From Leucoraja erinacea (taxonomy: Eukaryota), in assembly GCF_028641065.1 (NCBI RefSeq), contig NC_073405.1, forward strand, positions 17,794,001 through 17,858,000: a DNA stretch of 64,000 bases, given 5' to 3'. The notes under the pieces are model-generated. The model was not told the origin of the DNA and ran no database searches. It saw nothing but the letters and a program-made list of their open reading frames with translations. Of the stretch, positions 1 to 64,000 are shown in pieces. Each line of letters starts with the position of its first letter. The stretch's first letter is position 1. The translations under genes and the position numbers were made by a program.

Positions 1-19
1 ACAAGTCTCTATGGTGGTG

Positions 20-375
20 GGGGGGGGGAAGGGGAGGGGGGGGGAGAAAGAGGGGGAGGGAGGGGAGGAGAGGGAGAGGGAGGGGCGGGAGAGGGGGGGG
101 GGGGAAGGGGAGGGGGGGGGGGAGAGGGAGGGGGGGGGGGGGAAGAGGGAGGGGGGGGGGAGAGGGGGGGGGGGGGGGGGGAAAAAAGAGGGGGGGGGGG
201 GGAAAGAAGGAGGGAGAGGGGGGGGGGGGGGGGGGGGAAGAGGGAGGGGGGGGAAGATTAGAAATTTCCATTGTCAGAGGGGGAGGGGAGGTAGAGAGGG
301 GGGGGGGGGAGAACAGAGGAGGGGGGGGGGGAATGGGGAGGGGAGGAAAGGGGGGGGGGGGGGGGGGTGGGGGGT
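20..375. repeat. G/A-rich low-complexity tract
   Basis: Almost entirely G runs interrupted by A. Confidence 0.9.
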
Positions 376-960
376 GTGTTTGAACGATAGATAAAAGGGT
401 CTATAAGTTTCTGATTACGTTTCAAATTTCCATTGTCAGCAGCCGTTTTCTTATCAGTGTAGCCAGTTTAATTTATTCACACCTGAATTATTTTGCAATG
501 AATAACTTCACATCAGTAAAACTGTCAAATTTATCCCTCAAACATTGCAGGCTTCAAAATGTGGCATTTGTGTCCGTACTTGCAGAGTATACTATGCAGC
601 CAATCATTACTTAAATTGCTGTGTATAGTATCCTTTGCACTGCTTATATCACCACCCTGAATTGCATTCCTCTCTAACTTTGCTCCATTGACTACTTCAA
701 ATTGCCTATTAATAAAATTGTCATCTGGCTTTTGCTACTTGTCTAACTTTTTGTGTCAAGTGTTAAGACTTTTATGAAGTAAATTCAGAATATTTACATG
801 TTTGTTGGAACTATATGAAAGCAAGATGTTATTAAATAGAGAACTTATAGGATGTTTTCATCCAACTGTAAAGCAAAACAAGCAGAAAATTGCTTGCTTG
901 TCTGAAGTGTTGTCTACTTTCTGTGGGATGCAGATAATAACCCGTTTCCTCATTACATTT

Positions 961-1092
961 AGACAATAGACAATAGGTGCAGGAGTAGGCCATTCGGCCC
1001 TTTGAGCCAGCACCGCCATTCACTGTGATCATGGCTGATCATCCACAATCAGTACCCCGTTCCTGCCTTCTCCCCATATGCTTTGACTCTGC
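961..1092 (-). mobile_element. CR1/HER1-type LINE 3' end
   Basis: agacaatagacaatag tail plus ggagtaggccattcggccc. The same 3' end occurs at about 1640-1820 (-), 11905-12075 (+) and 51030-51200 (+). Confidence 0.75.
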
Positions 1093-1399
1093 TGAGTCAA
1101 GGGCTATGGTGAGTTGCTGAGTTACCTATTGTTTATTTCTTACATTAACCTGTCAGAGATAATCCTTAAATCCAGGTTCTGCCATTGGTTTTCAACATTT
1201 AAAGTTGTGTTAGATCAATAATAATCATTTTGATTTAAAGCAGTAATTAATCAGTGGCTCTCATTGACTTGAGCATTTGCTTGCATTGTGAACAGTATGT
1301 TTGATTTGCATACCACAAATTAAGAATCTGCCTGTAGACATAATTTCTCACTATTAGGGCTTGAGATTAAAAAAAAGAGTTTAAGAGTACACTCACTGT

Positions 1400-1635
1400 G
1401 GTTTTGTCAAGAAATATGTGCACAGTCAGGCATTGCAAACAACTGATTTCAACGATCACATAATCTATCGTGATGATATTGGTTGAGAGAGAAATATTAC
1501 CAGAATGCTGCATTCTTCGTTGAATAGTTTAAAAATGTTTTTTATGTCCAATCAAGCAGTCGGACAGGCTCGTAGTTTAAAATTATATCCATAAGACATG
1601 ATCGCTGATAATAATTTACTGCAATGTAGAGGTGG
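1400..1635 (-). mobile_element. Old Deu-domain SINE (SacSINE1/AmnSINE1-like) remnant
   Basis: ttggttgagagagaaatatt...ttttatgtcca...gtttaaaattatatcc resembles the DeuSINE core; related to copies at about 20290-20520 and 50770-51030. Confidence 0.5.
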
Positions 1636-1933
1636 ATTCATAAGGAATAGGAGTAGAATTAGGCCATTCGGCCCATTAAGTCTACTCTGCCATTCAGTCA
1701 TGTCTGATCTATCTCCCTCCTGACCCCATTCACCTGCCTTCTCTCCATAACCTCTGACACCTGTACTAGGTCAAGAATCTCTCTGCCTTGAAAATATCCA
1801 CTGATTTGGCCTCTACAATCTTCTATAGAAATTTCTCCTTTGAGTAGAGTAACCTTTGAGTATGTTTGAGTAACCTTTGAGTCAGCATTCTGTTATCATT
1901 TGACCAAGCTTACTCTTGCATTAATTAGAAGAT

Positions 1934-2086
1934 TGACACAAAATGCTGAAGTAACTCAGTGGGACAGGCAGCATCTGTGGAGAGATAGAATGGGTGACGT
2001 TTTGAGTCGAGACCCTTCTTCAGACTATCTCTCCGACTATCTGACTATCTTTGGCGTAAACCAGCATCTGCTGTTACTTTCTCCAG
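1934..2086 (-). mobile_element. Penelope-like element terminal (pLTR) fragment with decayed hammerhead core
   Basis: gacacaaaatgctg..ctcag..ggcagcatct..gtgacgttttgagtcgagacccttcttcagact is the reverse complement of the end of the Penelope copy at 38510-38640. Confidence 0.75.
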
Positions 2087-5000
2087 ATCTTGCATTAATT
2101 ATACCCATAAAATTGTTTTGTTGAACGGGATAGCTAACATAACTGCAGGAACGTAATGCAGTTACTTTTCTTATTTTTAATGACAAACATCTTAGCTAGT
2201 ATGTGAAAGCAATTGTTTATTCAACTGGCTGAACTATCTGTGAGGAAACAAGTAATTGAAATTAAATTAGATTTCAGTACGTTCTGTGTAAATGTGATTT
2301 GTGATGCATTTGCTCTGCAATTGTAGCACCAACCCACCCACCCACAAATACATAAGTAAGACGATGCATAATCGTACGGATAAGACAAGGAGAGGTGTGA
2401 ATATTAATAACTTTTTTTCCTTGTCTGTTTAAAATAGCTGTCAAGCTTCAGGGGCACATGCCCTTAATATACAGAGTTTAAGGTCAGAGATACTGAATTG
2501 TGAACACCATGTAGCATGTAATGCTTATAAAGTTCTTTCAAGCAGGGTTGAATTTTCAGGGAGTATGGCATAATCTGAGTCATATGTTAAATATTAGGGT
2601 AGTTGACGATGAAGTAGTTTAATAGTGCATGATCAGCAACCTACGAACATTGTCTTAATTGCAAATAGTATCTCATGTTTTGTCAGACATTTCACAGGGA
2701 TTCTATCTTGGTATTCCCTCCTCTGGTGAAGACTGAGTATATCCTAAATGAACGCTTTAATAGATAGCTGAGACAACATTTATTTTGTACATAAACCAGC
2801 TTTTAAACTGTCAAGTAAAGATGTCCTTTTAATGAAACCATAAAGTATAATTTTGAAATTTGCATTGGGAAAAAAAGTGATTCTTAAATTCTACACTGGA
2901 TGTATTTTTCAAACATCCATTATCTTATGCGTGTGGAATTTTAATTAAAAACATTTTAATTTAATAGTTCAACAGAACCAGATGTTGTGATAAAACAGCG
3001 TCAACGTGAAGCATCTGTTTTTTTGCCAAAGATGTTGTGTGATCTATTGAGTGTATTTATCATTTTCATTTATAAAAGCTCTTTAATCTTTCAATTATTG
3101 ATGCCACCAACACTTGAGTATTTGAAGTGATTTTAAAAATGTCCTTTGTTCTGATCATAAACTTTAAACTTAAGTGGGTTATTTATTAATCTTGAGCTCT
3201 GGGACTTGCCGTCAATTACTTATTTTTTACTGATGTGTCAAGTGGATTGCAAGTTCAATGAGAGACTAAACTGGCACAAAACTGATGTTTAAGATTTCTT
3301 CCTTCCCAATTTACACGCTAAAATGAACAATAGATTTATGTAATATGCAGTTTTTTCAGCTCTGGAAAAATAATTAACATGTTACTTGAAGCCAAAGTTA
3401 TTTCAATAAATCTATATCTGTTTTGTGGTCAAAGCATATCTTTTCTTTTTGTGCCAGAAATTAATTTAAAATTAACTACCTTGGTGTATTTGCTTTTCAG
3501 GTGTGTAAAGCCAGTTGTCAAGTTAAGGATTTTTGCATTGTTTCACATGGCCTGTGCATGGTGTGATTTTCTGGGAGTTAATGGTTTGCTATTTTATTTT
3601 AAGTATCTAAATGTATTGCACAAAGCTCTTCTGCAATGTTATCAGAACACGAGTCTCCTCCTTAACAAAAGGCAGTTTTTGAAATCTCCAAATACTAGTA
3701 AAAAATAATGGCATAGCTGTGAGAGCCATTTTGTGATCCAGATATCAGTTTTCTTGCTAAAGGTGCTGTAACCTCACTCAGTGAACAACTGTTCGCATTA
3801 AGATTTGCCAATGCTCCTTCCAGCTGTGAGTACTTCATGGAAGCAATGCTATAAAACAGCGTTGTTAAGGAAATATATGCATAGAAGGATCCTCTAACAA
3901 AATGGATGGTTACAGAAGCACCAACCATCTAAATGTGATCAGACCAAGCTTTATCCATGTGTTTACTTCAGTACAGCCATTAATCCCCAAGTTTAGATAA
4001 CTTAATCTGTTTATTTTTCTTTTGCTAAAAGTTCTTTATGAATGTACACATTTGGTTCGTATTATAGCGGCTGATGTAGCATGTTTTGCTTTGAAATGCT
4101 TTCTGTCTGCTTCAGATCGTCAATTTGCTGAGTTTGCATCCGCATATTTCTTCCTAGGCTGGAGTAAAACATCATTTTTACGTCTACTTCTCAGCGGTCT
4201 GCAGAAAGTAATTCCAACTCAGCTGGAGCTTTGTCGTTTCTGATACAGAATTATTACTCTTACAGAGCAAACAAATGAGCAGCTCTGTCCTGTGTGCCTC
4301 ATTATGTTAATACTGCTGGAATTCTACAGGGCAACTTCATCCCATTGTTTTTTTCCTTTGACCCCTGTAGGTTTCTTCATCTCTTGTATGGGCTATGCAG
4401 AAAGGTGACTATTAGAGTTTTATAATGGATCCTGCTGCTGTTAAGTCCTGTAGTGCTTCCTCTAACACAACGTTCATTAACCTCCTGCTGCCATCTAAAA
4501 TGCTTTTTTGCCCTTGTTTAAAATCCCATAAAACGTGTGCAATGCAGACCAAATTATATCATCCATTTACCCTTAAAGAGTGACCTATATATTAACCCTT
4601 TCACTGATATTGTGTGGAAATCTGAGCAACTTTAAATGTTTTTTAATAGTTCTCCACTTCTTTCCCCCTTCCACAACCCCTCAGACTAATTATTGTAAAA
4701 CATGGCTTAAACCTTCTATTATCTCTTGTTTGATTGAGAGTATGATACTCAAGACGCAATATTTAAAATGAATAGTTAACATTTTAACTAGCCTATTATA
4801 TAGCAAGATTGTACGTTAAAGCAGTTCTCCGCTTCTTGAACTGATAGGAATGTTTCTAGTGTAATATGGAGAGCTTGTCATTGATTCAGCTTTTAGGTAG
4901 ATCAGAAATATTGTGAACAACTTGAAGAATAGGTATTTATTTTCTGCATTAAGACCACAATTTCTTATTCAATGATAAAGCTTATGTTGTGTATTGATAG

Positions 5001-6719
5001 ATCATCTCATGACATCTTGAGTATGTAAGATGTAGCCTACAGCCCAAAAGTATCAACATTGAAATTCCCAATTTTAGTTAGCAAACCAACAACAACCCTT
5101 TCCTGTCCCCTGTCCAGAGGAAGAGTCCTTTCCTCTGACTTCATATTCCACACATCTTCTCTCCTTTCCACAGCCTTTTTGTCTTCTTCCCAACTCTGGC
5201 CTTTGTCCACCAACTGCCAACCTCCCTTTCCTGTATCCACCTACCACATGCCAGGCTTTGCCCTGCCCCACCACTACAATCAGCCTGAAGAAATCACATT
5301 ATCTTAAATTGTGCAGACAAAAAGATAATAGTTTTTGATATATTATCAAAAAGATAATAGTAGATTAAAAAAAATAAGAATTTCGTCAGCATTTTTTGTC
5401 TACTTTTGATTTTTCCAACATCTGCAGTTCCTGCTTGAACATCTTAGATTGTGTGCTGGGAATGAACATGTACTACACTGATTCCGTCGATTCATGCTTC
5501 CAAGATAGTGCAAAAACAAATCTGCTGTTGTGGAGAAGGCGACTAATCAGTTCCCAACAGCTGAATAGATCGGATTGAACTAAACCTCAGACCGCTCACT
5601 TCTATTTTCCTATAGTTTGTGTCAGAGGTGATACTTAGATTCCTGCACATACTGCTTCGGAGAGAAACTGACACCTGGCAAGATGGCAAAGGGATCATTA
5701 CATTTTGACACCGGCAATGTTTGAGCACAGACAGAATGTTGCATGGTCTAGTGTCAATAAAACACACAGAATAGCTGTCTATAAACATATGTCTAGTAAT
5801 AAACGGTGGCTAGAGCCACTTGTTATGGAATTTAATGTATAGGTTTGTTTTTAGAATTAACCAATTACTATGATTTTTTTCATCAAAATACAGCATATCA
5901 CTGAAAGTAGGCCATTATCCTCAGTCTGTAAGATAAAAAATATCCAATAATGGTAGTATTGATTCATTAAAAGAATAGATGTTTAATAATACCTAGAACA
6001 ACAATGTATGTTTTCAATTTCCTAATTTAAAGATATTAGTTTGTTGTAAAAGCAGGCAATGTAGATATATTTAAAGAATATACATTATGCAGACCATCCC
6101 AGTACCCTTCACCAAATGCAGCTGTGCTAATTTTTGGAATTTTTAATTAATTGTGAAATTAACAATCATGAAATCCCTTACAAATGATTTGATTGGAAGT
6201 TAACGGACTTCTTGTTAACATGTAGAATAAATAGGTCTGAAAGCCAAAGTGTATGAAATCTAGCATGTTAAGATGAAGCAAATGTAAACCAAATAAAATT
6301 CCGGTCATTAAGTGCAAAAAATAAACGGAAGGAAATAGGGGTTTTGTCGATCCATCACAAAGAAAGGCAGTGTTGTAGACTAAAAACTAATGAGAGCTAA
6401 TGAATAATAAATAGGGATGTGAATTGTACTAATGTGGTTACAGAGAACCACCGAAAAAGCCCAAAAGAAGACATGGAATGCAGCTGTGACGACATTGATT
6501 ATCAGGAACTTCATTGATTATGTTTAGCATGCACCCATTGTTGTAACTGAAAATTGGATCTACTGTCAACTAAGTTAAACTTGCGGATAATCATTTTACA
6601 CTGTAAACAAGACCTAGTTTTACTGTTATTCAAGTTTCTGTGAAATCTTATCAGCTAACAATATAAATGCTGTACCAAAGTCACGTTCAGCAGATCAGCT
6701 TTGACTGGTCTCCTGATGC

Positions 6720-7569
6720 ACACTAGCTTTAATAAATCGCCAATACATCAAACACCAACTCCGCGTGGCACCCCCCCGACATGCGCTGGCATTTGGCTCT
6801 CTGAATCCTCTCTGTTCTGTGTTCCTCTCTGTGAACGAGCAACTTCTGCAGATCCGGACGACAGGCGAGATCCTGGGGAGGTGAAGAGGGATTGAGGGAG
6901 GAAGAGGGGGGAATGGGGGAGGTGAGGAGAGAGAGTGTGGGAATAGAGGGAGAGGAGTGGGGGTGATTGGGAGTGGGGAATAGATGGACTGGCCCCACCC
7001 CTCTCCCTCTCCCCCTCCCTCCCCACTCTTCCCCCTCTCTCCCCTACCCCATCTCCCTCACCCCATCTCCCTCCTGCCCTCCCTCCTTCCCTCCACCCCT
7101 CTCCTACCCCCTTCCCTCCCCTCCCCCCCCCCTTCCATTCCCTTCCCCCCTCAGCCCCCTCTCTCTCCCTCTCCCTCCCTCTCCCCCCTCTCTCTCATCC
7201 CCCTCTCTCTCTCTCCTCTCATATCTCTCACCCCTCCTCCCCCACCACCTCCCCCCCACCCCCTCTCTGTCTCTTGCCCTTCTGCCTCTGCCCCTTTCTC
7301 TTTGTCTCTCTCCCCATTCTCCCTTGGCTCTCACTCTCCCCCCCCCCCCCACCCCCCCCCCCCTCTATAGACGCGCCTGCAAGTTGGGGGCTATGCGTCA
7401 GTGGATAGGGCGGTTATGGGGTAAAAGGAGCAAATTAATAATATTAATATAATATCAAGCAGGGTAGTTAGTGTGTGTGATGCTGCATGCTGCCCCCAGC
7501 CCCCCCCCCCCCCCCCCCCCGCAACCACACGTTGGGGGAACAGACCCAACAGGTCTGCACTTGGTCTAG
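6720..7569 (+). mobile_element. Non-autonomous Helitron, 3' part, with internal G-rich then C-rich tracts
   Basis: Terminal hairpin CAGACC-caaca-GGTCTG (7541-7557) followed by cacttggtCTAG|t. The 5' boundary is approximate. Confidence 0.7.
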
Positions 7570-9975
7570 TAAACTCTAAATTCCCAAAAATGCACCCTCT
7601 CCAAAGCCTCTATGTCCTTCATGAAGCCCTGTGCCCAGAAATGCACCCAACTGTAATAATAGTGCTGCAGACTTTTCTTACAGAACACAGTCTAAAACTC
7701 TGGCTAATAATTATTGCATACTGCAATTCCATTTGTATAATTTTGTGGGTTTGTATCATTTCTTTGGTGGGTGGTGGGAGTACAGGGGGCGATTTTGATG
7801 GGAATGGTGGAAACCTCTCCTTTATAATGTGTACCAGCTTGATGGATTCAAGCTGCTTTATGTCATTAATACTTAATGATCCATAAAAACCTAATCCTGG
7901 GCCTGTATCTCACAGCAATAACGTGGAAGCTAGCTGTGTCTATGAAAGGATTGTGCTGCAGATACACAGAATCCTGCAGCGCTGGGTCATTGTACGAGTC
8001 GCCCTCGAGCATCAGTCAATCACCAGCGGGCAATTAACTGCTTGCAATGGGGATGAAATGTTCACATGCATTTCCTTGACAAATAGAAATAATAGCAGCG
8101 CTTACACTGAAGTAGACATTGAAGCAAGCATATGCGTTGAGAAATATAATAGTGAATAAATGTTAATTTAATTTCCAAAATCTTATAAGAGACTGAAAGC
8201 CAAGCCAATAACATTGAGACTGGGGTTTAGAAATCAGAGTTTTAAGTAGTGTTTATGATATTGTATAAATACAAATGTAATATTTGCATGATACAATTTT
8301 AAGTTTTATTTTTCTTCCAGTGCCCAACCACTCCACTCTCCTCCCCCTACCCCCAGGCTATTTGCAGGGCGTACATGTTGAAGAGGGAAGAAAGTGATGT
8401 TAATATGGATTCTTCATACCAATGCCTAAATATTTTCTTATTTTAGGGCTATTTAGGACTTTGCTGTAATCTTTATTGCATCAATTCAGTGTAGTTGGTA
8501 GGGTGGGCTGAGCAGGGGACATGAGCGTGGAAGAATCATGTACAGATTATTTAAAATGTATCTCTTAGCTACTGACTTCTGTCTTTTAAGGCTGCAATAG
8601 CAAATTTGTTTTTGCTGAGATATTTTGAAACTGGCCGGACTATTCCAGAAGGCTGTTTAAAAAAAGCGTTTGGTGTCTTTGTTCTCGATGATCAACCGGG
8701 TACAGAATGGAAAGATGAGTTCATAACATATTGGTTAGACCTCAGTGTGACGTCCATTTTTGTTGCAGCATATCATACTTTAGGAGGATGGGCACATTCA
8801 GTAATACGGCAAGTAACTTATGTGGAGAAACCGGTGAAAACGTTTAAAGGATTATTTGTTCGAAATGTTATAAACCACAAACCACAAAGAGTATGTTTTG
8901 CTTGAAACCAAACGAGGAACCATTTCCCAAAGAACAATGGTCAATAAATCAGCGGGCGACAAATTTAAAGCATTTGAAAAAAATCAAGAGGCAATATGAA
9001 GGGAAAACATATATTCTTCACATTATTATAATGTGGAATGTACTGCTTATACGGGTAATGGAAGCACACTCCCACAAGAAAATTGGATGAATACTTGAAA
9101 TGTCTGGAAAAAAGATAACATTGGAAAAAGCTAGAATGAACACTGAGTATGTCACCCTCTCTAAACAGACATGATGGTGTAAAAAGGACGCAAAGTGCTG
9201 GAGTAACTCAGCAAGTCAGACATCTGCTGAGCTATTCCAGTACTTTATGGACTTGTTGAGTTACACCAGCACTTTGTGGACCTGCTGAGTTACTCCAGCT
9301 CTTTGTGTCATGCTGTATATTAACCAGCATCTGCAGTTCATTGTTTCTACATGACAGTCTAAATGTTTTGCTCTTACATTGAATTGTTTGATTTATCTCT
9401 CTATCCTGTCTTCAGGCTATTCTTTCTTATCTCAAGCTCTCACTCACCCATTTTGTGCCCCTCCTCGCTCTCTACCCCCAAACATCTCCTGAGAGAGATT
9501 TAATTCTTATCTTGTAGAATTTATCCTGTTTCTTGACACAAATAAATTATTTATTTCTGGCTTAATTTTGAAGCAAATAATCTTGTAAAAGCATCTGACC
9601 ACAAAGTAACTTTTATGCATATCTATCTCCCAAAGCTGCTGCACCACTATCATGGAGAAACTTGTTCTTGGAAGTTGGACGACCAGTAGCTGCTATTGTC
9701 TCTTTTGTCAAATCATTTTGGAATGTTTCGTGCTTAAATCTGGTTAACATTGAGATAATAAGCATCTTTCACAAACTAATTAAACTTGAAGGGAACCATT
9801 AGGTGAGAACATTCTGGCTAGATCTGGGATATTAAGTTAGCTGTGAAAATATAGATGTACTGTACAGATTTAGAATTGATATCAAGATGATATCTTATGG
9901 AAAGAAAAACAATGTCTCAACAAAGACAATGTTCTTAAATATTATGGAAGATTGCACTTGGCCAGAGAGTGTTAG

Positions 9976-12394
9976 CAGGGCTGCCAACTCTCACGCTTTG
10001 AGCGTGAGAGTCACGCATTTCAGCCAATTCTCACACTCTCACACTGATGACAGAATTCTCATGCTGCCTTCAGTCCCTGCACAGTTTGTCTCTTTGCGCC
10101 ACGTGCGGTCTGGGGAAGTGCGTCGGTTGACGGCTATGAGTGGCGTCGCGTCTATTATCTTCTCTCTTGGTCGGATGTGCAGCCGCCGACAACATGAAGC
10201 AGCTGGAGATGGAACTAACCTGGTGAATTGGTTTAAAACATGGGGGGGGAGAGAGTCCCACAATGAGGCCAAACATCTAGGACAGGGTTCGGCAACCTAC
10301 AGCACATGGGCCGATCCGGCCCGAAAAAACACATTTTTTTTTCCCAATTCATTTTCGCGGATCGGGGCAAGCGAGCCGACCTGGGAACTGCAGCCAGTCC
10401 TGGAGCACACAGAATGCCAACTTGATCAGTATGGACAAATTGGGCCAGCCATGTACATGTTGTATAACTCTGACTCTATGCAGATCTGAATGGGCTTAGA
10501 ATGACCATTTAAGCAAAATTGCCCCCACTTTCCTCATTTTGATTCTTGAGATTAATATCCCTTTGCTCTGTTAACAGCGTTAAAGTACATATGAGGTAGA
10601 GTCAGGAAAGGGAACATGTTATTTTTTTTTAGTTTGCTTTAATTTGTTAGTTGATTGTTAGTTGACTGCCATCATTTCTGAAATGGTCTTAAAGTAACTT
10701 CACTGTTATAAAGCAGTAATAAGTGATTTTTGTCCAATCAATTGGAACTTGCATGAAATGTTTGCATTATTAGCAGGGCTGCCAACTCTCACGCATTGAG
10801 CGTGAGAGTCACGCATTTCACAAAATTCTCACGCTGATCACAAATTTCTCACGCTCAAAATCTGCAGATGCTGGAAGTTCAAATTAAAGCAAAAATTGTT
10901 TTAGAGGTGAGTAAAAACCATGAGGGGAATATAAGGTAAATGCATAGTCTTTTTCCCGAGATATGTGATTCAAGAACTAGAGGGCATTGGTTTAATGCAG
11001 GGCTGTCAAACTACCAGCCCGCGGGATGATTTTGGGGGGGGGGGGGGGGGGGGAAAGTAGTTTAGTTTCTCCCGTGTAGATGGTGTGATAGGTGAGACAC
11101 TGTGGTGGTTCTAGCACAAACCCCCTCCCCCCGAGGCATCGCTCATACCTCCCACCCTCACCTCCGGCGGGCCTGTGTCCATCGGCCGCTCTGTCCACAC
11201 CCCATGGAGTTTTAACCCTGGCCCAGAGCCAGGAGCGGACCGGGTGAGTGAGGGCGTCCGTGCCGCCTCTGGAGCCGCGGGGACAAATCTCGGGATAAGG
11301 CTCTGCTCCGATGCCCGACCCCCAGGTCACTGACCCTCACCTCCCCCGGACCCCAGCTGGAGACAGAGCACCTGGGCCAGCCCACATTCCCGGGGGGGGC
11401 GCGGCAGAGGGAAACGTTCCCTGGGCATCGCCAAGTCCCTGCTCACTCCGGATGTTGTCGCCGCTTCACTCACACACACTCTCACTCACACACAAGATTT
11501 AAAGTGATATGAGCTAAATTGGACTAGTTTAGATGGGTCATCTTGATCTGCATGAACAAGTTGAGATGAAGGGCCTGTTTCCCTGCTGTAAGACTGACTC
11601 ATTGTAGAAAGGGTGCAGTTGCTCTAGCGAGGATCCAGGGACGATTTATGAAGATGTTGGCAGGGCTGGAATTTTTTTTTCACTTTGAAGAAAGATTTGA
11701 TAACTGGGATTGTATTCTCTGCAGCAACGGAGGTGAAGAAAAAACTGGTGTATGATAAATTGCTGGTCGGTGTAGACTTGGTGGGCTGAAGGGCCTGTTT
11801 CCATATATAATTTACATATATATCTTAATTTCATTGAACCATATACAATTGAATATGTGGCATTATTTTTGTCTTGTTTCGCTTTTTTCTCTATAGTATG
11901 CATAATTTAAGAGGGAGTTAGATGTGGCCCTTGTGGCTAAAGGGATCAGGGAGTATGGAGAGAAGGCAGGTACAGGATACTGAGTTGGATGATCAGCCAT
12001 GACCTTTTTGAATGACGGTGCTGGCTCGAAGGGCCGAATGGCCTACTCCTGCAACTATTTTCTATGTTTCTATAACAGCATGAATTATAATCTGATTTCC
12101 ATACATGAATAAATCATTCACGTGCTGCACCTGTTGATCAGAGCCTGGCTCTACTGTGGAATGTAATTAGGAATGTAATTTAGCCTTATTCATACCTAAT
12201 CCAATTTAAAGTTTGCATAAATGTTGCATTCAAGTGTAAATTAAAAGACTCGCTACAGTATGCACCGGATTGCACAATTTCAAGCTGAAAAATGCGAAAG
12301 CTCCTTACCGTGGGAGGGGGACCCTTCCCCCCGCATTCGCTATGCTCCCTCACAAATTCTCACTCTCAACTCTCACCCAATGTTGGCACCCCTG
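9976..12394. mobile_element. Cluster of hAT-type transposon ends
   Basis: CAGGGCTGCCAAC left ends at 9976 and 10774 with a matching right end GTTGGCACCCCTG at 12394. Other CAGGG-type ends lie at about 10282 (cagggttcggcaacc) and 10998 (cagggctgtcaaact). Confidence 0.7.
11905..12075 (+). mobile_element. CR1/HER1 LINE 3' end
   Basis: tttaagagggagttagat...gggccgaatggcctactcctgc...ttctatgtttctat tail. Confidence 0.8.
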
Positions 12395-13442
12395 GTGTTC
12401 GTATAAAACAATCAGCAAAGGTTAGGGAAGAACATTGTATGTTGATGAAAAATGAGATGTGGAAAAGAACACTTATTTATGATCTTATCTATTATTTATT
12501 ATCTTATCTATTATGTATCTTTCCCTACACTTGACCAGGATCTAGTCAAACATGGTGTCAAAACTAACAGCATGAAGCAGGAATATAGCAAAAATCAATA
12601 TATTGATGTGTGAGTTTGGCAAACAATTTAAGTGGCTTTTAATGCTCCCAGCAATCTTTTTTTATTCTTTGGAGTTTAAAATATAGAAATTTACCAATGA
12701 TCCAATTAGTCAATGCCAGTGATTCTTTATGACATCCATCAAACTTCATTTTACTCAGCTTAATCTAATTCACTGAATGTATCCTGATTCCTTTCTCCTT
12801 CATTACTTACGTGGCTTTTCTTAATACTAATCTTATTTGCCTGAGTGTTAAGATAATGCTGGTATGCTGTGATATATAAAAAAAGCTAAATATTATTTAT
12901 TGGGGGTGGGACAGACAGAAAAATGCTGGGCAGCAGGGCAGGCAGTAACCATGAGAGTGAAATGGGTTAGCATTTCAATTCTATGATCTTTCTTGAAAAC
13001 TGGGAAAAGTTGGGGATATATAACAGGGATGATAGGGTAGAGAGAATAAGAAAAATAAAGTTTGTGAAAAGATGTTGGGGAGGGGAGATTAAAGAAGAAA
13101 AGTGGTGATGTGCAAGGCACAAAGGGATGTTCAATGGACCAATTAAAGAAACAAGATTGGCCTATGAGAGGTTCAAATGGGTCAGGCAGATTCTAAAATT
13201 GCAATAAGGAATATATTGTACTTTCTGGAAATCAGTAATGTGAACAAAGTAATGGGAAAGCAGATTATCTGAAATTGTTGACCTCAGCTTTGAGTTGGGA
13301 ATGCTGTGCCGTGCCTAGTAAGAAGATAGTGTGGCGGTGGGGTCCTACAGCAATTTCTAAATCTTCTCTGGCCACAGAAGAGATATCACACGACTGCATG
13401 GCATAAAATGTGGTTCTATTATTCAAGGGATAATATGGATAA

Positions 13443-13912
13443 GAGAGGGAAGGCAAGGGGTTACTTGAAGTTAGAGAAGTCAATATTCATACTGCTGGGG
13501 TGTAAGCTGCCCAAGCAAAATATGTGATGCTGTTCCTCTAATTTGCACTGGGACTCACTCTGACAATGGAGGAGGCCCAGGACAGAAAGGTCAGTGTGAG
13601 AATGAGAGGGGGAGTTAGTGTTTAGCAACACTTTAGCCTTCCCTCTCTCTCCATCCCTCCTCCCTTCCCAGTTGTCCAACTAGTCTGACTGACTTCATTT
13701 ACATTTTGCCTGTTTGCTTTGTTGTTACCTTCTCCTAGCTAACTATGATCTCCATCCCCTTTGTCTCGTTTTCACACCTTACACTTTCTTATCTCTGTAT
13801 CTCACTCTCCCCTGACTCCGTCTGAAGAAGGGTCTGGACTCGAAACATCACAAATTCCTTCTACCCAGAGATACTGCCTGTCTCACTGAGTTACTCCCGA
13901 ATTTTGTGTCCA
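13443..13912. mobile_element. Penelope-like element with inverted arrangement (minus-strand body, plus-strand pLTR)
   Basis: 13443-13630 matches the reverse complement of about 38250-38410; 13638-13912 matches the pLTR, including ctgaagaagggtctggactcgaaac. Confidence 0.8.
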
Positions 13913-15317
13913 ACTGACTCTAAACACTTGACCAGACTATAAGAAAGAAAGCAGTTGAAATGGGAGTGCAAGTGGATACACAAGTACATTGCAACACACT
14001 GAGAGGTGATGCAGTTAACCATTGCCGTTTGATATCTTAATGGAGCTAAATTTGTTGGATATTTAATAATTTGCAGATTTGATGGGCTTACTTTCAGAGT
14101 GGGTTTGGATGTGTTTTGACAAAATGCATATAATCGGAATTTAGAGGATATACTCATATCCAGAAATGAGTTTAATTTTAAAAAATCAAATATTTTGAAA
14201 GGATTTAATAGAATGGGTGCAGGGAGAGGTTTTCATTTTTGTGAACAATGTGAATGTGAACAATGAGGCTATGTGGCCTTTTCCTATATTCAAGACTTAA
14301 TCTACCTATGTAATCTATGCTGTGAACCACAACAAAAATAATAGAAACCTTAATGAGCTGCATTATTGATTAAAAAAAATAAGGAGTGTTCCAACAACCT
14401 AGATGGGTGTATTCAAATTGTTTGTATCAATGAATCAAGTTACAAATTCAAAATATATATTTTTTACTGACTGCACACTGGCATATCAGATGTAAGGAGG
14501 GAAGTCATGGAAACTGCACAGGTCATGAATGTTTATAATGGCCCAATGATGCTGCTACAGAAATCTAAACCCATTTATCACCACTATCTAAACAAGTCAT
14601 TAATCGATGTTTACAGTGATTTTTGGTTTTCTATTTAATTTACACAAGATTGTATTGAAGACTCTTTTCAAAAACAAAGTCCACAGCACAGCACTGCAAT
14701 CAATTAAAATGGTTCTTTAACCTTTTGGGTTTGTTAAAGTATAGTTTTATTTGTTTTCATGGATGAGGAGATATGGAGAATTGTCAAATTGCTAATTAAA
14801 ATGACAAAATAATAGTTCACTTGAATTGTTTATGAACATGGCTGTCAATTGGTCATTGTAAACATCAACAGCTACTGTAGTATCAGGATAATCGTCGGAA
14901 GTTCAGAGGTGGCCGGGATTATTTGCAATGAAACAGCGTTGAAATATGTTTTCTAGTTTTTTAGTTCCTATTTCAATGCGAAAAAGAAACAATTGTTCTA
15001 ATTTCTTCCCTTTCCGCCTCGAACAGGCATATTTCATCAAATTCATGTCAGCATTGGTGTTAATGGTAATAAGTGATTTCCAGGGTTCCCTTGTGCCTGG
15101 CATTGAATGAGTGGCACTGTTTCTTACACAAAGCGTTAACACAATTACATAGATCAGTAATTTCAATTGTGCACTTCTTTTGTTGTGTTAGGTTTTAATC
15201 CTCCATGGATTTGTGCGGGTGAGGTGGAGAAGTACAGAAGGAAGTTAACTTGAAATTAGAATACAATTTATTCGATTAACAACATTTTGTCCGGATTAAT
15301 ATTTAAGAGTATTACAG

Positions 15318-15623
15318 TTTAGACTTTAGACTAAGACATTAGACATAAAATGAAGAAACAGGCCCTTCAGCCTACTGAGTCCACACCAACCAGTGATCAA
15401 TCACTCTGTACACTAGCACTATCCTACACACTGGGGACAATTTTATCAAAACCCATTATCCTACAAACCTGCACGTCTTTGGAGCGTGGGAGGGAACCGG
15501 AGCATCCGGAGAAAATCCACGGCCACAGGGAGAACGTACATAATCCATACATACAGCAACTGTACCGCTGCGCCACTGACGTAGTAAGGCAGCAACTCTA
15601 TGGCTGCGTTATTGTGTCGCCCA
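15318..15623 (-). mobile_element. HE1-type (V-domain) tRNA-derived SINE
   Basis: Tail gtttagactttagac, caggcccttcagcc, and V-core gggagggaaccggagcatccggagaaaatccac..ggagaacgtaca. Confidence 0.75.
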
Positions 15624-16849
15624 AGTTAGAATAGAGCATTGTGCATAACTTTTAGTTCCTGATTTAAAATATTATGGTCATGGCTTGTGTTTTACAGCAA
15701 CCCTTATTGACATTTTTTAAAAGCCTGTAGATTAGAAGATGGCATGGAGTTTTAATGCATTCCTCCTCTGGCACAGAAGTGGAACTGGCCTCTCGGCAAC
15801 ATAAAAATTTGTGTTGAATTGAATGTGCCCAACCATGTAAAATGATTTCCACCATCTAGCGCTATTGATGTCACACTATCCTAATACTAATTGCAATTAT
15901 CACATGCGGCATTTGGTGTTGATAAAAAATATCTCCACATGAGCTATGTAATCATTGACCATAAAATTACTGAAGCATTTAAAGCTTAATGATGGAGTAT
16001 CATGGAAGTTTTCAAAGTAGCTTGTTTCAGCTTGTAATCACTTGGTAAATGAATCGTTGGGAAATAAAAACCTGATCTGGTAATTGCATCTGTACCATAA
16101 TGTCATTACAGAGTGTGTGTCTCCCTCTCTCTCTACCCCTACTTTACCATTCTCCAGTTACACTGCCTGTCTCTCCTTCACAAAAGTTTTAAGCTGTTTT
16201 GCTTTTTTACTTTTTTTTGGGATCGTGTATTTCCGGCAATGCTTGCATCCATTGCCTCTCACTAAATAGCCTTGGGAAGGTAATGGTTGACTGAACCGCT
16301 ACAGTCCTCCTGCCTGGGTAGATCCTGAGTGTATATAGTAAGATATGATACACATGTAAGTCTGTTATTTCTGGTTTTTCAGTAAATTGCTGCATATCTT
16401 AATGGTGTTCAATTGAATCTTTGAATAAAAACCAAATTCCTTTGAATATGAACGAAGGACGAATTATTTCGATTGTTGACACATGCTGGCCAATATTGAA
16501 ATGAAATGAAATGTAAATTAGGACGCCCAGAGCTTGTGCAGAATGATGGCAAAGCGTACAGCACTGGAGGAACTCGGTGGGTTAGGCAGTATCCGTGGAG
16601 GGAATGGTTAGCTTGAAGAAGGGTCTTGACCTGAAACGTTGCTCATCCGTTCCCTTCACATATGCCATTCCAACTGCTGAGTTCCTGCAACATTTTGTAC
16701 AATTCAAACACCTGCAGTTTCTTGTGTCAATAGAATGATGGCCACTTGGAGCAAGCATGTTGGGCCTGATGATGGAGTAACTGTGAAAGGTGCTTTGTGG
16801 AGTTGTGCCATAGTTTTGCTGTAATAAAACAACTTGACCACTGTCAATC

Positions 16850-19800
16850 AAGAACGCATAGCGCTCTGTTCCCTGGGCGGGTCGGGGTCTCTCTGATCAT
16901 TGTCTAGTTCACCTTATTCTGAATTACAGGGAGAAACTAAAATCTGCTTAGCTTGTGGTCAGAACAACGAAAAGGTGGACAAGCGAGGGCATTGAGAACC
17001 TACAATCCTGCTTTGACTGCACGGATTGAAATGTGTTCAGGGAAGCAACCACAAGCCTCGATGAGTATACAGGCACTGTATCATCATATGTCAGCTTATG
17101 AGAGGACAGTTGCATTCCAACTGGGACCCGGACCTGGTTCAACAACAACAAGCCTTGATTTACTGCAGAACTCAGACAGCTCCAACAGTCTAAAGAGGAG
17201 GCCTACAGGAGCGGGGATGCAGACCTCTACAGGCAGGCCAAGTACAAGCTGAGAAGAGGAATCAGAGCTACCAAGGAAAGGTACTCTGAGAAGTTGAGGA
17301 GCAAGATCTCAGCTAACGACTCTTTTTCAGTTTGGAAGGGCTTGCAAGAAATCACCAGCTACAAGAGGAAAGCCCCCCGCACTTTGGACAATTGTCAGCT
17401 GACCAATGACCTGATTGAGTCATTTGACAAGCAGAAATGTAACCCTGGTACCCTTTCCCCCCCGCCCCCCCCCCCCAAACAAACACAGCCAGACCTCGGT
17501 CTGCAAAGAATGGACCTTTCTGCTCCCACTCCTCCCCATTCACCACTTCACACCTACTTAAAGCAAGACCCCAGTCTGAAAAGACTAGACCCTTTCAATA
17601 CAATACAATACAATATTTATTCATTGTCATTTGAACCTCAAATGAGGCTCAAACGAAACTCTGTTTCTACAGCCATACAAAAAGAAACAATTTCTACAAG
17701 ACACACAAACAATTCAATGCACACAAACATCCATCACAGTGAATCTCCTACTCACTGTGATGGAAGGCAAAGTATTTTTCTCTCCCCTGTGTTCCATTTT
17801 TTCTCCCGATGTTAAAACCCCCAGGCGGGCGATGGTAAGTCCCCCGGCCATTAAGGCCGCGCCGGGCGATGTAAGGCCCTGCTCCGTCTTGATGTCTCAA
17901 CGGGGAGCCCCGGGCGGGCGTTGGCATGTCCCGCGGCCATTAAAGCCGCGCTGGGCGATGTACGGCCCCGCTCCGGGTCGTTCCAATCCCGCGACACGGG
18001 GGAGAGAAGTTGCGTTGCAGAGTTTGCCGAAAAGCAGCGTGGAACCGGTCGTTGGGCATTTTCACCACCCTCTGCAATGCCTTCCGGTCGGAGACAGAGC
18101 AGTTGCCATACCATACTGTCATGCAGTTGGTAAGGATGCTCGCGAGTTAGAAGTTCACCAGGATCTGAGGAGACAGATGGACCTTCTTCAGTCTCCTCAG
18201 GAAGAAGAGACGCTGATGAGCCTTCTTGATCAGAGTAGAGTATTGTGGGTCCAGACCTAGAAACACGTTCCACCTCCGTCCCGCTGGAGCCCGCCTCCCT
18301 GAAGTCTCCTTGGTCTTCTTGGAGTTAAGGGCCACAGCACCATGCTGCGAGCCACGTAGGCCAGCATCCCCAATCACCGTGCTCCTTGATGAGGTGTTAG
18401 TACTGTACAGGTGTGCAGTCATAGGTGAAGAGGGAGTAGAGGAGGGGGGCCCACACAGCCCTGATGAACGCCGGTGAGTTGAAGAGGTGTCCCTCACAGC
18501 AGAAAGTCCAGTATCCGCGAGGGAGGGGTGGCCCAGCCCCCTGTAATCGATGTTCTTACGTGTCTAGTTGTCAAGACGGAGTGAAGTGCCGCATCCTCCG
18601 TACTCCTGTTCTGGCGGTAGGCACGTGTGCAGCTTTTGAGGCCCCAACGACACTTGGTGATGACGACGACACCTGCAGAGTTCCGAAAAGCAGTCTCCCA
18701 GCAGGACCCGCGAGTTCCCGATGTCACTGTCCACTGGACCTGCAGCTGGAGCCTCCGAGCTCTGGAGTTGGGCCACAGCAGCGAGCCACGACCGCTCCCC
18801 ATGCTCCAAGGCTGGCCAGCCCCACGATGGTGAGTAGTCCGCAGGCTCCGCGACTGGAGCCCCCTGGTTCCGGCTGGAGACCGCTCCACGGTGCTAGGCC
18901 CCAACGACAACGGACACCTGACAGGAAAAATGTTGGGTCTCCCGTGCAAGGAAGAGATTTAAAAATCCCCCCCCCCCCCATATATACACAGTTAAAAACA
19001 ATATAAAAAGAACACAACAGACTACATACAAGTGGACAAAAAAATAAAAAAGACACCATCCCTCTCCAATCACCACTTCACATCCAATTATCCCTACCCT
19101 CTGTGCTGCACAACATCACTTCTCCATCATCAACAATAAAAATAGAGGAGGTGGAGAGGCTTTTCAGAAGACAGAAAAGCCGGAAATCTCCAGGACCGGA
19201 CAATGTTTCCCCCTCTGTGCCAAACAACTAGCACCGACATTTTCAACCAGTCCCTGCAAACCTGTACTGACCCTGCCCGCTTCAAAGTCTCCACTATTGT
19301 CCCTGTGCCCAAAAAGGCAAGGATTACTGGTCTTAATGACTACAGGCCTGTCGCAATGACCTCTGTAATCATGAAAACCCTTAAAAGGCTTGTGCTGGCC
19401 AAGCTGAAAAATACCATGAACCCTCTGCAGTTTGCATATCGGGTCAATAGATCTGTGGATAACGCAGTCAACCTGGGCCTGCACTTCATCCTCCAGCACC
19501 TAGACCACCAGGGGACCTATGCACGGATTTTAGCTCTGCATTCAACACCATTGTGCCAGAGCTACTACACTCGAACCTTTCCGAGTTGACTGTGCCTGAA
19601 CCCCTCTGTCGGTGGATCACAAGCTTCCTGACAGACAGGAAGCAGCATGTGAGGCTGGGAAAGCACATCTCGGACCCGCAAACCCTCAGCATAGGAGCAC
19701 CGCAAGGCTGCGTAGTCTCCCCTATACTCTCTCTACACCAATGATTGTACCTCTACTGACTCCTCTGGCAAGCTTCTCAAGTTTGCGGACAAGATAACCC

Positions 19801-20170
19801 TGATTGGACTGATCCAGGATGGGGAGGAATCTACAAACAGGAAGTGTCACAGCTGGCGTCCTGGTGCCATCGCAACAACCTGGAGCTCAATGCTCTTAAG
19901 ACAGTGGAATTTATTGTAGACATAAAAACTTCTTTTTTTCCACGAGTAGCAGCTCTACTCAATAACCAAAAATCTGTAGCCTCCTTTTACTCTGGTATTT
20001 TATTTAATTCACATGTTCAATCAATAATGTTTTATTATTAATGTTTAATGATTTTATGTATCAGTTCTTTACTGTCACTGTATGTCATGTTGTCACTTGT
20101 GAGCGGAGCACCAAGGCAAATTCCTTGTATGTGAATACTTGGCCAATAAACATATTCATTCATTCATTCC
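16850..20170 (+). mobile_element. Rex1/Babar-type LINE, degenerate ORF2, interrupted by an insertion at about 17596-19050
   Basis: [72 protein letters not shown] motifs with frameshifts; aataaa and (cattc)n tail at 20146-20170. Confidence 0.9.
17596..19050 (-). mobile_element. Nested, internally deleted Rex1-related retroelement
   Basis: (caata)n tail at the left end; minus-strand remnants AYRQNRSTEDA, ILDFL, KKAHQRLFFLRRLKK, TVWYGNCSVSDRKALQRVVK. Confidence 0.8.
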
Positions 20171-21029
20171 CTCAGAGCATAAGTACAAAGGCTTTAAGGC
20201 AGAAAATTATTTCACGAGTTGCATTTATTTAATGCATTTCATGACCATGACCTAAGGCCTTTGAAATCAGTTTTCAATCATGGTAATTAGCATAGGAAAC
20301 AGCCAATAACCTGTACCAAGCAAGCTTCCTCATGCAGTAATGTAACATCATCCAAATATTTGTTAGATGTTGGGTGGGATAAATATTAGCCAGAACACCA
20401 AGGATAATTGTTTTCCACAAAATATGAAATAGCATATTTCAGCTATATTTGAAAGTGCATATGGAGTCTTGCTTTAATATTTCATCTGAGAGGAGATATG
20501 TCTATCATTGATGCTGGTTTGAGCAGAACGCACTTCTCTTCCAAGATAGTTTGAGGCCAGAGGAGGTAATGCAGATTCATAGGATAAGTGGTGACAGACG
20601 GGGTGTTCAGCAGTTCATAAAGGGACCGGCATCCTTTGCTATTTATGCCGCGCTTCTGTATAAGACTTGCATGGTTTCATTTCCTGAATTCTCCTTCCCC
20701 ACGTTGAGAGATCATGGGCCGGAGATTCACAGGAGCTGGTGGCTAATTTGCTTGCATTGAACTATTTCTCTATCAGTCCAGATCTTTGGAGGGAACTTGA
20801 ACCCATACCATCCCAGTTATCAGCTCTGGTTCTATTGTTGAAACCCTCTAATTCATTGTTACTAATGATCAATTGTTAGTTCCAATGAGTGGTGACAGAG
20901 ATTCAACAGTTCTAATGCACTGTCAGACAAATATTATCTATACCAGTAAGAAATCCTGTGGAATTGATGGAAACGGTAATTTTTGTATACATTCTTAGTT
21001 ACGTCCCAAAATATACAGCATTATTTGCT

Positions 21030-21392
21030 AAACTAGATTCCTCACACTCTTGTAATGGACTGTTCGAACTACTTCCCTCCGGCAGACGTGACAAGACCTT
21101 CTACGCCCGAACCTCCAGACTCAGGAACAGCTTCATTCCCAGAGCTATAGTGGCTGAGTGCCCCCCATCCCCCCTGGACTGTACCCCTCGGATGGTCACG
21201 TCTCAGACACATCTGCACTTTAGTCTGTTGAACTGTTTTGACTGTTTTACTGTTCTTTTTACAATCCATGTTCTCGGGATATCTAAATCCAAATTTTATT
21301 AGTTATTTTTGTTATGACATCGGTTGGAAGCTGCATACCAAATCTCGTTGCGCTTATGTGCAATGACAATAAAATATATTATTAATATTATT
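21030..21392 (+). mobile_element. Rex1-type LINE 3' end
   Basis: DSSHSCNGLFELLPSGRR..RTSRLRNSFIPRAI C-terminal motif, then caatgacaataaa and an AT-rich tail. Confidence 0.8.
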
Positions 21393-22697
21393 AAATCAAG
21401 CCCTGCCATTTATGATACTAGCACTAGTAATTGGTTGCATTCCAGTGATGCAGGAAAAGATCCCTGCATCTTGGATTTGGAAGATGGTCATAGAGTCAGA
21501 GTAATACAGCGTGGTATCAGGCCGTTCGGCCCATCTTGCCGACCAACATGCCCCATCTACACTTGTCCCACCCATCTGCGTTTGGCACACCTTCAGAGTT
21601 TTTGAAGCACTGTTCCCCATGATGTATCTACCATTCCTCTTCCCCTTAGATTTCAAGAGGTTTGGGGTCAGTAATAATTTGGAATGTCTTCCTTTTATGT
21701 ATTCAATAATGAACATACAAATTAGAATGTTCTGGCCTTGAAGTCTGCTCATGGTTGATCTGATTGTAACTTCGGTTCTACATTCCCAAGAGCTTTTAGT
21801 AACCTTTCACCCCCTTGCTTATCCATCTCTACCTTTAAAATATTCAAAGAGTTTGCCTTAGCTTTGAGGAAATTCTTTGAGGAAAAGCATTTCATAGACT
21901 CATGATCATCAAGGAAAAATTCCACCATATCTATGTGTGAAGTGGGAGACACCTGAGTTTAAGACAAAACCGAGTTCCAGATTCTCTGATCAGAGGAAAC
22001 ATTTTTTGTCTATCTTCGATTTAAACCAGCATCTGCAGTTCTTTCCTAAACATCTTTTTCACCTGGTCAAAATCCTTCAAGATTTTATATATTACATCCA
22101 AGTTGTATCTTAACTCCATCAGTGGATACTGAATTGGAAATTACCTATTTTTACATGACATGAGAATTTTCAGCATTACATTGACCTAGCAATGATGTTT
22201 TTATGCTTGGTTGAGCTTTGATAGAACTGAAGTTGTTTGAAAATTGTAAAAAAAATCATGAAGAGATTTTTATAGAAATGTTTAGAGTGATGAAAGTTAA
22301 TCCACTGCATTGAGCTCTTATACATATCAATGGAATTGTCTCAGCTACTTCTATCTTTCAGAGTTCACCCGAATAGGAATAATTTTCATTCAAGCTTATT
22401 TTCTCTGTGTAAAAATGCAAATATCTATTCCAGGGCAATGGCAAAATTTGCCAAAAAAAATGTATTTGTCTGCAGAATAGTATTTTTAATCCTGACGATC
22501 GCTTCAGTTATATGAATCTATGAACTATTTCTCTTTAAAAGTTAGCCAGCACCTATTCTGGTGGAGTTGTTGAAAGACAGTTGGAAAAGGATGAATTTTA
22601 TCTCCATAGCAATTACATAAAATGTAAATGGAACATTTGTAGAAGGCTACCAATTCTAAGATTAATCAAAACTCGTGGTTCACTGATTATTGCTATA

Positions 22698-23411
22698 CAG
22701 GTGCACAACCTTTTATCCGAAATTCCAAATAACGAAAAGCTCCGAATAGCGGACATTTTTTCGGTCCTTGAAGAAAGGTCCTTGAAGACGTTGACCGAGG
22801 GCGGCCCGCAGAGGTGACAGCGGAAACTCCGGTCGGTCCTCCAAGAAAGGGGAACTAAATCCCCATTCATAAAAGAGGTGAGGGTATATTGCGCGGGAGG
22901 TTTAATAATTGACAATCTGATGCTGCCTGCCCGCTAAGTTAAAAAGTTCCCACGGTAGACTCACGATACACAGTCTTGCGTGGGAACTTTTTTACTCAGC
23001 GGGCAGGCAGCAGCAGATTGTCGCTCCCTTCAGTTTCTCTGGAGTTGGAGGGACAGGGAGACACAGCGGCTTTTGAGAATGGTGGGCAATCACTTCCAAA
23101 GTTCTGCCCACACAGTCAGTACACCTCTCCTACACTTGTCTCCCGCACTAAGATCATCTCGCAGAGAATGATCCCAGCCTAACCCTCCCTATTCTGCAAG
23201 AAAAAAACTACATTGAAGACTCAAACTCGCGATCGAGTAACTGCCGGGATCGAGGCGCAAACTCGCGACCTTGCGGATATGAGCCGAGCACTCTACCACT
23301 GCGCCAGCCGTTAAAATCTACGCTAAAAATCTTCCATTCCGAAAGCCGAAAAATTCCAAATTACGAAAAGTGTCTGGTCCCAAGGCATTCGGATAAAAGG
23401 TTGTGCACCTG
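22698..23411. mobile_element. Complete pogo/Tigger-type MITE (714 bp)
   Basis: Perfect 24-bp TIR CAGGTGCACAACCTTTTATCCGAA / TTCGGATAAAAGGTTGTGCACCTG with TA on both sides. Confidence 0.92.
23242..23311 (-). pseudogene. tRNA-Met(CAT)-like sequence inside the MITE
   Basis: Minus strand reads acggcTGGCGCAGTGGtagagtgctcggctCATatccgcaaggtcgcgagtttgcgcctcgatcccggca: A box, CAT anticodon loop and degenerate B box; the acceptor stem is not intact. Confidence 0.6.
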
Positions 23412-23993
23412 TATTGCAAGAAAACTTTGAACAACAACTGTTTCTGTCTACAAATGCATTCAGCCAGATTTACTATCAGGCATAACATGCCTTGCTCCTT
23501 CATGTGCACTCTTTTGTTTTTTGAAAGCTTTAAATGGTGCATGGTGGCCTGGATTTGGAGTATTTATACATCTATTCCCCATAAAACTCCATAAAAACTT
23601 GTGGCTGGTGTGGCAATGTTAACGTTTTATCACCATCATAAGTGTTATTGCCATCAACTTATGTAATTGTTGTTTAACTCTCTTTCTCTCTCAACCCTAC
23701 TATCTTTTATAATTTGTATTCTACTCCCTGTTCACATTTAAGTCTGTTTTATAGTTTGTCCTGTCTTAGGGATTTAGTTGAACACTCCTGCCTTTTTCGG
23801 TTCTACTTACCAATGGCTCAAATACTGCTCTGTTTTGAATCCACATTGACAGTGTTGTGCTATGTGAGAACAAGTCTCTGCTCCAATCCCCTCAATAGCT
23901 TGATGTTCAACTGACAGCAGGTAAAGTGTGTGTGCCATTGGTTTATCCTTGACTACAATATATTCAAACCAAAGGGTGCCAGGAAAAGAAAAA

Positions 23994-24058
23994 CACACAC
24001 ACGCGCACACACACACACGCGCACACACAGACACACACACACATGCACACGCACACAC
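23994..24058. repeat. (CA)n microsatellite, imperfect
   Basis: Direct inspection. Confidence 0.9.
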
Positions 24059-24553
24059 TAACACTCTCTTTTCTGACTCAGTAAAGCCCACTCACCTTCT
24101 ACCATGCACAAGTCCTAGGTTGTGCTGGAATGTTGTTTCCATTTGTGTGGATGACTGCCAGTTCCAACGACACTCAAAAGACAAATCATCCAGGACACAG
24201 CAACCGCCTTGATTTGATTTCAGTTCACCAATCTAAACATTCATTTACTCCATAACTAGCACACCCCAAGTGACTTTTACTACATGACTTCTGTCTGCAT
24301 CATCAAATAAATGAATTGCAACAACTGGCCAAGGCTCCAAGCCTGCAAGCTAAAACAAGCTGCAGATATATGTTTCTAGTTTCACTGTTGCCTGTTTTAA
24401 GTCATGGAACATAACCAACCAACCAGCAACACTGTGGGAATACCTTCACCAGATGGACTGTCGAGGTTCAGGAAAGCACTTCCTATCATTTTTTTCGAAG
24501 ACAGTAAGAAATGTCAAATATATGCTGGCTTTAGGACAGAAGATATCTGTAAA

Positions 24554-24810
24554 TCTATATACTATTAAAACTGTGTGTGTGTGTGTGTGTCATTATTTTT
24601 GCCTTTGATTTGATTTGTTACTCCGCCAAAACCAGACACAAAAACGCCGAGATTTTTACCATTTCGCTAGCGATTTTACTTTTACATTCGCTGATCCACT
24701 CATTAAATTTAATAATTTTTCTGTACACATTTTTAATAAAATCCTCCCCCCCCCCCCCCACTCACTAATTTTGTTGCCTCCTGCTGGCCACTTGTCTAAT
24801 TTACGGCAGC
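24554..24810 (+). mobile_element. Helitron 5' end, truncated
   Basis: a|TCTATATACTATTAAAAC followed by (tg)n, the usual Helitron 5' TC start after an A. Confidence 0.6.
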
Positions 24811-25784
24811 TCCAATAATATTCAGAGGCTCAGCACCATGCAGGACAAAAAACCTTGCTGGATTGATACCCCGTTAGCCATTCTTAACATTTATTATATC
24901 TGCAACCTGTATACCGTGGCAGATGCCATTTTTAGTCTTTCTTTGAATTTTTCTTTATTGCTGTATGCACTATGTTATGTAAGTTTGTAAAGTCCTTGAA
25001 GTCTCGCCGATGAAATGAGATGCTATTTTTCAATTTAATGATGTATTTTGAGAATAATCTACTCCATTACGCATGTGCGTTTACAGACAGGGTAATTATA
25101 CCGGCACTTCCATATACGCCTCATTAAAATATCAGAAACTGATTATTCAGTAAACCATTCTGGTGTGAATTACTTTATAAAACTTTGAATAGAAAGTGCT
25201 TGGTTTCTCCGCAGTTATCTATTTTGCATTGGAAATTAATCAACTCTCCGATTCCATATTTCAGTAAAATAGCTGTTGTTTACCATCTCATTCCCCCCCC
25301 CCTTTCACTTGAGAGCATTGACCATGCATGGTTAACGATTCTGCGCAAACCTTATGTGGAGCAGGGCGTTACTGAAAGGACCAGGGTGAAATGTTTGAGA
25401 GGACATAAGACAGGAAAGACCTTTTGCTACAGCTACCACACTCTTTCATACACTTGCCCTATTTTGCATTTACAAAATCCAATCAGAGAGGCAGCTTACT
25501 AGTGGATGTCTCCATAGCTCTGCACTCTGCTGAATTCTTAAAATCCTGCTGCAAATCTTGTAACTTTCTAAACTGGAAACGGATCATTTGGAATCAGGAG
25601 TTCATTGCAAGTGACTTTTTTTAATAGGTAGGTATGGCGTAAACTATAATTAATTTTAAAATATAATTTTCCAAATTCTATTATAACATGGTAGCCTACC
25701 ACTTAACTACTTTGCACTTGGTATTTTTAGTTAAGTTTGCTTGGTTGAGTTGGAAACAGTTACCAGCATTGACCCCTGACATAC

Positions 25785-26960
25785 AATTAGATTAGATTAG
25801 ATCCTTTATTTGTCATTCAGACCTTTCGGTCTGAACGAAATGTCGTTGCCTGCAGCCATACATATAATAATAAACACCAAAACACACATTAAACCCAAAT
25901 TAACATCCACCACAGTGAGTTCACCAGGCACCTCCTCACTGTGATGGAGGCAAAAGTCTTAAAGTTACTGTCTCTTTTCTCCTCATTCTCCCTCTGCACT
26001 AAGGCGATATGTTGTTACCCCAACGGGCGATGGTAGTCAGTCCCGCGGCTCACCGAGCTCCGCGAACGGGCCCGTGCAAGCTCCGCGGCCCGGGGTGGTC
26101 GAAGCTGCTGCCCTCCAGTCCAGCGGACGCAGCTGTTGCCGCGGGAGCTCCGCACAACAGGCACCAGCCTGTGACCTGCGAGCTCCCGACGATGTCGTCC
26201 ACTGGCCCGCGGCTGAGCCCCGTTTCAGGTCGCCGCCTCAGCCGCCGGAACGCCGCCTCAGCCACCAGAGCGCCGTCTCAGCCCCGCGCCGGGCCGCCCC
26301 CACTGGAGCGCCGCCCCAGCCCGCGCCGGGCCGCCCCCACTGGAGCGCCGTCCCAGCTCCGCACCGGGCCGCCCCACTGGAGCGCCATCCCAGCACCGCG
26401 CCGGGCCGCCCCCACTGGAGCGCCGTCCCAGCCCCGCGCGCCGGGCCGCCCCCACTGGAGCGCCGTCCCAGCCCCGCGCCGGGCCGCCCCCACTGGAGCG
26501 CCGTCCCAGCCCCGCGCCGGGCAGCCCCCCACTGGAGCGCCGTCCCAGCCCCGCACCGGGAGCCCACCCCAGCCCGCTGGAACGCCCCCAAACCGCGCCG
26601 GGCCGCCCCCACTGGAGCTCCGAATTCCCCGCGCCGGGCCGCCCCCAGCCCGTCGTGTTGGGGAGCCCTCACCTGGCCCGTCTGTCCCAAAACTGGCCAC
26701 TGCCTCCGGAGCCTCGGCAAACATCGTGTCGGTGAGTCGGCAGATTGGAGGCCACCGGGTCTTGGAGGCCCAGCTCCATTAGGCCTCAGTGCAGACGGAG
26801 GCAGAGAAGGGGGGATACGACAGAAGAGTCGCATTCCCCCGAAGGGAAAGACAGAAAACCATGTTTCAGCCCCCCCCCCCACACACATAACACAACTAAT
26901 AACCAAAATTTAACTAAAACAAGACAAAAAAACAACAACAAAAAAGTAAAGACAGACGGA
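25785..26960 (-). mobile_element. Non-autonomous retroelement sharing its 3' end with the 17596 element, with internal GC-rich VNTR
   Basis: (attag)n tail, tttattt gtcatt, hairpin, cgaaa and cacagtga..tcactgtgatgg blocks shared with 17596-17780. Confidence 0.75.
26265..26650. repeat. 38-bp GC-rich minisatellite, about 8-9 units
   Basis: Unit gccccgcgccgggccgcccccactggagcgccgtccca repeated head to tail with no spacers. Confidence 0.92.
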
Positions 26961-27479
26961 CTTCAGATTTAAACCAGCATCTGCAGTTCTTTACTATACA
27001 AACAAATCATGATCTTTGCTATAGTATTGTAAATACGATGGATGCTGTTCACTGAAGGAAACGCTTCCCTCCGATACTATGTTGTGTAATGTAATGTAGT
27101 GAAATCCCAGCAAGCTCCCCTCTCCGTGTCTCTTCCCTTTCCATGTTCCTGGAGCCAGCAGCCTAGAGCAACGGATCCCCCTCCCCCCCGGCTCTGGATT
27201 GAAGCCGCTGAACAACATGCAGTCCTCTGCCTGCCTGCTCACTCCCATCCCCCCTCTCCTCCTCCCCCCCCCTCCTCCTCCCCCCCTCCTCCTACCCCTC
27301 TCCCCCCACCCCCCCACCTCCTCCCCCCCTATCTCCCCCCCCCCCTCTTCCCCCCTCTCCTGCCCTTTTCCCCTTTCCCCTCCCCCCCCCCTCTTCCCCC
27401 CCCCCTCCCTCCTCCCCCCCCCCCCCCTCCCCCCCCCCCCCCCCCCCTCTCCTTTCCCCCCCCCCCCCCCTCTTTCAAT

Positions 27480-27640
27480 AACCTGGGTTAAATCCCATCT
27501 GGACTTCGGGTACCCAACACTCTTCTTTTCGATATCAAAATGCTCAAGAGTATCAGCATGCCCCTCCCTGACCTGGCTGTCCTCCATGTTGTCCTTCTTG
27601 GTGAATACCGATGTGAAGTACTCATTTAGTACTTTGCCAC
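27480..27640 (-). mobile_element. CR1 LINE ORF2 fragment
   Basis: KVLNEYFTSVFTK motif on the minus strand. Confidence 0.7.
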
Positions 27641-27644
27641 TTCC

Positions 27645-27947
27645 TCTGGAGGAAAGATTAGGTGCTGAGAGCTCTCTTATACCTGCATACACACGTGAGC
27701 AATTACCAAGACCTGTGAAGCCATGTATCCCAATCATTATGGTGCCCTGAAATGGGGGGACTATGTATAAACACTGCTGTACTTTCTACATGGTGAAACC
27801 AAAATGTATAAAAATGGCCTTTGTTAAAATCTGACAATATGCACTTTAACCACATGTGGCTAATCCCATTACAAATCTCAAATTGTGGAGTACAGAGGCA
27901 AATAAATAAATGGTGGGTCTTTGTCCCAAACATTTTGGAGGGCACTG
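27645..27947 (-). mobile_element. Solo Tc1-like IR/DR terminal repeat
   Basis: Ends gtcccaaacattttggagggcactg|ta with an inner direct repeat at about 27725-27750; homologous to 46635-46949. Confidence 0.85.
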
Positions 27948-28411
27948 TAATTGTGCCGCCAAATAATTTTGAATGTTTGTGTGTACGAAGGGTTTGATTT
28001 GCTTGTCTGGTAATTTCCAAACCCTGTTCTTGGTAATTGAATATATGGCACACAATGCACTTCATAAACTAAAGAATGATCTTACAGGCGCCTAAGCAGA
28101 ACATACACGATGGAGTTATACAGACTGAGATCATACAGCATAAATATTTCAGAGAGTCTGGAGCAAATAAAATGAGGTCCATTTGATGTGTGTTCTTTGT
28201 TATTTGATTTGGCCTCTAACAGAAGTTGAGAGTGATTGAAAAACATGTTGGAGGTTTTGGAGGTTCCCTTTCTAGTATGCGAATAAGTCATGGGGTTTGC
28301 AGCTCTCTTTACGGGATTTTATTTTGTGCATTTTTTATTTCCTTCTACAAACAATTGAAAGCTCTAAACAGCTATTGAGTTTTCCACCTGACATTGTTCA
28401 ACGTTGCCTCA

Positions 28412-28719
28412 AGGGCCTCTCCCACTATACGAGTTTACCCATGAGCTCTCCCAAGTTTAAAAAAAAAATCAAACTCGTGATAAGTACGTAGAATGTCCGT
28501 AGTGGGTACGCCGGAGCTCGGGACGTCGCTTAGCGGCTCGTAACGCTAACGGCAGGTACTCTGGGAACGCAGTAAGCTCGTGAAGTTTTTTCAACATGTT
28601 GAAAAATGTCCACGAGAGCCCCGAGTACCTACGAGCGGCTATTACCGTAATTCTCCGAGTTCGAATCGGGGGAAACTCGGGAGAACTCTTGAATTACCTC
28701 GTACAGTGGGACAGGCCCT
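28412..28719. mobile_element. PIF/Harbinger-type MITE, copy 1
   Basis: TIR AGGGCCTcTCCCACTaTACGAG / CTCGTACAGTGGGACAGGCCCT; 3-bp TSD TCA on both sides. Confidence 0.88.
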
Positions 28720-30014
28720 TCACTCTCCTATTCTGATAAGACTTAGGTTTGCACAGATGTCGGTAACTATTTTAGCATAGTACTTTGGCCACATACATTT
28801 GATGTGGAATTCGAAGGCACGTAGCTGCAATTAATCAGTATCACCTCACTGATCCTGCATAACTTGATATAAATTTAAAGGAGGGTTGCCTTCTTGAATG
28901 GTTACAGTCCTTCCGGTGAATGTACTCTTACAGTTCTGTGAGCAGGGAGTTCCAGGATTTAGCTCCCATTTTGGTTTTAATAATTCTGGTGATTTATTTG
29001 ATTTGCGTGGATATATTGCGAAGTTTGAAAGTTTTGTACAAGTTGCAGAGAAATTTGCACCCATCTGAGGTTTTCTTTTTGAATTGATCCACAGCAAATA
29101 ATTGCTGATGCTGAAATAAAAACAGAAAAAGATGGCAACACTTTACATGTCAAGCAGCATCTGTGAAGACACAGAGTTAATGTTATCTTTATTTCTGTCT
29201 CCACGATGATGCCTGAGCTGCTGAGTATCTCCAGTGTTTCCTGTGGTTGTTCCTTTTACACAATGCGCTAGAGAAATATGACTTGTCGTGAGCTCGGGTG
29301 AAGGAAGAATGGGAAATACCTGCTGAGGCTGGGAAATACCTTACTAATCGGCAAAATATGCAGTTTATAAAACCAGCGATTGGAGTTTTGTCCAGCTGTG
29401 ACATTTACACCCTACAAAGTTAATTTGAATAAATTCCCAGGAATTAATCTACTGCCTACTCCTCTAACATCTTGTCTAAGCACATTTATTATCTCTCTTT
29501 CTTTATTGGGGAGGGGCGGCTCGTGAATATGTTATTGGGCTTGGTATCTGGAGGCCTGGATTAAGAGTCTCCAGTGAGCCACTGAATTTAAATTCATGTA
29601 ATTAAATAAAACTGAAATATTGTTCACGGTGACCTTGAAGCTAACTGTTCAGTTCTAATTATCTACTTCATTAATCCCCTTTAAAGGCATTTGTTGTACA
29701 AACCCTTCATCACTGCGCACAACAAAGGGCAGAATCTGTCCTTTACTCTCTCCCTCCCCCATTTCCACCGGCTTCTGTTACCTACAACAATACATTCAGT
29801 CATGGGTATGTGCTGCAATAGAGGATTATCCCACAAATTTAGCCAAGCAATGGCCTATTACAGTCTAGTTTCGTTTAGTGTGGAGATACAGCGTGGAAAC
29901 AGGCCCCACAGCCTACTGAATCCGTACCAACATGCAATGCCATTGCATTAACACTATCCTACACACACTGGGGACAATTGACATTTCTTCCAAGCCAATT
30001 AATATACAAACCTA

Positions 30015-30340
30015 TTTACGAAGCGATTTACAATATACATTAAAGATTTAGATGAAGGAATTAAAAGTAACATTAGCAAATTTGCAGATGACACAAAGCT
30101 GGGTGGCAGTGTGAACTGTGAAGAGGATGCTATGAGGATGCAGGGTGACTTGGACGGGTTGGGTGAGTGAGCTGATGTATGGCAGATGCAGTATAATGTG
30201 GATAAATGTGAGGTTATCCATTTTGGTGGCCAGAATGGGAAGGCAGATTATTATCTGAATGGTGTCAGATTAGGAAAAGGGGAAGTGCAACAAAACCTGG
30301 GTGTCCTAGTACATCAGTCACTGAAAGTAAGCATGTAGGT
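30015..30340 (+). mobile_element. CR1 LINE reverse-transcriptase fragment
   Basis: FTIYIKDLDEGIKSNISKFADDTKLGG...QGDLD..W QMQYNVDKCEVIHFG, with a stop. Confidence 0.9.
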
Positions 30341-31399
30341 ACCCTTCTCCCTTCCCCTCTTCCCCCTCCTTCCCTTCCCCCCTCTTCCTCTCTTCTCCCC
30401 GCTCCGCTCTCCTTCCCTTCTCCACTCTCCCCCCCAACTCCCCTCACATCCCCTTCTCCTCCTCTCACTCCCTTCTCCCCCCCCCCATTTTCCCCGACGA
30501 CCCCATTTGTGGACCCAGCCTGTGACCAGCGATCCCCCGCACACTATCCCACACACGCTAGGGACAATTTATACAAACCTTTGGAGTGCGGGAGGTAACC
30601 CTCACCCTAACTCTAGGTTGATAGGCTTGGCATTTATAAATGTTCCTTGCATGTGTGGGATAGTGTGCGGGTCGGCGTGGAATCGGTGGGCCTAAGGGCA
30701 CTGTATCTCTTAGCTAAATGTGATACAGAGGCCCCAGGGGTTGGACTCGAACCCCAATATTCTGCACTAAACTGTTTGTCACAAGTTGTCCCAGAGGCAG
30801 ATCTCTCTTCCGATGGTCTCTCCAAACCCCCAGAGGCAGCGGGCTTTTCAACTGCATACAGGCAATGTTCTCAATGTACCAGTGCCACCCACCTGCTCCG
30901 GCCACTGAGTCTAAATACCCACCACCCATTTTGAAGCAAGGCGAGGGGGCAGGGGGGAATATTGTTCCCAAAGCCTGTATTTATCCCTTAGTCAATGTTA
31001 TTAAAGCAGATGATATGGAGTAGACTTTGTGCAGCACTATTAGTGGGATCTAGCTGTCACAGGCTGGGTCCACAAATGGGAGGCGTTGGGGAAAGTGGGG
31101 GGGGGGGGGGGGGGTTGGAAAATGGGAGAAGCGAGGGAGAGGGGGGAAGGGAAGAAGGTGGGGGGGGGGAGAAGGAGGGATGGGGTGGGAGGGGGTAAGA
31201 GGGGGGTAGAAGGGGAGAGAGAGAGGAGTTCAGTCTACACTCACTGAATCCATCCCTGTGAAAAGATAGAGACAGTGATTTAGATCTGGAAGCGGACCAA
31301 TACAAAATAAAACTGAACGGTTCAGACATGTTTTCATTTGCACGATTGTTTTTATTGTATTAATTTTAATATATTAATGTTTAAAATCCATGCATCGAA

Positions 31400-31641
31400 G
31401 GAAGAATATTTTATAGCCAATCTGTGGACCCTAACCGGCCTTAGGACAGCATACGTCAGAGTGTGACAGGGCGCACGATATGATGAGACACCCAAATGTC
31501 GCCCCTGGATTTTGAACATTCCAAAATCCTGGGGCAACTGGGAGACACCGCGCGTCACTACATGCGTCACGACCCAACCACGACGCGGCAACCTCTTTTC
31601 AAGCTGTCGCCGAAAATGTCGCCCAATTGGGAAAAGGCCCT
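31400..31641. mobile_element. Harbinger-type right end, related to the 28412/52451 TIR
   Basis: cccaattgggaaaaggccct|taa terminus; repeated aaatgtcgcc subterminal motif; left end not found. Confidence 0.55.
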
Positions 31642-31959
31642 TAAATCTCTCGCCCCACGGGAGGGGGAGAGAAACTGCAAAGCCACCTGCCTGCATTTGG
31701 TCCATATCCCTCCAAACCTGATCTATCCATGTACCTGTCTCTGACCCTGTCTTTCTATCCGTCTCTGTCTCTGCATCCATCTCTGTCTCTCTCTGTCTCT
31801 GCTCTTTTTATCTCTCACTGTCTCTGTGACTCTGTCTCTCGCTTACCAGTTCTCCCCCACTGTTTCATCAGAAACCCACCCCGAAATTTGGGCATTGTAG
31901 CTCCCCCTAATGCTCCAGTGTAGTGCCAAGTAGCCATGTTGCTGAAAGGGTTGTTGTGA

Positions 31960-32340
31960 TACAGCATGGTGTTCCTGAAGTCCCACACCAGAAGGGCTAC
32001 CTAACATCTGCTCTCTCTTTGACCGCGTCCTTACCATAACGGCAATTCAGCTGAGGATGAGTGAGGCTTCAGCCGGCTGAAGCAGCTGAAGATCACCATC
32101 AGAAGTTCCCTCCAGGACAACCAGGTGACGGACCAGCTCCTCATCATACTGCAGGCCAGTAACATCAAGGACCTTGATCCCCGGCCAGCCATCAGCTTGT
32201 GGCATGCAGGAGGGATGAGGGCAAGGAGGCCTGACACGGGAGAAGACCCAGCTGCAGCATCTGCCTCGGGACCTCACCCTGACAGTGACAAGTCTGATGA
32301 GGAGGATGCTCTGCTCGAGAGTGACTCAGATGACAATTAA
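31960..32340 (+). pseudogene. hAT transposase C-terminal dimerisation-domain remnant (ZNF862-like group)
   Basis: From 32041: GNSAEDE*GFSRLKQLKITIRSSLQDNQVTDQLLIILQASNIKDLDPRPAISLW. This fits the S-x-x-x-E-R-x-F-S hATC motif with CGA changed to TGA. Confidence 0.75.
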
Positions 32341-33024
32341 AGTGACTTTACATGTAGTTGAACAGCTCTATCTTTACTTTGCTTTTCAGGAGATGGCTTA
32401 AATATCAAGCAGAAAGGTTACACAAGTTCTCACAAACTTGGGCAATCTCATTTGCCAAGTTCCATGATTGATTCAATATAGTCACCTACTTCCATGATTC
32501 ATCTTCTTAGTGGGTACAGAGTAAAATAGGTACTATGTACATTCAAATGTATGGTATAGGACTGGTCAAGTAATAATAATAATGATAATACTGTAACAAG
32601 TATTTTACAAGAAAAAGAAAATCAAAGTACACTTCCATTCTCTTTATTTCTTTTAAATTACAACATCCTAGAGTAGAAGGGATATTTTATGTATCTATTT
32701 TTCCCCTCTTGATGTTGTTACTGTGTCTACCTTCAAAGGTGTTAAACAGATTGATTCAATTCTTTATCAACTCACCTTGCTGTGACTGGGCAGAACAGAG
32801 ATTGATGATTGAAGATTCAAAAGGAAAAGACCCATGCTATGGCCGTCATGATAATTTTCGGTCCTTCACAGAAAACATGCTTGCATCAATCTGTAGTGTG
32901 CATGGTTAAGCATATATGTTACCATGGTCCAGGATTTATTGACACAGGTTGATCATACGCTGAATAATCCAACCACATTTTTGTTTGGAAGTGGAAAGAA
33001 ATAATAGAAACTGCATTCATTGCA

Positions 33025-33320
33025 ACATGTAAAAAGAGTTGAGATACTGTATTATAATTTTGCTGCATGTCATTGTGGTATATATCATGTCTTGATTGGT
33101 GAATATGTTTAGTCTGTGACTTTATTTGAAGCAGAAATAATGTGTGAATGCTTCATTGAGCATAATTCCAACTGGTAACTACGCACTTCGTCCGAGCACA
33201 TTATTGCACGCGTCATGCAAGCCGTCTTAAATGACCACCTAAACTGTCATTTGGCAGCCTAAAAAGCTGCCTAGGTTGCCCGGCTGGCAACAGTGCAAAA
33301 AATGTTAAGTGAGAGCCCTG
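33025..33320. mobile_element. hAT-type right end
   Basis: Terminates gttaagtgagagccctg (reverse complement CAGGGCTCTC...); ggcagcctaaaaagctgcc subterminal hairpin. Confidence 0.6.
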
Positions 33321-33914
33321 GTTATGGTTGTAAATTGCCGTTCCTGACTTGTGGCTACAAGGGGGAGAACCGGTTTGACACTGAGTCTAGTACCTTAATG
33401 CAAATGGGATTATGTCCAAAACAGATCATAAGTTCAGACCTGAACATTACCAAGTTATTTGACTGTCGATCATCAAGATTGAAATGTTTTTCCCACTATA
33501 ACCACTTATTTGACATCCATCACTCTATTAATATAAGCAGACCTCACATTACAATGTTCCATCACTGTGAAAATGGGGTATGGGAGAGGATCACAGACAC
33601 AGCTGTGATGGGAGAGCGAGCAGGTGCAGGAAGAGTGGTCGCAAGCTGGCCTCGCTGACCTAGGGAGTGAGCAAATGAGGCCGCTCAGTGCGTTCAGCTT
33701 TGCTTGGTTTGACCCAGTCTCCAGTTGTTCAGGCTCAGAAAAGAGGTGGAAAAAGGGAAGAAAATATGCCTACAGCCCCACAGTAGCCAAAAAATCCACC
33801 TTGTCATATTCCCAAAACTGTTCATATGTTCTGGGTGTATATAAATTGGACATTTATAACCCTGGGACCAAGCTTGTCAATGAGCCTGCCAGAACAATAC
33901 TTATAAAATGAGGT

Positions 33915-34120
33915 AGAAACAAGGAACTGCAGATGCTGGTTCATATCAAAAATAGACACAAAGTGCTGGGGTAACTCAGCAAGCAGGCAGCATCGTTGGA
34001 GAAAAAGGATGGGTGATGTTTCAGGCCAGGACCCGTCTTCAGACCCGAAATGTAACCCATCCTTTTATCCAAAGATGCTGCCTGACGTGCTGAGTTACTC
34101 CAGCACTTTGTGTCTATCTT
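33915..34120. mobile_element. Palindromic pair of Penelope pLTR ends
   Basis: gacacaaagtgctggggtaactcagc...ggcagcatc and gatgctgcc...gctgagttactccagcactttgtgtc arms around a hammerhead-core remnant. Confidence 0.8.
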
Positions 34121-35400
34121 TGTGTCTATAAGGTATCAGCCTAGAGAAATTATGGCTCTGTATGCTAAAAGTGGAAGCAACATGCAGCACGACAGCACCA
34201 AGCAATGAGTGCATCTCAGCAATTGAAACATGACAACCGTCTCATAAACCAATAGATCAGAACAGAACAGTTTAATCCTGCCACATCCACATCCACTGGT
34301 TGTGGAAAGCTAAACAAGAAGGCTTTAAGCGATCACCGTTCTGAATGCACAGTTGCAGATACAAGCTGAAGCATTTGAAACTAACATTCGGGTACTATTG
34401 ATCAGAAAATTAATTAGACAAGATGCATAAAGTTGTCAAGAAGAGCTGTTCAGAGGCCGAATGTTTTGTGACAAAAGCCTTTCCAAGATCAACAAAGCAC
34501 AAGATTGTGATGGAATTCCTTTCACTTGCCTGATGAGTGCAGCTCAAATAAAGTTCAAGAAACTCATCGTCCATGTCAAAATAATCTTTTGACTGGCATC
34601 CTATTGATTTCCTTGACTAACAGCACATTGTTAATGTTGTAAATATTATCTAACTGTCACCGAGACTATCCTGTAACACTAGTAACAGCACGAGGGCTAC
34701 ATATCTTAACCACATGAATTGAATTGGCTTCTCTCCATATTCTCAAGGGCAATAAGAGATGGACAATAAACATCTATAGTATTTGAATGAAATTCTGAAA
34801 ATCGCCAGAAATCCAATTGCAGTCAAATGTTGCTGTGACAACACGGGTGTTTCTAGATGACAAATGTTTATTTTACAAGGTATGTTGCGATATATTGGAC
34901 ATGCAGATGCAGTAACTATACAGCCAGACAAAGAACTGAAATAGGTAACAAGTAGGAAGCAGTGCTTTTATCTGGACATCGAGGGGCTGGTACATGAGTA
35001 TCTTCAATTGTGCTGTCCTTTTTCCTGCTCCTGAGATTTTTCTCTTGGATCAGTCTTCAGCACCATTATAGTTGTGCGCTATCTCCATTTGTTTTCACCA
35101 TGACTGTGCTTGGGATTCCTTATTTGATGTCCAAACCCTGGCTGATTTCCAGGTGAATTGTGACTGTCTTAAAATTCTTTTTAGTGTTTTATATGCAGCT
35201 GCATAGAAATTTCCCAACACGTTCTACATTTTATATAATGTATTAGACATAATTAAAATTTACATGATTAATAAAGGCTTTTTATAAGCAATTGGGTATA
35301 TTTTTGTACACTGAAAGACATATTAATGACTAGCATATGCTTTGTATACTTAATCTGTTTGTCTATCTCCTCTTCTCTTCCCAACCTCTCATGTTTACAG

Positions 35401-35597
35401 TGCAGCTGCAGGAAGGACATGGTAAAGATATCAATGGATGTATTTGTGCAGTTCCTTCAGCCTGATCGCTATGAACTGTGGAAAAATGGTAAAGACAATG
35501 TCAGTATTGATCACAACAAGCCAACTGCCCTGTCAAGCCCTCAGATGGATGACTGGCTGGAGCGAAAGGCTTCATTAAAAGCCAAATGTATTCGAAG
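35401..35597 (+). CDS. KDM4B: KDM4B coding exon (just C-terminal of JmjC: [16 protein letters not shown]...KAKCIR)
   Basis: Pyrimidine tract and tttacag acceptor, AG|gtaaaa donor, 197 nt, phase 0 to 2. The peptide closely matches KDM4[33 protein letters not shown]...PTALTSP...RASLKAK, including the KDM4B-type tail. Confidence 0.96.
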
Positions 35598-35884
35598 GTA
35601 AAACTGTCCCTTCATCTTCTCGAAATTTAATCTGGGGAAATCAGTAACTTTTCAGTGTTTACTGAAAGCGGATTTACAGTAGAATTAACTTAAACTCTTT
35701 CATCTGCATCGCCCTGTTCTCAAGTATACTGGAAGCAGGTGGCTGTTCTTTATTCCCATAATACTTGGCCATCTTTATAGTTGCTGTCAAGATGAATTAA
35801 TATCTGTTTTATCTGGAAGAATTTGGTAACATTTAGGCACTTTGGAACTTGACCTCCAAATTTAGAAGATCTGATCCTATTGAG

Positions 35885-36925
35885 TAGGTATGTTACAAAA
35901 CCTACCTGAATCGTGGCTGAGCATCTGCCCCACCCCTTGTGTGTGATTTTGGCGCTGTTAAGAGGGGGCGGGTTTAAAACGTGATTTTTACTAGGCTGTT
36001 GCAATCGAAAATGTTCAGCCTAGTAAATCATTAACGGAAAATCGCTGAAAGACCCCGTCGCAAAAGGTATTATTAGTTTTTATGGCCTTGTAAAATAGTT
36101 AGAGTAATTTAAAAATCACTCTCTCACTCCGCAACCTCTCGCAGCCCCAGGGTTTTATAAAGCAAACAATTAAAGGTATGTACCTTATTTTTACATTAAA
36201 TGGGGCATGTATATAACCCTGTAATTAAAGTTTTCTATAGCGAGTAGTTCATTTTGGGCTCTTTATATCCCGCAGTATTTTTCTGGGCATTTGAGGGCAT
36301 AAATCTAGCGCAATGTGAACGTTCTAAACCAGCGCGTTCCACATGAACCCACTAGAAAGCCGATTTAAATTGACTTTAATTTACAGCAATTGAACACTAA
36401 ATTCCTTCCATTTGACCTATAAATTGATGTAAATGAGATTTAAAAATCATGTTTTATTGTGAATTATTTGTGAATATTATTTGGACACTTGGGCTATTTA
36501 AAAATGTTAATCATTTATTAAGAAATGGATAGATGTTTAGATCTAGTAAATTGAAGTTTGAAATTAGCTACAATTGGGTAACTAACTAATTATATGCTTT
36601 AATTTCAGGTCATCCAAGTTAGATTATTTTATATTTGTTTCAGAATGGTTCAATTTATGATAACTGAAAATTTCATTCAGTTCTCTTAATTTTTAAGAAG
36701 GTTATGTGCTTTTGACTGTCCACGATCACAGCTTTTTTGTTATGTCCATAGAAAATCAATAGGGAACAAGATGCTAATTTCCGAGTATGAAAATGGCCAT
36801 AACTTTTTTATTACTTGAGATATGAAAGTGAATTATGTGTCAAATTAAACTTATTGTTATGCTTTACCTGATGGGATAAATTGCAGACTTGATTTTTTAA
36901 ATCTCAAAATTTTGTAACATTGCTA
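35885..36925. mobile_element. Complete non-autonomous DNA transposon, TAG...CTA termini, 7-bp TSD
   Basis: TIR TAGGTATGTTACAAAA versus TAGCAATGTTACAAAA (14/16); TATTGAG lies immediately outside both ends. Confidence 0.85.
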
Positions 36926-37654
36926 TATTGAGCATAACTTGCCTTTTGCAAATTAGAAGAGTGGAATAAATGTGTTTTATTTCAAAATGTGACTAAAAGA
37001 GGTATGATGAAGTGTCATGAACCTGAAACATCACCTATCCATGTTCTCCAGAGATGTTGCCTGGCCCGCTGAATTACTCCAGCACTTTGTGTCCTTTTTA
37101 TGTAAACCAGCATTTGCAGTTCCTTGGTTCTACAGGGGTAAGCTTGCTCTAACCTGCTCTATCAGTTCAAATACTGGCAGGTACACACAAGTAACCTATA
37201 TCATCCTGTGTGGGTTTTATTTTGTTCTTTTATTCCTTTGTCTTTGAGGAAAATCACTTGCCATCTGTGTAGGGCTTCCAGCCTGACAAAATGACTGGGA
37301 TCCTGCATTCATGTTGGGAATTGTAAGCACTGGCTGCATTCTACCCAGTCTATGGCACTGTGTCTGAGGTCATGCAAATACCGTTAATTAAAAAATGGTT
37401 TATTGTTCTTGACATAATGAGTTTAGCTCCAGCGTCCAAGATTCATGATCTGTCCTCATCTCCCAGTAGCTTAAAGCAGCTCAAATTAAACTTACATTTG
37501 CCATATTATTAATCAAGTAAGATAACTTTGAATTTAAAAATTACTTTCCCCCTGACCAAAAATGAAAATCTTACCATTGTGAAATATGGAAAAGTGTACT
37601 ATAGTGTTGGAATAACCATATAAGCTATGCTAAGTAGAAAAATGCCCTTGTAAA

Positions 37655-38644
37655 TGTCCTCCGTCTACGCCACATCTGCGTCCAGGATGAGGTGTTCCAT
37701 ACTAGGGCATCGGAGATGTCCTCCTTCTTTAGGGAACACGGGTTCCACTCTTCCATTACGGATGAGGCTCTCACCAGGGTCTCCTCTATATCCCGCAGTT
37801 CCGCTCTTACTCCCCCTCCCCCTATTCGTAACAAGGACAGAGTCCCCCTTCTCCTCACCTTCCACCTCATCAGCCGTTGCATACAACATATAATCCTCCG
37901 ACATTTTTGCCACCTCCAACTGGATCCCACTACTGGCAACATCTTCCCATCTCCTCCCCTTTCTGCTTTCCGCAGAGACCGTTTCCACCCTGGTCAATTC
38001 GTCCCTTCCCACCCAAACCACCCCCTCCCCGGGTACTTTCCCCTGCTTTACCTCCCCCCTCGACTCCATCTAAGGACCAAATCAGTCTTTCCAGGTGAGG
38101 CAGAGGTTCACCAACACCTCCTCCAACCTCATCTACTGCATCCGCTATTCCAGGTGTCAACTTCTCTACATCGGCGAGACCAAGCGCAGGCTCGGCGATC
38201 GCTTCGCTGAAATCCTCCGCTCAGTCCGTCTTAACTAACCTGATCGACCGGTTGCTCAGCACTTCAACTCTCCCTCCCATTCCCACTCTTACCTTTCTGT
38301 CCTGGGCCTCCTCCATTGCCAGAGTGAGGCCCAGAGCAAATAGGAGGAACAGCACCTCATATTTTGCTTGAGTAGTTTACATTGACTTCTCTAATTTCAG
38401 ATAGCCCCTGCTTTCTCCCACCTTCCCCTCCCCCCTCCCCCTTTCCAGTTCTCCCACATCCTACTGTCCCTGCCTACCTCCTTTCTTTTTCCCGCCCTCC
38501 CCCGATATCAGTCTGAAGAAGGGTCTTGACCCGAAACTTTGCCAATTCCTTCTCTCCATAGATGCTGCCTTACCCGCTGAATTTCTCCAGCATTTTTTTG
38601 TCTACCTTCGATTTTTCCAGCATCTGCAGTTCTTTCTTAAACAC
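37655..38644 (+). mobile_element. Penelope-like retroelement, 5'-truncated (RT C-terminal region, GIY-YIG endonuclease, pLTR)
   Basis: RQRFTNTSSNLIYCIRYSRCQLLYIGETKRRLGDRFAE (GIY-YIG) at about 38090-38235; NKDRVPLLLTFH linker; terminal pLTR. Confidence 0.92.
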
Positions 38645-41600
38645 TTGCATAAACTAGGCCTCTTTTATCACTGAAACACTAACCTTCACCACCTTCATAT
38701 GATGCATAAATTTAAAGAAGCTAATCAGTCAGAATGTACAGCAGCTGGCTATTGAATGGCAGCGGTTGATCATTACATTACTCCTGCCTATTTAATGTTT
38801 GGGTTTTTGTGATGCTAGTTAATAAAAGTTAGAGATCCAAAGAATGTGGAAGCCTCCCTGGGGAATAAAAGTGAAAAGAGGAATATTTATAATATTTTCA
38901 CCAATTATATTTTCGCCTGTGATTTTGCTCATCGGGGCATCTGGCAGTAAAATGCACACGCTGAAATAGACATGCGCTGACATTTTTGTAGCTAGGTTTA
39001 TGTATATTTACCATTTACCATGCAAGTATTGGGATTTCATGCTCCTTACTACATTATATTTATAGAAACCAAACAGCAAATCATTGATTTTGCACAATTT
39101 CTGGAGGAATAGTACATCCTGGACAGCACCACCTTGATTATCATGTTTAACCGTACAAACCTAAATTGATGACTTTTTACACAAAATACTGATACAAAGT
39201 CTCCAATGGATTTTGGTTAATGTACTGGTCACGAGAGGCCCAAAGAAACATTACGAAAGATTGAAAGAATGACTGGAGTACCTAAGGTTATTCAAAACAT
39301 TGTTTTTAATTTTAATATAATTGAAGAAAGATCATATCATTGTTAAAATCAAATCAAAACTTCAGGTTGAGGAAATCTGGGATAAAATCAGAAAATGGTG
39401 GAGATACTCAGCAGGTCAGGCAACATCTATAACGAGAAACAAAGTTAACATTGCAGATGAAGACCTTTATCATAACAAATGTTGGCCTGATATAACTAGG
39501 TTATAAATTAAACTGGAGACATAAGGAACTGATTTAACAATAAGAAACACACAGTGCCGGAGTAACTCGGAGAGAGTCAGGCAGCATCACTGGAGAACAT
39601 GGATAGGCAACGCTCAGGCACAATCAGTCTGAAGACTGTCCCGACCTAGAAACGTTGCCTCTCCTTGTTTTCCAGGGATGCTGCCTGAATTGCAGAATTA
39701 TTCCAGCACACTTAAAAAATATATATAATTACAGTTGAAAAACCACCATCATTGTCCCAAACAGTTCCTGCATCTGCACATCTGTGCAGCCTGCTCTCAA
39801 ATGCCACCTTGAAAGAAACTGCTTGCTTCCTCCATTCCAGTATCCCAAAATGGCAAACAAATCTTGTGATTATCATATCTTTTGATAGCAGGATTAAGAT
39901 AAAGCCTCCAATGAGCAGGGCCAAGAACAGGTTGTGCCCGTCATACTGTCCACCATGCTATGGCACCAAACATGTCTTAGACCACAGGGTAGAGGACTAG
40001 AACTGTTTTTCACAATAAATAAACTGTTATTTTGTGAGAACTTCGCATCCCATTCCTCATGAGTGAAGGGATGCAGATTGCTGTTAATTGAAGACATGGA
40101 CTGGACGCAGTAGACCGCTGGGGTCATCGACTTTAAGAAAAATTCAAGAGGTGAAGGATAGGAATTAATGTGAAACGTGGACTGGTTACACATTTCTTAT
40201 CAGGTTATTTTTGTATTGTAAATTTGTAATACAGTGTAATTGTCCTGTGTGATTCAGTTGTAGGGTTGAAGGGCATCATATATGTATTGCCTGTTGATTT
40301 AAATTATAAGTGCTGTATCTGGGGGGAAAAAAAAGACCGTGAGCAGTTGTAGATGCCTTTTCATTTAACCTCACTGCTCAAATTGCCATTTTACCTTTCT
40401 ATTATATCATTCTTTTTTTTCTCCTCAAGAGCTATTGAATGACACTGTCACAATATCCATATAATTAAAAGTTCTCTGTCTGTCACACGTCTGAAGTGCA
40501 CGGATAAACTGTCTATCAAGCTTCAAGGTGCCTATTACCTGATTGGCTCAAATAACTGTATCTGCTAAATTAACTGAGCTGATTTATTCAACTAAAAATC
40601 TGTCAGTCCTGAACCAAGATCTGAGCAACACTGAAATCATTTGATATTTTTTCAAAGAACGTTTGGAGCTCGCAGTTATTACAAAATAAATAGATATGGC
40701 GATATTTTTCCAGCTACCTTCTTGCATGAATTTTCTTCTTTGAGCTGTTCAAGATATTTGTAGTTACAATAATAATAATTAAAAAAATCACTGCCTTGCC
40801 CACAAAGATAATTAATATTAGAAATCTCAGTTGTTCTATGTGTATCCAAGAAATCTGAATCAATATTTGCAATGCATTTTGTTACTAGTCACTTGACATT
40901 GGTTCAGTAAGTGTACATTCTCTCAGTGATCGACAAACTTCAATGAGAACAGGGGGAGAGGAGGGCATGTGGCAGTTTGAGCCATCTCTGAAAAACAACA
41001 GGATCATTGAGGACATTCCATCCAGTGTCCATTTTCCTGCACTATCCCCATATCTCTTGATTCCCATAATATTCAGAAATCTATTGCTCTCTGTTTTGAT
41101 TGTTGACTGAACCTCCCCAGCCCTTCAGAGTAGAAAATTCCAAGGAAGACATTTTTCCTCATCTCTGTCGAAAATGATTTAACTATGACTCCTGGTTTTA
41201 CATTTCTCAGGCAAGATAAATATCCTCCCTGCATCTGCCCTGTCGAGCCACGTAAGAAATGTGAAGTTTCAGGGAAATTACCTCTGATTCTTTTAAATTC
41301 CTAGAGAAAACAGTCTGAACTTGGCTTCTCCTCTAGTGACAAGACTTGCCACCTCAGTAGTCCGTGCGGAGAATCTTTTGCATTAGCTCTATTGGAGATA
41401 TTTTTTGGTAGAAATACCTAAATTGTATATAATACTTAGGTACAGTCTCAACAGGGCCTGTGTAATGTTAATAAGACATCTTTACTCCTGATAGAGGACA
41501 ATATACCATCCTTTGCTTGCTTCTCCTTTTGAAAAACAATATTACCCGATTTGTCACCATGTAAAAATCTATGGTTTTCAGTTTTATGCACTGAAGATAA

Positions 41601-41805
41601 TTTGCACATTATGTTCTTATCTGTCATTTTCGTACCTACTCCTTCAGCTTGCTTATATTCTCACAAATAATTTTTATATCCTCCACCCTACTCGCAGTCG
41701 CACCGTGTGAATATTTGGAGCACAAGCACCGATCTCTGTGGTGTTTCACGTGTCATATCCTGTATATCTGACAAGGTCCTGTTAATTCTCACTCATTGCT
41801 TCTTA

Positions 41806-43864
41806 TTTGTTAACAGATACCTCAATACATACCAGTCCATTACACCCACGCCAATCTTACCATGAGTTTCATGTGCTGTAACTTTATCCCTCTTCGTAAA
41901 TTGAAATAAGGGTATGGTATGAGGCTGAGAAAGAGATTTTTGGACATAAAGGAATCAAGGCATATGTGAAAGAGTGGAAAATCAGACTTCAATTACTGGC
42001 TCGGCTAACATCTTATTGAATGTCAGAGTAAGCCTGAAGGGGTAATTGAGTATGTTCTTATATCTTTGAATTAGCAGTATTTCAGAATGGAAATAGGCCA
42101 ATAGAACAAAGTTTGCGCTGGTGTTTTTTCACATATTCTCCTGTCAGTCCCCATCTTGCTCTTTCTGTTTGCTTTTTAAACATTAATCTTTCAACAAATT
42201 ATTGGTATCTTTGTGCTTTGACAGTTGTATGACTGAAGATTCTTTGCAGTGACCAGCGTCTGTGTGGTACCCGTTTGTAATTTTCCTTTTTTTTGGGTAA
42301 TGTGTATTTATGTTCTTCCCTAAAACATCACACCAGGTCACATCGACGAAGAACGCAGACAAGGAGACAAAAAACTGAAGAACAGAAACCAGTGGGTGAG
42401 GCTGCGACTGAGGAAACTGTTGGAAAAGATGTGATTGATGAGGATGCCAAAGTCAGGGAAGAGCACAAAAGAACAATGGACACGGAAGAAGGCAGCAAAC
42501 CTAGCAAAGTTACAATATTGGAGATCGGACAAGATAATCTCACAGAAAATTTGTTTGATCACCGTTTTCCAGGTGTGCATTCGAAGCTGCTACTGTTCTT
42601 TCCATTGTGTTTTATGTAGGATGCAATGAAAATGAATAGTGCTTGTATTATTTTCTATTAGTACACAGTGAACATAGATAAACTTCCCTTGGATATATGG
42701 AACAAATGAAAAGTGATACAGTACACCAGTGAAGGTGGAAATGATGCATATGCTTTCTTAGTTCACTTCCACATCACTTTTTGAAAAATGGACAAGCATT
42801 ACAAATCGAAGGCCAGCTGATAACATCAATCTGTTATTCACTCTAGTTTAGTTTTGAGATACAGCGCGGAAACTGGCCATTCGGCCCACCGTGTCCATGC
42901 CGACCAGCGATCACCGCATAAAGTTTTTTAGTTTCATGTCAGCATGAAAGACTTATCTACACTTTGTCAGCTTCTGACATTCTCATGCTGTGTTTGGAGA
43001 ACATGGATTTTCCGTACTTTGCTGTTTTCTGCAAGGCTCTTCATTATCTTGATGTTTTTTTCTAAACCATTGCGATTGTTCATTTTCAGAAATTGTGCAT
43101 CAGCAGTAATTTATGCGCTTGCTGTGCAATAGCATTATTATTTCTAGTTTTAGATTTGTGAATTTAAAATTATTTCACTTGCCGCCATGGAACTTATAAA
43201 AAAAAAGAGTGATACATTAGTTCTATTAGTATGTGCTCAATTTTAACACTGGCTCCAAGTATTCAGTCTCTATAATACATGTATTTTTCCACTATCCTCG
43301 GGCATTGACAACTTTTGACAAGTAAAGATCTAAAGCATATGAAATATGCACTTTAACCTTTCTCAAAATAAAAGTTAAATCAAGGCATTTTTTCAAATGC
43401 TCTTCCTTTCCTGTGACATGATTGTGTGGATTACGGATTGAAAATATATCTAGCACATTGGAAAAGATTATTGTAGTTCTTATTAATGCTTGTTTTATAA
43501 GTTGTACTTGAAGTGGCAATGGAAATACCTAGCCTAAACATTTTTTTGCTTTAACTGGACTATCAATATCATTGTAAAACTCTTGTCAGAAATCACAGAA
43601 TTCGCAGACATTTAAGAGGCCATTTTTCAAAATTGCTTCCCAAAACTGCAAGAGGCAGCATTTTGAATATTTCCACATTTGAGGACATTAGTTAGTCAGA
43701 AAGTGCAGGTTATTTCTTTTTTTTTGTTAACAGATTCCTCAATACATACCAGTCCATTACACCCACCCCCATCTTACGATGAGTTTCATGTGCTGTAACG
43801 TTATTCCTCTTCTTAAATTGAAATGAGGGTATAGTATGAGGCTGAGAAAGAGATTTTTGGACAT
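41806..43864 (+). repeat. 142-bp direct repeat pair (41806-41947 and 43723-43864)
   Basis: Aligned by eye: ungapped, 9 mismatches. Confidence 0.9.
42337..42572 (+). CDS. KDM4B: KDM4B coding exon (SHRRRTQTRRQKTEEQKPVGE... acidic linker)
   Basis: caccag|G acceptor completes the phase-2 Arg codon. The start resembles KDM4B [21 protein letters not shown]. Donor CAG|gtgtgc is phase 1. The 3' end is less certain because a second in-frame donor exists at 42395. Confidence 0.8.
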
Positions 43865-45924
43865 TAATTTAAATTGGTTTCTTGTAAAATTGAGTTCACG
43901 ACAAAGCAGTTAATGTGCTTTAATGTTTCTATCAATTGAATGTAATCTTGAAGCCTATGAATTTTATTGGCAATGATTGAGATGTAATTGGATGGAGCAG
44001 ACCAAAATAGTAACTCAGACTTTACCGTCAGCAAATGTTGCTCACTCTCATCCTCAATGATTCAGTGGGTTCTTTGACATGAACTCCTCTTTCCTAAAAC
44101 AAATATCATCAGTGTAAGGGCACAATCAGAAAAAATCTGACTAAATAGACTGGAAAGTACAATGCTCTAACCTTTGTGAATTTGAAAAAAATATTAAATA
44201 GATGAGAATGAAAAATATGATATGCATGTTGATTAAGAAAAAATGCAATGTCATGAACAAACTTGAATGATTTAAAAATCTCTGGAATTTTGAAATAATT
44301 ATTTTTGAAGAATTTAACAGTCTTCATGTAACGTTAGTTTTTGGGGGCAGCGAGGATGTATATTTCACATGTTTTAGATCATACCATCAGAATTTGGAAC
44401 TCGTAAATGTTCAGAAATGGTGCAAAGAACACAAATGTATCGTACAGATCCCAATGCTTTGAGCCATGGTTAAAATTGAGCACAAACTCATAGAATTAAT
44501 ACATGTCTCTTTTTTTTAATCAAGTTGCTAGGTACCAAGTGTAATGACTAAATTTACAAAGCCAAACATAATTAAGACTTGCCATAGCAGTTAGAACTCA
44601 TTTATACATAACATTTCCAATACTCTTAAAACAGCAAATCATACAAAAGCTGTTGAAGTGTTAAATGAGATCCATTATGGATCCTTCTTCAGACTGATGG
44701 ACTTGACAATATTTTAGTGCTGAATCAAGAGTCTTGATAAAAATTGAGGTCAACAGCGGAAGAGAATCAGTGGGCAAAACAGAAAGTGATTGGGTGACTC
44801 AGCGGGTCAGGCAACATCTGTGGAATGGATAGGCGACTGAAGTCTGAAGAATGGTGCTGACCCTAAATGTCACTTATCCCTTCCCTCCGCAGATGGAAGT
44901 ATACTGCCAGTATGCTGAGTTATTCCAACACGTGTTTTGCTCAGGATTCCATCATCTGCTGTTCCCTAAATCTCCAAGAGAACCAGTATGTGTGGTCATA
45001 CCTTGCACAAAGGGTGTTGATGTTGGAGGGCAGTCATTTCAGCTCCAGGTCATTGTGACAGGAGTTTCTCAAGGCAGTGTCCGAGACCCAACCAACATCA
45101 TGAACTTCCATCATTGTTTCAGAAGTGTGCTTGCTTGCTGATAATTACACTATCATTAATTCTTTTGATACCTTCTCAGAAATTGATGTCATCTTACATG
45201 CAGACCTAGAAGCATTTAAGCATTAAATCTTTTGCGAAGTACCAGATAATGATCATCTGTCAAGCCTCTTGTCATAATGTGGATCGCCTTGATCAGAAAT
45301 TTAATTTTCTAACACCCTAAAGCTTTTACCATGTCTGCCATCTACAAAATGAGCTGCAGTAACATTGCCTTGGCTTTTCAGGTAGTATGTGAAATTTCAT
45401 GAAGGCAAAGATAACATGAGCAAGGCAACATGAACACTTAAAGGATTCCCTCTTTGACTCACACCACCCTGACTGGGAAATACATTGGCCTTTCATCATA
45501 TTAGAACTTAATCTCAAGACTTTGCACTGATCTGCTGTGGGAGTTTCAGAAGAAATGCACTAGTTCAGGAGAGTTTACTATTACATTCCCAAGGATATTT
45601 AGGCATAGGAAATAGATGCTGCCTTTATCAGCAATGTCTAACTTCTGTAAAAATCATTTAAAATAACAAACACTTAATGGTGCAAGTTTACACAAATAAT
45701 TGGAGACACAAGGAAATGTACATACTGGAATCATGAGCAAACAGTTCTGAAGAAGGGTCCCAATCCAAAATGTCGCCTGTCCGTTCCCTCCACAGATGCT
45801 GCCTTATCTGCTGAGTTCATTCAGCACTTTATGCTTTACACTAATAATTCGTCCTTCATCAAATTCAAATGGAAACTGCTGAGTGGTGCATCTCGTAGCT
45901 TCATCTGTGGCGAAGAAATTTATT

Positions 45925-46949
45925 TGAACTTGAGCAGATAGGATGTGTCTATACACTTCAGAATTCATTATGCTACTATCATCAGCAGTTGTATCATCAA
46001 TGACGATAAGTGAGCAGCCATACATTCCCAGGCCATAACACCCCCACCACCGTGTTTCACACATGAGGTAGTATGCTTTGGATCTTGGGCAGTTCCTTCT
46101 TTCCTCCATACTTTGCTCTTGCCATCACTCTGATATGCGAATCTTCGTTTAATCTGTCTAGACCTTTTTTCTAACTCTTTTAAGTACTTCTTGGCAAACT
46201 GTAACCTGGCCATCCTTTTTTTGCGGTTAACCAGTGGTTTGCATCTTGCAGTGTAACCTCTGTATTTCCGTTCATGAAGTCTTCTGTAGACAGTGGTCAT
46301 TGACAAATCCACATCTGACTCCTGAAGAGTGTTTCTGATCTGTTGGACAGGTGTTTAGGGATTTTTCTTTATTATAGAGAGAATTTTTCTGTCATCAGCT
46401 GTGGAGGTCTTCCTTGGCCTGTCAGTCCCTTTGCAATTAGTAAGTGCACCAGTGCTTTCTTTCTTCTTAATGATGTTCCAAACAGTTGATTTTGGTACGC
46501 CTAATGTTTGGCTGATGTCTCTAACAGTTTTATTCTTGTTTCTCAGTCTCATATGGCTTCTTTGACTTTAATTGGCACAACTTTGATCCTCATGTTGATA
46601 AACAGCAATAAAAGTTTCCAAAGGTGATGGAAAGACTGGAGGAAAGATTTGGTGCTGAGAGCTTTCGTATACCGGCATTAAGGAGGCAATTAAACACATG
46701 TGAGAAATTACAAACGCCTGTGAAGCCATGAGTCCCAAACATGGTGCCCTGAAAAGGGGGGACTATGTACAAAGCCAGCTGTAATTTCTACCTGGTGAAA
46801 CCAAAATGCATAAAAATGGCCTTTAATAAAACCTGACAATGTGCACTTTAACCAAATGTATTTTTTTCTATTACAAATCTCAAATTGTGGAGTACAGAGG
46901 CAAATAAATCAGTGATGAGTCTTTGTCACACGCATTATGGTGGGCACTA
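45925..46949 (-). mobile_element. Tc1-like transposon, truncated and frameshifted
   Basis: HTH RDISQTLGVPKSTVWNIIKK, RPRKTS, TTVYRRLHE..ARCKPL, QSDGKSKVWR, VKHGGGGVMAW; terminal repeat ends at 46949; 3' half of the DDE domain missing. Confidence 0.93.
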
Positions 46950-47204
46950 TATGTATTGGAAGGGTTCAGAGGTGCATGGGCCAAAAGCAGGACCCTCAGT
47001 ACTGTACTTGTGTGTCTACTACATTTATCCAATACTACCTTGGGAAAGAGCTGCTACTGAGCTGATATGATGCATGAAATAACCCGTCCTTGACAGATGA
47101 TCTTTTACTTTCATTGTATGCCTAATTTCTATAGCGTTTGATTGTAAATGAGTGTGAAAACTATTACAAGGTCTCAATCTACATTTTTGTTTTTCTGTGA
47201 ACAG

Positions 47205-47626
47205 CAAATGGCAAACCACTGAAATCATATTCTCGTTCTTCAAAATCCAAAAATGAAAAGAGAAAGAAAAGGGTGGAACCAGACACAACAGCAGCTACCT
47301 CAAGTGATGGCACCGAAGCCAGAGCAGAATCATCCCGTGCAGATTCACCCACTGCATTGGCAACTATGCTGTCAGAGAGTTTTGCTGCTGATGCAGAATT
47401 TATGCCCAGAAGTCAACCCACCATGATGTACGTACTCCCAAAATCAAAAAAGGTGATCTTTGACAAGATGCACATGTCCTGCCAGCAGGCCTTCGAGCGG
47501 TTCGCCACCAGGAACAAAGTGGCATCGTGGAAGGAATCAGAGACCAGCAATGAGGGAGCAGCAATGGAGGAGGAAGCAAGTGACCATGAAAGTGTTGACG
47601 CCACTTTTGAAACTACTGATGTACAG
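47205..47626 (+). CDS. KDM4B: KDM4B coding exon (linker with MMYVLPK...MSCQQAFERFA motif)
   Basis: ttttctgtgaacag acceptor, phase 1, open frame, donor CAG|gtacac, phase 0. Matches KDM4B [36 protein letters not shown]. Confidence 0.92.
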
Positions 47627-47715
47627 GTACACCAAAGAAAACATTTAATTTGTGGATTTCAATTAAAAAAATCCTCGCGAGTGTCATATATCCCAAAACG
47701 GAACAATGAGATTCT

Positions 47716-48212
47716 TACGAAAATGCTGGAGAAACTCAGCGGGTGAGGCAGCATCTATGGAGCGAAGGAACAGGTGACGTTTCGGGTCGAGACCCTTCTT
47801 CAGAGGTGGGGGGCGGGAAAAAGAAAGGAAGAGGCGGAGACAGTAGGCTGTGGGAGAGCTGGAAAGCGGAGGGGAAGGAGGGAGAAAGCAAGGACTACCT
47901 GAAATTGGAGAAGTCAGTGTTCACACCGCTGGGGTGTAAACTGCCGAAGCGAAATATGAGGTGCTACTCCTCCAATTTGCGGTGGGACTCACTCTGGCCA
48001 TGGAGGAGGCCCAGGACAGAAAGGTTGGATTCGGGGAGGGGGAAGGGGGAGTTGAAGTGCTGGGCCACCGGGAGATCAGGTTAGTGCGAACCGAGCGGAG
48101 GTGTTGGGCAAAGCGATCACCAAACCTACGCTTAGTCTCACCGATGTAGAGCAGCTGACATCTAGAGCAGCAGATGCAACAGATGAGGTTGGAGGAGGTG
48201 CAGGTGAACCTC
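47716..48212 (-). mobile_element. Penelope-like element 3' portion with intact hammerhead core
   Basis: Reverse complement of about 38105-38600 (GIY-YIG region plus pLTR); inserted about 90 bp after a KDM4B exon. Confidence 0.9.
47772..47805 (-). ncRNA. Minimal type I hammerhead ribozyme motif
   Basis: CUGAAGA-A-GGGUC(UC)GACCC-GAAA-C-GUC-accu: conserved core boxes, stem II and GUC triplet. Confidence 0.65.
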
Positions 48213-49138
48213 TGGATAATAACACATGTGCTAAGTTTTCAGCCATATTGCCCGCTTTTTCTTTATCCGAAGCATATTGTCCTTCCATATCAATCTGTAC
48301 CTCATTTAAGAAGAACACAGTTAACTTTGAAAATCTCTGCTCATTGCATTTTTGGATGAACTACGCCAGATGCGTTTCTGTAAAACTCATAATCCCATTT
48401 CATTTTCATCTTTTAAAGTGGTGAATGTGGAAGAACTGCATGGTGTCCAGGGATGCAAAGTCATATTCTGAAGGCTGCATTGGCTCTGAATTTTAAGTTG
48501 TCTTTATATAGTCCTAATAGTTGAAAATATTACACAGGCCAGCAGGGTGGCTGTATTTTTCAATCAAGACTGCTAACACACATACGTTTATAACTATTTG
48601 TAATCTTAAACTTTTTTTCATTACATTTGTATTAGAATATAATGGGATAAATATTTCTGAGATGAATACAGCTTTTGGTAAATGCAAGAACGTTTGTAGG
48701 TATAAGGAACTGTAGATGCTGGAATCATGAATAAAACACAGTATTGGAATAATTTGGCGGGTCAGGCAGCATCCCTGGGGAACATGGATAGGTAATGTTT
48801 TAACCCATCTTCAAACCATTGTTTTTCAATGAAGGAATAATTCAAATTAAAAATGATCAAATTAAAATTGATCAAAAAGTGTCATTTATATATAAGAAAC
48901 ATGTTACTTATAAGTATGTTATCAAAGTTAAAGGATAGATAATAAACAAGCTAATTGCAAAGCAAAAACAGCAGATGCTGGAAATCTGTACCACTCTGAA
49001 ATGTTTCCAGCATTTTCCCTTTATATTTATGACTCTTCTAAAAGAATTGCTTTTCAACACGTGTTTTAGTCACTGTAGTATTAGGCAAATCCAAATCTGT
49101 GGATTATTTCTTGATTCCTAATCTCTTGACTATTTCAG

Positions 49139-49259
49139 TTGCCTCCAGTTTATCCAAAATTGAAGAAAGAGATCACTAAGAGTCGACGCCATCCATTCAG
49201 TAAACCACCAGCTAGATCGCCGTTATCAGTTGTCAAACTTGAACCAAGCAGTGATGAAG
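49139..49259 (+). CDS. KDM4B: KDM4B coding exon ([40 protein letters not shown]); absent from the ORF track
   Basis: tatttcag acceptor, G|gtgagt donor, 121 nt, phase 0 to 1. Matches KDM4[36 protein letters not shown]. Confidence 0.95.
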
Positions 49260-50769
49260 GTGAGTGAACTTGTTTTTAACCAAAAAAATGGAAAGCACAG
49301 TATTTGTTGAATATAGAATGCTCAAGACTTTGTCAAACTCTTTGTGCACCCATAACAAAAATGTCTCGGAATAGTTCTAATCTCAACCATACCCCATTCT
49401 TACCAATTTACTCATCGAGCAATGTTCAATCCTATAATTCTTATCTATGCTTTATTATTATTCCGTCTGTGTAATCTCCTCCATTCCGGTAACCTTCAAG
49501 ATTGGTTGTGCTTCTCAAATTCAGGCCTCCTGATCTCTTGCAAACCATTGGGTCAAGATTTAGGGTCACTTTCTCTCAAGTGCAAAGTTGCAAGAAAAGT
49601 GCAAGTTGGAGAAGTAACAGAGATACTTTGTGGAAAATCATGAGTTTGGATTACCGGTGAATGGAGAATTTATATATAGTGTGAAGACTAGAGCTGATTG
49701 AATGGTAAAGAACAATGGAGACTGGATTATTGGTAAAGATTTTAACACCAAGGAAATGAAGGAGTATTGTGACTGAGGAAGTAAGGTATTGGAATTGAGT
49801 CAGCATGTGAAGGGAAATCATTTATAGTTTGCCTTCGAAGCAGTAAGAAAATCAGTTGAAGGATGAGGGAACACAATATTAAGATGTAAATGCGAGTTTA
49901 AGGAAGAAAGTAAATTTGCAGTTTGGCTATATAAAAGAGGTAGTGCAGGGTTCCACGCTTGAAAGCAATACGTACTGGAATTCAAACAAATTAGACCAAA
50001 GTATGGTTGCGAAAATAAACATTTGGTACATTAGATCAACTTGCTTTTCTCAAAGTGTTGTCGACGTAGAAGAACTTGAGCTATCAAACTCGTGTGCTAT
50101 CAGTCTGTGTGCCTCCGCCAAAGTTGAACATCCCGAGTCTCAAATACTGATATTGATATTTTCATTGGTTCAATGAAATAGTTGAACCAAGGTTTAATAA
50201 TTTTAACCATCACTTTGCAAGAGAACTGAGATTGTAAAATTTGAGGATTGCATCTGAAGGAAGCTGATGAACATGGAGTTGAATAAGTTCGTAAAAATAA
50301 GTTTGGAGGAAATATTATATGCTATTTAATCATTCTGAAGGTCATATTGAAAACATTCTTGCATATTATTCTGGCAGATCAATATTATCCTTAATATATT
50401 TTGATCAAGCAATGCACAAACTAGTGACGTTCTCATTATTGTTATTGGTTTCATAGTTTGTGCTGTAATGTAATTGGAAATTATGATATGCACATCAGTT
50501 TATGGATTTGAAATATATTCCAGGCACTCCCTGACTTGCGTAATATGCAATTTATGTAAACTCACACTTGCATAAACTATGCAGAATAGGTGATGCCGTT
50601 TCCGGAAAGACCTTTGTTATTGCAACGGGAGAATGTAACCCTTGCTGCATAAATCGTGGAATGTCTGTAATTGCATAATTCTAGATAAATCATTTAAAAC
50701 TTTTTAAAACCATTGAAAAGATTATCGTGTATTCCCAGAGCATTTCTCAAAGAAAGTTCCTGCGAGTGT

Positions 50770-51030
50770 CATTGTGATAATGGCAAATAATATGTTTCTG
50801 AAGTGTTGAGTAAAGATAAATCTTTGCCGGGCTGCTGAGGAAACTCCCTGCTCTGTGAAATAGACCCATGGGAGCTTTTGAATGGAGCCTCACTTGAATA
50901 GAATTTCCAAAAAGGAGCATATCTGATAGTCCAGCACTGCCTTAGTACTAAACTGCATTGTTAGCCAATTTTTATTGTGCTTAAATTCTGCTGTGTTGCT
51001 TGAACCCACAATCTTCTGACTAGGGTCAGT
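50770..51030 (-). mobile_element. Deu-domain SINE (SacSINE1-like) with tRNA-derived head
   Basis: B-box-like agtcagaagattgtgggttcaag on the minus strand, plus aactccctgctct..catggga and cagcactgccttagtact core blocks. Confidence 0.65.
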
Positions 51031-51269
51031 ACCATCAGATATTTTTAAAGAGGAGATAGATAGATTCTTGATTAGTACAGGTGTCATGGGTTTTGGGGAG
51101 AAGGCAAGAGAATGGTGTTAGGAGGGAGAGATAGATCAGCCATGATTGAATGACGGTGTTGACTTAATGGGCTGAATGGTCTGGTTCTGTTCCCTATCAC
51201 CTTTGACCTTATGATCAAGTGCGGCATTATACTGGACATGAGAGGTTGAACCATCGAACCACAGAGGGA

Positions 51270-51560
51270 GGGCAGCACAGTAACACAGCTGGTGGAACTG
51301 CTGCCTTACAGCTTCAATCCTGACCTTGGGTGCTATTTGTGTGGTGTTTGCACATTCTCCCTGTGACCGTGTGGGTTTCCTCTGGGTGCTCTTATTCACT
51401 CCCACATCCCAAAGACGTGTGTGTTTGCAGGTTAATTAGCTGCAGTAAAATTGTCCCTCGCGTGCAGGGAGTGGATGAGAAAGTGGGATAACATAGTGTG
51501 ATCATGTGATCGATGATTGACGTGCTCAGTGGGCCGAAGGGCCTGTTTAGATGCTATATT
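51270..51560 (+). mobile_element. HE1-type V-SINE
   Basis: tRNA-like head, ttgcacattctccctgtgaccgtgtgggtttcctctgggtgctc V-core, gggccgaagggcctgttt tail. A further partial copy lies at about 53550-53665. Confidence 0.8.
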
Positions 51561-52450
51561 GTAAAGAAAACTGAGTGAATATTAAAAAAAATAATCAGAA
51601 CAATTTTACTTAATGGTATCATTAGATGTGCTTGAGGGATAATTTTTCTTTGAGCTGCTTAATAAACCATGGTTACCACCGAAGTGACTTGTATGATGTT
51701 AGAAATATAAAGGTGTGGAAGGAGAACAATTAACTGGTGACCCTGACATGTGAGAAAGCCTCTGGATTGTGCATTTATTACAATTTTATACCATGAAGGA
51801 AGCGGGCCATATCTTAGATACAAAATGTGAAACATGGCTAACAGATTTTGGAAGAATTCAAATAAGCTGATTAATTTCCTGATGTGTAATGATATTACTA
51901 ATATATATTGTGCAATTTTATTTTGTATCGCTGCATGTTTTAAGTTGTGGACGTCACAGTTGAATTTTACAGCAATTAAAGGAAGCGTGTTAACTCAAAA
52001 TAAAAGATCTGCAGATGATCAGAGCGTGACTACTAACTTTAAACATCATGCAACTTGTGAATTTGCTGGCATATGATGGAAATGTCAGCTCTGTGGTTTT
52101 TATCATTTGTAATTTAGCCAATGCAGTGGGGAGGCTTTTCATTACAAACATTTTTCCCTTTCAACCAATAAGTTAGTAACCTTTTGCGTTTAAAGCATGG
52201 CAATTGCCATGTTAAAGTTGACCTTTTGAAGAATTGAATAGTTGTAGCATTGTAGGCGTGAGCTTGAAGAGGCTAGAATGAAGTAGATTGCCTGCTGTCA
52301 TTCACAAGTTGATCTCTATCCATTTTATTTAGTCAGCTTTTCAAAGGTCACTCCTGTACGTTAGATTTCAAGTATAACATTTTACAGTTTGTCTTCCATT
52401 CTTTTACCCTCTTCAAAAATAAATTGTTGACTTTACTCTCTTATCTCTAA

Positions 52451-52749
52451 AGGGCCTATCCCACTGTACGAGGTAATTCAAGAGCTCTCCCGAGTTTAAA
52501 AAAAAAAATCAAACTTGTGGTAAGTACGTAGCGGGCAATTTGGAGCTCGGGATGTCTCTTAGCGGCTCATAACGCTAACGGCAGGTACTCGGGGAAACGC
52601 GATAAGCTTGTGAAGATTTTTCACCATGTTGAAAAATGTCCGCAAGAGCCCCGAGTACCTACGAGCGGCTACTACCGTAATTCTCCGAGTTCGAATCAGG
52701 GGAAACTCGGGAGAACTCTTGAATTACCTCGTACAGTGGGACAGGCCCT
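52451..52749. mobile_element. PIF/Harbinger-type MITE, copy 2
   Basis: About 45-bp imperfect TIRs AGGGCCTaTCCCACTGTACGAGGTAATTCAAGAG; TAA/TTA flanks; colinear with 28412-28719. Confidence 0.88.
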
Positions 52750-52901
52750 TTACTCGTTTATTAAGTAATTTCTGCTTACCTATTATGCATTGTAATGTTT
52801 TGCCAATGAAGAAAGAACTGCAGATACCGGAAAAATCGAAGGTAGACATAAATGCTGGAGAAACTCAGCGGGTGAGGCAGCATCTATGGAGCGAAGGAAA
52901 T

Positions 52902-52935
52902 AGGTGACGTTTCGGGTCGAGACCCTTCTTCAGAC
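52902..52935 (-). ncRNA. Minimal type I hammerhead ribozyme motif in a solo Penelope pLTR end (about 52810-52936)
   Basis: guCUGAAGAaGGGUCucGACCCGAAAcGUCaccu, same core as 47772-47805. Confidence 0.65.
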
Positions 52936-53057
52936 ATGCATTATAATGTTGTAAGACATTGTAATGTTGCAAGGTTGTGTGCAAGTTCCTACTTGACTGG
53001 GATCTTGCATGTGCCATTTGTTCCATGTACCCTGAGTTGTAGGGAGAGATTTGGCAG

Positions 53058-53390
53058 GCTTAGAGTGCAGGAAGTTGAAGGGTGATCTCATTGAGGTATA
53101 TAAAGTTGTCAGGGGAATCAATAGCAGAGTTTTTTTCCCTGTGTAGGTGAATCTGGAACTAGGGGCAAAGGTTTAAGGGGAGAGGGGAAAGATTTTATTG
53201 GAAACTGGGAGGCAACTTTTTCACACATTGCATGGCGGGTATATAGAACAAGATGCCAGAGGAAGTAGTTGCGGCAGATACAACTTCAAAAATACATAGA
53301 GAGAGAGCTTTAGAGAGATATGGGCCAGGCACTTAGACAGGATATGTTGGTCAGCATGGACTCATTCTGCCAAAGGGCTTGTTTCCATGC
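53058..53390 (+). mobile_element. CR1 LINE 3' fragment
   Basis: gaagggtgatctcattgaggtatataaa (L.GDLIEVYK), aactaggggcaaaggtttaag, then 3' UTR. Confidence 0.8.
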
Positions 53391-55489
53391 TGCCTGGTTT
53401 GTTGACTGGCTTTTTTTTCAAGAAGATTTGATTGAATGAATTAAACCTGTGTGCATTGCTTGAGGTAGATCTAAATCTTAACTATCTTGGCAAAATGCTT
53501 TTGTGCAACATGCAGCTCTATTTTCACACCCATTTGTTCACTTGATTCATGGGTGACATAGTGGAGCAGTGGTAGAATTGTTGCTTTCCAGCACCAGAGA
53601 ATCGGGTACGATCCTGATTACAGTTGCTGTGTGTACGAGGTTTGTACGTTCTCCCTGTGATCGCGAAAGTAGAGTGATAACTGAAAAATGACAAGCCATC
53701 AGTTCTGCAAATTAGTTTCAAAGTCTGCTGAGCAATCCAATGAACCCCATTCTTTTACCGAGACACCATTCTTTAGTGCTGACCAGTGAAAGGGATAATA
53801 TGAAACCTAAATAAATCACAAAACAACTAAGGCAAGTAGCATGCAACTGGATAAATCTTACCATCTGACTTTGAGTAGATATATTCTGGTATATATTCCA
53901 ACACCTAACTTATACAGGTTTTCTAGCCATTTGAAGGTGTTTTATAGAATGAACAGTAGGAAAAGTTTAATTTGAATTTAATGTGTTCTGTTGTGACTGC
54001 TGTCCTCCTAATGCAATCATGTTCAGTTCAGTTTGCTTCAGTTACTTGTCAGATAATGAAGCCGTCCTTCCAGCTCCCTTGTGGTGTTTGTCAGTAATCT
54101 TGATGGATTTTTGTACATGAACCAAAGAGATGATATTTGCCTTTAGGGAGCGATGGGTTCATTAAAGCAGGAATGTCGAGTGAATATCCCTAGCTGGGAT
54201 CCTGTATGCAATTTCATGCTCTTTGTTGGGGTTTATTTGTTCTATTAAAGAAAACAAATTACTCACCAAAAGCTGCCTGTTTGCTTTTTCCTCTTAAATT
54301 CTTACAAAGCTATTGAAATGTCAATGGATATGCAGCACATTTAGAGGTTTAACCCTCTACATCACACATTTCCTACATTCTGAACACTGGAGTAAAGTAC
54401 GGCATTTTGATCAGCTTTAGGAACGTGCCTGCTGGTTTTTTTTGCCACTGACAAATCCTGACCAGCTTGACCCTTGAAGGAGGGTCCCAACCATAAATGT
54501 TGTCTGTTCATTTCTCTCCACAGATGCTGCCTGTCCCACTGAGTTCCTTCAATACTTGTTTTTTGCTCCTGGAGGTGCTCCAAGGTCCAGGGTCATCCAC
54601 ACTAACCACTTACAAATAGGCCAAAGCACCTTATTAAAAGCAAAATAGAAATGAAACCTAATATATTTCGCGGTCAAAATCATTTGATTAACTTTGTGTT
54701 TCTGTTAAAGAAAGTCTGGGGTTGACTTACCACACCAGATGCAGGCAAGCATTTGTCAAGGAGCTCTGTGGGCAATCAAAGCAATTAAGGTTGGTTTGGC
54801 GACAGATTGTCAGCGTTGTTGTCATTTTCCCCATGGTTTTGGTTTTGAAAGACAGTTATTGATTCAAGGATCATGACTTCCAATTACCTGCCTTCAAAGT
54901 CACTTTGAGCAGGTCAACAGGGGCTGTCATTCCAAGCTTCTCAGGGTGGTTGAAACACATATGTGTAAGCCGCTTACCACTGTGTGAGAAAGGGCTTCAC
55001 GTCAATAGACTTTCTCATCTGGCAGATCATCCAAGAACAGCCAGAAAAATAACTATTTAGGGATGGCAATTGGCATCACTTTCATCATTAAAAACCCAAA
55101 ATAATACAGGTTCATCTAATACTCTGGGTTTTTTAGCTGCGATGGCATTATGCATTTTATTGCATTTAACCTTTTTCATACCATGCTTAAAGTGAAAATC
55201 TCAAACTATTTCACACTGCATAATATACAAACTGCAGAGAGTGACTTTAACGTTACTATTTAATTTCAGGCCCCAATGATCTAAATTACAGCAATGGAAT
55301 TGTATAAAGCTTACATTTAGCCATGTAACCTAGCTCCCTGTTGTATACTTATCTATTTCAATAATATCTGTGTAGATTGATGCTTCTCTTCTCTCTCGCC
55401 CCCTCTACTTCTCACCATCTTGCCCCATCCCTCTCGCCTACTTCAATGCCCCCTTTCATGGCTCTGGTGCATTTACCTCGCAAATGTCA

Positions 55490-55750
55490 CTTGTCTTCTT
55501 CGGTTGGGGCATTCAGTACAAATGTCAGAAAGTCATGTTGCACCATTATAAACGTATAGTTTGGCTGCATTTGGAGGATTGGGTGCAGTTGCGGTTGCCC
55601 CATTACAGGAAGGATGTGGGGGCTTTGGAGTGGGTGCAGAAAGGTTTTACCAGTATGCTGCCTGAATTAGTGGTTATTAGCTATGAAGTGAGGTTGGAAA
55701 AACTTGGATTGTTTTCTCTGGAGCAATGGAGGTTGAAGGGAGACCAAATA
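55490..55750 (+). mobile_element. CR1 LINE ORF2 fragment
   Basis: PHYRKDV.ALEWVQKGFTSMLPEL..SYEVRLEKLGLFSLEQWRLKGD. Confidence 0.88.
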
Positions 55751-55768
55751 TAATTTTATATAAAGTTA

Positions 55769-56610
55769 CTAGACTAAGTCGGACCCGTTGGGTCCCAGCA
55801 TCACACGGAAGGGCTGGTCACCCAACGCAATATTCCACCTCTCCACCATTTCCAATATTGCTGGCCAATGGGGTGGGGGCTTTCTGTTGAGCTAGTATGG
55901 GTGTTGTGGGCCGAAGGGATTCTTGGGCTGGCAGCTCAGTCACTGAGGCCAGGCAGCTCAGTCACAGAGGCCTGGCAGTACAGTCACTCATACCTGACAG
56001 GCTGGCAGCTGAGAAACTGCCAGAAATTTTGCCTAAAACAGGTGACAGATTGTGAGAGAGAAGGGGGAAAGGGTGGACTGAATGGATTATTGGGCTGGCA
56101 GTTTAGTCACTTACGGCTTGTGGGCTGGCAGTTCACTTACTCATGGCTGGTGGGCTGGCAATGCAGTCACTCACGGCAGTTCAGTCTTACAGCTGTGGGC
56201 TGGCATGGCTGGTGGGCTGGCAGTGCAGTCACTCACGGCTGGTGGGCTGGCAGTTCAGTCACTTACAGCTGGTGGGCTGACAGTTTACTTACGGCTTGTG
56301 GGCTGGCAGTGCAGTCACTCACGCCTGGTATGCTGGCAGTTCACTCAGTCACCCCACCTACCCCCCCCCCCCCCCCCCTACACCCCCCCGCCCCCCACTC
56401 TGCTCCTTCCCATTCCCCCCCCCCCCCCCCACACGCATTCAGTCCATCTCCCCACAACCTCCCCCCGTGCACTCTTAGTGGCCCTCCCACAGAGCATCCA
56501 TTCCTGCCCATTAGGTTCCCATTGTGATGAAGAACACGCAGGCATGAAAAGTGGAAAAAGGATGTATTAAAGTTTAAAATGTGAATGACTCTTACAATAT
56601 AAGAACAATT
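55769..56610 (-). mobile_element. Non-autonomous Helitron, 3' part, with 30-bp minisatellite
   Basis: Minus-strand end GGACCC-aac-GGGTCC hairpin then gacttagtCTAG|t; internal repeat ggctggtgggctggcagttcagtcactcac at 56090-56352. Confidence 0.75.
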
Positions 56611-57051
56611 TAAGTGTTAAATATGATAATTATTAAGTTCTTTCTTGTATTGTCTCTTGTTGCTGCTCACTGTATCTTCATGTCTCTTTGCTCTTGATAA
56701 AAAAGAGACAATTTAAATATGGAGAGATTGAGCGGTCAAATTTTAACAAAGAATATCTGAGAATTTATCTCAGAAGTCATCATTCAACGAAGGACTCTTT
56801 TAATGACACCATTCTTGGTCGATGTTCCATCCTTCAGGAAAACTTTGAAAGAAAACTTACTTTTCCAAACACCACTCGTAAGTCTGGAGGGTTTTTTTAA
56901 TGATAAATTTAGCTACAGAAGCATTTTCCTTTTTCATGTAAAAACCCATTTCAGAACCATGGCCAATTTTAAAATTTTACAGCCAGATTTATCACTTCTG
57001 AAACTTTTTAGATACCAAAGGAATCAAGAAAAACCACAAATAATGCCTTAC

Positions 57052-57200
57052 TGTTGATGAAATGCAGTGAGCAAAGGCGATAATTCCCAATATTTTCAAT
57101 CTCGTATCTGCACGGCCAATGTTCGCCAAGCACTTTAGCTGTTGTTGTCCCTTCAGCTCTCACTTCGCTTTACCTTAATTTCTCTTCACTTTTGGAATTC
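57052..57200 (-). pseudogene. Decayed THAP zinc-finger coding segment (transposon-type)
   Basis: IPKVKRN*GKAK*ELKGQQQLKCLANIGRAD, frameshift, EIENIGNYRLCSLHFIN, then gtaag donor. Matches the THAP pattern P...W...I.R...R.CS.HF. Confidence 0.65.
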
Positions 57201-57384
57201 NNNNNNNNNNNNNNNNNNNNNNNNNNNNNNNNNNNNNNNNNNNNNNNNNNNNNNNNNNNNNNNNNNNNNNNNNNNNNNNNNNNNNNNNNNNNNNNNNNNN
57301 NNNNNNNNNNNNNNNNNNNNNNNNNNNNNNNNNNNNNNNNNNNNNNNNNNNNNNNNNNNNNNNNNNNNNNNNNNNNNNNNNNNN
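57201..57384. other. Assembly gap (184 N)
   Basis: N run. Confidence 1.
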
Positions 57385-57589
57385 GCCAAATAACTTCAGA
57401 ACGTGGTAAACATACAGTGTGTAAACCGAATGATTCAAACGTTTAAAGCCTCCTGTAGAGGCTGCTGCTGCTGAAGCAAAATCGTGCTTTAAATAACGTC
57501 CAACAAACACACTCACCATAGACAGATCAGTCAGCTCACTTGAATAATTCAATGGCTTCTTCTGCACTCAGCGCCATCTTGACCTCACC

Positions 57590-57625
<36 letters not shown>

Positions 57626-59695
57626 GACTCGCGCACACACACACACACACACAGATTTCAATAATGTTAAGGGGGAAATTTAATGAGATATGGGGGAAAC
57701 GTTGCTCATATGAAGTGGTGGGTGCCTTGAAAACACTGTGTGGTGGATGTAGATGCTATAGTGGCATTTAAGTGGCCTTTAGATAGACACATGGATACAC
57801 AGGGAATGGTGTGATAAGGATCAAGTGCAGGTAAAGAGGTTGTATTTAGCTGTATGGCACAAAATTTGGACAGCGCTACACTGTTCTATATTCTAAAATA
57901 TACGTATAATGTTTTAAGCATCTTTGATGGCAATGGTTCTAAACAATGTTATGGATGTTATTTCATAGGCTGATATTTAATTAGCTCATGCAAACCACTG
58001 AAAAGATGGCCTTGTCTGACATGTAATGCTTCCCTTAAAACATTTAGCAATATTAGAGACAGGAAAGATCCAGAAAATTGGCTTACTTATTCAGATGAGG
58101 CAGGTTTCCTACTGTCATCTCCAGAGAATAAAGCTGTCAAGATACTAATGCTGATCTAAAGTCAAATCAAACAAGTTGCTGGCAGTTTTCCTTTGCAGGT
58201 CAGAGGCTATTGAGAGCAGGTGCATTGGATATCGCTTTAATCCTGTATTTTACTGAATTGCCTGCAGGTAAAATTAGGGTTTGGAGAAGGATGCTTATGG
58301 TTTAGTTAAAATGGTTCTCAGCCATGTCATTGTGTGCTTTGGAGGCTGCAGTGTGATCTGAGTGGAGTGCTTTACATTTCTTTGATTGCTCTAGAGATTC
58401 ATAGGCAATTCTACTTTTTGGAAATTAAAAGAGTGAGATATCTTGTACTTTTATAGTGTTTTACATCAGGAATTCCAGTCTGTACAGTTAATGTAACAAT
58501 TTAATCTTTCATCTGAAAGACAGCAGCTGACATGTTGGTTTGGATTTTGTGCTCAAAGATCTAAAGTGTAATTTAAAGCCACATCCAACAGATTAGATAG
58601 AGAATACTGTGACCAGGACACTTGTAATATTGACGAGGTTCTAAGATGGAATCCTGCCTCTTCCCATATTATACCTTTTCCCGCATTAACTGGGTAGATA
58701 TATACAGTTATCAAAAGCACAATTTGAAATGAGCATGAAAATAAACATGATTTAAGTTTTTTTTTCCCAATCTTTGGGAATCTGGACAATAGAAGCAAGG
58801 CCATCATGTATTGGCCATTGAGGAAAGTGCTGTTGAGTCACCTCTAATGCGGTCCTTTTGGAACCTCTGCAGTTTAACAGAAAACACCATTTGTTACTAG
58901 ATGGAGAATGACAACAGAGCTTTGATCTGATCTATTTTTTTTGAAATGTTTTGACTTTGTTTATTTCCTGCTGTTTAGCATGCATATGGTCTTGTGTTGC
59001 AGCTTTACCAGGATGGCACTATATCTCTAGGTACATCTAGTGTTGCTCCTGATATTCCCTCTGCACTCATTGAATTTGGGTTGATCCAATTGCTGGATAG
59101 TAATGCTAGGCCATGAATCTTTAGATTGTGTTGATGTGCATATCTTCTGCTGCTAATAGACCGAGCATCTTATAGATATCCAATTTGGAATCTGTCCACT
59201 TGTCACAATTGTAGTGCCACATAACGCCTTTCATTGATGATAAGGTTTATATTGCAAAGGACTGTGCAGTTGCCAGTTATGGACAGATGGATTCATCTGG
59301 CTCGAAGGGTCGAATGGCCTTCTGCACCTATCTTCTATGTTTTTCTATGGCCAGATTGGTCAAAACAAGTTCAAGCAAGTTTAAAATTCATATTGGCTTC
59401 CTCGCTACAGACTACAGGTCCAATATGGCAACCATATCTCCAGAATTCAGCCAGTGGTGGGGCTGCCAAGATGGTGATGGACATCGAATACCTCCACCCA
59501 TTCTGTGTCATCCTCCTAGAGATATTTGATATTAAGGAACATTGATTCATCAATTGAGGATGGAAGGCAGGAAATAGTCAGGAGGTGGTCTTCTTACTTG
59601 TGCTTGACCAGAGATTTCTTGCGTCTGAGTTTAATGTTGAGTATTCTCACGGTGCTCCCACCCACGTCTATGTCACTCTGACATTTTATCTTTTA

Positions 59696-59925
59696 CTTGA
59701 CCAAGTGTGACCCGTTGGGTCCCGCTCTCCCAACGCAATATTCCATCACTCACCCGTTTCCCCAACGCAACCCGTTCCTCCAACGCAATATTCCACCACT
59801 CACCTATTGCCCCCTACTGCGCAGCTTATTTTCCCTCATCCCCCAGCACTCCCCCCCCCCTCTTCTTCATCCTCCCTCTTCTTTTCCCTCTCCTCCTCCT
59901 CTCCTCTCCTCCTCTCCCCCACTCC
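59696..59925 (-). mobile_element. Helitron 3' end fragment
   Basis: gacccgttgggtc hairpin and cacttggtCAAG|t end; shares cccaacgcaatattccac with 55820. Confidence 0.65.
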
Positions 59926-59929
59926 CTAA

Positions 59930-60358
59930 GGAACAAATCATCCACCACAATAATTCTCAATATGGGGGCTCCGCAAGGATGTGTTCTCAGCCCTCTTATT
60001 TACTCCTTGTACCCACGACTGTTCAGCCATGTACAAATCCAATTCAATTTTCAAATTTGCAGACGACACCACCATTGTGGGCAGGATATCAAATAATGTT
60101 TAGACGGAATATAGGAAGGAGATCGAGAGCCTCGTGAGGTTCCAGAGAGCAGTGCTGAACTACTATCTACCTCCTTGGTGACCCTCAAACTATCCTTGAT
60201 CGAACTTTGCTGGTTTTACCTTGCCCTAAACGTTATTCCCTTACACTGTAAATGGCTCAATTGTAACTATGTATTGTTTTACTGCTTACATGATAGCACG
60301 CAACAAAAGCCTTTGACTGTACCTCGGTACACATGACAATAAACTAAACTGAACTAGA
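59930..60358 (+). mobile_element. Rex1-type RT fragment joined to a LINE 3' UTR
   Basis: GAPQGCVLSPLIYSLY, KFADDTTIVGRISNN, EYRKEIESL; tail gacaataaactaaactgaact. Confidence 0.8.
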
Positions 60359-60364
60359 TAATTA

Positions 60365-60845
60365 ATGCCAGAGTATAAGAGTCAGGAAGTCATGATGCAG
60401 CTTTACTGGACTTTGGTAAGGCCGCATTTGAAGTATTGCATGCATTTCTGGTCGTCCCATTACAGAAAGGATGTGGAGTTTTTGGAAAGAGTAAAGGAGA
60501 GGTTTACCAGAATCATTCCTGGATTAGAGGGTATTAGCTACTGGGAGAGGTTAGACAGTCCCAGGATAGAAAAAATCTTGAGATGAGAGAGCATAGCTTT
60601 AAGGTGAGAGGAACAATGTTTAAAGGATATGTGCGGGACAAGTTTTTTTGCACAAAGCATGGTTGGTGCGTGGAACATGCTGCTGCAGGTGGTGGTTGAA
60701 GCAGATATACCAGTGGCATTTAGAAGACTTTGGGATATGGATATGCAGGGAATGGAGGGATATGGGTTACATGCAGGTAGATAAATGATGGCCTTGGCAT
60801 CATGTTCGCCACAGACATTGTGGGCTGAAGGGCCTGTTCTTGCGC
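60365..60845 (+). mobile_element. CR1 LINE 3' fragment with internal deletion
   Basis: LYWTLVRPHLKYCMHFWSSHYRKDV..LERVKERFTRIIPGL; gggctgaagggcctgtt end. Confidence 0.88.
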
Positions 60846-61916
60846 TTTCACTAATCACTGTTCAATGAATTAATTACCAGGCATTGAAACAGCTTCATTC
60901 TTTGTTCCCTTACTCACACATCTTCTGAATGGCCCACTGTATACTTTCTCTTTTAGAGTGCCCCCAATCTCCTTGTGTTTCAGCATAGAAGGCATTCTTA
61001 GAGTAATCCTATACCCCCCAAAGTCCTGCAAAGTATTAGCTCTCCAGTTCTTGTACAATTCCCCTCTGAATGTACTGATTGATTGTATCGTTACAGGCAG
61101 TGAGTTTCTATCCTCTGAAATTCTCTATCCAAGTCCCACTTTTCTGTCACAGTTCAGTCCTTCTCAATGAACTTTGAGTGCAAGCTGTTGTGAGAAGCTA
61201 AATGTTTAATTGCTAATCTTTTGTTTAATTCACAGAAGCTCCAGGATCTGACTGCTCACCTGCAATAAATAATATGTAGCGAAGATATAATTAAAAAATC
61301 TGAGAGAAAAATTTAAATTATTGAAATTTAAGTTACTCAGTGAATTGTAATTGGATTGCTGTCCAGCAGAACTGGAAGTTCAGTAGATAGACACAAAAAA
61401 TCTGGAGTAAAATCTGGGTCAGACAGCCCCTCTATAGAAAAATAAAGGGTGGCGTTTTGGGTCGAGATCCTTCTTCAGATCAGTAGTATCAGTTCAGTAG
61501 TTTCTTGTTAAAGAATTGATTATTTATTTGAAGCATTTGATCAGTATCCACGCCTTTTCTTTTTTTTTAAAAGACGAGAAATGTTGGGTAGCCCAAACAG
61601 ATCTGTAATCATACACGTGTAGCGATTTTCCATATAATGCAAGCAGTGGGCAGAGGCAATGTTTCACGTGATCTAGAAACCATAGGTTTTTGTTCAAACT
61701 GTACTGTTTTTATTTGTTCCATCTACATGGAGTCTGTGGATTTGCCATTTGGTGGCTGCAGAGAATAGTAATGCCATATTATTAAGTTTAAGCACAGCAA
61801 CCAAAAATATTACCTTCATTTGCTGAAAAGTAGCCAATATCATTTTTGGACTGGATACTGGCAATCATGTACATAAAGTGGTACGATTAGTATTGATTTG
61901 CAATTATCCCCCATAG

Positions 61917-62095
61917 AAATGCCCGTTTTCTCCAGTGAAGAAGATCAAACTGAATCAGAGGCTTGGAAGACGCCGCTCACTCACCTTTGGCAAAGTCAAT
62001 CATACAACTTTTTGGCAGAAAGGAAGTTTAATGGATCTGCTGCACTCACTGAGCCATTCTGCGCTATCTGTACGCTATTCTATCCCTACTACCAG
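61917..62095 (+). CDS. KDM4B: KDM4B coding exon leading into PHD1 ([27 protein letters not shown])
   Basis: ccccatag acceptor, phase 1, CAG|gtaaag donor, 179 nt. Matches KDM4B [27 protein letters not shown]. Confidence 0.96.
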
Positions 62096-64000
62096 GTAAA
62101 GAACTTCTTTGCACACTTAATACTGATAATGCTGATCCGTATAATTTATTGATTATATTGGTTGTTGTATATGTTTGATCTTCATTCTTTAAAATCTGAT
62201 TTTAACAAGAGATTGCAAGTGCTGGAATCTTGAGCAATAACAAACTGCGAGAGGAACTAAGTGACTCAGGCAGAATCTGTGGAGGGAAGTGGACAGTGCG
62301 AAGATGGGTCATGACCCGAAATGTCGTTTCTCCGTTTCCCTACCCTCTGAGTTGCTCCAGCAGTTTGTTTTTTGAACAGGAACCCTTTGCCACTTAAATG
62401 TGATTTCAGAAGATGAGAGTTGCTATGGCCTGGCTCGCAATGCTGAGTAGATGAGGAATTTGGTAGATCTGATCTTTCCACATAATGCCAAGGAAGTACC
62501 TGTGCTTTAAAACAGAGCACAAAGGTCCCTTGTGCACAGAGATTTTCAATGGTGCTTGCATTCATTGTCAACAGAGTGGTGTATCTCCTTGGTGATAAAC
62601 CACACGGTGCATGCTGCTCCAATGCAATGGGTCTCTTTGGCTTCCTTGTTGACTGCGAAAACATGGGCTCCGAAGACAAAATGGAAGGAATAAATATGAA
62701 AGATAAAACACCCTAAACAAGATGCATTTAGTCACTCAATACAAATTACATTTTTGAAATGTTATTTCAAGAATTAATGTTAAATTATGCAAAGTTCAAA
62801 TCTGTTTAAAATTAAGGTTCAAAATTAACATATTGTGAGATGAATACTAATTAGCCATCTAGAAGTCATTCTGGTGTTTTGGACCAAGGAAAGTACTTGT
62901 GCAGTTCAGTGAAGTAGAAATGGAGAAACTCAATTAGAGAAATGCATTGTATTGTGACCTAATTGTTTGTAATTAACCAATTATCCACATCTGTGAAAAA
63001 CCATTACATTTTATAAAGATTGGCACCAAAGATTTGTCTTTACATGGGTAAATCAAAGATCATAGGGCTTAATTGAGCTTTACATAAGGCAGGCAGTAAA
63101 CCTTGACGTGATTGTTTATAAGTAGCAATATGATTTGATTCGCTCTTCATGTTCCTTTTTTGACCTCTATGAAATGTGCAAAGCAGGGCATTTCAGACTC
63201 GGCTTTTCTGGAAGCAATTGAACAAGGAATATCAGTTCATGTTGGATCAACCATATTCTTCAAGGGAAAAAAAAAGCATAGTCAAAAAAATGGAGATCCA
63301 AACTTAACAAAGTTGTGATGTTACTGTGTTTGAGAATTACAGGCTACATAGAGAAGTTGTTGGAATTTGGATTAGATGGGTAAAATGACTTTCCTGTCCT
63401 TGTGCTTTTCTGACAAAACAGTTTTGTGCATCAGAATCCTGGCTTCAAAACCACATGTTCCACCACTGGCTGAGCTCTTACATTGTGCTGGTTGCAGGAT
63501 AAAGGTTTGAGCAGCTTCCACATTCAATATCGTAAAAATGGCTGAGCCAGTTGGGATCAATAGATCAGCAGAAAGAGTCCCTTGGGAGACCCAGCCCAGG
63601 ATCTGCATAGACTATTCCAGATGTTTGGAGTCATTGCTAGTTTGAAGTCTGTGCCTGAAGATTGCCTGATGGAAATTATGCTCATGGCCAACTGAAGGAC
63701 CACCCACAGCTCCAAAATCCAAGCAAATTTGGCATCCCCATTGAGAGTGGTGAATATGCCCACAACCACTCAGTCCCGTGAAGCCAGACTGAGGCTGGTG
63801 AATTAATCATAGAGGTCCACAAGAGAGCTCCGGCTATGGCTTGTAGACGGTCCAGGAATTAGACGATACTTATAGCTACTATGGGAAGGTCTGCCATGAA
63901 CACTTTGGCCTCTCTCCCAGAACAGTATGCAGCAAAGTTGGCTGACTTTGCTACTGTCTTCTCATTTTCCAAGATATTTGATCATCATTTTCTTATAATA

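What the first reader, a model, noticed from the sequence alone, without database searches (positions are those of the whole stretch)
47772..52935. Minimal hammerhead ribozymes in Penelope-like ends scattered through the KDM4B introns
Seen: the most frequent short repeat in the window is the terminus of the GIY-YIG element at 37655-38644. Two copies (47772-47805 and 52902-52935, minus strand) read CUGAAGA-A-GGGUCucGACCC-GAAA-C-GUC, i.e. both hammerhead core boxes, stem II and a GUC triplet. Stem III is reduced to the loopless palindrome ACGU. Established: Penelope-like elements carry minimal type I hammerheads that can cleave as dimers. Inference: this is such a ribozyme, spread here as more than 10 intact or decayed copies in 64 kb, mostly without the coding body.
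Basis: partly seen in the sequence, partly recalled or inferred. Interest (0 to 1): 0.7.

Follow-up and report, generated by a model that had tools for sequence, protein, structure and literature searches.

The report
Penelope retrotransposon stubs carrying minimal hammerheads
These short repeats are the end pieces of a known kind of jumping gene (Penelope-like) that carry the sequence of a miniature self-cutting RNA, but they were likely copied from the uncut front of the element's RNA and likely sit in this gene's introns as passive leftovers.

Summary
The motif is real at both coordinates: CUGAAGA-A, a 4-bp stem II, GAAA-CG-UC. It lies in the pseudo-LTR of a Neptune-type Penelope-like element (RT, zinc-finger linker, GIY-YIG). 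The exact 28-mer has 15,042 genomic copies; remnants number about a million. The loopless ACGU stem III is the published minimal-hammerhead pattern, not a new variant.

Both cited copies are antisense to the KDM4-family host gene, and the first keeps GIY-YIG sequence. Across copies the core decays like its neighbours.

Copy ends give the mechanism. 3' ends fall at two sites about 37 nt apart. 5' ends pile up at the hammerhead's first bases (108 of 265 young copies), not at the cut site. The stubs were therefore likely copied from uncut RNA that starts at the hammerhead. Cleavage is untested and predicted to be weak without protein. This scan reached the same reading before, in this genome and others.

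The parts
47772..47805 (-). Minimal hammerhead motif, copy 1: C3 at 47803, predicted cut between 47776 and 47775; stem I only 1 bp because the base at -2 differs from the family
47720..48238 (-). 5'-truncated Penelope-like copy (GIY-YIG remnant, 3' UTR, hammerhead, ends at about +84); starts 94 bp after a host splice donor, antisense to the host gene
52809..52935 (-). Solo stub, copy 2: runs from -2 to about +125; C3 at 52933, predicted cut between 52906 and 52905; stem I 2 bp; antisense to the host gene
37655..38644 (+). 5'-truncated, frameshifted Penelope-like copy: RT thumb region, GIY-YIG (38074-38235, Pfam PF01541 E 0.022, below cut-off), 3' UTR, hammerhead at 38513-38540 with the ACGU palindrome lost, long tail end
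13816..13916 (+). Copy with core boxes intact, palindrome lost, with 3' UTR upstream
33918..34139 (.). Head-to-head inverted pair; the minus arm (C3 at 34042) gains a 4-bp stem I from the inversion junction but has lost the palindrome
1916..2085 (.). Inverted pair of stubs; further pairs near 9181-9345, 16560-16726, 29092-29262, 39529-39709, 44776-44967 and 62201-62373
37002..37128 (+). Decayed solo stub starting at the hammerhead's 5' edge; similar decayed stubs at 45746-45839 (+), 48703-48817 (-), 54475-54561 (+), 61379-61480 (-)
47205..47626 (+). Host exon (AG before, GT after) of the KDM4-family gene that fixes the intron context and strand
   Evidence: (contig over 47209-47626 with 0 differences); gene family

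Best explanation
The repeats are pseudo-LTR stubs of Neptune-type Penelope-like retrotransposons whose pseudo-LTR carries a minimal type I hammerhead sequence, and most were likely made when the element's reverse transcriptase copied an uncut RNA from an internal start back to that RNA's 5' end, which likely lies at the hammerhead's first bases. Shown: the module follows the GIY-YIG ORF and 3' UTR and precedes the next ORF's ATG by 164 nt in partial tandems; 3' ends fall at about +93 or +130; 5' ends pile up at -7 to +3; many stubs carry their own target-site duplication; inverted pairs mostly join one long-ended and one short-ended arm. Inferred: transcription starts at the A of TCAGT (initiator-like, with a TATA-like box 30-32 nt upstream in 3 of 6 subfamilies), so stem I can be only 2-3 nt; RT primes at nicked target DNA, runs off the RNA end and then integrates, jumps to another RNA, or re-copies the first bases. 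The hammerhead is predicted to cut only as a dimer and with protein help, if at all. The intronic copies are inferred to be neutral passengers.
For: Architecture: partial tandems; CxxxxCxxC linker; ATG at +164; RVT_1 in a 1,052-aa frame; inverted pseudo-LTR upstream. 3' ends: 127 of 265 young copies at +84..104 and 104 at +118..140, matching the 30-40 bp tail and two internal RT starts of Anolis PAc (PMC11167929). 5' ends: 108 of 265 at -7..+3, 0.078 stops per nt against 0.005-0.015 elsewhere and 0.011 at the cut site; the same in one young subfamily with a known upstream sequence (25 of 65) and in non-inverted copies (0.071). Target-site-like repeats of 7 nt or more in 30 of 73 stubs against 3 of 73 controls. 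Tandem restarts at -6..+1 in L208, L210, L222, L235, L241. Re-copied first bases at the junction: GG before GU-CUGA in 36 of 100 listed matches (about 8 expected), 5 of 10 such loci viewed being re-copies of the stem II 5' strand. Inverted pairs: 39 of 46 classifiable pairs are long+short (p 2e-6; 62 pairs in all). In PAc, hammerhead mutants did not affect insertion and uncut RNA was the main substrate. Folding: stem II probability 0.001-0.06, stem I 0, ACGU dimer helix -1.7 kcal/mol.
Against: No RNA 5' end was observed: neither read lay showed a place where many molecules begin or end, and the reads come mostly from passively transcribed copies. The 5' pile-up is spread over about 10 nt with its mode at -2/-1 rather than at the initiator A, and an extra G before AGU is only weakly enriched (36 of 100 vs about 27 expected). 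Three of six subfamilies, including the youngest, lack a TATA-like box in their consensus. The upstream pyrimidine tract plus CAG also reads as a splice acceptor. A weak excess of apparent starts at the cut site exists (310 vs 93 and 55 at +26 and +30; 16 of 100), so some cleavage is not excluded.
Confidence: 0.75

Rival explanations
1. The 5' pile-up marks an RT stall or a splice junction, not the transcription start: RT stops after passing a protein-bound hammerhead, or an intron ends at CAG|U as in Drosophila virilis Penelope, where splicing supplies a different stem I.
For: Pyrimidine tract plus invariant CAG just upstream in all six subfamilies; in D. virilis the intron end maps to the 5' end of helix I (PMC4209133); the modal start is -2/-1.
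Against: No shared upstream exon among 73 non-inverted stubs: bases at -7 to -20 are at background; no splice-like joint at this place among the listed joints; re-copied first bases and template jumps at this point fit a physical template end.
Confidence: 0.13
2. The stubs are an independent non-autonomous family (retrozyme-like) that spreads through hammerhead cleavage, circular RNA and rolling-circle copying.
For: About 10^6 remnants with their own target-site duplications; some tandem arrays carry 2-3 intact cores 200-330 nt apart (L208, L210, L222, L239, L255); animal retrozymes derive from pseudo-LTRs (bioRxiv 2026.07.22.740005).
Against: Tandem units restart at -6..+1, +21, +31, +42 and further upstream, not at the cut site; 0 of 65 intact copies in the unselected sample have an intact partner within 400 nt; stubs carry the diagnostic bases of the autonomous subfamilies; most units of the C1 array lack the core.
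Confidence: 0.06
3. The motif is a vestige: catalysis has lapsed and the bases are kept because they double as the internal promoter (initiator at TCAGT; ACGT where a downstream promoter element lies in Penelope) or as a protein-binding site.
For: The unconstrained hammerhead position N7 and the whole 17-nt run from TCAGT are invariant across six subfamily consensuses; the youngest copies (98-100% identical) carry GUU at the cleavage triplet, a poor triplet by recalled hammerhead rules; ACGT lies 27-30 nt from the proposed start, like the RGACGTGY element of D. virilis Penelope (PMC2377424); Naiads spread without hammerheads (PMC8557442).
Against: All catalytic bases, the extra base after A9, G10.1-C11.1 and the palindrome are kept in the consensuses of five subfamilies, apart from CpG decay; stem II and the first stem I pair change only to G-U; the equally minimal PAc hammerhead cleaves when its protein is present. 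This rival is compatible with the best explanation and concerns catalysis only.
Confidence: 0.3
4. The intronic copies act on the host, cutting or destabilising KDM4 pre-mRNA.
For: 31 hits in the window, one 94 bp from a splice donor.
Against: Both best copies are antisense to the host; the two sense copies with intact cores have lost the palindrome; density (31 per 64 kb) equals the genome average (643 per 1.35 Mb); orientation is unbiased (17 vs 14); no copy-level selection on the core.
Confidence: 0.03

Closest known systems
Minimal type I hammerheads (min-HHR) in pseudo-LTRs of metazoan Penelope-like elements: Xena, Poseidon, Neptune (Cervera and de la Pena 2014, PMC4209133; parts 1-2 of 4 read, supplement file 2 passages, file 1 not searchable)
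   Same: CUGANGA plus one extra base, G10.1-C11.1, gaaannuh box with no stem III loop and palindromic 15.2-16.2, position in the pseudo-LTR, mostly dispersed single copies; monomers inactive and dimers weak in that paper.
   Different: Stem I is 2 bp, below the descriptor's minimum of 3 (only their D. virilis variant has 2 bp); stem II is 4 bp rather than the longer helix they describe; about 130,000 core-intact copies by extrapolation (81 per 1.35 Mb) against 4,000 and 9,000 reported for coelacanth and Xenopus under the stricter descriptor.
Anolis Poseidon element PAc (Frangieh et al. 2024, PMC11167929; parts 1-2 of 4 read, supplement search without hits)
   Same: Two internal RT start sites defining a 30-40 bp tail; hammerhead in the pseudo-LTR; uncut RNA as main template; no RNA-seq ends at the cut site.
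   Different: In PAc the ORF starts inside stem II; here the ATG is 164 nt downstream of C3. This element has the zinc-finger linker of the Neptune type. PAc cleavage was assayed; this one was not.
Neptune-type EN+ Penelope-like elements (Craig et al. 2021, PMC8557442; Arkhipova et al. 2013, PMC3846280; passages read)
   Same: RT, CX2-5CxxC linker, C-terminal GIY-YIG; partial tandems; inverted 5'-truncated copy; optional tail; target-site duplications; an initiator-like TCACT was noted in a rotifer pseudo-LTR.
   Different: The sharp 5' pile-up at the hammerhead edge and the long+short pairing of inverted arms were not found in the passages read; no tree was built to place the clade.
Non-LTR retrozymes (bioRxiv 2026.07.22.740005; part 1 of 5 and passages read)
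   Same: Pseudo-LTR-derived, hammerhead-bearing, non-coding; reported from one chondrichthyan.
   Different: Retrozymes are tandem arrays with a hammerhead in each unit; here copies are nearly all single or inverted, and the arrays seen have irregular junctions away from the cut site.

Membership tests
Minimal type I hammerhead (Cervera descriptor) | CUGANGA box plus optional extra base | tested here: met
   descriptor text
Minimal type I hammerhead (Cervera descriptor) | Stem II of 3-7 bp with 3-10 nt loop and G10.1-C11.1 | tested here: met
   4 bp + 4-nt loop in both copies; loop varies and U-A becomes U-G in one subfamily
Minimal type I hammerhead (Cervera descriptor) | gaaannuh box with palindromic 15.2-16.2 | tested here: met
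   GAAA-CG-UC in both cited copies; lost in the other three core-intact window copies
Minimal type I hammerhead (Cervera descriptor) | Stem I of at least 3 bp | tested here: not met
   1 and 2 bp in the cited copies; 3 bp or more in 5 of 81 sampled copies and 1 of 61 in 5'-complete loci. It resembles the 2-bp D. virilis variant
Minimal type I hammerhead (Cervera descriptor) | Covariation in the helices | tested here: inconclusive
   Only one-sided G-U changes (stem II pair 4, stem I pair 1) among six subfamily consensuses; no two-sided change
Minimal type I hammerhead (Cervera descriptor) | Self-cleavage 3' of NUH as a dimer | not testable with these tools
   Indirect tests only: weak, artefact-laden excess of 5' ends at +28; no read-end pile-up
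EN+ Penelope-like element, Neptune type | Single ORF with RT and C-terminal GIY-YIG | tested here: met
   RVT_1 E 2e-7 in a 1,052-aa frame; intact IYC..C..C..YIGET stretch in L197; PF01541 E 0.022, below cut-off, in the window copy
EN+ Penelope-like element, Neptune type | CX2-5CxxC linker between RT and EN | tested here: met
   CNRKRCNTC in L197; definition
EN+ Penelope-like element, Neptune type | Pseudo-LTR partial tandems, inverted 5' copy, 30-40 bp tail | tested here: met
EN+ Penelope-like element, Neptune type | Phylogenetic placement of the RT in Neptune | not tested
   No reference RT set was at hand; placement rests on the linker motif
Non-LTR retrozyme | Tandem repeats with a complete hammerhead in consecutive units | tested here: not met
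   0 of 65 intact copies in the unselected sample have an intact neighbour within 400 nt; 5 selected loci do, with irregular junctions
Non-LTR retrozyme | Circular RNA from cleavage and ligation | not testable with these tools
   No +27/+28 circle joint among the listed joints; lists were cut to the best supported

The most novel reading that the evidence does not exclude
The million stubs are a fossil record of Penelope 'strong-stop' cDNA: transcription starts at the hammerhead itself, so the ribozyme is the capped first 31 nt of the mRNA with a 2-bp stem I; a dimeric RT-endonuclease primes on both target strands at two internal sites, runs off the RNA end, and there re-aligns on a 3-nt microhomology to re-copy the first bases in a telomerase-like way or jumps to another RNA to rebuild the pseudo-LTR. 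Any cleavage would then be a protein-gated decapping switch rather than a way to release unit-length RNA.
Probability: 0.45. Interest if true: 0.6.

Novelty: new member of a known kind. Interest (0 to 1): 0.3.

Why it matters
As a ribozyme find it is ordinary: minimal hammerheads in Penelope pseudo-LTRs, dispersed by the thousand in fish, coelacanth and frogs, are published. Its value is as a very large natural data set on two open questions, how Penelope elements rebuild their ends and what their hammerhead does. The copy ends agree in vivo with the in vitro PAc result (two internal RT starts, uncut template) and predict a testable transcription start at the hammerhead's first bases. They also show that descriptor searches demanding a 3-bp stem I miss roughly 10^5 motifs in this genome.

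Tried and rejected
Rfam scan of the window: no hammerhead family among 42 hits at E<=5. Copy-level selection on the core: none; G12 decays at the CpG rate, 0.725 vs 0.746-0.748 at other CpG sites. Cleavage footprint: 310 pattern matches starting at +28 against 93 at +26 and 55 at +30 (about 1,100, 520 and 280 after my correction for flank odds). Of 12 such loci viewed, 5 were inversion arms (two of them one junction), 5 were mutated or deleted copies that keep upstream core sequence, 1 a local duplication and 1 a clean start. A hand tally of the first 100 of 1,989 matches gave 23 at +24/25, 7 at +26, 2 at +27, 16 at +28 (9 explained by microhomology), 5 at +29, 9 at +30, 11 at +31, 15 at +32 and 12 at +33 or later. 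Verdict: inconclusive, at most small. Spliced 5' exon supplying stem I: no shared upstream sequence. A permuted hammerhead cutting at UC|AGU: rejected on sequence, stem III cannot pair. Cap-derived extra G: weak (36 of 100 vs about 27). Expression: no RNA holder listed by the run search; reads laid cover both strands and cannot be assigned to one copy. Short recalled KDM4 peptide motifs found no exon in the window; domain searches placed JmjC and Tudor outside it. Lunse et al. 2017 (dimer cleavage) is not held; I saw only its title and review passages. Paper searches for a description of this family or of the 5' pile-up found none; the library is incomplete and repeat databases were not available.
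Full report
Observation. Both cited stretches read CUGAAGA-A-GGGU-CUCG-ACCC-GAAA-CG-UC on the minus strand, with C3 at 47803 and 52933. Positions below are relative to C3; the predicted cut is between +27 and +28. The family is the window's largest repeat cluster (21 regions vs 5), with 31 profile hits, 5 of them with intact core boxes and stem II. The exact 28-mer occurs 15,042 times in the 2.19-Gb genome, reversed control 0. In 135 evenly spaced 10-kb stretches there were 643 hits, control 0, which extrapolates to about a million remnants; 81 met a core + stem II + gaaannuh test against 0-2 in shuffles, about 130,000 genome-wide. The host looks like a skate- or ray-type cartilaginous fish; that label is recalled, not tested.

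Parent element. The module is the 3' end of the GIY-YIG copy at 37655-38644. A relative has a 1,052-aa frame with RVT_1 and an inverted pseudo-LTR upstream. Partial tandems run GIY-YIG, stop, 3' UTR, hammerhead, tail, 5' UTR, ATG at +164, and the RT-EN linker carries CNRKRCNTC, the zinc-finger motif that marks Neptune and Nematis (PMC8557442 passages). At least six subfamilies with unlike 3' UTRs share the sequence from TCAGT onward.

Hammerhead anatomy. The published descriptor (PMC4209133 supplement) asks for stem I of 3-7 bp, cuganga plus an optional base, stem II of 3-7 bp and gaaannuh. The loopless ACGU is therefore the standard minimal form. All parts are met except stem I: 2 bp in 46 of 81 copies, 0-1 bp in 30, 3-4 bp in 5; 1 bp and 2 bp in the two cited copies. 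Among subfamilies the loop varies (CUCG, UUCG, CCCR), one stem II pair and one stem I pair change to G-U, and there is no two-sided change. Folding puts stem II at 0.001-0.06 probability because the purine-rich core pairs with the downstream pyrimidine tract; the dimer helix is worth -1.7 kcal/mol. Across copies the core is no better kept than its neighbours (0.929 vs 0.914), as expected for dead copies.

Copy ends. Of 265 young copies (88% identity or more, 50 nt or more; 572 aligned in all), 127 end at +84..104 and 104 at +118..140. This is the Penelope tail, which in Anolis PAc lies between two internal RT start sites (PMC11167929). Of 62 unique inverted pairs, 46 could be classed and 39 join a long-ended with a short-ended arm, which fits priming on both target strands at the two sites (inferred). 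5' ends concentrate at -7..+3: 108 of 265, 0.078 stops per nt against 0.005-0.015 in other intervals and 0.011 at +26..30. The peak holds within one subfamily whose upstream sequence is modelled (25 of 65) and without inverted copies. Thirty of 73 such stubs have flanking repeats of 7 nt or more, against 3 of 73 controls, so they are separate insertions. Tandem units restart at the same place, and junctions often carry re-copied first bases, such as GAAGGGU before CUGAAGA. These features fit a physical RNA end. TCAGTCT matches the initiator consensus (recalled), and a TATA-like box lies 30-32 nt upstream in 3 of the 6 main subfamilies (a lead taken from earlier scan notes). No RNA start was observed directly.

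Cleavage. Stubs that begin at -3..0 contain the whole motif, so their templates were uncut. A direct count found more apparent starts at +28 (310) than at +26 (93) or +30 (55), but only 1 of 12 viewed was a clean start, and an unbiased list gave 16 of 100 at +28, 9 of them explained by microhomology (hand tally). A small in vivo footprint is neither shown nor excluded. In the literature, metazoan minimal hammerheads were inactive as monomers and weak as dimers; the PAc hammerhead cut only with protein and was not needed for insertion.

Host gene. JmjC exons lie upstream and double Tudor exons downstream, all on +, so the window is inside a KDM4-family gene. An exon at about 47205-47626 is confirmed by a contig with no differences. 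Both cited copies are antisense to the pre-mRNA. The two sense copies with intact cores have lost the palindrome. Density matches the genome average and orientation is unbiased (17 vs 14). Nothing points to a host role.

Comparison and verdict. It works like the pseudo-LTR hammerheads of fish Neptune and Poseidon elements and is a member of the EN+ Penelope class. It fails the published minimal-hammerhead descriptor on stem I length, so I call it a minimal-hammerhead motif of the 2-bp stem I type with untested activity. It is not a retrozyme array. Six paper searches found no description of this family or of the 5' pile-up; one paper on dimer cleavage and one supplement file could not be read and may bear on stem I and stem III lengths. 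Earlier notes of this scan give the same reading for this genome (119 notes fit the look-up) and for other shark-type genomes; they are not independent evidence. Novelty: new member of a known kind; interest 0.3.

Noticed in passing
L216-L228 (G000:C1:24.092-24.095 Mb): A 13-unit tandem array of about 177-210 nt made of pseudo-LTR, 5' UTR and ORF start; units restart at +31, +21, -3 or -1 and only three carry the core.
   Followed up: partly
Genome-wide: About a third of 6,101 exact copies starting at -2 have GG just upstream, often from re-copying the stem II 5' strand; this incidentally gives them a 4-bp stem I that meets the published descriptor.
   Followed up: partly
window 47773, loose ends: Single-cell reads carry an adapter-like sequence here on the strand antisense to the element; it looks like template-switch strand invasion at an ATGGG match (adapter identity recalled), not a cleavage end.
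   Followed up: no
window 6882-7090: A purine/pyrimidine fold-back of about 200 bp that draws many sub-threshold miRNA hits in Rfam; low complexity.
   Followed up: no
window 45804-46354 (-): Frames resembling a Tc1/mariner transposase remnant (family name recalled).
   Followed up: no
window 17159-20041 (+): Several broken frames resembling a LINE reverse transcriptase (family not tested).
   Followed up: no
window 25963-26913: GC-rich tandem repeat with long open frames on both strands.
   Followed up: no
window 39385-39468 (-) and 29092-29262: Older, more diverged relatives of the module with a different stem II region and a GUU-AAC junction; they may belong to an earlier family.
   Followed up: no
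L061:1972-3200: The Penelope ORF has a long proline-rich, repetitive stretch between its N-terminus and the RT domain.
   Followed up: no
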